Positions 1 to 64,000 of a stretch of 64,000 nucleotides of DNA are shown one piece after another. The stretch is taken from positions 7,070,001 through 7,134,000 of the forward strand of contig CM075991.1 of NCBI GenBank assembly GCA_038087875.1, given 5' to 3'. This stretch comes from Malacoraja senta (lineage: Eukaryota). Each line of letters opens with the position of its first letter. Positions within the stretch are counted from its first letter, which is position 1. The translations under genes were made by a program, and so were the position numbers. Under the pieces are notes generated by a model. That model made no database searches, was not told where the DNA came from, and was given only the letters and a program-made list of their open reading frames with translations.

Positions 1-361
1 TTTCCGATATGTCCTTCTTTCATATGTTGATAGATCTTTTCTGTAATTATATCATGCTTGGAAATAACTTCATTATTTTATTCCTCCAAATTGACTTTTT
101 TCTTTATTAAAACTACATACCGCCATTGCTATTCCTCACATAATGAGGCAATAAACAGTTTTATAATGTCAGGAATATAAAGTAAGAATCAATTTTAAAT
201 GAATCCTCATGGTGTTATATATTTGGATTTTATAACGAGCAATGTGTTGTCACTGTTGAAATGTGGCAATCATTTGGTGCACAGCAAGTTCAAAACTACT
301 GTATGCTCTTAAAGATAGACACAGCAGGTCAGGCAGCATCTCTGGAGAAACAGGATGGGTG

Positions 362-920
362 ACAATAGACAATAAACAATAGGTGCAGGAGTAGGCCATT
401 TGGCCCTTCGAGCCAGCACCGCCATTCAATATGATCATGGCTGATCATCCACAATCAGTACCCCGTTCCTGCCTTCTCGCCATATCCCCTGACTCCGCTA
501 TCTTAAAGAGCTCTATCTAGAGGGCCTGTCCCACTTGGGCGGCATTTGCGCATCACGCAGGTGGCGCGCGAAGAATTTGTGAATCCCAAAATCCTGGGGC
601 GCTGCGTGCTACCGCACGTCACTGCCTACGTCACCACGCACCATGCGCGCGTAATGTATGGCATGAGCGCATCACGTGCGTCGTGACGCATAAATGATGT
701 CACGTAAATGACGCGCAAATGACGCCCAAGTGGGACAGGCCCTTAATTCTCTCTTGAAAGCATCCAGAGAATTGGCCTCCACTGCCTTCTGAGGCAGAGA
801 ATTCCACAGATTCACAATTCTCTGGGTGAAAAAGTTTTTCCTCGTCTCCATTCTAAATGGCCTACCCCTAATTCTTAAACTGTGGCCCCTGGTTCTGGAT
901 TCCCCCAACATCGGGAACAT
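362..920 (-). mobile_element. CR1 (HER1-like) LINE 3' fragment, split by a MITE
   Basis: ORF2 C-terminus SRTRGHSLRIRGRPF..RKNFFTQRIVNLWNSLPQ..FKREL; (CAATAGA)n tail on + at 362-381. Confidence 0.9.
521..743. mobile_element. PIF/Harbinger-like MITE 1
   Basis: TIR agggcctgtcccacttgggcg (about 35 bp, 2 mismatches); flanks TAG/TAA; removing it restores the CR1 sequence ctatcTAActctctcttgaaagc, giving a 3-bp TSD. Confidence 0.85.
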
Positions 921-1002
921 GAAGGTCGGGACCCTTCTTCAGACTGAAAGTAAGGGGTGGGGGAGGTGAAGAACTGGAGGCGAGAAAAGATCACAAATGA
1001 CC

Positions 1003-1115
1003 GGAGGTAGACAAAAGTGCTGGAGAAACTCAGCGGGTGCAGCAGCATCTATGGAGCGAAGGAAATAGGTAACGTTTCGGGCCGAAACCCTTCTTCAGAC
1101 TCAACCCTTCTTTAG
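1003..1115 (-). mobile_element. Penelope mini-element (subfamily B) with hammerhead core
   Basis: 12-bp TSD tcacaaatgacc at 991-1002 and 1116-1127; core on minus strand CTGAAGAAGGGTTTCGGCCCGAAACGTT (1071-1098). Confidence 0.85.
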
Positions 1116-1683
1116 TCACAAATGACCTCTGGCAGGGCGGTATACCGGTTTGAAAACTGAGGATGAGTCCCAAAGTAGACTGGCTTTAAAGCTAGAGTCA
1201 ACATAGGTTTGATTATAAATCAGGTTGATATTAAACCTTGCACAGTAGTGGTCCAAAAATAATTAAAATTCTATGTCTAGAGCACTGACATGAAGCAATT
1301 AAATAAAAGCGAATAAAAAAGATTTAAAGCAATGCCAGCTTTTGGCCCTGGAGCATTTCTCATCATTCAGAGAGGTTGTAGATGATCTGTGGCTGAACTA
1401 CACTTATCTGCTCATCTTAGCATCCATTAGCAGCTTTAGTTGACAAAAATCTATTGTTCAAATTTAAACTGAATAATGAACCAATCTGCAACTCATGTTT
1501 GCACAAGAGAGTTGCAAACAGCTACGCCCTTCAGTATGCGAGTTTCCTGACTTCACTCCTCAAAGACCTAGCTTTTCCTACCGGCTCTAATTCCTGGACC
1601 AAAATTTCCCAACCAGAAGAGCTACTTTGTATCTTTCAGATGCCCTCAATATCTTGAAATCTTTGATCAAATCATCCCCTTAA

Positions 1684-1912
1684 AGGGCCTGCCCCACTTT
1701 CACGACTTAATTCACGACCTTTTTTACTCGTGGACATTTTTCATCATGCTAGAAAAAAATGCCCCGACCTACTTGATGCCACGAGTATCTACAACTAGCA
1801 TCACGACCTCCTACGACCTACCTACGACCTCCTACGACCTTGTGACGACCATGCTACGAGTATGAGTCGAGGGCAAACTCGGGAGAGGTCGTGAGGTCGA
1901 GGCACAGGCCCT
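1684..1912. mobile_element. PIF/Harbinger-like MITE 2
   Basis: TAA|agggcctgccccac ... acaggccct|TAA; internal ACGACC repeats. Confidence 0.8.
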
Positions 1913-2816
1913 TAACCTTCCACATTCTTGGGAATGCAAACTGAGTGCATGTACGTAAATTAACCCTGGACTCCAAGATTGATACGAGAAAATCTATATT
2001 GCACTCAGGAGATCTGCTAATTATCCATCGCCTTTTATCCCTTAAATATTTAAAAGCAGAATGCTTGGAGTTTTGATCTCTTGGGATTAATCTCATCCCC
2101 AATGGCGTACGAGTTAGTAGAGCCAAACAAGAATGTCTCTGTGCACTGTTTATGAATGCACTTGGTAACTTGCAAGTGGATTAACCCAGCATACAACCAA
2201 AGGAAATTAAACTGCTCACTCATTTCCCCTGTATTCTCTTCCCCTTGGGGAGTTCTTTTTGAAGTTGAATGTTTTACAGTGCAATGATTAATTAAACTTT
2301 CTTGGTGAAATTGTAATGAGATTTTGCCTGCAAACTTGTCACAAATCATAACCTTTAAAGAACTGGAAGTTCACAACAACCTCTCCTGCTTGAGTGATTC
2401 AAAAGTATTTAAATGTGAGAGTAGGAGTACAAAGAATCTCTCTTCTGGAAACAAATGCAAATTACTTTATTGTTGACAGTTATTAAATCAAATAAAACCC
2501 TCCTTAAAAACTTGTGATGTCCCTCTTTACGGAGGTGACCTTCTATTAAAAAGGCTCTAATCTCTAAGTGAGTTGCCTACCTAGTTGCACAGAGCCACAT
2601 CAAGGGTGGCGTGGCTTCCTTTGTGTAATTTCAATACGACTTATCTCATCTTATTTTTCTTTAGTTTCTCTCCATTCCTTTGGATCCCTTTTGCTTATCG
2701 CTCTGTCTCTCCTCCTCAACCCCCTTCACACCCCATCTCTTTCCATAACCTGTTCAATTTTCTGAAGAAGAGTCTCGTCCCGAAACATCACCTATCCATG
2801 TTCTGCGGTAATCGTT

Positions 2817-3132
2817 TGTAAGTTCAAAAGCTATAGGAGCAGAATTAGGCCTTTCGGCCCATTATCTACTCCGTCATTCAATCTTTTCACTGTACCTCGG
2901 TGAAAAAACTGTTCACTGTAACCTCGGTACACGTCACAATAAACTAAACTGAAACTCAATCATGGTTCATCCATCTTTCCCTCTCAACCCCATTCTCCTG
3001 GCTTCTCCCCATAACCCCTGAGACCTGAAGAAATCCTGAATCTGTCAATCGCTGCCTTAAAAAAATATCATTGACCTGGCTTCCACAGCCTTCTGTGGCA
3101 ATGAAATCTACAGATTCACCACCCTCTGACTA
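2817..3132 (-). mobile_element. CR1 LINE 3' end with an inserted Rex-like tail
   Basis: ggagcagaattaggcc...ccacagccttctgtggcaatgaa...cagattcaccaccctctgac. Confidence 0.7.
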
Positions 3133-3605
3133 AAGATGCTGCCTGATCTGCTGAGTTACTCCAGCACTTTGTGTCCTTTCGTGTGTTAAGCAGCATTTGC
3201 AGTTCTTTGTTTCTACAGTTCTCCATTTTTTTTCTGTTTTTCAACAGCAGCATGGCCGTGGGGAAATCCTACTGCCGTCGCATATCTTTGTAATCCTTTA
3301 CTGGCCTGGGCTTTCTCTTGTCCCTTTCAAAAACAAGAATTGGATTCCTTCTGAAGAATGTTTGCACTTGTTGACGGAAGAAGATTTAAAATAAGTAGTT
3401 GTCCTCTAAAGAAACAACTTGGAAACAAAAAGCTGAAGAAAATATGTGGGTAGATAATCTAATGTTTTTTGAGTTGTGCAGAAATTCCTAATATACAAGG
3501 ATAGTGAATGGATAATGTTGACAACAAAACATCATAATGTGATTGAAAGTTTTCACTGCATCAACAAAAGCTGTAAACAAGAGCATTGAATTCCCATTTC
3601 ATGCC

Positions 3606-3787
3606 AAGTTTACATTTTTTGGTACAGTGAGATTTGAGTTACCCTACAGCCATACGAATAAAAAGAACACAACACACGAGAGAATTTAACATGAACATCC
3701 CCACACAGCAGAATCAGCGTTTCCCACTGTGAGGGAAGGCAATAAAGTTCAGCCCTCTTCCTCCTTGTTCACCCGTGGTCGGGCCAC
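3606..3787 (-). mobile_element. 3' part of a GC-rich non-autonomous retroposon (hairpin family)
   Basis: reverse complement aligns by eye to 49391-49500 (gcccgac..gggtg.acaag.gga..gggg.ctg.actttr.tgccttcc..cacagtggg). Confidence 0.55.
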
Positions 3788-4719
3788 AAATTTTCTTCAG
3801 CTTTTTGTTTCCAAGTTCTCTAAGTTCCTTTGGAGAACTTCCTACAACTACTTATTTTAAATTTTCTTCCTTCAACAAGTGCAAACATTCTTCAGAAGGA
3901 ATCCAATTCTTGTTTTGGAAAGGGACAAGAGAAAGCCCAGGCCATTATGCCATGCCATTATTTTAATATCAGCCAGCATGTACTGTATTTCCAAAGCAGT
4001 TGCTTGTAATGACCCTGTATTGCCAGAGAGGGGCAGTGCAATCCAAGGATGGTCCACATAGCATGCAGATTCAATCCAGATACAGGATTAAGGCTCGATT
4101 CCAATTTTAGTGCATGATCGGTGTGAGTAAAAATATGAGGTAGTAATGCAAACCGACCAACATGATACCTGAAGGAGATTAAGGAGAAATCATTTGACAT
4201 TATGGGAATCATTTTTATTTAAATTGCCTTGCCGCCAACTGACATCAAGAAATCGGATGCTTTGTTTTTTAACTACTACTCGGTCTTCATTTTTATTATA
4301 GTAAAGATCAGCAAGTTCACCTATTGTGTCTTTTTCTTGCGAATGGGCAAGGTTAAAATTGCCCTCAACAGTGAATCTAGTCTCAGCAGACTCCAATTTA
4401 GTTTGGAAATTAGTAAGCCTAAATTAAATATGTATGAAAGAGGAATAAATGCAACTTAATATAACTTCCACATCTCTTGTATGACACAAGGCACTTCAAT
4501 TAATTAAAGCAAAGCATCGCAGGAGTAACTCAGAGGGGCAGGCAGCATCTTTGGAGGACATGAACAGGTGACGTTTCAGGTCAGGACCCTTCTTCAGACC
4601 ATTCTTCAGACGCGAATTAATTAGTTGTGGTGTGTAGTTGACCTTCGATTTAGGCAAACATAGCATTCATTGGTACACAGTGAGATCTTATAAAGATCAG
4701 TGCAGCGAAAGATCAGATG

Positions 4720-4920
4720 TAGAAACAGAAAACTCCAGATGCTGGTTTATAGCAAAGATAGACACAAAGCACTGGACTGAGAAAAAGAATAGGTGACGTT
4801 TCGAGCCGGGATCCTTCTGCAGTCTGAAGTAGGACCCTGACCCGAAACGTAACCCATTCTTTTTCTCCAGAGATGCAGCGTGACCTGTTGAGTTACTCCT
4901 ACACGTTGTGTCCGTCTATC
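4720..4920. mobile_element. Fold-back (inverted pair) Penelope terminal repeats
   Basis: minus-strand copy followed by plus-strand copy, meeting at the hammerhead cores (4793-4853). Confidence 0.75.
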
Positions 4921-5175
4921 TGAGGCGAAATATCACTTCTGCTGTGCTTGGATTGTATTCGGGATTAATCTCAGGTATGAATCTGAAACAAAGTTGCAAT
5001 CTTTTATAGTCTTTTTAAGAGTGTGTCAAGATTTAACACCCATTTGCGAATACTGCATTCCCTCATCTTTATCAATTAATGTATTCATAAATGATCTATT
5101 AATTTCAGTATTCAATCCCTTTGCTTAATAATAGTCAGAAAGTTATAGAGTTCTACAGAATGGAAATATCTGGAT

Positions 5176-5330
5176 ATCTGGAAGAGCTGGATAGATTCTT
5201 GATTAGTATGGGTGTCAGGGGTTATGGGGATGGCAGGAGAATGGGGTTAGGAGGGAGAGATAGATCAGCCATGATTGGCGGAGTAGACTTGATGGGCCGA
5301 ATGGCCTCATTCTGCACCTATCACTTATGA
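5176..5330 (+). mobile_element. CR1 LINE 3' end
   Basis: ELDRFLISMGVRGYG coding end plus 3' UTR atcagccatgatt..gggccgaatggcct. Confidence 0.8.
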
Positions 5331-5618
5331 TCCATGGACCTGTCCAAATGTCTTTTGAAAGTTGTGATTGTATCCTCTGCTTCTGGGAGCTTGTTCTCAT
5401 TATGGACTACCCTCTGAGTGAAATATTTGCCCCTGGGGACCCTCTTAAGTTTTGTATTTTGTATTTAGCATTCTATAGCAAAGGCAACAATAGCACAAAA
5501 TAGCACTTTGCTAATGGCTGCAGGCCTACAGCAGCCTTGGGCTTGCCTGGAATGGGCACCACTGACAATACCTGGACTTTGAAAATGGCACCATTTACTT
5601 GGTACTTGCATGCGGTAT

Positions 5619-6431
5619 CATAGATACATAGATACATAGATACATAGAAAATAGGTGCAGGAGTAGGCCATTCGGCCCTTCGAGCCTGCACCGCCATTCA
5701 ATATGATCATGGCTGATCATCCAACTCAGTATCCCGTACCTGCCTTCTCTCCATACCCCCTGATCCCTTTAGCCACAAGTGCCACATCTAACTCCCTCTT
5801 AAATATAGCCAATGAACTGGCCTCAACTACCCTCTGTGGCAGAGAGTTCCAGAGATTCACCACTCTCTGTGTGAAAAAGTTTTTCCTCATCTCGGTCTTA
5901 AAGGATTTCCCCCTTATCCTTAAGCTGTGACCCCTTGTCCTGGACTTCCCCAACATTGGGAACAATCTTCCTGCATCTAGCCTGTCCAACCCCATAAGAA
6001 TTTTGTACGTTTCTATAAGAACCCCTCTCAATCTCCTAAATTCTAGCGAGTATAAGCCAAGTCTATCCAGTCTTTCTTCATTTGAAAGTCCTGACATCCC
6101 AGAAATCAGTCTGGTGAACCTTCTCTGCACTCCCTCTATGGCTATAATGTCCTTCCTCAGATTTGGAGACCAAAACTGTACGCAATACTCCAGGTGTGGT
6201 CTCACCAAGACCCTGTACAACTGCAGTAGAACCTCCCTGCTCCTATACTCAAATCCTCTTGCTATGAAGGCCAACATACCATTCGCTTTCTTCACTGCCT
6301 GCTGCACCTGCATGCCTACTTTCAATGACTGGTGTACCATGACACCCAGGTCTCGCTGCATCTCCCCATTTACTAATTGGCCACCATTTAGATAATAGTC
6401 TGCCTTCCCGTTTTTGCCACCAAAGTGGGTA
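5619..6431 (-). mobile_element. CR1 (HER1-like) LINE, 5'-truncated; open ORF2 C-terminus 5726-6361
   Basis: [54 protein letters not shown]; (TAGATACA)n tail at 5619-5650. Confidence 0.95.
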
Positions 6432-7888
6432 TCAATAGACTACTCTGTACAATTTGCGAATTGGGGATGTGCTTGTGGTATGGCAATGTCCGACTGGACG
6501 GTTTGTAAGAAAATAGTTTCTCTGTGCGTTTACACTTGTGACAATAAAATCCCACGGAGCTGATTTTGATTTTAAATATATTATTAGAAAGGGAAGTATT
6601 TTATTAATTTTCTTCGGCATGCATGGACAATGATACTGTGTTGTTATTGGGGAAATCGAATACGTTGTGGAGTGTTGTACTTGAATTTGTTGTTGTTCAC
6701 TCCCAGAGATGAATGTCAAAGGACCTACCATGAATCTTGAAGCAGAGAGTTTGTACAGGACCAGCGTTGTCAAAAAAAAAGCGTATCATTTTTTCTTCTT
6801 CTTGCAAAGCAGCCAAGGTAACCATTGCCTTCCAATGCATTAATCTTCAGTCTTGGTAGCTATCAGTTACTGGAGCGAACACAATTTGTGAAATTGAAAA
6901 GTTTTCCAATTTCAAATAATTGCAAAGTGTGTCGAACATATGCCACTTACAGCTGGATCTGCTGGAGCACATCAATCCTATTCAGCCATGTATTTACTTT
7001 TTCTTAATCTTACTTCAGGCTTCTTGTCTATTGCAATCCCCTCATTTGTATTCAATAAAGTACAAATTTCAAGGAACCATCTACGTTTCAATTTTATCAG
7101 TAATCAATCAAAGCCTGAGCTTCGGATCTTTGAAATCTTCATCAAAGAATAATTTAAACATGCCCACAATCATTCCGTTTTTTATTACTATTGAACAAAA
7201 TTGGATACCTGCGTTAATAACTAAACCTTGAAAAGGGGGGAGGGGCTGACGGGGCGGTAAGCCATGGTATTAAATTAAGGAGAACAATAACATGAACAAC
7301 TGTGGTGCTGTTGCATTTGAAGAATTAAGTGGTAGCCTTGATATATTTATTCTGATTTCGTGAAGTTCATTGCAGGACTGAATCTATTAATTCCTGCGCT
7401 CTCTACATTGGATCTGATCTCTCTTGTGGTCTGTTCTTCATTGCTTGAGGCATAGTTGTACACTAATGCTTAATTAGAAAATCACCATTTGTGAATTGCT
7501 GGCCAAGCCTCTGTTAATCCTTTTCAAGATTACCAGGAATTACTCCAGATCAAGGTAACTTGGAAGAAATTCCCCAGCCACCAGCTATCGATTGTCCAGC
7601 AGAATATATATTACCTCTCAATCGTATTTTCATCCTGCACCATGTTCTGGGGCCAAATGTCAACCATAATCAACACAAATTGATTTCATTAAATAATGAT
7701 GCATTTTTCCTTTTTTGTCTGCGTCCTCTTTATTGTAGCGCCCGTGATCTCCAATTGTTGGGTGATCTTGGGTAACGTGTGCAAGCAAGGAACCTTCTCC
7801 TTAAGCACATGTCTTCCTTCTTGACATGTAGCATAGAAGATGTCAATGCAGAAATGCCATCAACAGTGTAGATTAGTTGCTATGCTAT

Positions 7889-8361
7889 CCCGTGGACTGT
7901 GATATCGGGAGCTCGCGGGTCCGGGTGAGAGACCGCTTTCCAGAGCTCCTGCAACGCAACCTCTCCCGCCCGTGTCGCGGGGTTGGAACGACCCGGAGCG
8001 GGGCTGTAAATCGCCCGGCCCGGCTTTAATGGCCGCAGGACATTCCAGCGCCCGCCAGGGGCTCCAACTTGTGACTTTTGGGCCCGGAGCGAGGCAGTAC
8101 ACCGCCCGGCGCGGCCTCAATGGCCGTGGGACTTAACATTGCCCGCCTGGGGCTTCAACATCGGGAGAAAAATGGTGCAGGGGAGAGAAAAGACTTTGCC
8201 TTCCATCACAGTGAGGAGGAGATTCACTGTGATGGATGTTTTTCTGTAAATTGAATTGTTTGTGTGTCGTGTAGGAATTGTTTTGTTTGTATGGCTGTGG
8301 AAACGGAGTTTCGTTTGAGCCTCTTTGAGGTTCAAATGACAAGAATAAAATCTAATCTAAT
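7889..8361 (+). mobile_element. GC-rich non-autonomous retroposon with Rex-like 3' end
   Basis: CpG-rich body, hairpin 8198-8239, terminal stem tttgagcctc..gaggttcaaa, aataaa and (TCTAA)n tail; 3' part shared with 26526-26728. Confidence 0.6.
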
Positions 8362-9339
8362 TTGTAGTTACGCCCACTAGCTTGTTGGGCGTTGCGGTCT
8401 GCTGCATTCCGTTAGTCTTAAAGTGAGAAGTTGTATTGCTTGTACCCAATAAACTATGTAACCTGACATGGTGTGAGGCCATTGTTATTATAAGGACTAC
8501 AATTCAACAAACAGATGCTAAGCTCCAAAGCCAAACTGATGATAGTTCTGTAACCCACTGACTTCTCATCTGGTACATTTCGCTCTTTTATTCATTAGAG
8601 TAGTGTTGTATCCATTTTATTACTTTGGAGGTTATTCCTTGTAGAATTATCATCTAAATACTGTGCCCACAAATTTTTCATCTCACTCTTGTTACATATA
8701 AACGAAACATCCCAATAAAGCAGCAGATATAAGAGTTTTACACCAGTTGTTAATTTCTTTGCATATAATTATTGTACAGCATGAAACCTGAAGACTTTTT
8801 TTAACAGCTTCGTGAATGGAATATTCAGCAGTGGTGACTCAATCTTTATGGTGCATTTTGTGTGACTGGCAAACAAGGAAAGGTAAAAATAAAAACTGGG
8901 TGTAAAAGTAGAAAGACAATCTGATATTTGAACCTGCCAAAATTGGGAGTTGGCTGTTTCCTATGTGATTCTCAGAATCAAGACGCATGCAACTTTTCAA
9001 ATGAATAGCTGGATGTAAATTGACTCTCTATTCCCTGCACTTCCAAGTGCCTACAGACAAGCCTCTTTAATGTCACTATCCTATATGCTACCGTCACCAC
9101 CTCTGGCAATGCGTTCCAGGCTCCTGCTATTATCTGTGTAAAACAAAAACTTGCCCACATTCCCCCTCTCACCTTAAAGCTATGCCCATATGCATATGAT
9201 TATACATTTTTGGTGCTCGTTTTGATGCAGAAATGCAGAACCGGTGTACCAAAGTATTGCCTTCGATAAGAGGATATTATGTCGTCTTGTGTCGAGTGAA
9301 GCTTTGAAGTATCTTTACTAAATACTTTATTACCAAATG

Positions 9340-9555
9340 GTAGGAAGGGACACCAGATGCTGGTTTAAACCGAAGATACAAAAAGCTCGAGACACTTGGC
9401 GGGACTGGCAGCATCTCTGGAGAGAAGGAATTGGTGACATTTTGGGTTGAGACCTTTTCATCAGACAGGAGAAGGGTCTCGACCCAAACCGTGACCCATT
9501 CCTTCTCTCCAGAGATGCTGCCTGTCCTGCTGATTTTCTCCAGGTTTTTATATCC
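9340..9555. mobile_element. Fold-back Penelope mini-element
   Basis: inverted arms around decayed hammerhead cores; flanking repeat atctttactaaat at 9311-9323 and 9556-9568. Confidence 0.7.
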
Positions 9556-10613
9556 ATCTTTACTAAATGGTAAGTTGTTTCAAAACCGTTCAATGGCCCT
9601 GCTACTTGTGGCATGCAATTCTGACCCTTCACTAAGTGATATGTAGATTGTTGAAGAACTTATACCTAGCCAATGAGGTGTGGGATTAAATTGCCTATGT
9701 GTTTTCTTTTGCTTATTTGAAATTGTTCTTGTTGGAAATGAAGCACTTTGATTAGCTATATGACAGGTAGAAGTGATGCAACAATCTCAAAACATACTCA
9801 GTAATCAGAAACTCTGTTTTTCCCTCCACCTATGTTGTTTGAGCTACTGATAATTTCCAGCATTTCTGGTTATATTATGATAATAGATGATGCGCTTAAA
9901 TAATAAGCTATGCTTGGCTTCATTGGTTGGGGCATTAAGTATAAGAGTCAGAAAGACCTGATGAAGCTTTATGGGACTTTGGTTAGGCTGCATTTGAGGT
10001 ATTGCACGCAGTACACATTGCCCCATTACAGGAAATATGTGCAGGCATTGGAGAGGTGCAGAACAGGTGTACCTAAGTAATGCCTTCGATAAGAGGGTAT
10101 TCTGTCGTCTTGTGTCGATTGAAGCTCTGAAGACTCACTGAAACGTCACCCATTCCTTCTATCCAGAGATGCTGCCTATCCCGCTGAGTTACTCCTGCAT
10201 TTTGTGTCTATCTTTAGAGAATCAAATGTTTTTTTCTCTCTCTGTGTGGTGTGTGTGTTTTTGCAAACTCCAGTCACATAACAACTGGAGCATGGTTGGA
10301 TAATGGCGGCAAAACATGGTGCCACTTGCATGGAGACTCAGTAGACTATTTCTGTATAATTGCCAATTGCGGGGGTGGCATGGTCATACTCTGCTGAACT
10401 GTTTGTGACAAAGGAATTTCACGGTGCGTTTGCACTTCACACATGTGACAATAAAGCATGAAGATAGACACAAAATGCTGAAGTAACTCAGCGGGACAGG
10501 CAGCATCCTTCTCTCCCGAGATGCTGACTGCCCGGCTGAGTTACTCCTGCATTTTGTGTCTATCTTCGATTTAAACCAACATCTGCAGTTCTTCCCTGAC
10601 AATAATGTACCAA

Positions 10614-10840
10614 TGGACTGTGGAATTCTCTGCCTCAGAGGGCGGTGGAGGCAGGTTCTCTGGATGCTTTCAAGAGAGAGCTAGATAGGGCTCTTAAAAA
10701 TAGCGGAGTCAGGGGATATGGGGAGAAGGCAGGAACGGGGTACTGATTGGGGATGATCAGCCATGATCACATTGAATGGTGGTGCTGGCTCGAAGGGCCA
10801 AATAGCCTACTCCTGCACCTATTGTCTATTGTCTATTGTC
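10614..10840 (+). mobile_element. CR1 LINE 3' end
   Basis: LWNSLPQRAVEAGSLDAFKRELDRAL..GYGEKAGTGY* followed by 3' UTR and (TCTATTG)n tail. Confidence 0.9.
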
Positions 10841-11584
10841 AATGAAATACCAAAAAAAATAGCTTCTTTTAAATTCCAGATTTATTTAATTCATTGCATT
10901 TAAACTTTGATAGCCGGTAAATTGGATTTAAATATATCTTCAACAAACTTAACAATTCAGACACATGGAATCCTTTTTTTAATTTATATAGTAATACACA
11001 AAATGGATGTCATAATGCAGCTTTATTTGGCTCCAGTAGTGTTGAAGCAATTCATCCAGGTGTACTCACCTACTGTTTGATCTCCGTTGTGCATAGACAC
11101 TTATTTGTACACTGACTGCTGGTTCTTTACAAAAGCTGTCAAACAAATTCGAAGTGTCAACACCTGCCTCCGCACATAGAGAAACATCTGTTCAGATCAT
11201 GATGTGTGCTGCGGTTGTAGATACATGGTGAAGACGTGATCTGATAATTGAAGAACACAAAGTTTGGAAAAAAAAAGTTCTCAATGATTCGGTTTCAATT
11301 AAGATGCAACCTATAAACATTATGAGGGCAAGTTTACATTATAGAATATCCCTTGGCAATTCAACAGGTTTAACATACAGTGATTAAAGAAAGTGCTGGA
11401 GTAACTCAGTGAGTCCAGCAGCATCACTGAAGAACGTGGATAATGCTTCGGGTCAGGAACCTTCTTCAGATTTAACATGCAGTGAATTATTTTTCAAATG
11501 CATTAACTATTCATACATGGGCAAACATGGCTATTGTTTTATCACAGAGCAAAGTTACAGTGTTGCCCCTGAACATCATACTGC

Positions 11585-11843
11585 CTGTATTAACATTGAC
11601 TTCTCTAATTTCACGTAGTCCTTACTTTCTCCACCCCTTCTCAGCTCTCCCTCAGCCCACGGCTCCACCTCTTCCTTTCTTCTTCCCGCCCCCCCACCCC
11701 ACCCTCACATCAGTCTGAAGAAGGGTTTTGGCCCGAGACGTTGCCGATTTCCTTTGCTCCACAGATGCTGCCTCACCCGCTGAGTTTCTCCAGCATTTTT
11801 GTCTACCTTCGATTTTCCAGCATTTCCAGTTCCTTCTTAAACA
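11585..11843 (+). mobile_element. Penelope-like element 3' end (endonuclease end, pyrimidine tract, terminal repeat B)
   Basis: aacattgacttctctaatttc..tag, then cagtctgaagaaggg..cccgagacgtt..ccagttccttcttaaaca; colinear with 40556-40815 reversed. Confidence 0.8.
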
Positions 11844-12113
11844 TCTTATCTGAAGGGAAGTATTTCAAACACTGGTCAGAATGCTGTGCTAAAATATGTA
11901 CCTAGATTTTGATTGGAGTCACCAAAAGTGATTCAACTGAGGAAAAGTGAGGTTATACTAACTGAACCAAACTGATAAAGATCTCCCAAACAAGCATTTC
12001 TTCTAAGTGATAAGCACAGCTCCATACTTGCACAATAGCCCTGTGTCGGAGCGTCCTTGAGCAGTGGGGAGACCAGAAGTGCTTGTGTGATCTGCTTTTG
12101 CAGCAGTCTAGCC

Positions 12114-12421
12114 TTTACTTTAGATTTTAGAAATACAGCGTGGTAACAGGCCCTTCGGCCCGCCGAGTCTGTGCCTACCAGCGATTCACACAGACTAACA
12201 CTATCCCACACGCTAGGGACAATTTACAATTTTACCAAGTCAAATAACCTACAAGCCTTGTACGTCTTTGGAGTGTGGGAGGAAACCGGAGAACTCAGAG
12301 AAAACCCACCAGTTTTCAGGAAAACGCACAATCTCCATTCAGACAACACCCGTAGTCAGGATCAAACCTGAGTCTCTGGCACCGCAAGGCAGCAACTCTA
12401 CCGCTGCGCCATCAGGGCGCC
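12114..12421 (-). mobile_element. HE1-like tRNA-derived V-SINE
   Basis: reverse complement of ggcgcagcggtagagttgctgcc..ttcctcccacactccaaagacgtac..gggccgaagggcctgtt. Confidence 0.85.
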
Positions 12422-14439
12422 CAGTTGGAGGCCAAAAGTCTGATCACAGTCCTAATTTCTCCGTGTTATCTCTTGACCACACGGAGACTACCAAGTAATC
12501 GGTTACACGACTGTAGGATGACAAACGATTTCCCAGACAAACATGATTAATTCACAACTCTTCAATCCTTTTGTCTCACACCTTCTGTTTTGATCTCTGC
12601 TCTTTGTCGAACCATCTTCATATCAAAATCCCCCCTCGCCTGTGTTCACCTATGACCTGCCATGTTTTGTCCTGCCCCTCCCGTCCTTCATCTTTCTTTC
12701 CCTACCCCCTCCCTCTACAATCAGTCTGAAGAAGAGTCCCGACCCGAAATGTCACCTCTATCCATGTTCTCCAGAGATGCTGCCTGACCCGCTGAGTTAC
12801 TCCAGCACTTTGTGTCCTTTTATGGTTAATGTGTATTTGTTTCCTGACTCATTAGGAAAGCAAACAAGTAGACTGTACATTAGATGGTGCAATTTCTCAC
12901 AAGGATGTGTGTTGAAGGCCAAATATGTAATTCCAGTCTTGGTGCCTCATTAGTGGGGAAAAAAGCTTTCTGTCAGGCAAGCTGAAAGCTTCATCTTAAG
13001 CATTCCATCCGAACAAATTAATTTGCAGGCACCGGGGAAAGGAAGAGTGCATCAGTAAGCATCAAAATTAAAATCAAATTACATTTTCTGTCGCAAATTG
13101 TCTTGCCACGATCCCTTAAATTCAGTCTGAATCTCGACTGGATCTACGGCAACAGAAAAAAGAAAATCATTTGCATTATGTCAACCATAACAGTCATGAG
13201 GATACTTGAAGGGTTTCAAACGTTACAGGGAGAAGACAGGAGAAGATGAAAGGTTGAGAGGGAAAGATCGACCAACCATGTTTGAATGGCGGTGTGGATT
13301 CGATGGAACGATTGGTCTAATTCAGCTCCTATGACTTATGATACCTTGGACACTCTCTCAATATTTTAGGTCCATTTCAAATGCATTTCCATACCACCTT
13401 CGACAACCAATTGTCTTGTTAAAGGCAAGGAAATACTTTCTTATCTGCAAACTGTTGCAGTTTAACAAGAGAAATCACCCTTGTGTGCTGGAGTCTACAA
13501 GGTGAATGTCGTTTGACCTTGCATAATAATCTTCTCATGACCAATTACTTGCTCAGGCATTTCGGAAAATAGTTCCAAGCCAATCATTTTGCAATGGTTC
13601 TAGGGTCATGTTGCGGCTTTACAACGGATCGTGACATTTTATAGTTTAATGGCCACCATTCATGTCACATTTATTTAATTAAGCAACATTTCCAGATGCC
13701 ACACAGTGAGATTTAAACTTGTGTTCCATAACTAATTAGTCCATCATATTGTTAATCCTGCCTACCAACTACTGAGTACCATGAAGTACTCATTCAAGGA
13801 CAGACACAAAGTGCTGGAGTAACTCAGTGGGTCAGGCAGCATCCCTGGCGAACATGGATAGGTGACGTTTTGGGTTAGGACCCTTCTTCTATCTGATTGC
13901 AGGGATGGGAGGGAAAGAAAGCTCGAAGATTGGAGGGCAGGACGAACATGGCAGGTATTTGTTTTGAAAAGCCAATGTTTGGACAAAGACCAGAGATGAA
14001 CATATGCAAGATTAAGACCAAATGGTTCACCTACTCAATCCATGACTGTTGCCAGCTGACACCACACCTTGGCCCATATCTCCAGGCAAAGACCTGTTTT
14101 TGCTCTGGGTTCTTTTTTTTCCCTTTAAGTTGTCAAATGAATCTGTGGGTTTCTGAAAGTCAATAGACCTTGGCGGATTCCAGCTCAATTTGAATATAAA
14201 CGCTATAACAAAAAAGTAATTTCACTTTATTTCATTTTATGGGATTGCCGGCAGAGAGGTTTTAAGTTATTTCATTCTGAAGCTCGTTGAATGCTAAGTG
14301 TACCTATGCAAGCATAGTCTGTTTATTTCCATCTCTGGGATGTTGAACGGGCTATTGCATTTGCACTCAGGATATCCAAGATCCATTGGCCTTGTGAATG
14401 GTCCCAGGAAATTGCCCCAGAATGGTCATAAGAAATATT

Positions 14440-14920
14440 TAATTTAATTTAATTTAGTTTAGTAATAGTTTAGTTTATTACTGCCCCCAATTATTATTGT
14501 CACATGCACTGGGGTACAGTGAAAAGCTGCTTTGTTGCATGATATCCATCCAGCGAAAAGACCATACACGATTGCAGTCAAACCATCCACACTGTACAGA
14601 TACAGATACAGAATAATGTTTAGTGCAAGATAAAGACCAGTGAAGTCCAACAAGATAGTCCGAGGGTTTCCAATTATGTGGACAATAGGTCAGGACCGCT
14701 CTCTAGTTGGTGATAGGATGGTTCCATTGCTTGATAACATCTGGGCAGAAACTGTCTGTGATTCTGGAGGTGTGCATTTTCACAGTTATCCTGATGGGAT
14801 AGGGAGGAAGACTGTGTGACTGGGGTTAGACTCATCCTTGATTATGTTGGTGGCCTTGCTGAGGAAGCATGAAGTGTACATGGAGTGAATGGAAGGAAGG
14901 TTGGTTTGCCTGGTGGTCAG
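14440..14920 (-). mobile_element. Older Rex1/Babar-like LINE 3' remnant
   Basis: attattgtcac..gtacagtgaaaagct 3' motif; homologous by eye to 58403-58790. Confidence 0.6.
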
Positions 14921-14938
14921 AGCTAAGTCCATTGTTTA

Positions 14939-15583
14939 GTAAGTAAGTAAGTAAGTTTATTGGCCAAGTATTCACATACAAGGAATTTGCCTTGGTGCTC
15001 TGCCCACAAGTAACAACATGACATACAGTGACAGTTACAAATGACTCTGAAAACACTAAACATTAATAATAATAAAACATTAATGATAAAACACCATTGA
15101 TCAAGCATGTGAACCAACAAAATACCAGATCAAAGGGAGGCTACAGATTTTTGGCTGTTGAGTAGAGCAACTACTCGTGGATAAAAACTGTTTTTATGTC
15201 TGGCTGTGGCAGCTTTGACAATCCGGAGACGCCTTCCAGAGGGAAGTGATTCAAAGAGTTTGTGGCCAGGGTGAGAGGGGTCAGAGATGATTTTTCCCGC
15301 TCGCTTCCTGGCCCTTGCAGTGTACAGTTCATCAATGGAGGGAAGGTTGCAGCCAATAAACTTCTCTGCTGATCGGACGATTCGCTGCAGCCTCCAGGTG
15401 TCGTGCTTGGTGGCTGAGCCAAACCAGACCATGATGGAGAAGGTGAGAACAGACTCTACGATGGCCGTGTAGAATTGGACTATCATTGCCTGTGGCAGAT
15501 TGTGCTTTCTCAGCTGCCGTAAGAAGTACATCCTCTGTTGTGCCTTTTTGACTGTGGAGTCGATGGTAGCCCCCCCACTTAAG
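14939..15583 (-). mobile_element. Rex1/Babar-clade LINE 3' fragment (open frame 15130-15531 and upstream)
   Basis: QRMYFLRQLRK..FYTAIVESVLTFSIMVWFG..RLQRIVRSAEK..DPSHPGHKLFESLPSGRR; (ACTT)n tail. Confidence 0.9.
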
Positions 15584-16211
15584 GTGAATATCTTAAAGAT
15601 GTGAATATCTTAAAGATGAGCTGAAATATCTCCACCACTTTGCTCTTCAACCAAAATTTAAATATATTGCTTATACTAAGATAAAATAATGACTTGCACA
15701 GTACAGTAATCTCAGTCCAAGGATGTTATTAGACATTCCACCAGATTCCAGTCCCCTGCTGCATACTCTGATTTATTTTTCAGAATCTCTTCAGTGTGAT
15801 TAATCTCTCTCACTCATGGTGTGTTGACAGAATACCAATCGACATGACAGAATTTGGATAGTTTCAGTTTAGTTTGTGATGAATTAAATGGCAGGTTTCC
15901 AGTGCAGGCTATTATTAAAATTCCAGTCATGCGACCTATAGACATTTGTGTTCTTGATGTACCAGGGACTAGTCTTATCCATGGAGAAACCTGCTACTTT
16001 TGTCGCTGTTTCTCCCCTGCAAGTAAGCAGTAGAGCACAAGGACATACTCAGGTGCAAATCTATGTCACAATGTCTCATGCCTGCTGTGTCATTCAACTA
16101 GATGGTAGGAGATCTGAACTCCACCACTTGCATAGATTCCAAACATCCAGCAACCACAGAGAATTAATCACCTTCTGCGTTGAGAATTGACAATCCTCGA
16201 AAGAAATTTGA

Positions 16212-16521
16212 GGCAGCACGGTAGCGCAGCGATAGAGTTGCTGCCTTACAGCGGCAGAGACCCGGGTTCGATCCTGACCACTGGTGCCGTCTGTACGGAG
16301 TTTGCCCGTTCTCTCCCGTGAACTGCGTGGGTTTTCTCCGGGTGCTCCGGACTCCTCCCACATTGCAAAGACGTACAGATTTGAAGGTTAATTGGCTTCG
16401 GTAAAATTGTCAATTGTCCCTAGTGTGTTGGATAGTGTTAGCGTGCGGGGGATCGCTGGTTGGCGCGGACTCGGTGGGCTGAAGGGCCTGTTTCCGCGCA
16501 GTTCCTCTAAACTAAACTAAA
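16212..16521 (+). mobile_element. HE1-like V-SINE, full length
   Basis: Pol III A box (tagcgcagcga) and B box (ggttcgatcc), V-domain, CR1-like 3' end, (TAAAC)n tail. Confidence 0.9.
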
Positions 16522-16618
16522 TTGCACCTGACTTTTCAGAAATGTCTGAGCCCTTGTCATGGTACATGCCTCCTTGGTTTGTAATGAACATGCAATGGAA
16601 ACAACTATTTTACATTCC

Positions 16619-17010
16619 GAAGATAGACACAAAAAGCTGGATTAACCTCAGACAGTATCTGTGGAGAATAGGAATAGGGGATGTTTTGGGTCGAGACCCT
16701 TCTTCAGACTGAGAGTCAGGGGAGAGGGAAACGAGTGATATGAAAAGGTACATAGCACAAATGAATGAAAGGTATGCAAGAGGACAAATCAAAGCCAGTA
16801 AAGATGATCAAAGAAAGATGGAGCCCACAATGGTCCATTGTTGGCTGTGGGGAACATGATGACAAGTGATAGAAACAGTGAATCTCAGCAGGATCACAGT
16901 GAAAGTAGTACAACTATTCCTTTCCTCCAGAGATGCTGCCTGACCCTCTGAGTTACTCCAGCTTTTTGTGTCTATCTTCAGTGTAAACCAGCATCTGCAG
17001 TTCCTTCCTA
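16619..17010. mobile_element. Penelope-like 3' UTR and terminal repeat with inverted tail
   Basis: agatagacac..gagacccttcttcagactgagagtcagggg..ggagcccacaatggtccattgttggctgtgg, then an inverted tail at 16915-17010. Confidence 0.7.
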
Positions 17011-17027
17011 CATATTTTTCATTCTAC

Positions 17028-17284
17028 TTGAGATGAAGAAGCATTTCTTTAGCCAGAGGATGGTGAATCTGTGGAATTCACTGCCACAGATGGCTGTGGC
17101 GGCCAAGTCATTGGGTATTTTTAAAGCAGAGATTGATAAATTCTTGATTAGTAAGAGTGTCAAAGGTTATGGGGAGAAAGCAGGAGATAGGTGTTTAGAA
17201 GGAAAAATAGATCAGACATGATTGAATGGTGGAGTAAAATTGATGGGCTGAATGGCCTTAATCCTGCTCCTAATGGTCTTATGG
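17028..17284 (+). mobile_element. CR1 LINE 3' end
   Basis: MKKHFFSQRMVNLWNSLPQ..FKAEIDKFLI..GYGEKAG. Confidence 0.85.
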
Positions 17285-17295
17285 TAGTGATATTG

Positions 17296-17870
17296 GTTTT
17301 ATTATTGTGTCACATATACTGAGATACATTAAAACAATGTTGTTTTATGTACTATCTTGGCAAAGCATACAGTTTCTCCAGCATTTTTGTCCACCTAGTA
17401 CTATACATGAGCACACTGGGAGTACAAAAGAGAAAGGAAATGGATTGCAGAATATTGTGATACAACAGCAGAGAAAATACAGATAAAGGAAATGCAAGGA
17501 CCGCTCACTATAAGATAGATGGGTGATTGGGTTCACATCCAATAAATTAGAGAGGTCCGTTCAAGAGTCTGATAACAGGGGGAAAGAAGCTCTTTCTGAA
17601 TCCCGTGAGGTGGGCTATCAACCTTTTGTGTCACCTGCCTGACGAGAGAGGGAAGAAGAGAGATGACTGGGATCTTGACGGTCCTTGATTATGTTGGCTG
17701 GTTTTCCGAGGCGTTGGGCCGATGGTGAGGGAGGCTGGCCTTCATGATGGACTGAGCTGCATCCACAACTCTCTGAAGTCTCGTACGGTATTGGACAGGG
17801 CAGGCAGTTGCCACACCAAGCTGTGATGTGTTTGGATCGGATGCTTTTGATCGTTCATCTGTCGAAACTG
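17296..17870 (-). mobile_element. Decayed Rex1/Babar-like LINE remnant
   Basis: RLQRVVDAAQSI in ORF 17689-17910; tttattattgtgtcac 3' motif. Confidence 0.55.
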
Positions 17871-18094
17871 GAGACAAGACGAATTTCCCGAGTCGCTCTC
17901 CCTGATACACTCCCTCTGAGTCTTCCTAGCGACATTAAGCATACCCTCCAGAGATTCGGAGACTAGAATTGTACACAGTGTTCCAGATTGTAATATGTTG
18001 AAAACCTGCTCAATTGCAGTGACATTCCCTCCACCACCAGCCACACTTCAAAAGCATGTCATTGACTGTAAAGCACTTTGTTATGGGTCTCTGT

Positions 18095-18274
18095 CACTCT
18101 CTCTCACCCAATGTACCCTAACCTTTTGGATCAGTCTCTTATGAAAGACTTTGTCAAATGCCTCACAAAGGCCCATGCCTACAACATCCATGGTGCTACC
18201 CACATCAATCATCTTTATTGCCTTCTTAAAAAAGTTTGTATGACATAACCTGACCCCGCAAAGCCATGCTAACC
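18095..18274 (-). mobile_element. Decayed CR1 reverse-transcriptase fragment
   Basis: CHTNFF..IDVGSTMDVV..EAFDKVFHKRLIQKV resembles the CR1 DFSKAFDKV motif. Confidence 0.65.
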
Positions 18275-18283
18275 ATGCATACT

Positions 18284-18557
18284 GTCGTTGTGTCCTTGGG
18301 CAAGACACCACCCACCTTTGCCTGCGTGTGAATGTGTGTGAATGTGTGTGAATGTGTGTGAGTGACTGGTGGTGGTCGGAGGGGCCATAGGCGCAAATTA
18401 GCAGCCACGCTTCCGTCAGTCTGCCCCAGGGCAGCTGTGGCTGCAGAAGTAGCTCACCACCACCGAGTGTGACTGAGGAGTGAATGAATAATGCGATGTA
18501 AAGCGCCTTGAGTATTAGAAAGGCGCTATATAAATCCCATCCATTATTATTATTATT
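18284..18557 (+). mobile_element. 5'-truncated CORE-type SINE with L2-derived tail (teleost AFC-like)
   Basis: gtgtccttgggcaagacac CORE-like motif; gtcagtctgccccagggcagctgtggct; tail tgtaaagcgccttgag..aggcgctatataaat(ATT)n; TSD atgc(a/c)tact at 18275-18283 and 18558-18566. Confidence 0.75.
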
Positions 18558-18568
18558 ATGCCTACTAA

Positions 18569-18898
18569 TAGCCCTGTCCCACGGTGCGAGTTCATTCTAA
18601 GAGCTCTCCCGAGTAAAAAAAAAATCTAACTCGTGGTAAGCATGGAGAATGAACGTAGCGGGTACGTCGGAGCTCGAGGATGTCGCTTAGCGGCTCGTAA
18701 CGCTAACGGCAGGCACTCGGGAAGACTCGCTAAAGGCAGGTAAGCACGGGAAGATTCGTGAAGATTTTTCAACACGATGAAAAATGTCCACGAGAGCCCC
18801 GAGTACCGACGAGTGGCCATTACCGTAAATCTCCGAGTTCGAATCAGGGCAAACTCGGGAGAGCTCTTGGAATGAACTCGCACCGTGGGACAGGGCTT
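18569..18898. mobile_element. PIF/Harbinger-like MITE 3
   Basis: TAA|.agccctgtcccacggtgcgagttcattc..gagctctcccgagt with an inverted match of about 45 bp at the right end, then |TAA. Confidence 0.85.
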
Positions 18899-19577
18899 TA
18901 AATAAGGGAAGTGGCATCCCGGCTAAGGATAAATGAATAAAGGAAGTGCTGTGATGAGTTTTGACTGGACTCCAGGAAGAAATACAGTGCAAAATCTTGA
19001 AGATTCTCAATGACATCATCTTGATTCAGAAGATGCATCTCGACCCGAAACGTCACCTGTCCATGTTCTCCAGGGATGCTGCCTGACTCGCTGAGCTACC
19101 CCAGCATTTTGTCTCCTCATGATTTGGGGAATATCCCTGAGGTTCTCTGAGTTAGAGCAAACTTCTTTGTTGGCCTCACAGCTGAATGTGAAAACCTGGT
19201 TGCACCGTTGTGGAACTTCATTCAGCGTTGATGCTGTTGAACTTTTGCTAACTCTGACGCTAATGGGATAATCGCACTCAATAAAACAGCATGAATAACT
19301 GGTTACTCTGAACGCAGCTGAATGCAAAACCAATTGGATGTGAAATTCAAACTGATGTTTGATGCATGTTAACTTGATCTCCTGCTACTTTGCATGTGGG
19401 TTGAGGAACTCATTGAGAATGAGACTGTATCTGACGGGCAGAACTATAGGTGACATATTGGCCCACAACTTAAGGAAATGCAGCCAGCATTACTACAAAT
19501 TCCAATTACTGGGTCAAATTGATTTTCTTTAATCCACAGCAATGCAAAATTATTCCTTCTGGAAGTGCATAGAGCTT

Positions 19578-20107
19578 TAGAAATATAGAAACATATAAAA
19601 ATATAGAAACATAGAAAATAGGTGCAGGAGTAGGCCATTCGGCCCTTCGAGCCATTCAATATGAACATGGCTGATCATCCTAATCACCGTTCCTGCTTTC
19701 TCCCCATATCCCTTGATTCCGTTAGCCCAAAGAGCTATATCTAACTCTCTCTTGAAAGCATCCAGTGAATTGGCCTCCACTGCCTTCTGTGGCAGCGAAT
19801 TCCACAGATTCGCAACTCTCTGGGTGAAAAAGCTTTTCCTCATCTCAGTTCTAAATGGCCTACCCCTTATTCTTAAACTGTGACCCCTGGTTCTGGACTC
19901 CCCCAACATTGGGAACATTTTTTCCTGTATCTAGCCTGTTCAATCCCTTCAGAATATTATATGTTTCTATTAGATACCCTCTCATCCTTCTAAATTCCAG
20001 TGAATATAAGCCCAGTCGAGCCATTCTTTCATCATATGTCAGCCCCTCCATCCCGGGAATTAACCTGGTGAACCTACGCTGCATTCCCTCAATAGCAAGA
20101 ATGTCCT
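19578..20107 (-). mobile_element. CR1 LINE 3' fragment (frameshifted)
   Basis: [19 protein letters not shown]..; SRTRGHSLRIRGRPFRTEMRK; tagaaaca-type tail. Confidence 0.9.
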
Positions 20108-20388
20108 TTATAGCATAGTAACGGGCCATTTGCCCGAAATAGTTTCTGCCTGTGTTTATGCTACAGATAATGCCCCCACCAAACATTTCCTCATCTGAGC
20201 AAACCTTCCTTCATCATTCATAGCACTGAAAGAACGAGGTGGGTCGAGCAACATTTGTGGCAGTGGGTGGGTGGGGGGGGGGGGGGGGTAGGTGTAAGTC
20301 GACATTTCGGGTGGTGACCCTGCATCAGGACTGAGAGGGAAGTCGAAAGATTGCCAGTATACGGAATTAAATATTAAGAGTATATTTG

Positions 20389-20590
20389 GGGCGGCACGGT
20401 GGCGCAGCGGTAGAGTTGCTGCCTTACAGCTCCAGGGACCTGGGTTCGATCCCAACCACGATTGCTGTCTGAATGTAGTTGTGACTGCGTGGGTTTTCTC
20501 TTGGTGCTGCGGTTTCCTCCCAAAGATGTACAGGCTTGTAGGTTGATAGGCTTCGGTAAAATTTTAAATGATCCCTTGTGGGTAGGATGG
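20389..20590 (+). mobile_element. HE1-like SINE (internally deleted)
   Basis: ggcggcacggtggcgcagcggtagagttgctgcc..gggttcgatcc. Confidence 0.8.
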
Positions 20591-21067
20591 ATTTTGGTCG
20601 AGTCGGTCTGAAGAAGGGTCTCAAACTGAAACGTCACCCATTCCTTCTCTCCAGAGATGCTGCCTGTCCTGCTGAGTTACTCCAGCTTTTTGTGTCTATC
20701 TCAGGTTGACTTACATGTTTTGCCTCCACAGATGCTGCTTGATCCACTGAGTTCTTCCAACATACTGTCCTTTGATTCCAGATTCCAGCATCCGCCGTTA
20801 CTTCTCCTTCCGAATGTCTTTATTTCTTTCCACAGGGAATCACCAAAATGTAATCATTCCCATGTATGTAGGTGCTATCTTTATGTGGCTTGCATCATTT
20901 GTGAGTTCCTTCTGTCAGTAGATAGCGAATAGAGTCCAGTACCAATGCTCAGTCTTTCTAGCATTACACTTGGAAATTACATTTCTGATCCTGTGCCAAT
21001 TTGATCTATGATTCCTTTCATTTCAAAGAGCATTCTTGACATGGACTTGAAGTATGTTTTTGATTGA

Positions 21068-21514
21068 TTGAAAGATACAACGCAGAAACAGGCCCTTTGG
21101 CCCATTGAGTCCATGTCGACAATCCATCACCCGTTCACTCTAGCTCTGCATTATACCCTTTTTGCATCCACTCGGTCCATTTACACTGTAAACGGATCGA
21201 TTGTAATCATGCATTGTCTTTCTGCTGACTGGTTAGCATGCAACAAAAGCGTCTCACCGCAGCGGTACACTCGTGACAATAAACTAAACAGAAACTGAAA
21301 CTGAACGGAAACTGAAAGCGAAACTCCCTGCACACTAGGGGCAATTTACAGAGGCCAATTAACCTACAAACCTGCACATCTTTGGGGTGTGGAACGCATA
21401 CAGTCACAGGGAGACCGTTCAGACTCCACACACACACACACACATCATCCAGAGGTCAGGATCAAGCTGGGTCTTCGGTGTTGGTAGTGGCTTTACCAAC
21501 TGTGTTACTGTGCC
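21068..21514 (-). mobile_element. Decayed HE1-like SINE containing a Rex-like tail insertion
   Basis: aaacaggccctttggccca..gccaattaacctacaaacctgcac; insertion at about 21180-21315 ending gtgacaataaac. Confidence 0.6.
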
Positions 21515-22135
21515 AAACAATATTGCAATATGATTTTGATAACTTTTGAAAAAGAATTTAAACTTCTAAAAGTACTTTTACGCGTTTAAATTATTTACAG
21601 CATGTCTCATGGTGTAATAAATTGCTCTGGATGTCACAGATGTTTAAGAAAACTGTTTTTAAAAGAAAATTGCCTCTGGCTTCTTTGATGGGAGAGAAAG
21701 CTTTTGAGAAGAGAGACGAGACCAAGTGTGGACTTGGCATCCGTTTCGCCAAACACGTGCGCAGTACCCCCAACGTTACCGGATCTCCTGGTTGCTAACC
21801 CATTTTAACTCCCCCTCCTGTTCCCGCACTGACCATACTATCCTGGCCTCATCCATTGCCAGGCACAAACTGGAGGAACAGCATCTCATATTCTGCTCAG
21901 GTAGCTTATAACACATTGGTATGAACATTGAATTCAACTATTTTAGGCAGCCTCGAACACCTGCCCCCACCACCCCCCTCCCCTTTCTCCCCCACACACA
22001 CCTTTTCCCCGCCCTCCTTCCCCGTTCCCCACCTAAACATGCAGCGATTTCTCCCCCCACCCTCCCCTCCACCTACATTGCTATACAATGCACAACTCTT
22101 CAATCCTTTTGTCTCATACCTTTCTTCGTCTCTGG

Positions 22136-22785
22136 GTGGCACAGTGTCGCACAGCGGTAGAGTTGCCAGGGACGCGGGTTCGATTCTGACCGCTGGTGCT
22201 GTCTGGACGGAGTTTGCACATTCTCCCTGTGAATGCGTGGGATTTCCCCGGGTGCTCTGGTTTCCTCCCACATTCCAAAGACGTGCGGGTTTCTAGGTTA
22301 ATTGGCCTTTGTAAACTGTCAATAAACAATATACAATAGACAATAGGTGCAGGAGTAGGCCATTCGGCCCTTCGAGCCAGCACCGCCATTCAATGTGATC
22401 ATGGCTGATCAACCCCAATCAGTACCCCATTCCTGCCTTCTCCCCATATTCCCTGACTCCGCTATTTTTAAGAGCCCTATCTAGCTCTCTCTTGAAAGCA
22501 TCCAGAGAACCTGCCTCCACCGCCCTCTGAGGCAGAGAATTCCACAGACTCAGCACTCTCTGTGAGAAAAAGTGTTTCCTCGTCTCCATTCTAAATGGAT
22601 TACTCCTTATTCTTTAACTGTGGCCCCTGGTTCTGGACTCCCCCAACATCGGGAACATGTTTCCTGCCTCTAGCGTGTCCAAGCCCTTAACAATTTTAGT
22701 CCTAGTGTGTACGATAGTGTTAGTGTACGGGGATCACTGGTTGTCGCAGACTCGCTGGGCATGGCCCGTTTCCACTAAACTAAAC
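22136..22785 (+). mobile_element. HE1-like SINE split by a CR1 insertion
   Basis: head at 22136-22320, tail at 22698-22785; short flanking repeat ctctgg. Confidence 0.8.
22318..22697 (-). mobile_element. CR1 LINE 3' fragment
   Basis: (CAATAGA)n-type tail and close similarity to 362-920 and 10614-10840. Confidence 0.9.
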
Positions 22786-23472
22786 TCTGGCCTTTGTCCA
22801 ATCAATTGCCTGACAAAAGCCCCCCTCACTGTGTTCACCTATTACATGCTATACTTTATCCTGCCCTCCTCTCTTCAAGCTTTCTTCCCCACACCCGCAC
22901 CACATCCTCTGGACACCTGTTGCGTTAAGTGTCTCTCCCACCCTGATATCTGTCCTTCGATTCCCACATTTTTCCAGTTAAGCTCAACAGGATCTTAAGG
23001 AACACCTTGGCTTTCTTCCGCCCCACCCCAACCCTCCCCTACAATCAATCTGAAGAAGGGTCCCAACATCACCTATCCATGTTCTCCAGGGATGCTGCCT
23101 CGCCCACTGAGTTACTCCAGCGCTTTGAATCTTTTCATTTTTTGAGAATAGAGGCCTTTCTTTCCCTGGAAGGTGGAAATGGGTTTTGGGGCAGTGTGTA
23201 CATCTAAGAAAGACACAAAAATGTTGAAGTAACTCATTGGGACTGGTCTGAAGAAGGGTTTCCACCCGAAACGTCATCCTTTCCTTCTCACCAGAGATGC
23301 TGCCAATCTACCAGCATCTGCAGTTCTTTCTTACACATGCTGCCTATCCCGCTGAGTTACTATAGCAGTCTGTGTCCAATTCCATCTGCAGTTCCTTCCT
23401 ACACAGTATGTACATCGGACAGGCTGGGTTCAGCAGTATATGTCTGAGTATTTCAGATCATCAACCTGAAGC

Positions 23473-24452
23473 ATACATAGAAACATAGACATAGAAACAT
23501 AGAAAATAGGTGCAGGAGGAGGCCATTCGGCCCTTTGAGCCAGCACCGCCATTAATTGTGATCATGGCTGATCGTCCCCAATCAATAACCCGTGCCTGCC
23601 TTCTCCCCATATCCCATGACTCCACTAGCCCCTAGAGCTCTATCTAACTCTCTCTTAAATCCATTCAGTGACTTGGCGTCCACTGCCCTCTGTGGCAGGG
23701 AATTCCATAAATTCACAACTCTCTGGGTGAAAACGTTTTTTCTCACCTCAGTCTTAAATGACCTCCCCTTTATTCTAAGACTGTGGCCCCTGGTTCTGGA
23801 CTCACCCCACATTGGGAACATTTTTTCCTGCATCTAGCTTGTCCAGTCCTTTTATAATTTTATATGTTTCTATAAGATCCCCCCTCATCCTTCTAAACTC
23901 CAGTGAATACAAGCCTAGTCTTTTCAATCTTTCCTCATACGACAGGGATCAATCTCGTGAACCTTCGCTGCACTGCCTCAATCACAAGGATGTCCTTCCT
24001 CAAATTAGGAGACCAAAACTGTACACAATACTCCAGATGTGGTCTCACCAGAGCCCTATACAACTGCAGAAGTTCCTCTTTACTCCTATACTGAAATCCT
24101 CTTGTTATGAAGGCCAACGTTCCATTAGCTTTCAAGAAGGAACTGCAGATGCTGGAAAATCGAAGGTACACAAAAATGCTGGAGAAACTCAGCGGGTGCA
24201 GCAACATCTATGGAGCGAAGGAAATAGGCAACGTTTCGGGCCGAAACATTGCCTATTTCCTTCGCTCCATAGATGCTGCTGCACCCGCTGATTTTCTCCA
24301 GCATTTTGTGTATGTTCCATTTGCTTTCTTCACTGCCTGCTGTACCGGTAAGCCAACTTTCAGTGACCGGTGTACAAGGACGCCCAGTTCTCGCTGCACC
24401 TCCCCCTTACTTAACCTAACCCCATTGAGATAATAATCTTCCCCCTTGTTTT
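23473..24452 (-). mobile_element. CR1 LINE fragment interrupted by a Penelope fold-back
   Basis: KANGTLAFITRG..LYRALVRPHLEYCVQFWSP; (CATAGAAA)n tail. Confidence 0.9.
24134..24313. mobile_element. Fold-back Penelope mini-element (subfamily B)
   Basis: 15-bp TSD gttccatt(a/t)gctttc at 24119-24133 and 24314-24328, duplicating CR1 coding sequence. Confidence 0.9.
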
Positions 24453-24900
24453 TTCCTCTACAGATATTCCTCTACATACATTCTTCTTCTACAGGTGCCA
24501 CCCGATTTGCTGGGTATCCACACCATGTTCAGTTTCTATTTTCTGTTTCCAAAACCTGTCGTATTTTTGAACAGCACGTTTTATGCGAGATGAAGGCTGA
24601 CACACAGGATAGCTGAATGATGTCCTTTTCATGTGAATGATCCTTTCACACGTCAACTACAACCACAGCCACTTCAACTTATACAGGAAAAAGCACTTGC
24701 CAATCAGTTCACCAAGATGTAAGAACAAGAATAAGAATTTGATACAGGAATCGAGGATACAGTTGTGTAGTAACTGGATCTACTACCCTGACATTTAGAT
24801 TGATAATTTCGAGATGAGTTCAAATCACACCATGGCAGTCAGTGAATTTAAATTCAGCTAATTTAATACGGCTCTCAAATGAATAAGCCAGTATTTGTAT

Positions 24901-25225
24901 GAGTCACAGAGTCATTCGGCCTAACTTGCCCACGCTGACCAACATGCCCCATCTACACTAGACCCACCTGCCTGCGTTTGACCCATATCCCTCTAAACCA
25001 ATCCTATCTATGCACTTGTCCAAATGTTTTTTAAATGTTCTGATTGTCCCTGCCTCAACTGCGTCCTCCGGCAGCTCGTCCCATATACCTATCACCCTAT
25101 GTGTAAAAAAAAAGTTGCCCTGCAGGTTCCGATTAAATCTTTTCTCCCTCACGTTAAACCTATGTCCTCTGGATTTTGATTTTCCTACTGGGTTAAGGAC
25201 TCTGCACATTTACCCTATCTATTAC
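24901..25225 (-). mobile_element. CR1 LINE 3' end, second subfamily
   Basis: KSRGHRFNVREKRFNRNLQGNFF..WDELPEDAVEAG..FKKHLD; same subfamily as 50551-50974. Confidence 0.8.
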
Positions 25226-25321
25226 TCTCATGGTCATGAAACTAGCACAATCATACCTGTAGAATGTACAAGATTTTACTGAATTGTATCCAAACGTAGA
25301 ATATCACTGTATCTAGGTACT

Positions 25322-25608
25322 TTAGACTTCACTATAAACTTTAGAAATACAGTGCGGACACAGGACCTTTGGCCCACCCAGTCCACGCTGACGAGTGATC
25401 ACCTTGTATACTAACCAATTTTACAACTTACCAAAGCCAATTAACCTACAAACCTGTACATCTTTGGAGAGTGGGCGGAAACCGGAGCACCTGGAGAAAA
25501 CCCACGCGGTCACAGGGAGAACATTCAAAGTCCATACAGACAGCACCCGTAGTCAGGATCGTACTCGGGGCTCTGGTGCTGTGAGGCAGCAACTCTACCG
25601 TTGTGCTG
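25322..25608 (-). mobile_element. HE1-like SINE
   Basis: ccaattaacctacaaacctgtac..gacagcacccgtagtcaggatcg..gcagcaactctaccg. Confidence 0.85.
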
Positions 25609-25743
25609 TCTCGTATCTGTGACAATAGAGTACCATTGAATTGAACCATTGGTTCTATGCTGTACGCTTCTTTGTAAAACACTGGCCATTTTCTTTCTAA
25701 TTGTCAGGGCTAGTGAGAGAAAGTCCAGCATCACCTTGAGCAT

Positions 25744-25904
25744 TTAAGAAGGAACTGCAGATGCTGGAAAATCGAAGGTAGACAAAAGTGCTGGAGAAAC
25801 TCGGCGGGTGCAGCAGCATCTATGGAGCGAAGGAAATAGGCTATTTCCTTCGCTCCATAGATGCTGCTGCACTCGCTGAGTTTCTCCAGCACTTTTGTCT
25901 ACCT
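25744..25904. mobile_element. Near-perfect fold-back Penelope mini-element lacking the hammerhead core
   Basis: inverted arms of about 65 bp; 13-bp TSD tcaccttgagcat at 25731-25743 and 25905-25917. Confidence 0.9.
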
Positions 25905-26525
25905 TCACCTTGAGCATCATGGCTGATATCAATGACAGAATCTGAACCCTGCCCTGTTTTCAAGCTACACTGAAGTTGGAAAGAAGCAAAACAGAAATAG
26001 AAGAATGGACAATTTATTTTTCACTGCATTATTTCCCTGAATGACACAAAGTATTTCTTTCACAACATTAAAAATGAAATCGTTATCCGAGTTAAAACAA
26101 GTAAAAAGAAACCAGTCCTTAATATAATTTCACCATCAGTTTATTATTAGGATATTTCTGTGATTGCATTTGGGGGAGAAAATATTCTTCGCTATCCTTT
26201 AAAAAGGAGATACAAAGTGCTGGAGTAACTCTGCAGGTCAGGTAGCATCTCTGGAGAACATGGATAGGTGACGTTTTGGGTTGGGATCCTTCTTCAGACT
26301 TGATTATCCTTTGCAACATAAGAAGTTCAACATCATTATTCCAGCTGTAATTTAGTTGCTCAAGAAACCTAAAATTTAGAAGAAGGGTCTCGTCCCAAAA
26401 CGCCACTTGTTCCTTTTCTCCAGAGATTGAGTTATGCCAGCATTTTGTGTCTATCTTTGGTTTAAACCAGCATCTGCAGTTCCTTCCTACACTAAAAGCT
26501 ATCTGCAGTTCCTTCCTACACTAAA

Positions 26526-26728
26526 AGGGGGAGTGCAGTGGAGAGATATGTTTTTTTTGCCTTCCATCACAGCGTTGTGATGGATGTATGTGTAAATTGT
26601 GTTGTGTCTCGGGTCTTCTTCGTTTTGTATTGTATGGCTGCAGAAACGACATTTCGTTTGGACCTCAAGGGGTCCAAATGACAAATTTGTCCAAAAGACA
26701 AATAAATTGAATTGAATTGAATTGAATT
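26526..26728 (+). mobile_element. 3' part of GC-rich hairpin-family retroposon
   Basis: gccttccatcacagcgttgtgatggatgt..tgtatggctg..tttcgtttggacctc; (ATTGA)n tail. Confidence 0.6.
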
Positions 26729-27570
26729 AAAAGCTATCAATTTGGGAAAAAAATTAATTGCAGTTTTCTGCAATAGATTAATATCAATAGTGTATTCACG
26801 TAATGCTGATAGAAATATCATATGAGGAGAATGCTCTATAAGACATTTTACAGTGGCCATAAACAATAAAAGATCGCCATTTCTTTGAGGCTGTTGTATG
26901 GGGTTCATATAGGGAAGATAGACGCAAAATGCTGGAGTAACCCAGTGGGACAGGCAGCATCTCTGGAGAGAAGGAATGGGTGAGGTTTTGGGTTGAGACC
27001 CTTCTTCAGTCTACAGGTTTATATAAGGTATTGTTTTTTTTTTTCAGATTCTGATATTAACTTTCCATATATTGCTCACTTTTTTACTTCACTTTAATTT
27101 CCTATTACTACATTTTATATTGAGAGAATTGATTTTATTCGTGGTGGATATATTGTGCGGCCTACTGTGAGAATTCCAGGCTTATCTTTCAATAGTCTCG
27201 CAAGGATCATTTTCTAGTTCTGAGGCAGTCCCTGAGGATCAAGGTTAGCTTACTTCCGCTGTGGTTTTGTGGTTTCTAAGATGGTTAACAAGGCCATCGA
27301 GGAAACTGTAGATCTTCCACAGATCGGGCATGTGGGTATACTCAGGGCCTATGTGCATGGGCTTGTGGTTCATTTTATCATACCAATTGCTTCATCTGAG
27401 CAGTCAAAGGCTGGGGATTGCCAGGAATCAGTTTCTTCAAAGAGCATCCTTTAATCTTTTCTTCAGTCTACCGGATGGTCTCTCCCTATGCCAGTACCTG
27501 GAATAGATTGGCTGCTTTGGAGTGTGATGTGGAGCCCGTCAAAGTACTGAATGGGTCATGGTTTAATTGT

Positions 27571-27690
27571 CTGAAGAAGAGTCTCGATCCGAAACATTAC
27601 CCATCCCTTCTCTCCAGAGATGCTGCCTGTCCCCTGAGTTACTCCAGCTTTTTGTGTCTATCTTCAGTTTAAACCAGCATCCTTCCGACA
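27571..27690 (+). mobile_element. Penelope mini-element starting at the hammerhead core
   Basis: 14-bp TSD catggtttaattgt at 27557-27570 and 27691-27704. Confidence 0.85.
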
Positions 27691-27702
27691 CATGGTTTAA
27701 TT

Positions 27703-27994
27703 GTGGTGCAGCTGGTAGAGCTTCTGTCTCACAGCGGCAGTGACCGAGGTTCGATCCTGACCTTGGGTGCTGTTTGTGTGTTCGCACTTTCTCTCCCTGA
27801 CCACGTGGGTTTCCCCCCACATTCCAAAGACGTGCGGGTCTGTAGGTTAATTGGCCTCTGTAAATTGCCCTTGGTATGTCGGGAGTGGACGAGTAAGCGG
27901 GATAACATATAACCAGTGTGACAATGGTCGGCGAGGACTTGATGGGCCGAAGGGCCAGTTTCCTTGCTGTATCTCTTAACGAAAACAAAACTAA
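27703..27994 (+). mobile_element. HE1-like SINE (older)
   Basis: gtggtgcagctggtagag..ggttcgatcctgacc..ccaaagacgtgc..gggccgaagggcc. Confidence 0.8.
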
Positions 27995-28023
27995 ATAACT
28001 GAAATGGAGATGCCCGGAGATAG

Positions 28024-28209
28024 TGTAGGAAGGAACTGCAGACGCTGGTTTAGACCGAAGATAGACACAGAATGGTGGAGTACCTCAGCGGGACAGGCAG
28101 AATCTCTGGAGATGGTCTGAAGAAGGGTCTTGACCCGAAACATCACCCATTCCTACTCTCCAGACGTTCTGCCTGTCCCGCTGAGGTACTCCAGCATTTT
28201 GTGTCTATA
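28024..28209. mobile_element. Fold-back Penelope mini-element (putative source of the 44.2-44.6 kb copy)
   Basis: inverted arms joined at ctggagatggtctgaagaaggg; flanking repeat cc(c/t)ggagata. Confidence 0.8.
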
Positions 28210-28823
28210 CCTGGAGATAAGTCTGGAAATTATATGTGTCCCTACGTAGAAGGGAAGAAGCAGTTTTATTGTGAGTCTCTGGGTGGAGATATTCTATTGA
28301 ATACTAAGGCCAAAACAGAATGGTGTACAGAATGGAGCACACCATGGAGGCTTTACATGCTGCTCCCAATGCAGTAAATTAGACAATGGTGTGTAACTGA
28401 GATCCATGCCCAATATCCAAGAGTCTGGCTGTTGCCATGTTTCATCCATGCATTCACTGTAACCCACAGCAACATTCTTTCAGTTGCCTGAATGTCAATT
28501 TTAAAATGTATGCCACTTTGCGCTGAGATAGTTAAACAATTTAGGATCCTACTTTCTCTTCATTTGATAGAGATGCTCATCTCAATTTGGGGCAATCTGC
28601 AGCCACGGATTAAGAATGAAATGTCCCCAATGCTTGCAGAGAGAAAACAGTCGTGCAATGATCTGTGTGACTTTTAATATCACTGCATTTGCTTTATTCA
28701 AATCTCATTACATTTTGCTTGGCGAAATGAGGCAACCGGAGGGTACATTCTAAAAGGGTACAAGAATGGAAAGGGCTGGAATTACTTAGTACATATCTAT
28801 TATGCAGAGTACAAAGTACTGAG

Positions 28824-29550
28824 TTGTGTAGGAAGAAATTGCAGATGCTGGTTTATACTGAAGATAGGTTATACCGAAGATAGACATAACATGCTGGAGT
28901 AACTTAGCGAGTCAGGCAGCATCTCTGGAGAAAAGGGATGGGTGACGTTTCGGGTCAGAACCCTTCTTCAGACTCAAATTTCAGACAAATGGGAACCACC
29001 TCACTTGTAAATTTATTTGCATTTGAACACTCTTGAGACTTGGAGAAATAAAGAACTGCAGAGTGGAAGAAGGATCTCAACTTGAAACGTCACCCATTCC
29101 TTCTCTCCAGAGATGCTGCCTGTCCTGCTGAGTTACTCCAGCATTTTGTGTCTATCTAAAGAACTGCAAATGCTTGTTAATACATAAAAAGACACAAAGT
29201 GCTGGAGTAACTCAGTAGGCCAGGCAGCTTCCCTGGAAAACATGGATAGGTGATGTTTCGGGCCGAGACTGTTTTTGACAAATGTCTCCTATTCATAGTG
29301 TTTAAGAAGGAACTGCAGATGCTGGAATATCGAAGGTAGACAAAAGTGCTGGAGAAACTCAGCGGGTGCAGCAGCATCTATGGAGCGAAGGAAATACGCA
29401 ACGTTTCGGGTCGAGATCCTATTGAGTCTGAAGAAGGGTCTCGACCCGAAACGTTGCCTATTTCCGTGGCTCCATAGATGCTGCCTCACCCGCTGAGTTT
29501 CTCCAGCATTTTTGTCTACCTGCTGAGATACTCCAGCACTTTGTGTCCTA
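28824..29550. mobile_element. Cluster of nested Penelope mini-elements (A and B)
   Basis: several inverted copies; a B fold-back at about 29301-29520 lies inside an A copy; intact core at 29428-29455. Confidence 0.75.
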
Positions 29551-30254
29551 TTGTGACTTGTAACAGTTGTCATCCCTATCTCACTGCAGCATGGGAACAC
29601 TAATCAGTGGAATGAGACTAACAACACGGTTTATCAAGTTGTCTAATTGACTCTCGAGGAAGAACAATTATTGTACTTGAATTTATATATTGTCTACTCT
29701 CTACAAAGTTGCTTGATTTAGAATATTGGATAAGACATGTGTTTTAGCACTGAATTCCTGATGTGATGTATTATTAATGTTGCTTAACTCAAATTGTTGG
29801 GGTAATTCAATTTTCAAGTGTGAAAAAACCCTCCTTTGATGTGAGGTGTAGACGTTAGCACCCCAGGGTGCCTCAAGGTGCCCTGCAGTCAACAAATTGA
29901 TTTTTAAGTACTATCATTGATGCTATACTGGCAAAACCAGCAGTCGATATTTTTGCATATTGCAGTCATTACTGTCTTAATATTGAGCAATTCCATTATA
30001 TTGTACGCATACAGCATAAGCTGTGTCCACTTGCTTATCAAGTTTAAAGGAAATTAGGTAGGTGTTGCATTACATGGGAAACATCCTCCTCAGGGCCCTT
30101 GTATAGTGACACAGTTGCTAGAGTGCATCTCACAGCAAGCGTTCCTCCATCTCGGAGAGTGTACGGTGCTATCACATCAGTTTATATGTGGTCAGCTTGA
30201 ATTTTCAACCCGCCTGATTCATAAACCCTGGATAGGCACAAAATGCTGGAGTAA

Positions 30255-30583
30255 AGCCCCTGTCCCACTTTCCCGAGTTACTCACGAACTCTCCCGAGTT
30301 TTCCCCTTGATTCAAACTCGGAGAATTTCGGTAATAGCCATTCGTAGGTACTCGGGGCTATTTCTTTTACTCGTGGACATTTTTCAACATGTTGAAAAAA
30401 CGTCCCGACTTACCTGATGCCCCAAGTTCCTACGGCTGGCATTACGAGCCACTACGAAACATCTACGGACTCCTACGGCCTCCTACAAGCTTGCTACCGA
30501 CACTCCCCGACATTCCCCGAGTTCGAATCAAGGGGAAAAGTCGGGAGAGTTCGTGAATAACTCGGGAAAGTGGGACAGGGTCT
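30255..30583. mobile_element. PIF/Harbinger-like MITE 4
   Basis: TIRs of about 55 bp (agcccctgtcccactttcccgagtta..); inserted in Penelope gctggagTAActcagc, flanks TAA/TTA. Confidence 0.85.
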
Positions 30584-30682
30584 TTACTCAGCGAGACAGG
30601 CAGCATCTCTGGAGAGAAGGAATGGGTGATGTTTTAGGTCGAGACCCTTCTTCAGACTACAGGTTTATATCCTGCAGAAGTT

Positions 30683-31522
30683 TTTAGATGACTCTGCAAT
30701 TGTGGGCTGCATCAGGGAGGGGAGGGAAGGTGAATACAGAGATGAAGTCAACAACTTTGTTGAGTGGTGTGAGCTGAATCACCTGCAGCTCAACACCAAC
30801 AAGACTAAGGAGTTGATGGTGGACTTTGGGATGAGAGGAACACCCCTGTCTCCATCAATGGTGTGGATGTGCAGTTAACCAGGGAGTACAAATACTTTGG
30901 AGTGTACCTGGACAGTAAACTGGACTGGTCCAGGAACGCTGAGGCCCTGTACAAGAAGGGACAGAGCCACCTGCACTTTCTGAGGAGGCTCCGCTCTTTC
31001 AATGCCTACAGTAAGATGCTGCAGATGTTCTACCGATCGCTGGTGGCCAGTGCCATCTTCTTCACTGCCGTGTGCTGGGGCAGCATTGCGAAGGTTGCGG
31101 ATGCCAAGAGGATCAACAAACTCATCAGGAAAGGCTGGCTCCGTCCTGGTGGGCAGAGTTGGATTCATGAGAGGTGGGTCTTGGAGGTGAGGATGCTCCT
31201 CAAACTGCAGAGCATCCTGGACAATACAGTTCACCCCCTCCATGACACACTGGTCAACCTGAGGAGCACCTTCAGCAAAAGACTAGTTCCACCAAGATGC
31301 AGCACTTCTTCAAAGTGGCTATCAAACTGTACAACTCCTCCCCCTTCTATCATGGGGTAGACTGAGTCTGACACCCCCCCCCCCCCCCACCCCTCCAATC
31401 TTTGCACATCCCCCAAAGCTTTCCACTCGTCACTTTTATTTCATGTTTCATGTATTTTGTGTTTTTATGACTGTTGGCAAATCAATTTCCCTCGTGGGAT
31501 AAATCTAGTTCTATCGTATCGT
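30683..31522 (+). mobile_element. Rex1/Babar-clade LINE 3' fragment (frameshifted RT)
   Basis: DDSAIVGCI..NHLQLNTNKTKELMVDF; YKYFGVYLDSKLDWS..KKGQSHLHFLRRLRSF; (TCGTA)n tail. Confidence 0.9.
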
Positions 31523-32240
31523 ATTGTTGCTTTACAGATTCTGATTTTAACTGTCTGTACATTGCTAACTTTTTTACTGCATTTTAATTTTCTATTGCCA
31601 CATTTCATGATGAGGGAATTGTTTTTATTCGAAACCGGGTCTCTGTTGCGCTGTTAGACAACATCTCTACTGCTGCGCCACCGTGCCGCCCATGTTCCAA
31701 AGTGCTTTGTGGCTGGTGATATATTTTCGAAGTGAAGTCACCGAAAGGCTGCGGAAGGTGATAAAGCAGTGACAATATTCCTGAACTCTCAAGATCCACG
31801 TTCTGAGGATTAAGCCAAATCCTGTGGCTTGGGAAAATGTTCCAAGCCCCTGTGGTCGATATACAGAGAGGCTAAACAGCAGAGTGTCTCCCAACAGGGT
31901 TAGAATGAGGGAGATTAATTTATAAATGGCAGATCGAGTTTGAAGTGGACGTGTTTCCACGAATGTCATGCATTAAGCATTCACTGTGTATCTCGGAGGA
32001 CAAGCTTAATGAGGTCATTATGTTTGTGTTCTCAGTGAGCAGACTGCTGATGTAAACCTGTGTCATATTCACCCTGAAGAAAGTTAATCCGTTCTCTGAT
32101 CGCTAAGTGATAAGTGTCTTCTGTGAAATATCTGATGAGCTCCTCAAATCTTGGAGGCGAAGAACCTGCAGCTGTTCTTAATCTCATTGTTCTTAATCTC
32201 TCCACATCACCGCCTATCTCTCTCATTATCCCTAACCAGT

Positions 32241-32268
32241 CTGAAGAAGGGTCTCGACCCGAAACGTC
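32241..32268 (+). ncRNA. Minimal type I hammerhead ribozyme core in Penelope terminal repeat (representative intact copy)
   Basis: CTGAAGA-A-GGGTC.TC.GACCC-GAAA-C-GTC: CUGANGA and GAAA boxes, helix II, palindromic ACGT in place of helix III, GUC triplet. Confidence 0.75.
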
Positions 32269-32807
32269 ACCCATTCCTTCTCTCCAGAGATGCTGCCTGT
32301 CCCGCTGAGTTACTCCTGCTTTTTGTGTCTCTCTGCAGCTGTTTTACTTTGTGTCCCACATGTGGCTTTGCCCCATTGCTGGTGTGCATCACAGTCTAGA
32401 GGTCAGCATGTGTGATCGCTCCGCTACTGGAGGCTCAGGAGCAACCTACACATGACTCCCACACTCAGACTTCAATAGCAATTGTAGTTTATAGATACAG
32501 TTCATTCGGCTTATCAAGTCTACTCTGCCATTCAATCATGGCTGATCTATCTTTCCCTCTCAACCCCATTCTCCTGCCTTCTCCCCATAACCTTTACCAA
32601 TCAAGTATCTGTAAATCTCTGCCTTAATGCTGTGTGACTATGATTAGACGGAGGTAACTTAAATGAGGCCTCTTAGATCTCATTCCTACAGGGGCCTCAT
32701 GTGAATCCCATTTGTTAGCTGCGTTTTGACTACTTGGTGACATTTTCAGTGTGTGGTACCCATTGTAAAGCACACTTGTAGCTTTCAATACTTAGTAGCA
32801 TCATCCT

Positions 32808-33127
32808 TGTTTAGTTTGGTTTAGAGATACAGTGTGGAAACAGGCCCTTTGGCCCATCGAGTCCGCGCCGACCAGCGATCCCCACACATTAACACTATCC
32901 TACACACACTAGGGACATTTTACAATTATACCAAGCCAATTAACCTACAAACCTGTACGTCTTTGGAGTGTGGGAGGAAGGCGAAGATCTCAGAGAAAAT
33001 CCATGCGGTCACGGGGAGAACGTACAAACTCCGTACAGACAGCACCCGTAGTCAGGATCAAACCTGGGTGTCTGATGCTGTGATGGCTGTAAAGCAGCAA
33101 CTCCACCGCTGTGCCACCGTGCCGCCC
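32808..33127 (-). mobile_element. HE1-like SINE, full length
   Basis: complete head (gtgccaccgtgccgccc), V-domain and tail. Confidence 0.9.
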
Positions 33128-34436
33128 GAATAGTGGATTCTGCTTTGCACTTTGCACTTTGGGGCTAGGCAATGACCTTTGAAGTTCGACATGAGCGGGT
33201 GAGGGATCCAAAGCAGATTCCTCATCTCACCTTACAAGGAGGTGCCCAACAGGTCTTGGGGGGAGGTGACCAAGCAGCTAGATGCGTGAAGGATGCATGG
33301 TACAATGTGATAATATGTTTACCTCTTGCCAATCTGTATGTTAGACAGTGAAATGGAGAAAACTACTCTACTGGAAGAAAAACTCTGTTCAAAGCTCTGG
33401 TGTAAAGATGTAGCAAGTTCACAAGTTCAGCCTTTAGTAGGAGGATCTACCATGGGCACCGTTTGTTGCTTGAACGTTGATCCAGGTCAGGGATTAAGTT
33501 GGAATCTGCTTTCAATTTGTGTGACATGGAAGTGGAAGCCAGCACCACTACAAGGGTCACCGCTGAGTTTATGGGAGAATTAGCCCTCATTTTTAATGAC
33601 ACCATAACATGTGAGCAGCCAGGAAATCGGCGAGAGACCTGAATGACTCATTGCTGGCCAACTAGGTATTGAATAAGGAAGGGTCTCGACCCAAAACATC
33701 ATCCCTTCCTTCTCACCAGTCCCTTCTCGCTTGTCCCGCTGAGTTGCTCCAGCATTTTGTGCCTATCTTGACTTGATTTGCCAACATGATTTGCTCTGAA
33801 GGTATAGAATCAGCCCCAATACCCTTCACATTACATCAAGCAGCGTTACAGGTGCAATTCACCTTAAGATTCAGCAGTTCTTTTGCCGCTTGCTCTCGGA
33901 TACATCAGTTAATTCAGAGGAAACTAAACATCAGTTGCAAATGTCAGAAAATGGAAGCTATTCCTTCAAATGCCCCGGAGCACAACTGGAAAATGTCTTC
34001 CTCTTGTTCAGCACCTGCCCACAACATTGCTCCCAGAGCAAAAACCAAAGATACTTGGCTAATAAATGTTTACCTCATCATGTCCTTGGTGTAGATGCAC
34101 AAACAATGAGTAACAGAATTGTTCATAGCCTCCAGCAATTTGCTGAAACTTTTGGATTGCTAATTTATTGAGCCTCTGCGGATTTTGATTTGTTTTATTT
34201 TGCTTCTAGTATCCCCCTTTGATATTTTCAAGGAAAACTTCTAAAATTGTTTCATAATGTAAGAAGATTATACTGATGGTTGAGAGCACAGGACACACTC
34301 TGAGGCTTAAATGCATCCCAGGAGCTGCACAGAGCAACAAGATGACTCACTAAAAGAAACAGGCAGTAAATGCTGGGCTTATCTCTAAATAAGATATCTG
34401 CAAAAACCCCACACAAAAACCTGATCCGATCCATAA

Positions 34437-34687
34437 CTGCTACGGGTGCTGTTTGTACGGAGTTTGCACGTTCTCCCCATGACTGCGTGGGTTTTCCCCA
34501 GGTGCTCCAGGTTTCCTCCCACGCTCCAAAGACGTACAGGTTTGTAGGTTAATTGGCCTTGGTAAAAATTGTAAATGATCACCAGTGTTTTGGATAGTGC
34601 TGGTGTACGGGGTTTGCTGGTCGGCATGGACCCGATGGGCCGAAGTGCCTGTTTCCCCGCTGTAACTCCAAACTAAACTGAACTGAA
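34437..34687 (+). mobile_element. HE1-like SINE, 5'-truncated
   Basis: ctacgggtgctgtttgtacggagtttg..ccaaagacgtacaggtttgtagg..(CTRAA)n. Confidence 0.85.
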
Positions 34688-34999
34688 CGCTGCACTGCGA
34701 AAGGTGCCGATCTTTGGAGGAAGTGTAGAGGCCCACTTTTTGGTTTAATAGGGACTTAATGATCTTAGCTCATTAATCAAACAACTGGGGAAATTGTCTT
34801 GTCTAACATTTGGCCCTTTGCATTAACAATGTATATTACCTCGTTATTTATCTTGAGTGCACAGAGTTTTTACCTTAGTAATAATGGATACACTTGAAAA
34901 CCAAACCCTTTGGGATGTTTACACTAAATATGGGTGTAAATTGTGGGTTTGCAGTATGAGACTTGACTGACTCCAGCTCTTGACCTATGAGAGCATCTG

Positions 35000-35243
35000 A
35001 GAAGGAGGGAACTGCAGGCGCTGGTTTACACTGATGCTAAACACAAAATGCTGGAGTAACTCAGCGGATCAGGCAGCATCTCTGGAGAAAAGGAATAGGT
35101 GACGTTTCGGGCCGAGACCCTTCTTCACAGTGTGAAGAAGTCTCAAGTCCGAAGAAGGGTCTCAACCCGAAACGTCACCTATTTCCATTTCTCCAGAGAT
35201 GCTGCCTGACCTGCTGAGTTACTCCAGCATTTTGTGTCTATCT
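35000..35243. mobile_element. Fold-back Penelope mini-element with stuttered core
   Basis: arms meet at cccttcttcacagtgtgaagaagtctcaagtccgaagaagggtctc. Confidence 0.8.
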
Positions 35244-36036
35244 AGGAAAGTATCTCATTAATAATTAAAATCCATTGTGTTAATTTGTGATATTCAATTG
35301 TTTTTAATTCATTTGTGGGATTTAGGTATTGCTGGCAAGGCCATGATTTATTAACCATCTGTAATTGCCATTGAGTAAAGGGTTGGTGAGACGCCTTCTT
35401 AAACTGTCGCAGATCTCGTGAAGATGCTCCCAAAGGTATATGAGCGCCGGTATATGGGACTAGGGGAGAATACGTGTTCGGCACGGACTAGAAGGGTCGA
35501 GATGGCCTGTTTCCGTGCTGTAAATTGTTATATGGTTATATGGGTTAGACGATGACGTTTTGACCCGGTGAAGGTAAAGGATGAAGGATATATTTCTCAG
35601 TCCGAATGATTTGGAGAGGAACCTGTAGGTGTCACCATATAGCTGCTTCCGTCAGTTGTTGGCGGTTAAAGCCATGGGTGTGTGCTGTGCACTGAAGTAG
35701 CCTGGGTGAGTAACAACAGTGGATTTCATAGGTGGAGTTAAGTGATACAGCGTGGAAACATCTCAACGTGAGGGCTAATCAAATGCCGCAAATGAGGACT
35801 AACACTGGATTTTAAATATAAATGAGATGCTCTTGTAGGTCAAAAGCTGGTGTTAGTCAAGTTTCATACTGCAAACCCACACTCAGAAACATCTCAAATG
35901 AAATTTACACTGATATAGTGTAAACATCTCAAATGACTTGGATTTCTAGTGTATCCATTATTACTGAGGCAATAACTCTGGCTCTTCAGCCCACTGAGTT
36001 CACACCAACCATTAATCACTCCTGTAGAACTCCTGT

Positions 36037-36381
36037 TTAGAGATGCAGCGTGGAAACAGGCCCTTTAGCCCACCGAGTCCGCACTAACATGATCACCCAT
36101 ACACGTGTTTGGCGTAGACTCGGTGGGCCAAAGGGCCTGTTTCCATGCTGCATCTCTCAACTAAACTAAAGGAGTGCTTAATAGTTGATGGAAACTCAGT
36201 CCTACGAACTAGAGACATTTTACAGAGGACAATTAACCCCCAAATCCACACGTCTTTGGAATATCGGAGAAAACCCATCCAGTCTCAGGGTGAACATGCA
36301 AACTCCGTACAGAATAGACAGAATTGAACCCGGGTCCCTGGTGCTTTAAGGCAGCAACTCTACCGCTGCACCACTGTGCCT
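36037..36381 (-). mobile_element. Decayed, rearranged HE1-like SINE
   Basis: tail present in both orientations at 36037-36170; head gcagcaactctaccgctgcaccactgtgcc. Confidence 0.7.
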
Positions 36382-39300
36382 CTATTAATTTACTGTAATT
36401 TACTCTAATTCTGCACAAATCCTATATCATTCTCGCACATTCCTACCATGCAACTGCTGTCTATCAGTGGTGGAGGGCATGAATGTTTATTTTGGTTGTT
36501 CGGGTGCCAATGGACAGCTTTGTTTTTGAAATATTGACCTTCTCGAGAGCTGATAGTACCAGTGAGAGGAGAGTATTCCTTCACATTCTGGCTTATGGAT
36601 AGAGGGAGGCCTTGCGGTGTCAGGAGGTCATTTGCCATTGGATACCCAGCCTCTAGTCTGCTTCTAAGGCTATGGTACTCACAAAATGTGGCTTTTTCTG
36701 AAGAAGTGTCTCAACCCAAAATGTCACCTATTCCTTCTCTCCAGAAATGCTGTCTGTCCCGCTGAGTTGCTCCAACATTTAGTGGCTATCTACAATTTAA
36801 ACCAGCATCTGCAGTTCCTTCCTACACTCTAAGGCCATGGTATTGGATTTGTAAATAGGAATTTGAACTAATCTCTTCGGGTTTCTTATGGGTACATTGG
36901 TTAAAATTACCTTCTTAGGTTTCACAATCCATGGATCCAACTTTATTTAGGTAAAATGTGTAGGATGGAACTGCAGATGCTGATTTACACCAAAGATAGA
37001 CACAAAACGCTGGACTAACTCAATAGATCAGGCAGCATGTTTAAGAAGGAACTGCAGATGCTGGAAAATCGAAGGTAGACAAAAATGCTGGAGTAACTCA
37101 GCGAGTCAAGCAGCATCTCTGGAAATAAGGAATAGGTGACCCATTGGTCAAGACGAGTCTGAAGAAGGGTCTTGACCCGAAACATCACCTATTCCTTTTC
37201 TCCAGAGATGCTGCCTGACCCGCTGAGTTACTCCAGCATTTTACGTCCATCTTTTATTTAGGTATAGATGTGTGGGTGTGAAGAGACGATTGTGGCTTAT
37301 CAGCCTGGTGATAAAGTTCAACAAAGTATTCGACCACAGGCTTATTCATGAAGTTTAGCGCTGTAACATATTTGGAATCCTGGAGACGCGATTGATTGTA
37401 ATGTGAGAGTTCATTAAACGATCAATCTTTGCTGAAGCCAAGCTTTGTAGTGTAGCTACGTCCGATACTGGAGAGCATCACTTGCATCCTTCAACCACTC
37501 TTTCCACAAAAAGAACTATCCAGCTATTCAACTATCTTGAGTTTGCTGACTATCTATCTCCCAGTGTGTACCTGAGTCATTTGTCCACACAGGTACCAAC
37601 CCAGAATGAGGTTAAATTTGATTTGCCAGCTCACCGTTGCTCATCCGAGTTTGATTTCTCCGTGTCCCTTTATCCCTGCGGCAGTATCGAGCAGTGTTTC
37701 TTTTAACAAAGTAATCTGCGGGAGAGTGATAGGGAAAATATAAAAATGAAAAACAACTGCAGCGTTTTGAATGAGACAAAATTGATAGTCAATAAGCTGG
37801 GAAGAGAATGGGTATCAGAATGCAGCACGGATGTGCAATGGTCTCGTCTGAAGTGCAGGCAAAATTGAGAAATTGATAAGCTGACAGCAAAATATTGGAA
37901 TAAATCCTCATTTCTTATGATTTTGCTTTAGTGACAGACAGCCTTATCAAAGTCATTGTTTCCAACATTCTGTTTAAATGCAAATTACATTGTTGAAGTG
38001 TCTGGTTTGATTTCTGCAGTGGGGCTTCATTCTGTCCGTGAAGGGAAAATAGCTACTACAGCTCCGTAGACTGACTGGAGGAATCAAACCTGACTGGTTA
38101 ATCTGCATTAGAGTGAACAGTGATACAGTCTGCGGTGAATTCAAAAATCAACCAACACAAAGTCTGTGACTGTAGGCAATACTCAAACCTTAAATGAATT
38201 TTTCACTTCACGGTCTGTAGTATGATTTAAAATACCATCATTCAAAAAAGATGTTACTAGCAAAAGAGATTAACCGCAGCACCATTTGAAGCAGATGAGA
38301 CTCATGAATATAATCGAGCGTCTTACCTGAAGATTTATTTTCCTTCCAGAGTAAATGACAAACCTCATTTCTGTCCAATCTGAAGTGCCAGAAATGCCTT
38401 TTTAGTTTACCTGATAGCAATGGTTTTATATGTCAAACTGGAAATATCTTTCCATAGCAGCTTGTCCTTTCTAATCTCTCCTTCCTCCCTCCTGATTTCT
38501 CCTTTTTGAGTGTTGTACAACACTGAACGAGATGAAAGTTGAAAGTTGCGGAACATGTTCAGAACGGCAACGAAGGCTTTCTTGAAAATGGGAAAGTACT
38601 TCATCATTCCTAGCATGATCCGGGCACCAACCTCGTTTCTCCTAAATTCACCAGAGTGGACATCTGCAACTTGTATCCGCTCCTCTGACAACATCTGTGG
38701 TTGATTTGTACTTCATGCTTCATGGACATCTCCACGCTAGATTTGTATTCATGTGGATTTCAACTCCAATTGTTCCAAGGGAAATCCTTTGAAAATTGCA
38801 ATGGAGAAAAGCAATTGTGTTCTTATCCTATTGGTTTTGGCTTTAAATTAAAATATTCTTTAAATTGTGAGACCCTCTGACACAACTGGTCATAGAATCA
38901 TAGAGTCATACAGCACGGAAACAGGCCCTTCAGCCCACCTCGTCCATGCCGACCAAAATGATGGGGCCTCTGCTTGGAAAGATAACTGAACCAGACTGAG
39001 TGAAGAAGCTGAGGTTAGCCAACCGATTATCCTGTTGTTAGACACAACATGGTGGAGTAATTCAGTGGGTCGAGACACAAAATGTCAGCTATTCCTTTTC
39101 TCCAGAGATGCTGCCTGACCCGTTGATTACTCCAGCGTTTTGTGTCCATCTTCGGTGTAAACCAGCATCTACAGTTCCATCCTGCACAGATTATCCTGTT
39201 TGCCAGATATATTCTGTGTATCTACTGCCACAAAGTATCATTCCTTCATCCTTTGTTGATCTCTAAATTGAAGTCACCATGGGCTTAACCGTAGAGTGCT

Positions 39301-39668
39301 GTAGTATGTCAGTGGGCTAGGCAGCATCTCTGGAGGGAATGGATGGGTGACGTTTCAGGTTGCGACCCTTTTTCAGTCTCTGAAGAATTCTGAAATCTGA
39401 AGAAGGGTCCCGACCTACACTTCGTATATCCATTCCCACCATAAGAGAGACCCACTGAGTTACTCCAGCATGTTGTGTTTTACTCAAGGTTCCAGGATCT
39501 GCGATTTTAGTGTCAGCATTGGATTGTTTGACAGATATCATTGGCATATAGTGAGAAGTGGTCTTTACATGTTGAGAAGATGTTTTCTTAATTTCATACC
39601 ATTGATCCCAAATACATGCTTGTACATTAACTGGCGACTGTAAATGACCATCACTGTAAATAGGTTAA

Positions 39669-40005
39669 TGTTCATAAGTGATAGGAGCAGAATTAGGCCA
39701 TTTGGCCCATCGTCTACCCTGCCATTCAATTATGGCTGATCTATCTTTCCCTCTTAATCCCATTCTCCTGCCTTCTCCCCATAAGTGATAGGAGCAGAAT
39801 TAGGCCATTTGGCCCATTGTCTACCCCACCATTCAATCATGGCTGATCTATCTTTCCATCTTAACCCCATTCTCTTGCCTTCTCCCCATAGCTCCTGATA
39901 CCCATACTAATCAAGAATCTATCTATCTATCTCTGCCTTTAAAATATCCCTTGACTTGGCCTTCACAGCCTTCTGTGGCAATGAATTCCACAGATTCACC
40001 ACCCC
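39669..40005 (-). mobile_element. CR1 3' end with tandemly duplicated 3' UTR (period about 107 bp)
   Basis: cataagtgataggagcagaattaggcc..ccttctcccc repeated at 39673 and 39780. Confidence 0.85.
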
Positions 40006-40555
40006 AGTAGGAGATTCAGAGTGTGGGACAAATGTTGAAAGGTAAGTGAGAGGGAGTAGGTTGGAATGAGCTTGAACACCTGTGAGAGCCAGCATAACCT
40101 CAATAGGCCGAAGGGCCTCCTTCTGTGTCATCAGGAAATATGAATAAAAAGTATCGCATCGTTAACCTGCTTTAAACAGATCATAAAATGCATTGTCAGT
40201 TAAGGTATACAACAGACTGTATGATTTGGTTGAAAGAGGCAATAGATCACTTTGGAGATGATTAAATAGATTACGTCTTGTACTCTTCATGGAGGATAGA
40301 TTCAAATTATAAGATGCATGCTGTTGTATGTAGATTGAAGTTAAGATGAAAATATGGTGTCAATGTTATCATTAAGATAATATGTAACTACAGAGTGGTA
40401 TTTCTGTAATCAATACCTTATCCTCTCCATATCCTTGAAATAAAATAGTTTTGTGTACCCAGAGCAACCAACCATGGGAGATTGACAACAAACGTTATTA
40501 AGTTGCTGAAAAATCTTCTGGTGACAAAAGAAATCTTAAATATCTGCAAGGTTTC

Positions 40556-41635
40556 AGAAAGAACTGCAGATGCTGGAAAAATCGAAGGTACACAAAAATG
40601 CTGGAGAAACTCAGCGGGTGAGGCAGCATCTATGGAGCGAAGGAATAGGCGATGTTTCGGGTCGAGACCCTTCTTCAGACTGATGTGGAGGTGGGGGGAG
40701 GACGGGGCGGGAAGAAGAAAGGAAGAGGTGGAGACAGTGGGCTGTGGGGGAGCTGGGAAGGGGAGGGGAAGGAGGGAGAAAGCAAGGACTACCTGAAATT
40801 GGAGAAGTCAATGTTCTTACCACTGGGGTGTAAACTACCCAAGCGAAATATGAGGTGCTGCTCCTCCAATTTGCAGTGGGACTCACTCTGGCCATGGAGG
40901 AGGCCCAGGACAGAAAGGTCGGATTTGGAATGGGAGGGGGAGTTGAAATGCTGAGCCACCGAGAGATGAGGTTGGTTAATGCGAACTGAGCGGAGGTGTT
41001 GGGCGAAGCGATCGCCAAGCCTACGCTTGGTCTCACCGATGTAGAGCAGCTGACACCTAGAGCAGCGGATGCAATAGATGAGGTTGGAGGAGGTGCAGCT
41101 GAACCTCTGCCTCACCTGGAAAGACTGCTTGGGTTCTTAGATGGAATCAAGGGGGGAGGTAAAGCGACAAGTATAGCATTTCCTGCGGTTGCAAGGGAAA
41201 GTACCAGGGGAGGGGATGGTTTGGGTGGGAAGGGACGAATTGACCAGGGAGTTACGGAGGGAGCGGTCTCGGTGGAAAGCCGAAAGGGGAGTAGATAGGA
41301 AGATGTGGCCATTGGTGGGATCCCGTTGGAGGTGGCGAAAATGTCGGAGGATTATCCGTTGTATGTGATGGCTGGTAGGGTGGAAGGTGAGGACAAGGGG
41401 GACTCTGTCCTTGTTACGAGTGGGGGGGATGGGGAGTGAGAGCGGAGCTATGGGATATAGAGGAGACCCTGGTGAGAGCCTCATCTATAGTCGAAGAGGG
41501 GAACCTCCATTCCCTAAAGAATGAGGACATCTCCGATGCCCTGGTTTGGAACACCTCATCCTGGGTGCAGATGCGGCGTAGACGGAGGAATTGGGAGTAG
41601 AGGATGGAGTCCTTACAGGAAGCAGGGTGGGAAGA
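40556..41635 (-). mobile_element. Penelope-like retroelement (Neptune-type), 5'-truncated: RT thumb, Cys linker, GIY-YIG endonuclease, terminal repeat
   Basis: SSHPASCKDSILYSQFLRLRRIC; PCNRRKCYTC linker; NLIYCIRCSRCQLLYIGETKRRLGDRFAQH..HFN..LEEQHLIFRLGSLHPSG.N; followed by hammerhead core at 40651-40678. Confidence 0.92.
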
Positions 41636-41638
41636 CAT
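40789..41638 (-). pseudogene. Disrupted Penelope RT/GIY-YIG ORF fragment
   Basis: domains are spread over ORFs 41414-41638, 41137-41484 and 40789-41115, separated by a frameshift and a stop. Confidence 0.85.
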
Positions 41639-42410
41639 TAACTATCAGCAATGTCTTTCAACTGAAATTGGGCTCACTGAACTCAACTGAAGATGATGGC
41701 ATTGAAAATTTTTAAATGCAAACTGATTGTTTCAACTTACTTATCGAATAATATGCAGAAATAAAGAACTGCAGATGTTGGTTTATACCATTACGCAGAT
41801 GATATAAAATTGGAAAATCTGGCACAGAAATTTATCCTCAATGCAATATGATATGGCAGTGTGTTGTACACATCCAAATTTTGCATTCAATGAAGACATG
41901 AAGATCGATTACAACATAGCCGCTACTATTTACAGATATTAATAATCGCGCCAAAAGAAATATTAAATGTGACCATATTTATTCATCTAACCTTGAACAC
42001 AAACTGTGAATACCAATGGAAAATAGCATTCTGCTCAATCAGTGAGCAACAGAAAGGACATTGATTCGAGAAATTAATCTTCCTTGAACTAAGACAAGGT
42101 TCAGAGCTGGCTGCAAGTAAGGTAAAGTCTACACAGAGAATATTAGATCAGAGACTGAGTCTCATCGTGTAAGTCACCAGCCAAGGCTACGTGGAAAGGT
42201 CATCTCTCAAAGAGAAAGATAATTAAATGGTGCCAGTCTTGGGTTATAAATGACTGGAGGTTCCGGGAAGAGGTGTATCAGTAACTAGTGCTGTCGGGTC
42301 TTGTTTAAGATTAAATAAAATGATTACCATTTGTGCACTGCAGAATATTTCCATTCAACCAATAACCCTTGTATAGTCATACACTGTATGCCTGCAGCAA
42401 CACAGAGTAA

Positions 42411-42528
42411 GGCGGCACAGTGGCACAGCTGTTTGAACCACTGCCTCACAGAGCCAGAGACCTGGCTTCGATCCTGACCTCGGATGCTGTCTGTGCGGAG
42501 TTTGCATGTTCTACCTGTGACCACGTGT
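42411..42528 (+). mobile_element. HE1-like SINE head (its tail probably at 43514-43536)
   Basis: ggcggcacagtggcacagc..ttcgatcctgacc. Confidence 0.75.
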
Positions 42529-42530
42529 GA

Positions 42531-43424
42531 TTCCTCGAACGTAGCCCCCAGCGATGCATGTTGGCGTTGAACCGGCCGACCCCTGTACGGTGCCGGTTCA
42601 GGGCGACGCACTCTTTGCGGAGCAGGTCCAAGCCGGGTGGGGCTGTGGTGTTCGGTGCAACAGTGAATTACAGAGGTCGTGAAGTCTGTTCCCAGCTAGT
42701 TCTCCATGCTCCTCGTGTGTTGAAACCGGAGCCACACAGGGTCGCTGCGTGATGGGAGAAGGGGCGACGAGATGACAGGCGTTGAGGTCCTGGGCAAGGT
42801 GGTGCAAAGGATGTTTGGAATCCGATGGGGCCTTGCACACCAGCCTGTGGGTGAAGTACTCTCTGCGAAGCTTGGCGGGTGCAACACCTGCGAGCACCGG
42901 CAGAAGATCCGTCGGAGTGGGGCGTAGGCAGCCGGTGATGATCCGCAAGGTGTCGTTGAGGATGGTGCCTAGCTTGCTAGTATGAGCGCTGCTGCACCAT
43001 GCTGGGGCGGTGTACTCAGCGGCGCTGTACACGCGTGCAAGAGCACTGGTTCGGAGATTAGATGTCCTGCCGTCCCATGATGATCCAGCCAAGCAACGCA
43101 GGGGGTTGTTCCGCGCCGAGACTTTAGCATGGAGAGCTTCCAGGTGTTGCTTGTAGGTCAGCTGCCGATCTAGTTTCACCACGAGGTATGTAGGAAATGG
43201 GTTATAGGGTAGGGGTGACCCATTGACGGTGACGGTTAACTGGCGTTGAGCTTCCTTGTTGTTCAGGTGAAAGGCCGTTGTGGTGGTTTTTGCCACACTC
43301 AGTTTTAGTCTCCAGGTCCTAAGGTAGCCCGCGACAAGTTCCATATCCGCCGAGAGCACATCGTCCACGTTTGTCCAACTCCTGTCCGAATGCAGTCGGG
43401 CCAGGTCATCTGCGTCTCCATACT
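42531..43424 (-). mobile_element. Vingi/Ingi-like LINE fragment (RT motif C to C-terminal region)
   Basis: ADDLA..YLRTWRLKLSVAKTTTTAFHLNNKEA..LDRQLTYKQHL..LAGSSW..LRTSALA.VYSAAEY.APAW..ITGCLRPTP; LNRHRTGVGRF; GC-rich. Confidence 0.8.
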
Positions 43425-43490
43425 GGCTCATGTTGTCGACCTCCCCGTGGTGAGCCCTGTCAACTGACCTCAGTCAGGCGAGCGACAACA
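43425..43490 (+). ncRNA. HDV/CPEB3-like ribozyme fold (5'-clipped, probably decayed)
   Basis: P1 GGCTC/GAGCC(CT); P2 TGTTGTCG/CGACAACA; P3 ACC/GGT; L3 TCCCCGT; P4 CTGAC/GTCAG; J4/2 CGAG; all in canonical order. Confidence 0.75.
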
Positions 43491-43855
43491 AGCAGAGGCA
43501 GCCGCAGAAATACAACTAAACTAAACTAAACTAAACACATTGTAGCCGAAGGAACAAAACAAATGAATAATTGGACTAGAATATAGACCAACATAATATT
43601 GACATCATTTTGAATTCCACCATAATGGTTGACAGCGTTTAAATTCAATAAATCAGGAATGGATAACTGGAGTTGGTGACTTTATCTTGCACTAATGTTA
43701 TTCCCTTTATCCTGTATCTGTATAGTGCGGGTGGCTTGATTGTAATCATGTGTGGACTTTCTGCTGACTAGATGACAGACAACAAAAAAGCTCTTCACCT
43801 TTACCTCAACTAAACTAAACCCATCTGGTTTGTCAATGTCCTTCAGTGACCCTGG

Positions 43856-44161
43856 TTTGTTTAGTTTAGCCATACTGCGCGAAAGCAGGCCCTTCGGCCC
43901 ATCACGTCTGCGCCGGCCAGCGTTCCCTGTATACTAGCACTATCCTACACACGAGGAACAATTTACAATCTTTGCCAAAGCCAATTAAGCTGCAAACCTG
44001 TACGTCATTAGAGTGTGGGAGAAAACCGGAGCACCCAGGGAAAACCTACTTGGACAAGGGGAGAACATATGAACTCTGTACAGACAGCACCCGTGGTCAG
44101 GATCTAACCCAGGTCTCTGGCGCTGTGAGGCTGCAACTCCACCGCTGCGCCACCGTGCCGC
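43856..44161 (-). mobile_element. HE1-like SINE, full length
   Basis: accgctgcgccaccgtgccgc head, V-domain, caggcccttcggccca tail. Confidence 0.9.
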
Positions 44162-44238
44162 TGGGTCTTCATTAATTAATTTCTAACTGCAGGCCACACA
44201 ATTCAGGGGATGCACAATAAATATTGACCTTATTAGTG

Positions 44239-44602
44239 TAGGAAAGAACTGCAGATGCTGGTTTAAATCGAAGATAGACACAAAGTGCTGGAGTGACTCA
44301 GCGGGACTGGCAGCATCTCTGGAGAGAAGGGATAGGTGATGCTTTGGGTCAAGACCCTTCTTCAGACTGTCTCCAGTGATGCTGCCTGTCCCGCTGAGGC
44401 ATTCCACCATTTTGTGTCTATCTTCAGTCTAAACCAGCATCTGCAGTTCCTTCCTACACTATCTCCAGGCATCTTCATCTCTGGATCATTTCAGTTATTT
44501 TTTGTCTGAAGAAGGGCCTCCGACCCGAAACGTCACCTATTCCTCCTCTTCAGAGATTCCGCATCTCCCGCTGAGTTACTCCAGCATTTTGTGTCTATCT
44601 TC
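44239..44602. mobile_element. Composite Penelope mini-element (three arms plus captured unique DNA)
   Basis: 13-bp TSD gaccttattagtg at 44226-44238 and 44603-44615. Confidence 0.85.
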
Positions 44603-45505
44603 GACCTTATTAGTGATGTTCACATCACATGGACAAATACAAAAAGTATTTCTGGCTAGTTTGCTGAAAGTTCTGCTTATTCCATACTGTTGAATATCGG
44701 AGAGCTGCAAATGCTTGTATGTTGTGAATTTAAATCAAGCAACTGTGAGCAATTTTCTATCTTATGAACTCTGGCCCACTTCTCTTTTCAAAAGAAGAAA
44801 GACTCACTCGTTCAATCTTTATTGAGATCTCTCAGTCCTTGTACATGTTTGTGATTTTATCTCATCCTCTCTAGTGTCTTTAAATCTTTTTTAAAGACTT
44901 TAGAAAACTAATCAGTATAAGCCACTCAAATGTCCTTGTATTTTTTAATTATAAATTTAACATACTTGTTCATTTCTGATGTGCAGTGTTCTTCACAATC
45001 GAACTCATCAAACAGTGGGAAATAAAGCTCATCTGTTCTTTACTGCTTTGTGTTGCTGATCAGTGATAGTTTTTCTACTCTCTTTCTCCTTTGACAAACA
45101 GTGTCTCCTTCATTCTGAAGCATGGTAATGCACTTATCTGCACAAGAAGCATGGCCTCTGAAGTGAGCCAAAACTCAAGGTACTTGAGGAACAGCGGGTC
45201 AGGCAGCATATGTGGAGGGAATGGACAGGCAACGTTTTGGGTCGGGACCTTTCTTCAGACTCTGTGAGATATTAGCAATGTACATGAATGAATGAAAGAG
45301 GGAGAGTAGGTAATGGTTGTTGGGGGGAAAGGGGAAACTGTGTAATGGAGAAAGGGGTTCAGGGAGAGAAGGAGACTATCTTAGACATGCGAATTGGTAG
45401 ATTTTGATGTGAACAGAACTGGGTCTGGAAGATTGGGGCTTGGGAAATGGGAAGGTTAAAACTAGGTATAAGATTGAGGTACACTTTGCTCAGGTCAATC
45501 AGTAA

Positions 45506-45815
45506 AGGCCCTGTCCCACTTTCCCGAGTTACTCACCAATTCTCCCGAGTTTTCCCCTTGATTCAAACTCGGAGAATTACGGTAATAGCCAGCCGTGGGT
45601 ACTCGGGGCTATTTTTTTTACTCGTGGACATTTTTGCAACATGCTGAAAAAACGTCCTGACTTACCGGATGCCCCGAGTACCTACGGCTGGCATTACGAG
45701 CCGCTATGAAATATCTACTGACTCCTACGGACTCGCTACGGACATTCTCTGAGTTTGAATCAAGGGGGAAACTCGTGAGAATTCGTGAGTAACACGGGAA
45801 CGTGGGACAGGGCCT
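45506..45815. mobile_element. PIF/Harbinger-like MITE 5 (same family as MITE 4)
   Basis: TAA|aggccctgtcccactttcccgag ... gtgggacagggcct|TAA. Confidence 0.9.
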
Positions 45816-47185
45816 TAACATGTTAGCATTTGTTCTTGAGAGCATTTGATAAACATCGGGCAAAGTCGTGCATGCAAGCTGTGTACTAAGTCTGGCTTCA
45901 TCAAAGCCAATGCACCCATTGATTTCTTCAATTTCAAGTAGCTGTTGCATTCCCTCTCTCTCTGTCCTGCCCCCACCCTAGTGGTCCTGGTAGTTTCAAT
46001 GTTCGTATCCCTTCGTCATCACCTTCTCCACAGCCAACAAGGGACCATTGTGGGCTCCTTGACAGGTCTGAATTGTTCTGTACCTTTTCATACCTCTAGT
46101 TTCCCTCTCCCCTGACTCTCAGTCTGAAGAGATGTCACCTATCCCTTTTCTCCAGAGATGCTGCCCGACCCGCTGAGTTACTCCAACATTTTGTGTCTGT
46201 CTTGACTGAACACATGATTCTGTCACGTACATGCTCAGTGGACTGTGGATCCTACTTGAAAGAGCAGCTTTACACAGGAGCTGAGTCAAATCAAAATGCC
46301 AGGTGCAGTTGAGTCCTGTTTAAGGTTGCATCACTGCAGATCGCTGTTAACCAAAGGGTAAAAATGCAGAAGCATTTGAAGGGGATGGTAGCATGATGGA
46401 CAGGGGCTCCTTTCAACACTGAGCAATAGAAAACTCGACAGTTGTGCAGAGAGCCAGAAACGCAACAATAGAACAGTTACTTAAGACGCAATTAAAAAAA
46501 ATCTTTCAGCACTTCACCATAGATTGTACTTTTCAAACGACTAGTCATAGATTCAGTGGCATGCCCTCTGGTCACTGTCATGCTGCCACTTTGAAAAGGC
46601 TGCCGTCTTTATTTGGAAGGATGAGAGAATGGAACCAGCATGTGGATGAATAATGAATCTGGTGGGGTATTCACTGGGAGAGAAGCTGTGTCATGTCCTT
46701 TTAATACAGTTCCACAGACATCTGCAATCAACGTGAGCGTTAATGTGATTGTGCCTTCGACAATAATGGAAAGCGCAGTCAATTTCTCTCTGCAGGCCAT
46801 TTTGTTTGCTGCTATCAAAGGTGAGGGTCACCAATGCTGAGGAACAGATTTGGTTTTCTTTCTGTACTGTGCGTTCCCAGGTCAGCAAAGGCACGATTCA
46901 GTGGCAGAGCAAAGCTCTTCCTGCACGCTTCAAACCTCCAGCTTTTCAATTGGGATCATAAATGCCTTTTGAATGTTGTCTGAACAGAGTAGGCTTGGTT
47001 GCGAGCATAATAAAACTGCCGCATTTCATTACAGTTATGTTTTTTGTGCTTTATTTCCCTGCCATGTGGCAATGAAATGGACACAGGCCCTTCGGCCCAC
47101 TGAGTGCATGCTAGTCACTGATTGCCTATTTGCACTAATCCACTTTAATCTCCCCACATTCCCATTAGTTCCTTACGCATTTGGA

Positions 47186-47708
47186 ATATTGTGAGCAATT
47201 TTGGGCACCATAGCTGAGGAAGGATGTGCTGGCTCTGGAGAGGGTCCAGAGGAGGCTTACAAGAATGATCCCAGGAATTTAATAGGTTAACCTATGATGA
47301 GCATTAGTCGGCACCGGGCCTGAACTCGCTGGAGTTTAGAAGAATGAGGGGGGACCTCATTGAAACATACAGAATAGTGAAAGGCTTGGATAGAGTGGAT
47401 GTGGAAACGATAGAGGTCATAGCCTCATAATAAAAATACGTTCTTTTACGAAGGAGATGAGGAGGAATTTCTTTAGTCAGAGGGTGGTGAATCTGTGGAA
47501 TTCTTTGACACAGAAGACTGTGGAAGCAACGCCAGTGGATATATTTAAGATATAGTAGATAGATTCTTGATTAGTACAGGTGTCAGAGGTTATGGGAAGA
47601 AGGCAGGAGAATGGGGTTAGGAGGGAGAGATAGATCAGCCATGATTGAATGGCGGAGTAGACTTGATGGAACGAATGGTCTAATTCTACTTCCTTATGAC
47701 TTTATGAT
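47186..47708 (+). mobile_element. CR1 LINE 3' fragment
   Basis: tgtgagcaattttgggcacca..ctggagagggtccagaggagg..gtgaatctgtggaattc..3' UTR. Confidence 0.85.
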
Positions 47709-48499
47709 TCTTCCGCTCATACCGTCAATTAATCTACTATCCCGCACATATTGGGGATATGGAGGGATACCAGAGCACTTGGAGAAACCCAACGAGAGAG
47801 ACAACATATACTGAAAAATATGTATATCAGGTAGAATTAATGAACTGCAAATGGTAGTTTACCACCGAAAGACACAAAATGCTGGAGTAACTCAGCGGGA
47901 CAGGCAGCATCTCTGGATAGAAGGAATGGGTGATGTTTGGGAAGGGACTCTCCTTTGGACAAATATATACAAACCTGCAAATTTATGAATAACAGTTTTT
48001 TACAATCTGCCACGTTAAGTTGCTTCAGGAAGGATCAGCCTTGATGGATGAGTTTTAATATGGCATGTTTAAATATAATATGTTGCAGTGTATCTCATAT
48101 ACTTGCAGGCACAAACAGGCAGAATTGGTTCGTTTCACACTGTGTCATATACACTGTTGGTCTATTTTCATTGACATTTAGGCCAATCTGGATCCAGGAG
48201 TTTCTTCTGTGAAAGATATTAATTATTTCTCACTTCCAAAAAAATGATGTTCAAGTTGATGTGTGAGCATGGGCTGGACAATTAAACCTCTGTTTGATTG
48301 TTTGATAGAGTCAATATGTTTTGCCATTGCAATGAGGGGAATAATGCCTGGGCAACTTTTGGCACAAGTCATGTATGTATTGGACAGCCATGCATTGACA
48401 TGAAATGCAGTCAAATGAAATTTGGTGCCATTCCCAATTTGGTGCTAGTCCCAGCAATTCTGGGCTATCGCTATCTGTTTCTCAGCTTAAAATGTTACA

Positions 48500-48862
48500 T
48501 TTTAGTTTTAGTTTAGAGAAACAGCGTGGAAACGGACCGGTCGGCCCACCGAGTCCGCGCTGATCAACGTTCAACAGTACACTTGGTCTATCCTTCACAG
48601 CAAGGGACAATTTACAGAGGCTGATTAACCTACAAACCTGCACATCTTTGAAATGTGGGAGGAAACCATAGCACCCGGAGATAGCCCACACAGTCACAGG
48701 GAGAATGTATAGCCCACACAGTCACAGGGAGAATGTATAACCCACACAGTCACAGGGAGAATGTATAACCTCCATACAGACAGCACCGAATCTGGACATA
48801 GTCAGGATCGAATCTGGGTCTCTGGAGCTGAAAGGCGGCAACTCTATCGCTACGACAATGTG
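48500..48862 (-). mobile_element. HE1-like SINE with internal tandem expansion
   Basis: SINE tail, V-domain and head flank the 28-bp repeat. Confidence 0.8.
48681..48770. repeat. 28-bp tandem repeat x3
   Basis: ata(g/a)cccacacagtcacagggagaatgt at 48681, 48709, 48737. Confidence 0.95.
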
Positions 48863-49012
48863 CAATTGATTCTAATTGGCATTGTTCACCAAAAGGCCAT
48901 TGACTGATGTTTAAGATGAAGAACATGTAATCTACAGACTGGGAATGCTGATTTATTAAAAGAGAAGCTCCAATTCACTTTTTTTTATCAAATTAATTTA
49001 CATATTCATACA

Positions 49013-49623
49013 TATGGGACCGCCGATGGGAACATCGTGGAGCCAGAACACCGGCTTTGGCGGCGGCGCAGACGTTTCCCTGGGGGGACCTGGCCAGAAC
49101 ACCGGCTTTGGCGGCGGCGCAGACGTTTCCCTGGGGGGACCTGGCCAGAACACCGGCTTTGGCGGCGGCGCAGAACATCGGCTTTGCCGGCGGTGCAGCG
49201 CTGGAGCGCTGTCGTGGAGCGGGCGATGCCTTTCCTGGGTCGCCGCGCTGGGACTCCAGCATGCTGGGACCGCCGATGGGAACATCGTGGAGCCGCGGTT
49301 CTGTGGAGCGGCCCAGCTGCGACGCTGAACGTTACATCTCGGAGCCTGGGCGAGAATATCGGGCGCCGTGGCGGGACTGTGGAGGCCTCAGTGGGCCCGA
49401 CTCTGGGTGGACAAGAGGATGGGGACTGGACTTTGTGCCTTCCCCCACAGTGGGAACCATTGTGGGGGGATGTTTTTGTGTTGAATTTCTTTTTGAACAC
49501 TATGTTGTATTTTTATTAGTGTGCTGCAAGGACATCTGAATTTCCCCTGAATAAGGGGATTAATAAAGTCTTATCTTAATCTTAATCTTAATCTTAATCT
49601 TAATCTTAATCTTAATCTTAATT
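49013..49623 (+). mobile_element. GC-rich non-autonomous retroposon with 51-bp internal tandem repeat and (TTAATC)n tail
   Basis: gccagaacaccggctttggcggcggcgcag at 49042, 49093, 49144; Rex-like end gaatttcccct..aggggattaataaag. Confidence 0.65.
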
Positions 49624-50550
49624 TAGCCATGTTAAAAATTCTGTGCTGGGAGAAACTGCAGATGCAGGTTTAAACCGAAGACAGACACAAAAAGGGGCAC
49701 TTCTGGTTGCAAATGAGCCTTGTACTAATAATGTAGTTCCCATGACATGCATGCATGACTTGATGTTATTCCACATGCAATGTGCGTTGGCCATAAAATC
49801 ACATCATGCTGTTTCAACATTGTTGGTTCTGCTCATTAGCAACTATGCCTGTGTGATGATAGCATTGGAGTGCTGTCCGTTGGAAGAGCGATCTGCCCAG
49901 CACTGAGAACACAATCATACAGCCTTGGGCAGCCAGAAAATGCTGGAGTAACTCAGCAGGTCAGGCAGCATCTCTGGAGAAATGGAATAGGTGACCTTTC
50001 GGGTTGAGACCCTTCTTCAGACTGAGAGTGGCTGAAGAAGGGTCTCAGTCTGAAGAAGGGTTTAGTCCCAAAACGTCACTTATTTATTTTTCCTGAACCG
50101 CTAAGTTAGTCCAGCATTTTGTGTCTCACTTCGATGTAAATCAGCATTTGCAGTTCCTTCCTACATAATGCCTTGGGCTTTGCTATCACTGGAATTTGCT
50201 GTGGGGCCAACAATGTAAAATCTTTTTTAATGCTTCCAAAGAGTTTTTTAGCCAAAGACAGGTGAACCAGTAAAATCAGACAGTATTTTGGGAATCAATT
50301 TTATTCCCAATGCATTAAATATTACATACATTTCAGAGAAATAACTATGTTGTTTTCTTAGGATAGCAGAAAATAGGATTATTTTAAAACAAGTAACTTT
50401 AATCAGAGTGTCAAGTTTAATGGTACTTTATTTATCACAGGTACAGTGAAATTCACTTTTGTGTACAGTTCAGCATAGGTATTACTATACATAAGCACTT
50501 AGATACATCTTAGATAAGCATCCCAGATACAGTACAAGTGTATGGCAGCT

Positions 50551-50974
50551 ATAGAGTCATAGTGTCATAGAGTGATACAGCATGGAAACAGGCCCATCGG
50601 CCCAACTTGCCCACACCGGCCAACATGTCCCAGTTACACTAGTCCCACCTGCCCGCGTTTGGCCCATATCTCTCCAAACCTGTCCTATCCATGTACCTGT
50701 CTGACTGTTTATTAAACATTGGGATAGTCCCTGCCTCGACTACCTCCTCTGGCAGCTTGTTCCATACGCCCACCACCCTTTGTATGAAAAAATTACCCCT
50801 CAGATTCCTATTAAATATTTTCCCCTTCACCTTAAACCTATGTCCCCTGGTCCTCGATTCACCAACACGGGGCAAGAGACTCTGCATCTATTTCTCTCAT
50901 GATTTTATACACCTCTATAAGATCACCCCTCATCTTCCTGCGCTCCACGGAATAGAGTCCCAGCCTACTCAACC
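50551..50974 (-). mobile_element. CR1 LINE 3' fragment sharing its tail with the HE1-like SINE
   Basis: SRTRGHRFKVKGKIFNRNLRGNFF..WNKLPEEVVEAG; gatacagcatggaaacaggccc..ggccca. Confidence 0.9.
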
Positions 50975-51381
50975 ACTCAGATGTTCATCGCCTATAAGGA
51001 AGATGAATATAGACAAATGGAAAATGGTAAGACACAATTAAGAACTGGATTTCTTGTTGCAGTCAGTTCAATGGTTAATGTAATTTTCGTCTGAAATTCC
51101 CAGACTTTTGCACTGAATTTGTTTGGATTATACCCAGTGCAAACACTGCAGTGATGGATTAAAATATGCACTTGTCCTCTTCCCCACCACTGACATTTGT
51201 AATCTGGAGGAATGTTCATTTTTCACACAAACTGCTAACAACCTCTCGTATTGAGTGACAGTCTCTTTGTGCATTCACACCCTTCCACGTGCTTGACATA
51301 TAATCCTGGATTTCATTCACTGCACAACAGTGTTGTCTTATTCTTCAATCACTAAACTCCTTTGGAATGAAAACAAGATGG

Positions 51382-52100
51382 GTTTCCTGCGGTTGCAAGG
51401 GAAAGTACCAGGGGAGGGGGTGGTTTGGGTGGGAAGGGACGAATTGAATCTATGTACGAAACTTTAAACTGGTTATCCCCCCACGCTCGAAGATACTACC
51501 ACTGGTTCCAGTTCATCTTTAAATGCATCCATCTTAATTACCCCTCTTATTTAAAACAAGACCTATTACCATACACACCCTCATATTCACTAAGACACAT
51601 TCAACAACCCTTCTTTTTCATTCCAAGAACTAACAAAGAAATTGGGAGACGTGCATTTAAGTATAAAGCTCCTTCTGACTGGAACACTCTGCCTAGTACC
51701 ATAAGAACCATTAGTTCATTTCGTCTATTTAAAAATACACTTTTAACATTTCTCATAAAACCATGTACCTGTTTCTAGTATTAGAGTATTGCATAGCGAC
51801 TAACATTATGCTGTAATACATAACTTTTGTTATTATTGGATTTAAGTTAATTAACAATTGTTATAAACTATAACAAGTGGGGATGGAGGGGTTTTGGGTT
51901 TGATGTGTGGGTAGGTGGGTCGATGAGAGCCTTTATGTATGTTATGTCTTGTGCTGTATGTTCTATGTTGGACCCCCTCGAAAATGAGATGACTGTCCAT
52001 CTCAAGGGGTTATCCATAAATAAACGTGTTGAATTGACCAGGGAGTTACGGAGGGAGCGGTCTTTGTGGAAAGCCGAAAAGGGAGGAGATGGGAAGATGT
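51382..52100 (-). mobile_element. Internal Penelope ORF fragment split by an L2-group LINE
   Basis: 51383-51447 and 52031-52100 match 41179-41305. Confidence 0.85.
51448..52030 (+). mobile_element. L2-group (Crack/Daphne-like) LINE 3' fragment
   Basis: LNWLSPHARRYYHWFQFIFK..PSYL..YSLRH..GRRAFKYKAPSDWNTLP..FK..CTCF*; 3' stem-loop; 7-bp TSD gaattga. Confidence 0.8.
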
Positions 52101-52301
52101 TTCCTGCAGTTGCAACAGGAAATCGATTGAAAAAATTATGATCCTTTGCATAATATTCTGTGCTACAACCTGATAAATTATGTCAATGTGGAGGAAGCTC
52201 ACCTGATATTCCGCTTGAGTACCTTGCAATTCAATGGTATGATCATTGAATTCTCCACTTTTAGGTAGCCTCTTGACTTGACATCTAATTCTCAGTGTGT
52301 C

Positions 52302-52762
52302 AGAAGGAACTGCAGATGCTGGTTTACATTGAAGATAGATACAAAATGTTGGAGTAACTCAGCGGGGACAGGCAGCATCTCTGGATAGAAGGAATGGGTG
52401 ACATTTCAGGTCGAGACCCTTCTTCAGACTGACAGTCAGAGGAGAGGGAGACAAAGAGATAAAGAATGTAAGGTATGAAAATGAGACATCAGAGGGGACA
52501 AAGCTAAAGGAAAATGTAGAATAGATCTTTGTTAGCGAGGGGAAGGTGACAGTGAAGCATACAAAGATAAAAAATTAATCAAGGGGACAGTAAGACTGGT
52601 CGGAGAACTAGGATGGGGGAGGGATGGAGGGATGGAGAGAGAGGGAAAGCAAGGGTTACTGGAATTTAGAGAAGTCGATATTCATACCACTGGGTTGTAA
52701 GCAGTCCAAGTAAAATATAAGGTGCTGTTCCTCCAATTTGCATTGGGCCTCACTCTGACAGT
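52302..52762 (-). mobile_element. Penelope-like 3' end (endonuclease C-terminus plus terminal repeat A)
   Basis: reverse complement encodes QSEAQCKLEEQHLIF..LQPSGMNIDFS; core at about 52400-52427. Confidence 0.8.
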
Positions 52763-53353
52763 TTCTCAGCCTTATGCCAGAGAGTGTTGGCACAGCAACG
52801 ACTGCTCGAACCATTTGTGTGGGATTCCCAACAGTGGGTTACAAAAAGTTTGTTCTCATTTAACTTTATTTTAGTTATTTATTAATATCATGGTGCATAA
52901 TTAATTAAATATACATTTGAATTGTTGATGTATAGTTTTAAATTATTTATCTCTCAGAACAGTTTCAAATTATCACTATCAGATGTAGTACATTTAAAAA
53001 CAAATTTAAAATCCTTTGACAGCTTTCAAGGCAGTTCTGATGTCCACAGGATATGCCTGAGATGCAGTGGTCATTCACTGCCCACTTTGTTTGTTCTATG
53101 TACCTTTTTATTTCTTTCGGTTCTCTCTCTCCTGCCTCAGTCTGAAGAAAGGTCACTTAACCTTTTACTCCAGAGATGCTGCCTGACCCGTTGAGTTACT
53201 CCAGCTTTTTGTGTCTGTCTTCCGTGTAAACCAGCATCTGCAGTTTCGTCCCACCCATCATGTGCAGTGAGTCAACCTGTTGCTTCAACACAAGTAGGAT
53301 AGGCCTCAGTGTGGCGATCCCAATTCAAGAGCTGCCTTCAGGAAGTTCTGGAA

Positions 53354-53563
53354 CAAGGGTCCCAACCTGGGGTAAATTTACCCCAAGGGGGTAAATTTGT
53401 TGATTCTGGATTTGTACATATTTTTTCTCATCGACTGACTGTGTTTGGTTCTGGTATACTGGTATCTGTTCATCATTAGTTGTTCATAAATAAGTGAAAT
53501 AACATTTTTATATGCTATTAAAGTTGCCAGGGGTAAACGGGATGAAAAGATTGGGAACCCCTG
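53354..53563. mobile_element. hAT/Charlie-like MITE
   Basis: TIR caagggtcccaa / ttgggaacccctg; 8-bp TSD ttct(g/a)gaa at 53346-53353 and 53564-53571, fitting the NTCTAGAN target. Confidence 0.8.
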
Positions 53564-54154
53564 TTCTAGAACCAGCTTTTTTGCATTCTTCAGCATTCAG
53601 CAGTTTTTCATTGTGATATAGTTTTGTGATCTTTTATGGTTTGTTGTTGCATTACGATCTCTTCCAAATAAAATATTCTGCACTTGTATTTTTAAGCATG
53701 TTGCATACTATCACTAAATGATAGTCTGATGTGTTAAAAGTTGAATATAAATGTGGCATTGATGAAAAAGGGGAAATGGTGCAGATTTTCAGTATCATTT
53801 GAGCACCATGCATTCAACTCATTCTCGGTTGCTTTAACCATGGTTTTCGTTTTGGAAAAATATCCTAATGCAGATCCCAGAAGGTTTTTAGTACAAAGTA
53901 TTTGTTGTGAGCCAGCCTAAATATTCACATGTTAGATCGAGGAAATTCTGGGGCGCCATGTAAATGCATTGGAAAGTACATAGAGAAATACCATAACATC
54001 CAAGGAGCTCAACAAGATGTGTTCAAATTATTCAAGGATGCCATTCAGAGAGGCAAATATGATTGGCCAAATAAACTCAAGAACCCTGTGCTATTATATT
54101 ATAGTATATTATATGCTGCTTTTGGAATATTGAAAAGTTTCTGACTGTGCAAGG

Positions 54155-54860
54155 TCATTTGAGCCTCACATCCGCCATGTTGTCAAAACATCATTTTTTC
54201 ACCTCCGCAACATTGCAAAAATCAGATCGTCTCTCACACCCCCCGCTGCTGAAAGACTCATCCATGCCTTCATCTCCTCCCGACTGGACTACTGTAACTC
54301 TCTTCTTTTCGGAATCAATTCCAGCAGCATCAAACGACTCCAACTGGTCCAAAATTCAGCCGCTCGACTCATTACCCACACCAAATCCTGGCACCACATC
54401 ACCCCAGTTCTCAAAGAACTTCACTGGCTTCCCATTTCCAACCGGATCACCTACAAAATCCTGGTCCTCACCTACAAAGCCCTCAACAACCTGGCCCCCC
54501 CTTATCTCATTGACCTCCTCTCCCCCTACCAACCCTCACGGTCCCTCAGATCCACATCAGCTGGTCTCCTCTCCACTCCAAAATCAAACCTCTGCACTTT
54601 TGGAGGCAGAGCCTTCTCCAGGGCAGCTCCCAGGCTCTGGAATTCCCTCCCACAACCGGTCCGACATTCTGAGTCCCTCACCATCTTCCAGTCCCGCCTC
54701 AAGACCCATCTCTTCACCTCTGCATACCCGTAGTCCCATGTTCCCCTCCCCTCTGTCTTACTGCTCTATTTTGTTTTGTTTATTCCTGACTCTCAATTGT
54801 AAAGCGACTTTGAGTCCTGAAAAGCGCTATATAAATAAAATCTATTATTATTATTATTAT
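54155..54860 (+). mobile_element. L2-clade LINE 3' fragment; open ORF2 frame 54158-54733
   Basis: own translation: FFHLRNIAKIR..IHAFISSRLDYCNSLL..LQLVQNSAARL..HITPVLKELHWLP..RAFSRAAPRLWNSLP..LKTHLF; tail tgtaaagcg..gcgctatataaat(ATT)n. Confidence 0.95.
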
Positions 54861-55475
54861 TTCTCCACAAAGATGTGATTCTAACACCTGTTTAAAAAAA
54901 AAAGGCTTAAACAAATAATCACTGTCAAAATTAATATTACATTCAGACTGCATTGCTTTTATATAATATGCACAAACGTTGAGAAAAATCATGTTCCAGT
55001 TTCTGAAATCCCATTTGCTTTACGGCAATGAAGATACAGAAATGAACCTCAAACATTTGTAATGGTTCCCCAGGAGAGATCATTCAAAGCCTAGAGGAAT
55101 GGCAGTGGGTCAACGCCATTGTTCAGCGATTGCACTGGACATGCCACTATTATCAACCCTAAACCAAGACCAAATCAGGAGATCCATTGAAATCCAGATC
55201 ATGAGGAATAACTCAATGGATCAGGCAGCATCCCTGGAGGATATGGATAGTTGACGTTTCGGGTTGGGACTCTTCTGCTGTCTGAAGAAGGGTCCGACCT
55301 GAAACGTCGCCTATTCATGTTCTCCAGAGATGTTACTTGACCCACTGAGTTACTCCAGCACCTTGTGTCCTTTTGTGTAAACCAGCATCTGCAGTTCCTT
55401 CTTTCTGCAAAATTGGTTTTGAAAAAGTTGCGTGAACATGCATGCGTACTGTACTGATTTGGACACGTTTGGCTG

Positions 55476-55528
55476 AGTCAATGCCTACTTGTAGTCAATG
55501 CCTACTTTGTAGTCAATGCCTACTATGT
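55476..55528. repeat. 17-18 bp tandem repeat x3
   Basis: agtcaatgcctact(t/tt/at)gt three times. Confidence 0.85.
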
Positions 55529-55767
55529 TCTGTTGTTCTGAAGCAAAGCAAGAATTTCATTGTCCTATCAGGGACACATGACAATAAACTCACTTGGGAC
55601 TTGAACATAAAGGCTTTTCATCGCAGATAGTTCAAGCTGTTTGAAAATCAGGGCTAAGCTAAATAAGGTCACATATATATCTGTGAATTTATACAATCCA
55701 GTGGAACATCTGCTGATGGTGCAGACAAATGCATGGCACAAGGAGCTTAGAACAAGATTTTTGTCCT

Positions 55768-56170
55768 GTGTAGAAGGGAAGTGCAGATGCTGATATGCTG
55801 AAGACACAAAGTGCACCTTTGGAGAAGAAGGATGGATGACTTTTTGGATCGGGACTCTTATTCAGACTGAAATTAGAGGGGACGGAACTGGAGGTATGAA
55901 AAGGCCAGAACATTGCAGGACCAGCACCAGATGACCAAGGAACGGTGGAGCCCATAATGGCCCATTGTTGGCTGGGGAAGGGGTGATAACGAAGGGATAC
56001 GCGAACAGTGGAAATAGTAGGATGACTAGGGTGGGGGAGAGGGGGGAGGGAGGGAATGCAAGGGTTACCTGAAATTAGAGAAATGAGCATTCACACCCCT
56101 GGGCGTAAGCTCCCCAAGCAAAACATGAGGTGCCGTTCCTCCAATTTGTGCGTGGCCTCACTTTGACAGT
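55768..56170 (-). mobile_element. Penelope-like 3' end, older subfamily
   Basis: reverse complement encodes QSEATHKLEERHLMFCLGSLRP..FSNFR*, then UTR and decayed terminal repeat. Confidence 0.75.
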
Positions 56171-58402
56171 TGTCCTCTTCATTCAAGACTGACTGAACTC
56201 TGGAATATGCTGGAGTAACTCAGCGGGACAAGCAGCATTTCTGGATAGAAAGAATGGGTGACGTTTCGGGTCGAGACCCTTCTTCAGACCCAAAATATCA
56301 CCCAATCCTTTTCTCCAGAGATGCTGCCTGTCCCGCCGAGTTACTCCAGCATTTAGTGTCTATCTTCAATGTAAACCAGTATCTGCAGTTCCTCCCTACA
56401 CATTGACATTCTGGAATTCTTGGTTAACATTTTTGTACTTTTGAAAGCAGTTAATCTCAAAGGGGTAACAGCTTTCAAGCAATAATTATCACTTACAACC
56501 AATTTGATGTATATTACAATACCTGAAGATTTAAGAAGCAGAATTATGGAAGAACTCTGTGCAGAACAATTAGGCACAGTGAACATGTCTGCAGTAGCTA
56601 ATGTCTTAACGTCTGACATGGAATAAGATTTGGAGGAGTTAGGTCTGCAGACTTCACCCACTGACAGATAAAGCCTCACACGTTCCTATCATTCAGAGAA
56701 GCTGATGAGGAAAGCATTGTGAGCCTTTACCGCTTTGCATTTTTAAATGCCTGTTGCATGATGATAACAAGTGATTACATCTTACCATGCTGAAACAGGC
56801 CTTTTGTTTCGGAGGTTCGGCTTTGGAAAACTGAGTCAGGATGTAATTTGGATTGAATGCTCTCTTTTTGAATTTCTTCATTTGATTTTATGCTTCGAAA
56901 ACCTAAAGGATTAAACAAACTTAAAAATTCATATCAGTTCATTTGAGGATTGTTTCCTTCACATCGCTAGTCCAGATCATAAACCACTGTGGGAAGAACT
57001 GTGAGATTAAATACATGTAAATGCTGCATACGATTTTTTCTGGACAATATTTTTGAAGGGATTAGAAACATGTTTCTTTGATCTTACCTGAGGCAGAGTG
57101 ACAATGCAGTAAGCCTCAGAGATAAACTGACAGCGATAAATATTTAAGATAGACACTAAGTGCTGGAGTAACTCAGTGGGACAGGTAGCATCTCTGAAAA
57201 AGAATGTTATGTTGCATTTTGGGTTGGGACCCTTCTTCAGAGGGACTGAAGAAGGGTCCAGACCCAAAGTCTGAAGAAGGGTCCCAACCGGAAACGTCAC
57301 CTATTCTTTTTTTCCAGAGATGCTGCCTGATCCGCAAAGTTACTATCTTTGGCATAAACCAGCATCTGCAGTTCTTTGTGTAGGAAGATATTGCAGATGC
57401 TAGTTTAGACCGAAGATAGACACTGTGTACTGCAGTTCTTTGTTTTTACTATTAGGGATAAATATTTAGTTGAGTTGCCTGCTTGTAATAAGTTGGTGTC
57501 TCCTGATCTGTGATAGATTGGAGCGTATTTGTGATGGCCCCCACAGTTTAGTTGACCCACTAATGGCCATTATTTATAGTTTTATCAGAGAGAAATCTGA
57601 ATAGAGAAACAGCAATGATTTAAAAACCCATGGAATTCACTCTCTATAAAGCAGGAAGAACAGAGAAGCAAAAAAGCCGGATGGGGATTTTTTTTAAATT
57701 TAAAGGGACATCCACTTCAAATAGCACACTGAACAAGGTTCCACAACACATTCTCAATATTTAAGTTTGTTTCTGTCTCTCGGGAAAAATAGGTGTTAAT
57801 TCAGTGACGGGGCTGTGCTTCAGGTCAGAACTATTATTGGATGTTGTCAATCAGAAAACCTTTCATTTCATCCACAAAAAAACCCTCACCGTTGCAAATT
57901 CAATGAAATAATGCACAACACTTTGAACTTGCTCGTACATTTGTTAGCTTTCACTCATATTCTCACTCTGACAACCATTACCGAGGCTTTATTATTCTCT
58001 CCTGATCACTGCATTCATGATTCAACAATCATTCCTCTATCGCATACCATTTCAAAATGCTTTGGATGTAAATGCAAGCTGCAGAATCTGTCTTCATAAA
58101 TTTAACATCAGCTGAATCTGTGGAATGTCCAGCCAAGTAGAACTCGGCTCAATTGTTTGTGTTGTGCTTAGCAAAGCGCTGACTGTCAGACTGGAGCAAC
58201 GTAATTAAATAAATAAAGCAAAATAGACCCTACACTTTCCGAGATGATTGTATCATATTGGATTGCAACATGTAAGCATTGATTTTATTGGCCTGGACAC
58301 TTTGGTTTGGATGCTTCAATTACATTTGGCACATACTGCTGTTCACAATGGTCTCGCAATCTCTGAAAAGAACTTTACTATTTCTGACGTTATTCACGGT
58401 TG

Positions 58403-58790
58403 TTCAGTTCAGTTTAGTTTATTGTCACTTGTACCGAGGTACAGTGAAAAGCTTTTGTTGGGTGCTATTCAGTCAGCAGAAAGACAATACATGATTACAA
58501 TCGATCCATTTACAGTGTATATAAGGAAACAACGTTCAGTGCAAGGTAAAGCCAGCAAAGTCCGATCAAGGATAGTCCGAGGGTCACCAAAGAGTTAGAT
58601 GGTAGTTCAGCTCTGCTCTCTGGTTGTGGGAGGATGATTCAGTTGCCTGATAGCAGCTGGGAAGAAATTGTCCCTGAATCTGGAGGTGTACGTTTTCACA
58701 CTTCTATACCTTTTGCCTGATGGGAGAAGGGAGAGGAGGGAGTGGCCATGGTGTGATTCGTCCTTGATTATGCTGCTGGCCTTGCCGAGT
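58403..58790 (-). mobile_element. Rex1/Babar-like LINE 3' end
   Basis: KASSIIKDESHHGHSLLSLLPSGKRYRSVKTYTSRFRDNFFPAAIRQLN; (CTRAA)n tail. Confidence 0.85.
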
Positions 58791-59211
58791 TTGTGTGTCA
58801 GTTCGACAAGATTCCCAGAATTCGCCAACAGTGGGGTGAAGGTTCTTCACCCCATCGCCAAGGATGGGGTGAAGAAGCAATCACTCTGACCAATCCCCTC
58901 AAGTAGCAAAGCAAGAAGTGAAAAACACAATCTTTAACTAATAAAAGTTTGGATAGGCAAGGTTCAGGAAAGATCTGCGCCACCCAAAGGAAAAGTATTA
59001 TTTTTACATCCCAATATATTTTTGAAATATTTCTTTGAGGAATTGCATTTCAAATAAATAAATGAATCTTTTCAGGGCCAGGGAGTTTGTTAAGCAGTAA
59101 ATATCCCCCCATCTCAGAGGAGACACAAGGAACTACAGATGCTGGAATCTTGAGCGAAACGCAAAGTGCTGGAGTTACTCTCAACAAGTCAGGCAATATC
59201 ACTGGAGTATA

Positions 59212-59574
59212 TAAGTTCATAAGTGACAGGAGCAGAATTAGACCATTTGGCCCATCAGGTCCACTCCACCATTCAATCATGGCTAGTCTATCTTTCCCTC
59301 TCAACCTCATTCTCCTGCCTTCTCCCCATAACCCCTGACACCAATACTAATCAAGAATCTGTCAATCTCTGCCTTAAAAATATTAATTGACGGCACCCAC
59401 AGCCCGCTGTGGCAATAAATTCCATGGATTCACCACCCACTGGTTAAAACAATTCCTCCTCCTCCTCCTCATCTCAAAGATATGTCCTTTTATTCTGAGG
59501 CCATGGCCTCTGGTCCTAGATTCTCCCACTGGTGGAAACATCCACTCCACTTCCACTCTATCCAGGCCTTTCAC
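59212..59574 (-). mobile_element. CR1 LINE 3' fragment
   Basis: [42 protein letters not shown]. Confidence 0.85.
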
Positions 59575-59936
59575 GACTATTCACAGGTGGCGTTTCCGAT
59601 CGGGACCCTTCTTTAGACTGACGTGAGACAACATGGTGGTGCAGGCAATACACGTGGCTCTGTTAGCGATTCTGGGTCACAACATGGAATCCGATGAAGG
59701 GTCCCGAACCAAAACATCGCCTATCCATTCCCTCCGGAGATGCTGCCTGAGTTATTCCAGCACTTTGTGCTTGGATTAAAATCTCAGTTACACCTCAAGC
59801 AACAAAATGTAACTGCCTGGAATTTCACCTTCCATCAGTCAGGTTAAACATGCTGTTTAGTTGCATCAGCACATCCTCTTACACCAAAATCATGAATTTC
59901 AAACCAGGGTAAAACTTGCTGACGTATATATTTAAT

Positions 59937-60029
59937 CTGAAGAAGGGTTTCGTCCCGAAACGTTACCTATTTCCTTCGCTCCATAGATACTGCTGCACCC
60001 GCTGAGTTTCTCCAGCATTTTTGTGTACC
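59937..60029 (+). mobile_element. Penelope mini-element (B) starting at the hammerhead core
   Basis: 12-bp TSD tatatatttaat at 59925-59936 and 60030-60041. Confidence 0.9.
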
Positions 60030-60302
60030 TATATATTTAATGCATTTTGTTAATGAAAAGAGATACATTTCCAAGTAAATATTTTCAGAGTATTTACAGT
60101 GGAATTATTTCACATGCACCCGAACTTCACGTTCCAATTATGCGAGGGAAGATTTCAACACCATGCAATCTCTGCAATGTCGTGGAATCACAGGCATTAT
60201 CTTTTGCAATTTCTGCATGAAATTGTGAGCCCATCCTCACGATCGATTAAATGACTGAGTACCAGCGATTCTTGCAGTAGCCACCACCATCAAACCCAAT
60301 AA

Positions 60303-60868
60303 AGGGGCTGTCCCACTGCGGCGACCTAATTGGCAAATTTAGAAGAGTTTAGGAGAGTTTGAAAAATGTCATGTTGAAGACCTCCTTCGACTATGTAGAA
60401 GACCTCCTTCGACTACGTTGAAGATTAGCTACGACTTGCTTCGACTAGCTTCGGGAAAATTGGACACCGAATAGTGGAGAGTGAAGACGATCTCCTTCGA
60501 TCTCCTTCGACCTCCCTTCGACTATGTTGAAGACTATCTATGACTACCTTCGACTACCTTCGATTACCTTCGACTACCCTCGATTACCTACGAATAATAT
60601 GCCGACCTACTACGACCTACTTTGACTAAACCTACGAGTAAAAAAAAAAGAGATTTTTTTTTCCATGGCGATCTTTTTTTACTCGCGGGCATTTTTCAGC
60701 ACGTTGAAAAATACCTAGCGGAGGCCTCGAGTACGCGGGGACTACTCTCGAGCATGAAGGAGAGTTACAAAGACCTCCTAGGACCTCGTGTCGACCATGC
60801 TGCGAGTATGAGTCGAGGGCAAACTCTTCTAAACTTGCCAATTAGGTTGCCGCAGTGGGACAGCCCCT
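60303..60868. mobile_element. PIF/Harbinger-like MITE 6
   Basis: TAA|aggggctgtcccactgcggcgacctaattggcaaatttagaagagttt with an inverted match of about 48 bp at the right end, then |TAA; internal CTTCGACTAC-type arrays. Confidence 0.9.
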
Positions 60869-61284
60869 TAAGCTTGATGAGCAATTAACCTTTCCTTCTG
60901 GGGAACCAAGACACTGAGAGAAAGACACTTGCTTTTATTGAATGGGTGTTGTGTGATCTCCAGTATCCACATGAAGCAACAGAAGAAGTGAAAAATGACT
61001 CATTTAGATTTTAATTCCAACACTAAGCCTTTGAAAATAGGAAAGTCTCAGTATGGTTCTGGTATATTAGCTCGGATCATCTCAAAATCAGGCCTTCCGG
61101 TGGCGTCATGTTAGACTAACAGACGTGCACCCAGCTCCTCTCCCGAAAAACTTCACGATTTATCGTGTAAAACGGGTCCGAAAATCGGGATTGTTTTTAA
61201 AAACCTTACCGGAGCTTCTGGTTACCGCGCTGATGACGTCATCGTTAAACGCGATGTTTTAAACGGTGGTTTGAAGCCCTTTAA

Positions 61285-62343
61285 ATGAGTAAATTGACTC
61301 CAGCTGTGAGCCCTCAGAGAGCTGTGAATAAACTGTCGAAACAGTTCGAAATTGAAGTTACCTCTGAAGTCTCTGAAGTGGCTGCAGAAATGGATACAAG
61401 ATCTAAGAAAGACTTTGATGACTTGAAAAAATCAATGAAAAATTTGAAAGATGAGATCTCGGATAATAGGGTGGAAGATAAGAAGGAAATGAAGGAAAAT
61501 TCGGCAAAAATGATGGAAGGAATGCAGAAGATGATGAAGGATTTAAATGCTGGTAACCAGAAGAATATGACGGATTTACTGGACACTATGAATAAACGAA
61601 TTGATGAGGTGAAAGATGGACTATCAGAGAAAATGGATAAGATGGATGTAATTACTACGGATAAGTTCACGGCTGTACTTGAAACAGTAGCTGCAAGTAT
61701 GCAGACAATCACGGAATTGGAGAAAAATACGGCACGACTGGTTGAAGACATGGCGAAATTGAGGCAAGAACATGAGCAAATGAGGCGAGAAAACGAACAA
61801 GCATCACTACAAATGGGGACTCAATTAGAGAAAGTCTCATTCAAATGCCTGGACCTGGAAGCTCGTTCTAGACGCCAGAATCTGAGGATTCTTGGTGTTT
61901 CAGAGGGGGCAGAAGGGGAACAGGTACGTGAATTTGCCATGGGCTTGTTGAATCTTCCCAAGGAACCGAAAATCGAAGTGGCTCATCGTGTCCCAAGATT
62001 TGGAAAAAGATTTGATGCGGGAAAAGCTTATCCACGACATATTATAGTGAAATTTCGAGACACTGCAGAACTGGAATATGTTATGACCCATATCAAATAT
62101 GGTGTACAATTACGGCTGGACAAAGACACTATTAAGATATTCAGGGACTACCCACATGAAATTGTGCAAAAAAGAAACAAATTTGATAAGGTTAAAGATC
62201 TTTTAAGAGGGAGAGAAGGGGTCAGATTCGGGGTTTTTTATCCCGCTAAAATGCGTATTTCTTTTAATGGTCTTGAAAAGTCATTTGTTAAGCCTGAAGA
62301 CGCTTTCAAATATGCCCAAACGATTGTTGAAAGACAGAAATAA
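61285..62343 (+). CDS. L1 ORF1p (coiled coil + RRM + CTD, Transposase_22-like), 352 aa
   Basis: long heptad-rich region, then DLEARSRRQNLRILGVSEG, IEVAHRV, PRHIIVKF, IFRDYP, YPAKMRI. Confidence 0.92.
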   Translation: MSKLTPAVSPQRAVNKLSKQFEIEVTSEVSEVAAEMDTRSKKDFDDLKKSMKNLKDEISDNRVEDKKEMKENSAKMMEGMQKMMKDLNAGNQKNMTDLLDTMNKRIDEVKDGLSEKMDKMDVITTDKFTAVLETVAASMQTITELEKNTARLVEDMAKLRQEHEQMRRENEQASLQMGTQLEKVSFKCLDLEARSRRQNLRILGVSEGAEGEQVREFAMGLLNLPKEPKIEVAHRVPRFGKRFDAGKAYPRHIIVKFRDTAELEYVMTHIKYGVQLRLDKDTIKIFRDYPHEIVQKRNKFDKVKDLLRGREGVRFGVFYPAKMRISFNGLEKSFVKPEDAFKYAQTIVERQK

Positions 62344-63148
62344 AAGGGAGCTTTGGCAGATCTGAATAATTCTCAGCTATGTTTTGTCTGGGGATAGTTA
62401 CATTGTTATCTCCGGAATGTTGAAGCAAGGACATTTTCTGTTCAAAACGTGTAAACAACTTTATAACGGGATATGAATTAGAAAATAATTGCTTATTGAT
62501 TAAAATGTTATAACCAATTGTAAGAACTTATCCTATTAACAACTTTAAAAGTTATGCAGGTTAGATTAGAATACTAACAAAAAAAACAAAAAAATAAGGA
62601 ACTAACATACTAATATGAATTTTTAATAAATTGTAACCTTGTCTATAAGCGGGAGGAGGGGATGAGAAACGAGCTCCTGGCTTATGTCCAGGAGCACGTC
62701 TCGTTAACCCCTTCAACCAACAGCTGATTCTTATTGAAATCAAAAATATTGGTTTAATAATTAAACTCTGATATATATATATGTTATAAGGAAATATCAG
62801 GGTAAAATTGTATTATATATATGAATGTGAGGCCTCGTTTTAATATTTTAATATGTTATGATTAACTAAGAGAGCGGAGCGAGTTGAGCAACAACGCAAT
62901 GGAAGTCAAAATAAGGTTTTTTCCCACCTACAGGTGGGTCACTTGCTACAGTGCCGACTATAGACACTGTAGCCTCACTTTTTTAGTTTTTTTTTTATTA
63001 CATAAAATCACTTGTTTGTGTTTTGTGTTTAGTGATAAGAATAATATGGACATACCAACAAAAGTTAATAATTCAAAAACTCCCCCAATACCTAAAGACG
63101 TGGGATATGGACGCACCACAAGATTCAAAGGTACTATAATTATTCAAA

Positions 63149-64000
63149 ATGCATGACACCACACAAAAGAACCTAGGAGGAGTCTCATTTTGTAGTTGGA
63201 ATATAAGAGGTATTAATGAACCTATCAAAAGGGGTAAGATATTAGCTCAGCTAAAAATGTATAATTCTGACATTACCTTCCTACAAGAAACACACCTAAA
63301 ACCTCAGGACCAAGTTAGGCTGAGGGCGAAATGGATAGGTCAAACATACCACTCTTCATTCACTTCAAAATCTAGAGGCACGTCAATTATCATAAGAAAA
63401 GGTATACCATTTAAAGCAAAGAATATTATAACAGATATAGAAGGGAGATACCTAATAGTTAATGGAGAAATCCATGACACTCCACTTACTTTGGTAAATA
63501 TATATGCCCCTAACTTTGATAACCCCCACTTTTTCAATAAAATCTTCAATATAATTGCAGAGTCAAACTATCAAAATGTTATAATAGGCGGAGACTTTAA
63601 TTGTGTTTTAGACCCGTACTTAGATAAATCAAGTCAAAAACAGAGAGGGAATATGAAATCGAAAACTGGGGAACTCCTCAATACCTACATAAACAACACT
63701 AATATAGCAGATGTTTGGAGAATTGTGAATCCAACTGGCAGGGAATATTCGTTTTACTCAATGGTACATAAGACATACTCACGTATAGACTACTTTCTGC
63801 TGGATACAAAATTAATCCCCCAAACATCTAATGCAATATATCATACAAATTCAATTTCAGACCATTCTCCACTAACTTTCTTTTTAAAACTGGAAGGATT
63901 GTCTAAGAATAATTCATTCTGGAGATTTAACTCTCAAATTTTAAAAGATCCACAAGCGAGTATATATTTAAAAGAACAAATGGAGGTCTTTTTTCAAACA
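63149..64000 (+). CDS. L1 ORF2p N-terminal APE endonuclease (partial, 284 codons, no stop before the edge)
   Basis: own translation: SWNIRGIN..FLQETHL..SRGTSII..GRYLIV..NIYAPN..GGDFN..DVWR..SRIDY..SDHSP..WRFN; absent from the ORF track because it has no stop codon in the window. Confidence 0.95.
   Translation, partial: MHDTTQKNLGGVSFCSWNIRGINEPIKRGKILAQLKMYNSDITFLQETHLKPQDQVRLRAKWIGQTYHSSFTSKSRGTSIIIRKGIPFKAKNIITDIEGRYLIVNGEIHDTPLTLVNIYAPNFDNPHFFNKIFNIIAESNYQNVIIGGDFNCVLDPYLDKSSQKQRGNMKSKTGELLNTYINNTNIADVWRIVNPTGREYSFYSMVHKTYSRIDYFLLDTKLIPQTSNAIYHTNSISDHSPLTFFLKLEGLSKNNSFWRFNSQILKDPQASIYLKEQMEVFFQT

Follow-up and report, generated by a model that had tools for sequence, protein, structure and literature searches.

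Two short insertions, lying at about 28 kb and 44 kb in the window (the whole stretch of 64,000 nucleotides of Malacoraja senta DNA that was analysed), are built from the same repeat, probably the pseudo-LTR (pLTR) of a Penelope-like element (PLE). The features are listed below, with each target-site duplication given as TSD.

27691 to 27992, plus strand: SINE remnant, which we take to be HE1-like, with its A-rich tail adjoining the copied flank
27993 to 28022, plus strand: host flank copied to 44 kb; the last 10 bp (28013-28022) form the left TSD
28023 to 28112, minus strand: left arm of the 28-kb element, a PLE pLTR (repeat positions 46-135), with the tail and without the hammerhead part
28113 to 28114, plus strand: fold-back junction dinucleotide TG
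28115 to 28208, plus strand: right arm of the 28-kb element (repeat positions 4-97), with a decayed minimal hammerhead motif and without the tail
28210 to 28219, plus strand: right TSD of the 28-kb element, 9/10 identical to the left one (28013-28022)
40557 to 41136, minus strand: longer 5′-truncated copy of a related subfamily, with a GIY-YIG C-terminal coding piece (40792-41136) and then the same kind of repeat
44226 to 44238, plus strand: left TSD of the 44-kb insertion, its last 3 nt overlapping the tail end
44236 to 44367, minus strand: terminal arm of the 44-kb insertion (repeat positions 4-135), the tail being 44236-44273
44368 to 44459, plus strand: captured junction and copy of the 28-kb left arm (repeat positions 46-135)
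44460 to 44503, minus strand: captured 28-kb host flank (about 30-40 bp)
44504 to 44604, plus strand: outer (third) arm of the 44-kb insertion (repeat positions 4-103), without the tail
44603 to 44615, plus strand: right TSD of the 44-kb insertion

The repeat gives 82 hits per 64 kb, or about one per 800 bp. An earlier sequence-only reading had called it Penelope, a name borne out by the GIY-YIG piece together with the tailed head-to-head pLTRs and their TSDs. The piece at 40792-41136 (minus strand) matches PF01541 with an E-value of 4.2e-05 and 24.2 bits (cut-off 22.6), and more GIY-YIG C-terminal fragments occur elsewhere in the window; because this piece precedes a related repeat, the repeat can be tied to endonuclease-bearing PLEs. 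There is no coding sequence in the 28-kb or 44-kb copies, and no full-length PLE copy was identified in the window. At both loci, the inverted pLTR is arranged head-to-head and only one of the ends bears a tail of 30-40 bp, as described for PLEs (PMC8557442), and these loci are probably pLTR-derived mini-insertions of an endonuclease-bearing PLE. Non-LTR retrozymes were considered and rejected, as head-to-tail tandem hammerhead units would be expected from their description (bioRxiv 10.64898/2026.07.22.740005) and both loci are head-to-head, without a tandem array. By eye, the window consensus contains a putative minimal type I hammerhead (CUGAAGA, a short stem, GAAAC and GUC), decayed in most copies, which fits the minimal motif described in PMC4209133; an Rfam search returned no match at gathering score.

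Head-to-head arms with a TSD are a common arrangement in the window: a non-repeat TSD score of at least 8 was obtained for 9 of the 31 listed arm pairs, against 5 of 300 random pairs. The 3′ ends of the repeat fall into two clusters, at positions 90-104 (26/73) and 125-136 (30/73), and the divergence between the arms of other TSD-bounded hairpins ranges from 2/60 up to 20/93. Four non-repeat spacers were checked, and a source within the window was found for the 44-kb spacer only.

When 27982-28208 was aligned with the reverse complement of 44274-44503, we found 86.5% identity over 230 alignment columns, with no further similarity between the two loci beyond that match. The inverted copy first noticed in the sequence-only reading is thus real, with some corrections that follow. 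The exact flank sequence AAATAACTGAAATG occurs in the window only at 27993 (plus strand) and 44487-44500 (minus strand), and the flank followed by the start of the arm, with up to 3 mismatches allowed, at two window places only and in none of 100 shuffles; the flank alone scored only 34, the top score in 6 shuffles being 27. The fold-back junction CTGGAGA-NN-GTCTGAAG is likewise found at two window places, namely the two elements, NN reading TG in the 28-kb copy and CA in the 44-kb copy, a pair expected if a single CpG had decayed independently in each. A count that took in all 82 repeat hits showed that the three variants which the 28-kb left arm has in common with the inner arm at 44 kb are rare among the 77 other hits: that at position 75 is present in 0/65 covering hits, that at position 83 (aatgGtgga) in 1/65 and that at position 105 in 1/35, and none of the other arms has two or more of the three. 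These two arms differ from each other at 7/91 sites (repeat positions 46-135). The three rare variants and the window-exclusive junction support a common origin of the two loci, and the captured piece at 44 kb evidently descends from the 28-kb locus.

Copying ran from 28 kb to 44 kb, because the TSD of the 28-kb element is built from the flank, because the flank context at 28 kb continues into the SINE tail, and because the 44-kb copy is nested within a separate TSD-bounded insertion. The 28-kb TSD, also noted earlier, was identified by direct reading, as automatic TSD detection did not flag it. The captured flank has the right-hand allele of this TSD and exceeds the present 28-kb flank by 11 nt; the capture stops within the A-rich tail of the SINE or just past it. 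An assembly artefact is ruled out by the differences between the copies at about 13% of columns, and also countered by the contig of a relative (X1 record 8) that starts at 44578, inside the outer arm, and crosses the right TSD into the flank, while an inversion of the intervening 16 kb is ruled out by the direct TSD pair that each element has of its own.

The insert at 44 kb measures 364 bp and is bounded by the new 13-bp TSD already recognised (44226-44238 and 44603-44615, 13/13 identical), the order being TSD, tailed arm, about 134 captured bp, tail-less arm and TSD. The sequence-only reading had overlooked the 38-nt tail (44236-44273), which is not matched by anything in the right arm at 28 kb, and the third arm (44504-44604), which is the usual tail-less second arm of such insertions. 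With both in place, the 44-kb element reads as an ordinary head-to-head PLE hairpin with some 130-134 bp of 28-kb sequence at its centre, and this captured piece starts within a homologous arm and finishes in unrelated DNA. The terminal arm itself appears to be a mosaic. At positions 4-33 it differs from the 28-kb right arm at 2/30 sites, which is the best likeness among 42 arms (tied with 2 others), whereas at positions 34-97 it differs at 10/64, the 28-kb arm being only 17th of 46 in likeness, and the right arm's non-CpG variants are missing, with none of its variants at positions 37, 44, 54, 55, 57 and 75 present. Neither the tail nor positions 34-97 can be traced to that arm, and the product requires one template switch or more.

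We therefore favour, at about an even chance, a switch of template during PLE insertion at 44 kb, in which homology guided a growing strand to the 28-kb locus, as RNA or DNA. The pLTR RNA would have been reverse-transcribed from both nicked ends of the target, with one start at the tail end and the other some 35 nt further in. The strand begun at the tail would then have shifted by homology, 5′ of about repeat position 37, to the right arm of the 28-kb element, whether transcript or DNA, 16 kb off. It would have copied the junction, then the left arm and finally the host flank, stopping at the SINE tail, after which its end would have been joined to the second arm through a possible microhomology of 2-3 nt. 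RNA and DNA donors would yield an identical product and are not separable here. The reading is favoured because the tail is present at 44 kb and absent from the 28-kb right arm, because the terminal arm changes from 2/30 to 10/64 differences along its length, because the captured piece passes from a homologous arm into unrelated DNA, and because TSD-bounded head-to-head arms are common and their 3′ ends form two clusters. Cutting and extension of both strands by a PLE protein, with two start sites that define the tail, has been described (PMC11167929), and template jumps by PLEs have been proposed (PMC3846280), as has the pairing of L1 cDNA with nearby homologous DNA (bioRxiv 2024.08.27.596794). 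Against it, this is a single event, one of four spacers having a source in the window, and the mosaic signal amounts to two CpG-decay sites that also occur in 2/48 other arms. Moreover, the position 57 variant is present in both 28-kb arms but not in the 44-kb inner arm, which calls for a subsequent mutation or conversion.

The centre of a palindrome is a fragile site, and nearby donors are preferred in repair. A plain hairpin at 44 kb could thus have broken at its centre later, one end invading the homologous 28-kb arm, copying junction, arm and flank, and being rejoined by synthesis-dependent strand annealing, with no reverse transcription in the capture. Such repair, which we consider unlikely, would suit a capture exactly at the hairpin centre and a donor that is both near and homologous. 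It would also be suggested by the 15/100 differences between the outer arms, against 9/121 between donor and copy (Fisher p = 0.08); however, 15/100 is ordinary beside the other TSD-bounded hairpins. The donor may have aged first, since the 28-kb left arm shares the position 83 variant with the copy and the right arm at 28 kb lacks it, yet an aged donor suits a switch at insertion equally well, and under repair the same site must have been hit twice.

Quite unlikely, too, is that proximity is due to chance, the 28-kb locus having founded a spreading composite that reached 44 kb via an intermediate elsewhere, or both loci lying in larger duplications. Contig depth bounds the flank loosely, at roughly 900-1500 single-copy equivalents, although depth is no copy number; the depth of the flank bin (3694 in X19) is explicable by the 7 repeat bases in that bin and stands at 0.65-0.70 times that at 44520 in all four of four runs. 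Scans of metagenomes for the flank and for the repeat core returned no match, but the collection evidently does not contain this organism and the result carries no weight. The TSD at the 28-kb copy would make this copy the founder, and, assuming a genome of about 2 Gb, one daughter would fall within 16 kb by chance about 1 time in 10^5, and 900 daughters about 1% of the time. Larger duplicated pieces are countered by the end of all similarity at the 230-column match.

The sequence-only reading had instead proposed a ribozyme-tagged local 5′ transduction, in which reverse transcription of a read-through RNA of the 28-kb locus began at the terminal repeat and the product was inserted nearby. The source flank and the separate TSD at 44 kb stand, but the product is not colinear with its source from the initiation end. 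It is true that the order arm, junction, arm and flank is expected from 3′ to 5′ copying of such an RNA, and that pLTRs mobilise host DNA in cis (PMC3846280). However, RNA of the 28-kb right arm cannot template the arm that is joined to the target end at 44 kb, tailed to position 135 and free of the six right-arm variants listed above, because the right arm is tail-less and stops at position 97, one base before its own TSD. As for the tag, anole PLE RNA, from a different element, requires sequence past the start sites; insertion remains normal when the hammerhead is mutated, cleavage being dispensable for it in vitro in that one PLE (PMC11167929). The search for a host exon or gene, which would have spoken for an RNA intermediate, found none: 236 non-repeat ORFs gave retroelement-type matches or matches below cut-off only. 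In its simple form, plain read-through is largely refuted and we regard it as highly improbable. Among the ORFs, one weak MRG match was unsupported on follow-up.

Host-DNA capture by PLEs has already been published, and the 44-kb case, a single old event, belongs to a kind that is known in broad terms. In Adineta vaga, where such capture is mediated by pLTRs (Arkhipova, Yushenova and Rodriguez 2013, PMC3846280), host DNA lies between pLTRs, non-coding sequences have been captured between solo pLTRs, and the inverted pLTR, the optional tail of about 30 bp, the TSD of 8-10 bp and the proposed template jumps are all alike. The cargo in Adineta is an entire multi-kb gene flanked by two direct pLTRs, with no donor distance stated in the main text, whereas the cargo at 44 kb is about 134 bp, includes the arm and junction of another copy and has a donor traceable 16 kb away. 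The Poseidon PLE of Anolis carolinensis (Frangieh et al. 2024, PMC11167929) is similar in that its tail is defined by two end positions some 35 nt from each other, both strands are extended and the pLTR contains a minimal hammerhead, but that is an autonomous element in vitro and the main text is without flank capture or template switch. In twin priming by L1 with template switching and templated insertions (bioRxiv 10.1101/2024.08.27.596794; PMC11702581), two primed ends, inverted arms, copied genomic segments of less than 250 bp and proposed cDNA pairing with nearby homologous DNA are shared features; the reported L1 templates are typically within 15 bp of the site, whereas the donor here is 16 kb away and was apparently entered through repeat homology, by a different enzyme (a GIY-YIG PLE) and without poly(A). 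Our literature search found no published PLE capture from a donor 16 kb away. In SVA 5′ transduction, upstream host DNA is carried along in one continuous RNA from an upstream promoter; the 44-kb product would be impossible from one continuous donor RNA.

The 44-kb capture itself consists of old non-coding DNA, about 134 bp long, and gives no hint of a function. Insertions with traceable central DNA are a natural record of the switch point and of the donor distance, and they bear on how PLEs form tandem or inverted ends and on the purpose of the hammerhead (PMC8557442, PMC11167929). The apparent switch falls between repeat positions 31 and 37, which bracket the predicted hammerhead cut after position 33 and may hint at a role for the ribozyme. 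It is doubtful, though conceivable, that the PLE reverse transcriptase runs off the 5′ end of ribozyme-cut pLTR RNA and routinely jumps by homology to a neighbouring pLTR on the same chromosome, carrying its flank. If this were true and general, the point of the template jump would be fixed by the hammerhead, and a repeat found about once per 800 bp would drive the shuffling of sequence over short ranges on a large scale. Given 82 hits in 64 kb, the genome should have many such insertions, and both questions could be addressed by counting.

Contigs from 4 of 24 sequencing runs, compared with 44001-45000, were swamped by 145,000-278,000 repeat contigs per run. No empty-site joint was seen among the 15 of 3454 joints listed, and the 11-nt flank difference was absent from these and from the 24 of 3144 loose ends listed. 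One contig, of organism D, ends at 44614, and another, of organism G, has 26 loose letters before 44619; neither is readable. Loose ends pile up at 44236, 44459 and 44601-44603, which are ends of the reference arms, and faintly suggest two end sites.

Eighty-two BLAST matches in the 64-kb window were obtained with the reference repeat (136 bp, 44235-44370, minus strand), along which all repeat positions are numbered; the host DNA around them is repeat-rich, with SINEs and repeats that we take to resemble those of skates and rays. A related subfamily includes a longer copy in which a GIY-YIG coding piece (PF01541, E 4.2e-05, barely above the cut-off) precedes the repeat, and a minimal hammerhead-like motif was recognized by eye at the start of the window consensus, following the description in PMC4209133; an Rfam search gave 0 matches. 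The coding piece and the motif identify the repeat as the pseudo-LTR (pLTR) of an endonuclease-bearing Penelope-like element (PLE). Two head-to-head pLTR copies (arms) within a target duplication (TSD) are a common insertion form: a non-repeat TSD scoring at least 8 was found in 9 of the 31 listed arm pairs and in 5/300 random pairs; a tenth arm pair at this score was discounted, as its duplication fell within the repeat itself. The 3′ ends form two clusters, at positions 90-104 (26/73) and 125-136 (30/73), which fits the 30-40-bp 'tail' of PLEs (PMC8557442) and, for an anole PLE, the two start sites of reverse transcription that have been measured (PMC11167929). At 36942-37264, one 12-bp TSD surrounds an opposed arm and two tailed arms that lie in tandem and differ in subfamily type, which suggests that more than one template was drawn upon. 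At 26472-26527, 29 bp comprising a tail end and its adjoining flank are exactly duplicated in tandem.

The two loci of interest are organized as follows.

28-kb locus, 27993-28022: host flank
28-kb element, positions 135 to 46, minus strand: left arm
28-kb element, between left and right arms: junction dinucleotide TG
28-kb element, positions 4 to 97: right arm
28-kb element, at 28013 and 28210: TSD of 10 bp, 9/10 identical
44-kb insertion, left target end, positions 135 to 4: tailed arm
44-kb insertion, middle: captured inner arm
44-kb insertion, right target end, positions 4 to 103: tail-less outer arm

The sequence-only reading had proposed that the 44-kb copy reproduces the 28-kb element, inverted and together with its host flank, and both the descent and the direction of copying that it claimed were borne out. 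Indeed, 44274-44503 is the reverse complement of the 28-kb element (86.5% over 230 columns), the non-repeat flank with the arm start occurs at two window places (0/100 shuffles), and the unusual junction is found at these same two places only. Its middle letters are TG at 28 kb and CA at 44 kb, as expected from one CpG that decayed independently in the two copies. Between the 28-kb left arm and the 44-kb inner arm there are differences at 7/91 positions, and three non-CpG variants are shared, present in 0/65, 1/65 and 1/35 other arms, none of which has two of them; the 44-kb flank exceeds its 28-kb counterpart by 11 nt. The inverted match, flank, junction and rare variants thus argue firmly for common descent of the 28-kb element and the captured 44-kb piece.

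The flank's final 10 bp constitute the 28-kb TSD, so that the flank is host DNA there. The 44-kb flank copy matches the right-hand allele of this TSD, the leftward 28-kb context runs into a SINE in or just past whose tail the copied piece ends, and the captured copy is nested inside a separately duplicated target, which together make the 28-kb locus the donor or founder. An inversion of the 16 kb between the copies is ruled out, each element keeping its own direct TSD pair. The SINE next to the donor locus has apparently itself received an insertion in its 5′ end, a repeat copy with one arm and a TSD of 14 bp (27557-27704).

At 44 kb the TSD is 13/13 identical, and an ordinary hairpin is left over once 44368-44503 is taken out. 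A relative's contig (record 8 of sequencing run X1; 16 letters differ in ~420) begins at 44578 in the outer arm and spans the right TSD into the flank; it covers the outer arm onward and so carries no information on the captured centre in that relative. Since it crosses the right TSD, the insertion is old and assembly error is ruled out. We conclude that a neighbouring PLE arm, together with host flank, was captured into the middle of a PLE hairpin in a real, old and single event. Within 44640-44889, relatives A, D and G have a 25-27-nt stretch near 44770 that is absent from the window and unlisted for organism F.

The same reading had invoked a read-through RNA of the 28-kb locus, reverse-transcribed from its own terminal repeat, and here it failed. 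The 28-kb right arm ends at position 97, one base short of its TSD, and thus appears never to have had the 38-nt tail of the 44-kb tailed arm, which has no source there. Over positions 34-97 the two arms differ at 10/64 sites, a likeness ranking 17th of 46 arms, so the tailed arm cannot, judging from these differences and the absent tail, derive from the 28-kb right arm, nor the 44-kb product from one such RNA. The plus-strand RNA of the 28-kb locus is predicted by folding computation to form a strong hairpin (-118 kcal/mol, z -9.9). The accompanying claim of ribozyme tagging is unsupported. By analogy, in the anole PLE, a different element, hammerhead mutants insert normally and the template requires sequence past the start sites (PMC11167929). 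No host exon was found among the 236 non-repeat ORFs of the window.

The most likely mechanism, we infer, and one we would as soon doubt as believe, is a homology-guided template switch onto the 28-kb locus at the time of insertion. Priming would have occurred at both target ends, with pLTR RNA as template; the strand begun at the tail would have transferred, guided by homology, onto the 28-kb right arm, copied the junction, left arm and flank of that locus, from either RNA or DNA, and been joined to the second arm, possibly through 2-3 nt of microhomology where the SINE tail lies. In the stretch from position 4 to 33, only 2/30 sites distinguish the tailed arm from the 28-kb right arm (tied best with two others among 42 arms), a likeness resting on two CpG decays also seen in 2/48 other arms; this weakly hints that the switch fell somewhere from about position 31 to 37, close to where the hammerhead is predicted to cut (after position 33). 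Against a template switch, a position-57 variant occurs in both 28-kb arms but not in the 44-kb copy, and a position-76 variant is common to the inner arm and the 44-kb tailed arm, so that some later conversion or mutation would be needed.

Identical sequence would result if a break at the hairpin centre had later been mended from the nearby homologue. The outer 44-kb arms differ at 15/100 sites compared with 9/121 between donor and copy (p = 0.08), which would suit such repair; however, arm divergence in other hairpins spans 2/60 to 20/93, making 15/100 no outlier, and we hold this explanation to be unlikely. That the 44-kb copy came through a spread composite element, not directly from 28 kb, we regard as quite improbable: contig depth bounds the flank only at about 900-1500 single-copy equivalents, depth being no copy number (contigs of 4/24 listed runs aligned to 44001-45000, dominated by repeat contigs), yet the flank-bin depth is explicable by its 7 repeat bases in 4/4 runs, and with 28 kb as founder and an assumed genome of ~2 Gb, chance proximity is ~1 in 10^5 per daughter, or ~1% for 900 daughters, for this one window taken alone.

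A nearby donor as a general rule is unproven, the 44-kb spacer being the one of four non-repeat spacers examined with a source inside the window. The spacers between opposed arms at 26301-26372, 28975-29062 and 4600-4722, for which no source was found in the window, are candidates for DNA captured from elsewhere. An 84-bp direct duplication (9226-9309 and 10049-10132, 88%, 823 bp apart) is doubtful as a second local copy event, and no enclosing TSD was found. Its 10049 copy extends a LINE fragment and runs on into a repeat arm; the one at 9226 is directly left of another hairpin.

Capture of host DNA by PLEs is a known kind of event. In PMC3846280, host DNA is enclosed by PLE terminal repeats within a TSD (see also the review PMC6431247), some of the captured pieces are non-coding and flanked by solo pLTRs, and a proposed cause is template jumping. 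For L1, twin priming with switching has been described, as have templated insertions of <250 bp whose templates lie no more than about 15 bp from the site (bioRxiv 2024.08.27.596794; PMC11702581). Retrozymes, as described in a preprint, consist of tandem units, whereas the 28-kb and 44-kb loci are not tandem. Our literature search, mostly outside subscription papers and supplements, found neither a PLE insertion with a donor mapped kilobases away nor this repeat in skates.

Elsewhere in the window, an inverted pair (3299-3449 and 3784-3947, 87% over 164 columns, its only two occurrences there) is perhaps a DNA-transposon remnant. At 61285-64000 (plus strand) a 352-codon ORF is followed by an endonuclease-domain ORF (PF03372, PF14529), which together resemble the 5′ portion of a young LINE of the L1 type.

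Follow-up and report, generated by a model that had tools for sequence, protein, structure and literature searches.

Positions 43425 to 43490 (+ strand) of the window, by which we mean the whole 64,000-nucleotide stretch of the Malacoraja senta genome that was analyzed, raise the question of whether a ribozyme fold is encoded there, to which element it belongs, and how it came to lie beside the remains of a LINE. A sequence-only reading had proposed an HDV/CPEB3-like self-cleaving ribozyme fold attached to a Vingi-like LINE. The best explanation, in which we place considerable confidence, is that the locus is the damaged and inverted 5' end of a Vingi-type LINE, the head of which is predicted to fold as an HDV-like ribozyme.

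The window copy displays the nested double-pseudoknot layout of the HDV-like ribozymes at the level of sequence and pair table, and corresponds to positions 3 to 68 of the head. Of the 7 nucleotides in the 5' strand of P1, 5 are left (43425 to 43429), all of which form Watson-Crick pairs with 43452 to 43456 in the P1' strand (43452 to 43458). A single J1/2 nucleotide (43430) is followed by P2, in which 43431 to 43438 pair with 43483 to 43490 at 8 of 8 positions, and by P3, in which 43439 to 43441 pair with 43449 to 43451 at 3 of 3 positions. The latter helix encloses a 7-nt L3 (43442 to 43448) that contains the equivalents of U20, C22, and G25. The segment 43459 to 43478 consists of the P1.1 strand GT (43459 to 43460), which offers a single possible pair, a CAA linker, and the hairpin of the 5-bp P4 (43464 to 43468 with 43473 to 43477). 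It is followed by J4/2 (43479 to 43482), where C43479 occupies the position of the catalytic C (C75 in HDV) and G43482 replaces the A of the family. Each pairing and part of the fold described previously was thus recovered at its place, as was the absence of the first 2 P1 bases, GG: the bases at the place of G1-G2, 43423 to 43424, belong to the LINE body and are unpaired. In total, 16 of the 18 pairs in P1 to P3 are formed in the window copy, compared to 18 of 18 in an intact copy, L207 (1499 to 1566).

The results of the structural searches were mixed. A strict descriptor, written post hoc with the motif already seen, matched the 43425 site and no other on either strand of the 64-kb window, and had no match in 300 Markov-simulated windows. 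A looser descriptor was discarded because it gave many chance matches, including 8 rows at 2 unrelated sites in the window, and only those of its matches that were confirmed by a model were used. The whole window contained no Rfam match at the gathering threshold, and the best match of the window copy below it was to HDV-F-prausnitzii (RF02682), with 19.7 bits against a cut-off of 44 (E 0.18). The intact copy L207 also remained under this cut-off (32.8 of 44 bits), and neither of the two matched the CPEB3 ribozyme model, RF00622. By score, the window copy and L207 are not members of RF00622 or RF02682. With a covariance model built from 7 foreign heads, 43423 to 43490 scored 10.5 bits (E 2), the third of 6 matches in the window. 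Nested folding of the single strand, which is unable to represent a pseudoknot, was not significant at the site (z = -1.63; 15 of 200 shuffles were equally good).

The stretch is repeated in the 1.94-Gb host genome. An initial search with 87 nt gave 732 candidates, 40 of which were scored, and all of these matched at 94% to 100%. The first 40 nt occurred exactly 92 times, of which 66 were on scaffolds C1 to C19 and 26 on small contigs, whereas the reversed control had no occurrence. For the analysis of copies, we used the 64 scaffold copies that remain when the window copy and its duplicate are set aside; L225 and L226 share flanks. Position 1 was a G in 59 of the 64 copies and position 2 was a G in 62, both positions lying outside the 40-nt search pattern, while the upstream positions -1 to -6 contained mixed bases. 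The expectation that the family would begin with GG upstream of an ORF was therefore correct, and the head is in sense with the endonuclease/RT ORF. A 3' tail was detected in 40 of the 64 copies, and 35 of those 40 were flanked by target-site duplications of at least 8 nt. Searched with shifts of up to 3 nt and one mismatch, the duplication ended exactly before G1 in 19 of the 35 cases and within 1 nt of it in 27. Furthermore, public contigs that represent the empty site of the high-copy repeat hosting L207 part from L207 directly before G1. Since HDV-like ribozymes cut before the first base of P1 (PMC4908430), the element begins at the very nucleotide where such ribozymes cut. We conclude that 43425 to 43490 is almost certainly the head, that is, the 5' terminus, of a LINE family.

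The core bases listed for HDV-like ribozymes (PMC6326823) are largely retained in these copies. The C at the catalytic position was kept in 52 of the 64 copies and replaced by T, at a CpG, in 8, and both A positions of J4/2 that follow it were A in 63 copies. J4/2 was CGAA in 43 of the 64 copies and CGAG in none, so the G at the end of J4/2, which the earlier reading had noted as a departure from a conserved A, is a private change of the window copy. G1 sits opposite a U in the family.

A natural copy, L044, is about 3.03 kb long, starting with the head and ending in a (GAA)n tail, and contains a single ORF. The head is in sense with this ORF, as it also is in L058 and L060. The broken ORF frames matched the Pfam families Exo_endo_phos and RVT_1, and no intact ORF was seen among the host's own copies. 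Intact relatives, of which 120 of 137 were listed, encode APE-RT proteins of 911 to 1114 amino acids, mostly on contigs of 3.0 to 3.8 kb. No RNase H domain was found in the family's own frames, in the proteins P0001 and P0114, or among the domains of the 120 listed relatives. A Pfam search with the 291-aa frame of the window gave no family, and the PDB contained no close relative of the element protein, only R2 RTs. Vingi elements have been described as compact single-ORF LINEs with APE and RT domains and without RNase H (PMC13708176). An RT tree with 33 rows placed the host's copies beside P0001, whose cluster holds sea-urchin proteins, and within a clade with 99/99 support that also contains proteins from Anolis, Strongylocentrotus, and Branchiostoma; the own RT falls in the sister subclade to the Anolis, sea-urchin, and lancelet proteins. 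The tree has no rows labelled Vingi, Ingi, or L1Tc. The family is likely a Vingi-type LINE, a name that relies on the architecture and the relatives rather than on a tree with named references.

Short derivatives are abundant. In 48 of the 64 dispersed heads, the head and the 3' tail are combined in direct order into a non-autonomous element of about 200 bp, in which approximately positions 1 to 190 are joined to the last 25 to 75 nt. According to section 23 of PMC5786205, bipartite non-autonomous LINEs have been reported from no groups other than RTE, Ingi, Vingi, and R2.

A few observations on copies and relatives are recorded here in their own right. The closest intact protein, in the P0001 cluster, is 69% identical to L060 over the RT half and clusters with proteins of Diadema antillarum, which may reflect horizontal transfer between an echinoderm and the host. 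Related LINE proteins of 26% to 42% identity are encoded on short contigs of GTDB MAGs, both archaeal and bacterial (L143 to L145 and L146 to L149); these contigs are probably eukaryotic DNA that was binned into the MAGs. An amplified unit is present on many small contigs (L005 to L017, L021 to L023, L058, L060, and L310, with 40 places listed) and contains 2 nested element copies behind similar AT-rich flanks. The first nested copy is without P4-J4/2-P2', via a deletion between 2 short direct repeats. This head was considered as a test of the need for catalysis and rejected, because the copies share flanks in the amplified unit and are not independent insertions.

To examine the conservation of the fold beyond the host, we used a scan of metagenome contigs, and from its 535 related stretches the top 80 were included. 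Among these, 21 stretches hold the N-terminus of the ORF together with upstream DNA (18 distinct). The model built from 7 foreign heads matched 13 of the 21 loci (10 of the 18 distinct), always upstream of the ORF and in sense, although these matches represent 3 families only and 7 of them are the model's own training sequences. The same model also matched 3 inverted heads and nothing further in 92 sources. The remaining 8 of the 21 foreign loci and all 5 own-genome loci were unmatched; the model is too sequence-specific to find the own copies. No head was gained from 53 GTDB loci, all of which were searched by descriptor and 7 by model. It was also noted that the region upstream of position 459 in L069, a relative from the group of the Anolis protein, has by eye an HDV-like layout with a 5-nt L3 that the model missed.

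The helices have changed in sequence while remaining paired. In the 7-sequence foreign alignment, 13 of the 24 pairs had changed on both sides, a value reached by none of 500 shuffles, and the unshifted structure was paired at 91.5%, compared to 42% to 50% for slid structures; the set is small, and related sequences inflate the statistic. A comparison of the host family with its relatives was performed on structure-anchored natural copies, since MAFFT misaligned the 3' half of the own family. Between L207 and L130, 18 of 18 pairs in P1 to P3 were kept in both, 11 of which had changed on both sides. L207 and L100 shared 17 of 18 pairs, as did L207 and L112, with 10 and 9 pairs changed on both sides, respectively. 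The bases that are invariant across the families are U20, C22, and G25 in L3, the C and A of J4/2, and the G1 wobble. In the family, the order P1, P2, P3, P1.1, P4 and the catalytic-core residues of HDV-like ribozymes were all present. Chance complementarity could explain why no Rfam gathering match was obtained and why the nested fold has so modest a z-score, but it would have to account for the empty simulated windows, the exact coincidence with the element starts, and the covariation among families, and we regard it as hardly credible.

Named Vingi families carry comparable heads. For this comparison we used Vingi-2_Gav, Vingi-4_Crp, Vingi-2_SPur, Vingi-1_BF, and Vingi-1_Acar. The same HDV-like layout could be read by eye in Vingi-2_Gav, Vingi-4_Crp, Vingi-2_SPur, and Vingi-1_BF in the supplement of PMC5786205, where the printed 5' segments cover nt 2 to 74, 1 to 64, 395 to 451, and 8 to 69, respectively. 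The host family resembles LINEs of the Vingi clade in its single ORF, its APE and RT domains, its lack of RNase H, and its bipartite copies (PMC5786205, PMC13708176), but differs in the sequence of its head from the CPEB3-like heads of the named families.

Taken as a family, the heads are, in our assessment, quite probably active self-cleaving ribozymes, as predicted from their structure. In the mechanism that we propose, host transcripts that read through into the element would be cut co-transcriptionally on the 5' side of G1, with C57 (window position 43479) as the general acid, a step that draws on what is known of the HDV family (PMC6326823, PMC4035085). In the HDV ribozyme, C75 is catalytic and A77-A78 help to position it (PMC6326823). 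Cleavage would leave all element RNAs with an identical start regardless of the upstream sequence. The element's protein probably binds the folded head as well.

The fold could instead be real but have another main task, whether as an internal promoter, as a site for protein binding, or as a protective structure at the 5' end, with G1 set by the start of transcription. An internal promoter could give equally precise starts, as Pr77 does in L1Tc (PMC4035085), and the head of L1Tc/ingi is both promoter and ribozyme (PMC4035085, PMC8256844), so that the 2 roles do not exclude each other. The head-plus-tail elements and the head-anchored inversions described below suggest that a protein grips the head, which would suit a binding site. 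The J1/2 of just 1 nt also fits a role other than cleavage, as a 1-nt J1/2 spacer almost abolished activity in Agam-2 constructs (PMC4908430); the Rfam consensus of the CPEB3 ribozyme has a similarly short spacer. Against this, the residues that are conserved across families are those of the catalytic core, and the helices vary in sequence yet stay paired, which a DNA promoter would not need. We therefore consider a mainly non-catalytic role to be improbable and favor the ribozyme.

A close parallel is L1TcRz/Pr77 of the trypanosome elements L1Tc and ingi, which is likewise an HDV-like fold in the first 70 nt or so of an Ingi-group LINE of the APE type (PMC4035085). There, too, the cut site is at the first base of the element, and the fold is common to the short deleted elements NARTc and RIME (PMC4035085, PMC3185411). 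By analogy, the head may work like L1TcRz. The family studied here differs in its animal host, in being without RNase H, in its length of about 3.0 kb, in its recurrent inverted heads, and in that its ribozyme is predicted.

The arrangement at the locus itself is more complex than a LINE with its 5' end attached. An inverted head at 43425 to 43519 (+), corresponding to reference positions 3 to 97, contains the ribozyme and a CAA-rich linker and is antisense to the body. The body at 42537 to 43425 (-) is truncated at both its 5' and 3' ends, corresponds to reference positions 1941 to 2844, and covers the last part of the RT together with the C-terminal region; it is about 90% identical to L044. 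The head is joined to the body at the head's 5' end, and one base at the junction is common to both. The assignment of the stretch to the 5' end of the adjacent Vingi-like family was accordingly right as to the 5' end, but the head is inverted relative to the adjoining body on the (-) strand. The 5' part of a host SINE lies at 42411 to 42535 (+), directly against the truncated 3' end of the body, and is 78% identical to a second SINE copy in the window. On the other side, a (CTAAA)n run at 43515 to 43536 (+) has 3 to 4 nt in common with the beginning of the inverted head, and is likely both the tail of that host SINE and the insertion target.

To estimate how often heads are inverted, we used a 24-nt pattern near the 3' end of the element, which has 155 exact matches in the genome; 95 of the first 100 were examined and represent 89 distinct loci (6 duplicate pairs), a sampling that misses diverged copies. 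The 89 loci included 5 inverted heads (L306, L332, L348, the window copy, and L286, which is the same as L054) and 2 internal inversions (L327 and L307/L309), with L272 left out of the inversion classes. Further inverted heads were L046, from an RT search, and L004, from a head search and therefore biased. The head itself is flipped in 7 of the 9 inversions seen in the genome. The flipped pieces have their outer ends at positions 88, 88, 93, 95, 97, 99, and 302 and their inner ends at positions 1 to 20, so that 6 of the 7 outer ends lie at positions 88 to 99. Inverted heads of the same layout were also observed in L079, L109, and L112, which belong to another family. The median truncation position of the pattern-sampled copies is 2359, and by our own arithmetic uniform priming would put about 4% of the events in the first 100 nt, where 3 of the 6 pattern-sampled inversions start when the window copy is excluded. 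Target-site duplications of 11 to 13 nt enclose both head and body in L004, L332, L348, and L046 (4 of 6 testable copies), and none was found for L306 or L054.

We consider twin priming to be the likely origin of the window copy. Synthesis from the first nicked strand would have begun at the RNA's 3' end and proceeded as far as about position 1941. The other nicked strand would have annealed by 3 to 4 nt to the single-stranded CAA-rich linker behind P2, at about position 97, and then copied the head up to the 5' terminus of that RNA. Joining of the 2 cDNA ends over the 1-nt microhomology would have removed G1-G2. The last 180 nt or so of the body and part of the host SINE may have been deleted later or may never have been copied. 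The preference for the head could be accounted for if the folded head is kept close to the second nick by the element protein.

In human L1, twin-priming inversions similarly comprise an inverted 5' segment and a non-inverted 3' segment inside one duplication, with microhomologies (PMC2912911, PMC4245944). The inversions studied here differ in that the element is not an L1 and that the flipped piece is the extreme 5' head, located 0.8 to 2.7 kb from the truncation point. L1 inversions usually adjoin the breakpoint. It could therefore be argued that the head is a ribozyme but that the inversion came about otherwise, by a switch of template, either to an antisense RNA or to a second one, by fold-back of the cDNA, or by rearrangement after insertion. 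The gap between flipped segment and body, unlike the adjacent inversion of L307, is in line with this, as are the additional 3' truncation of the window copy, which makes further rearrangement possible, and the near confinement of 5' inversions to human L1 in cell assays (PMC4245944). However, the single duplication that encloses head and body in the own copies listed above indicates that the inversion came with the insertion. Moreover, an outer end at 88 to 99, an inner end at or near G1, and junction homologies of 0 to 3 nt are what is expected from twin priming, and the model predicts the geometry of the inverted segment as seen (PMC2912911). We thus find the other routes unlikely and retain twin priming as the preferred explanation.

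The window copy is very probably inactive, as the earlier reading had warned it might be, because the G1.U pair has been lost and an A has been changed to G in J4/2; changes of G1 lower the activity of the CPEB3 ribozyme (PMC8233481). If it had been kept as a working ribozyme of the host, like the one in the CPEB3 intron, the intact state of all 16 remaining P1, P2, and P3 pairs and of C43479 would be easily understood. Yet such a role is very improbable given the missing G1-G2 and the private change in J4/2. The copy has also diverged by about 5% to 10%, like its siblings, and no host gene was identified over the site. What is left at 43425 is, in our interpretation, a decaying copy.

Several other features of the window and of the broken copies were noted. 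There may be a breakpoint hot spot before the C-terminal Cys motif, since the window body ends at reference position 2844, the copy in the amplified unit ends at 2846, and the body of L004 starts at 2839 (breakpoint sites at window 42537, L058:1392, L060:7659, and L004:1584). Window positions 27555 to 62891 are repeated about 61.2 kb further on with 98.8% to 99.9% identity over at least 35 kb, including the 43425 locus (C15; L261 to L264, L001), and this repeat reflects either tandem duplication in the recent past or a haplotype that was not collapsed. At 61285 to 62343 (+), the window contains an uninterrupted ORF of 352 amino acids that is similar to LINE-1 ORF1p (PDB 2ykp, E 1.7e-06) and appears to be the start of a young L1-type element. 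Frames with an ALKBH8_N domain were found at 15130 to 15609 (-) and 30809 to 31360 (+); they probably derive from the 3' part of a different LINE family, because the same domain ends an RT frame of 1101 amino acids in L059:5663-8965.

The relatives of the host family connect these heads to the CPEB3 ribozyme. The head of L130 (3263 to 3336; an identical locus is present in L131 and L132) scored 55.6 bits against the RF00622 cut-off of 35 (E 1.9e-12), and lies 238 nt upstream of its ORF match. By eye, the part of Vingi-2_Gav spanning P1 through the P4 base is identical to the RF00622 consensus at 38 of 40 positions, and the part spanning the P4 end through P2' at 14 of 14, which makes 52 of 54 core positions with the interior of P4 excluded. 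The middle of the alligator SINE2-1_AMi was also seen to resemble the CPEB3 consensus. Because the helices are free to change, as is evident from L207 and L130, the identity between Vingi-2_Gav and CPEB3 argues for descent rather than convergence. The CPEB3 ribozyme has been reported only in mammals (PMC8233481), and the human genome is listed as containing a fossil Vingi family (PMC5753468). With CPEB3-like heads in distant Vingi hosts, an origin from Vingi is the simplest direction, and the comparison of sequences suggests that mammals domesticated a Vingi head as their CPEB3 ribozyme.

The CPEB3 ribozyme shares with the heads a 7-bp P1 with a G1.U pair, a very short J1/2, a 7-nt L3, a single GU pair in P1.1, and CGAA in J4/2 (PMC8233481). 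The helices at the window locus have other sequences, and CPEB3 is a single conserved intronic copy, whereas the window family is a decaying mobile repeat. Among the papers found, which covered the key ribozyme surveys only in part, none calls the CPEB3 ribozyme Vingi-derived, and the words "retrotranspos", "origin", and "transposable" do not occur in PMC8233481. We hold it to be somewhat better than an even chance that 3 propositions are true jointly: that the Vingi clade starts with HDV-like ribozymes, that a head held by the protein gives rise to the backward copies, and that the CPEB3 ribozyme of mammals, which is linked to memory, is the domesticated 5' end of a Vingi element inserted long ago.

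Vingi is not among the six LINE clades that PMC5786205 names as bearing ribozymes, nor was a ribozyme tied to Vingi in the literature passages found. HDV-like ribozymes have been described before from sea urchin and lancelet (PMC8256844). These may be identical with the heads discussed here, so the occurrence of ribozymes on Vingi elements may be partly anticipated.

The findings extend a device known from R2, RTE, and L1Tc/ingi to a vertebrate family of the Vingi type, for which the genomic support for the predicted cut site is precise. The head-anchored inversions offer a fossil readout of where the 5' terminus of the RNA was located during integration and, if the explanation is true, represent a form of twin priming outside L1 that is anchored in the head. 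Vingi-1 is under development as an RNA-only tool for gene insertion in which the native 5' UTR is kept (PMC13708176), and self-cleavage of that 5' UTR and inverted-head by-products are testable questions of design and safety for this tool. Finally, the near-identical heads in crocodilians, sea urchin, lancelet, and a metagenome contig would provide the CPEB3 ribozyme with an origin, and living Vingi heads, if this is true, would be the outgroups that studies of CPEB3 have so far lacked.
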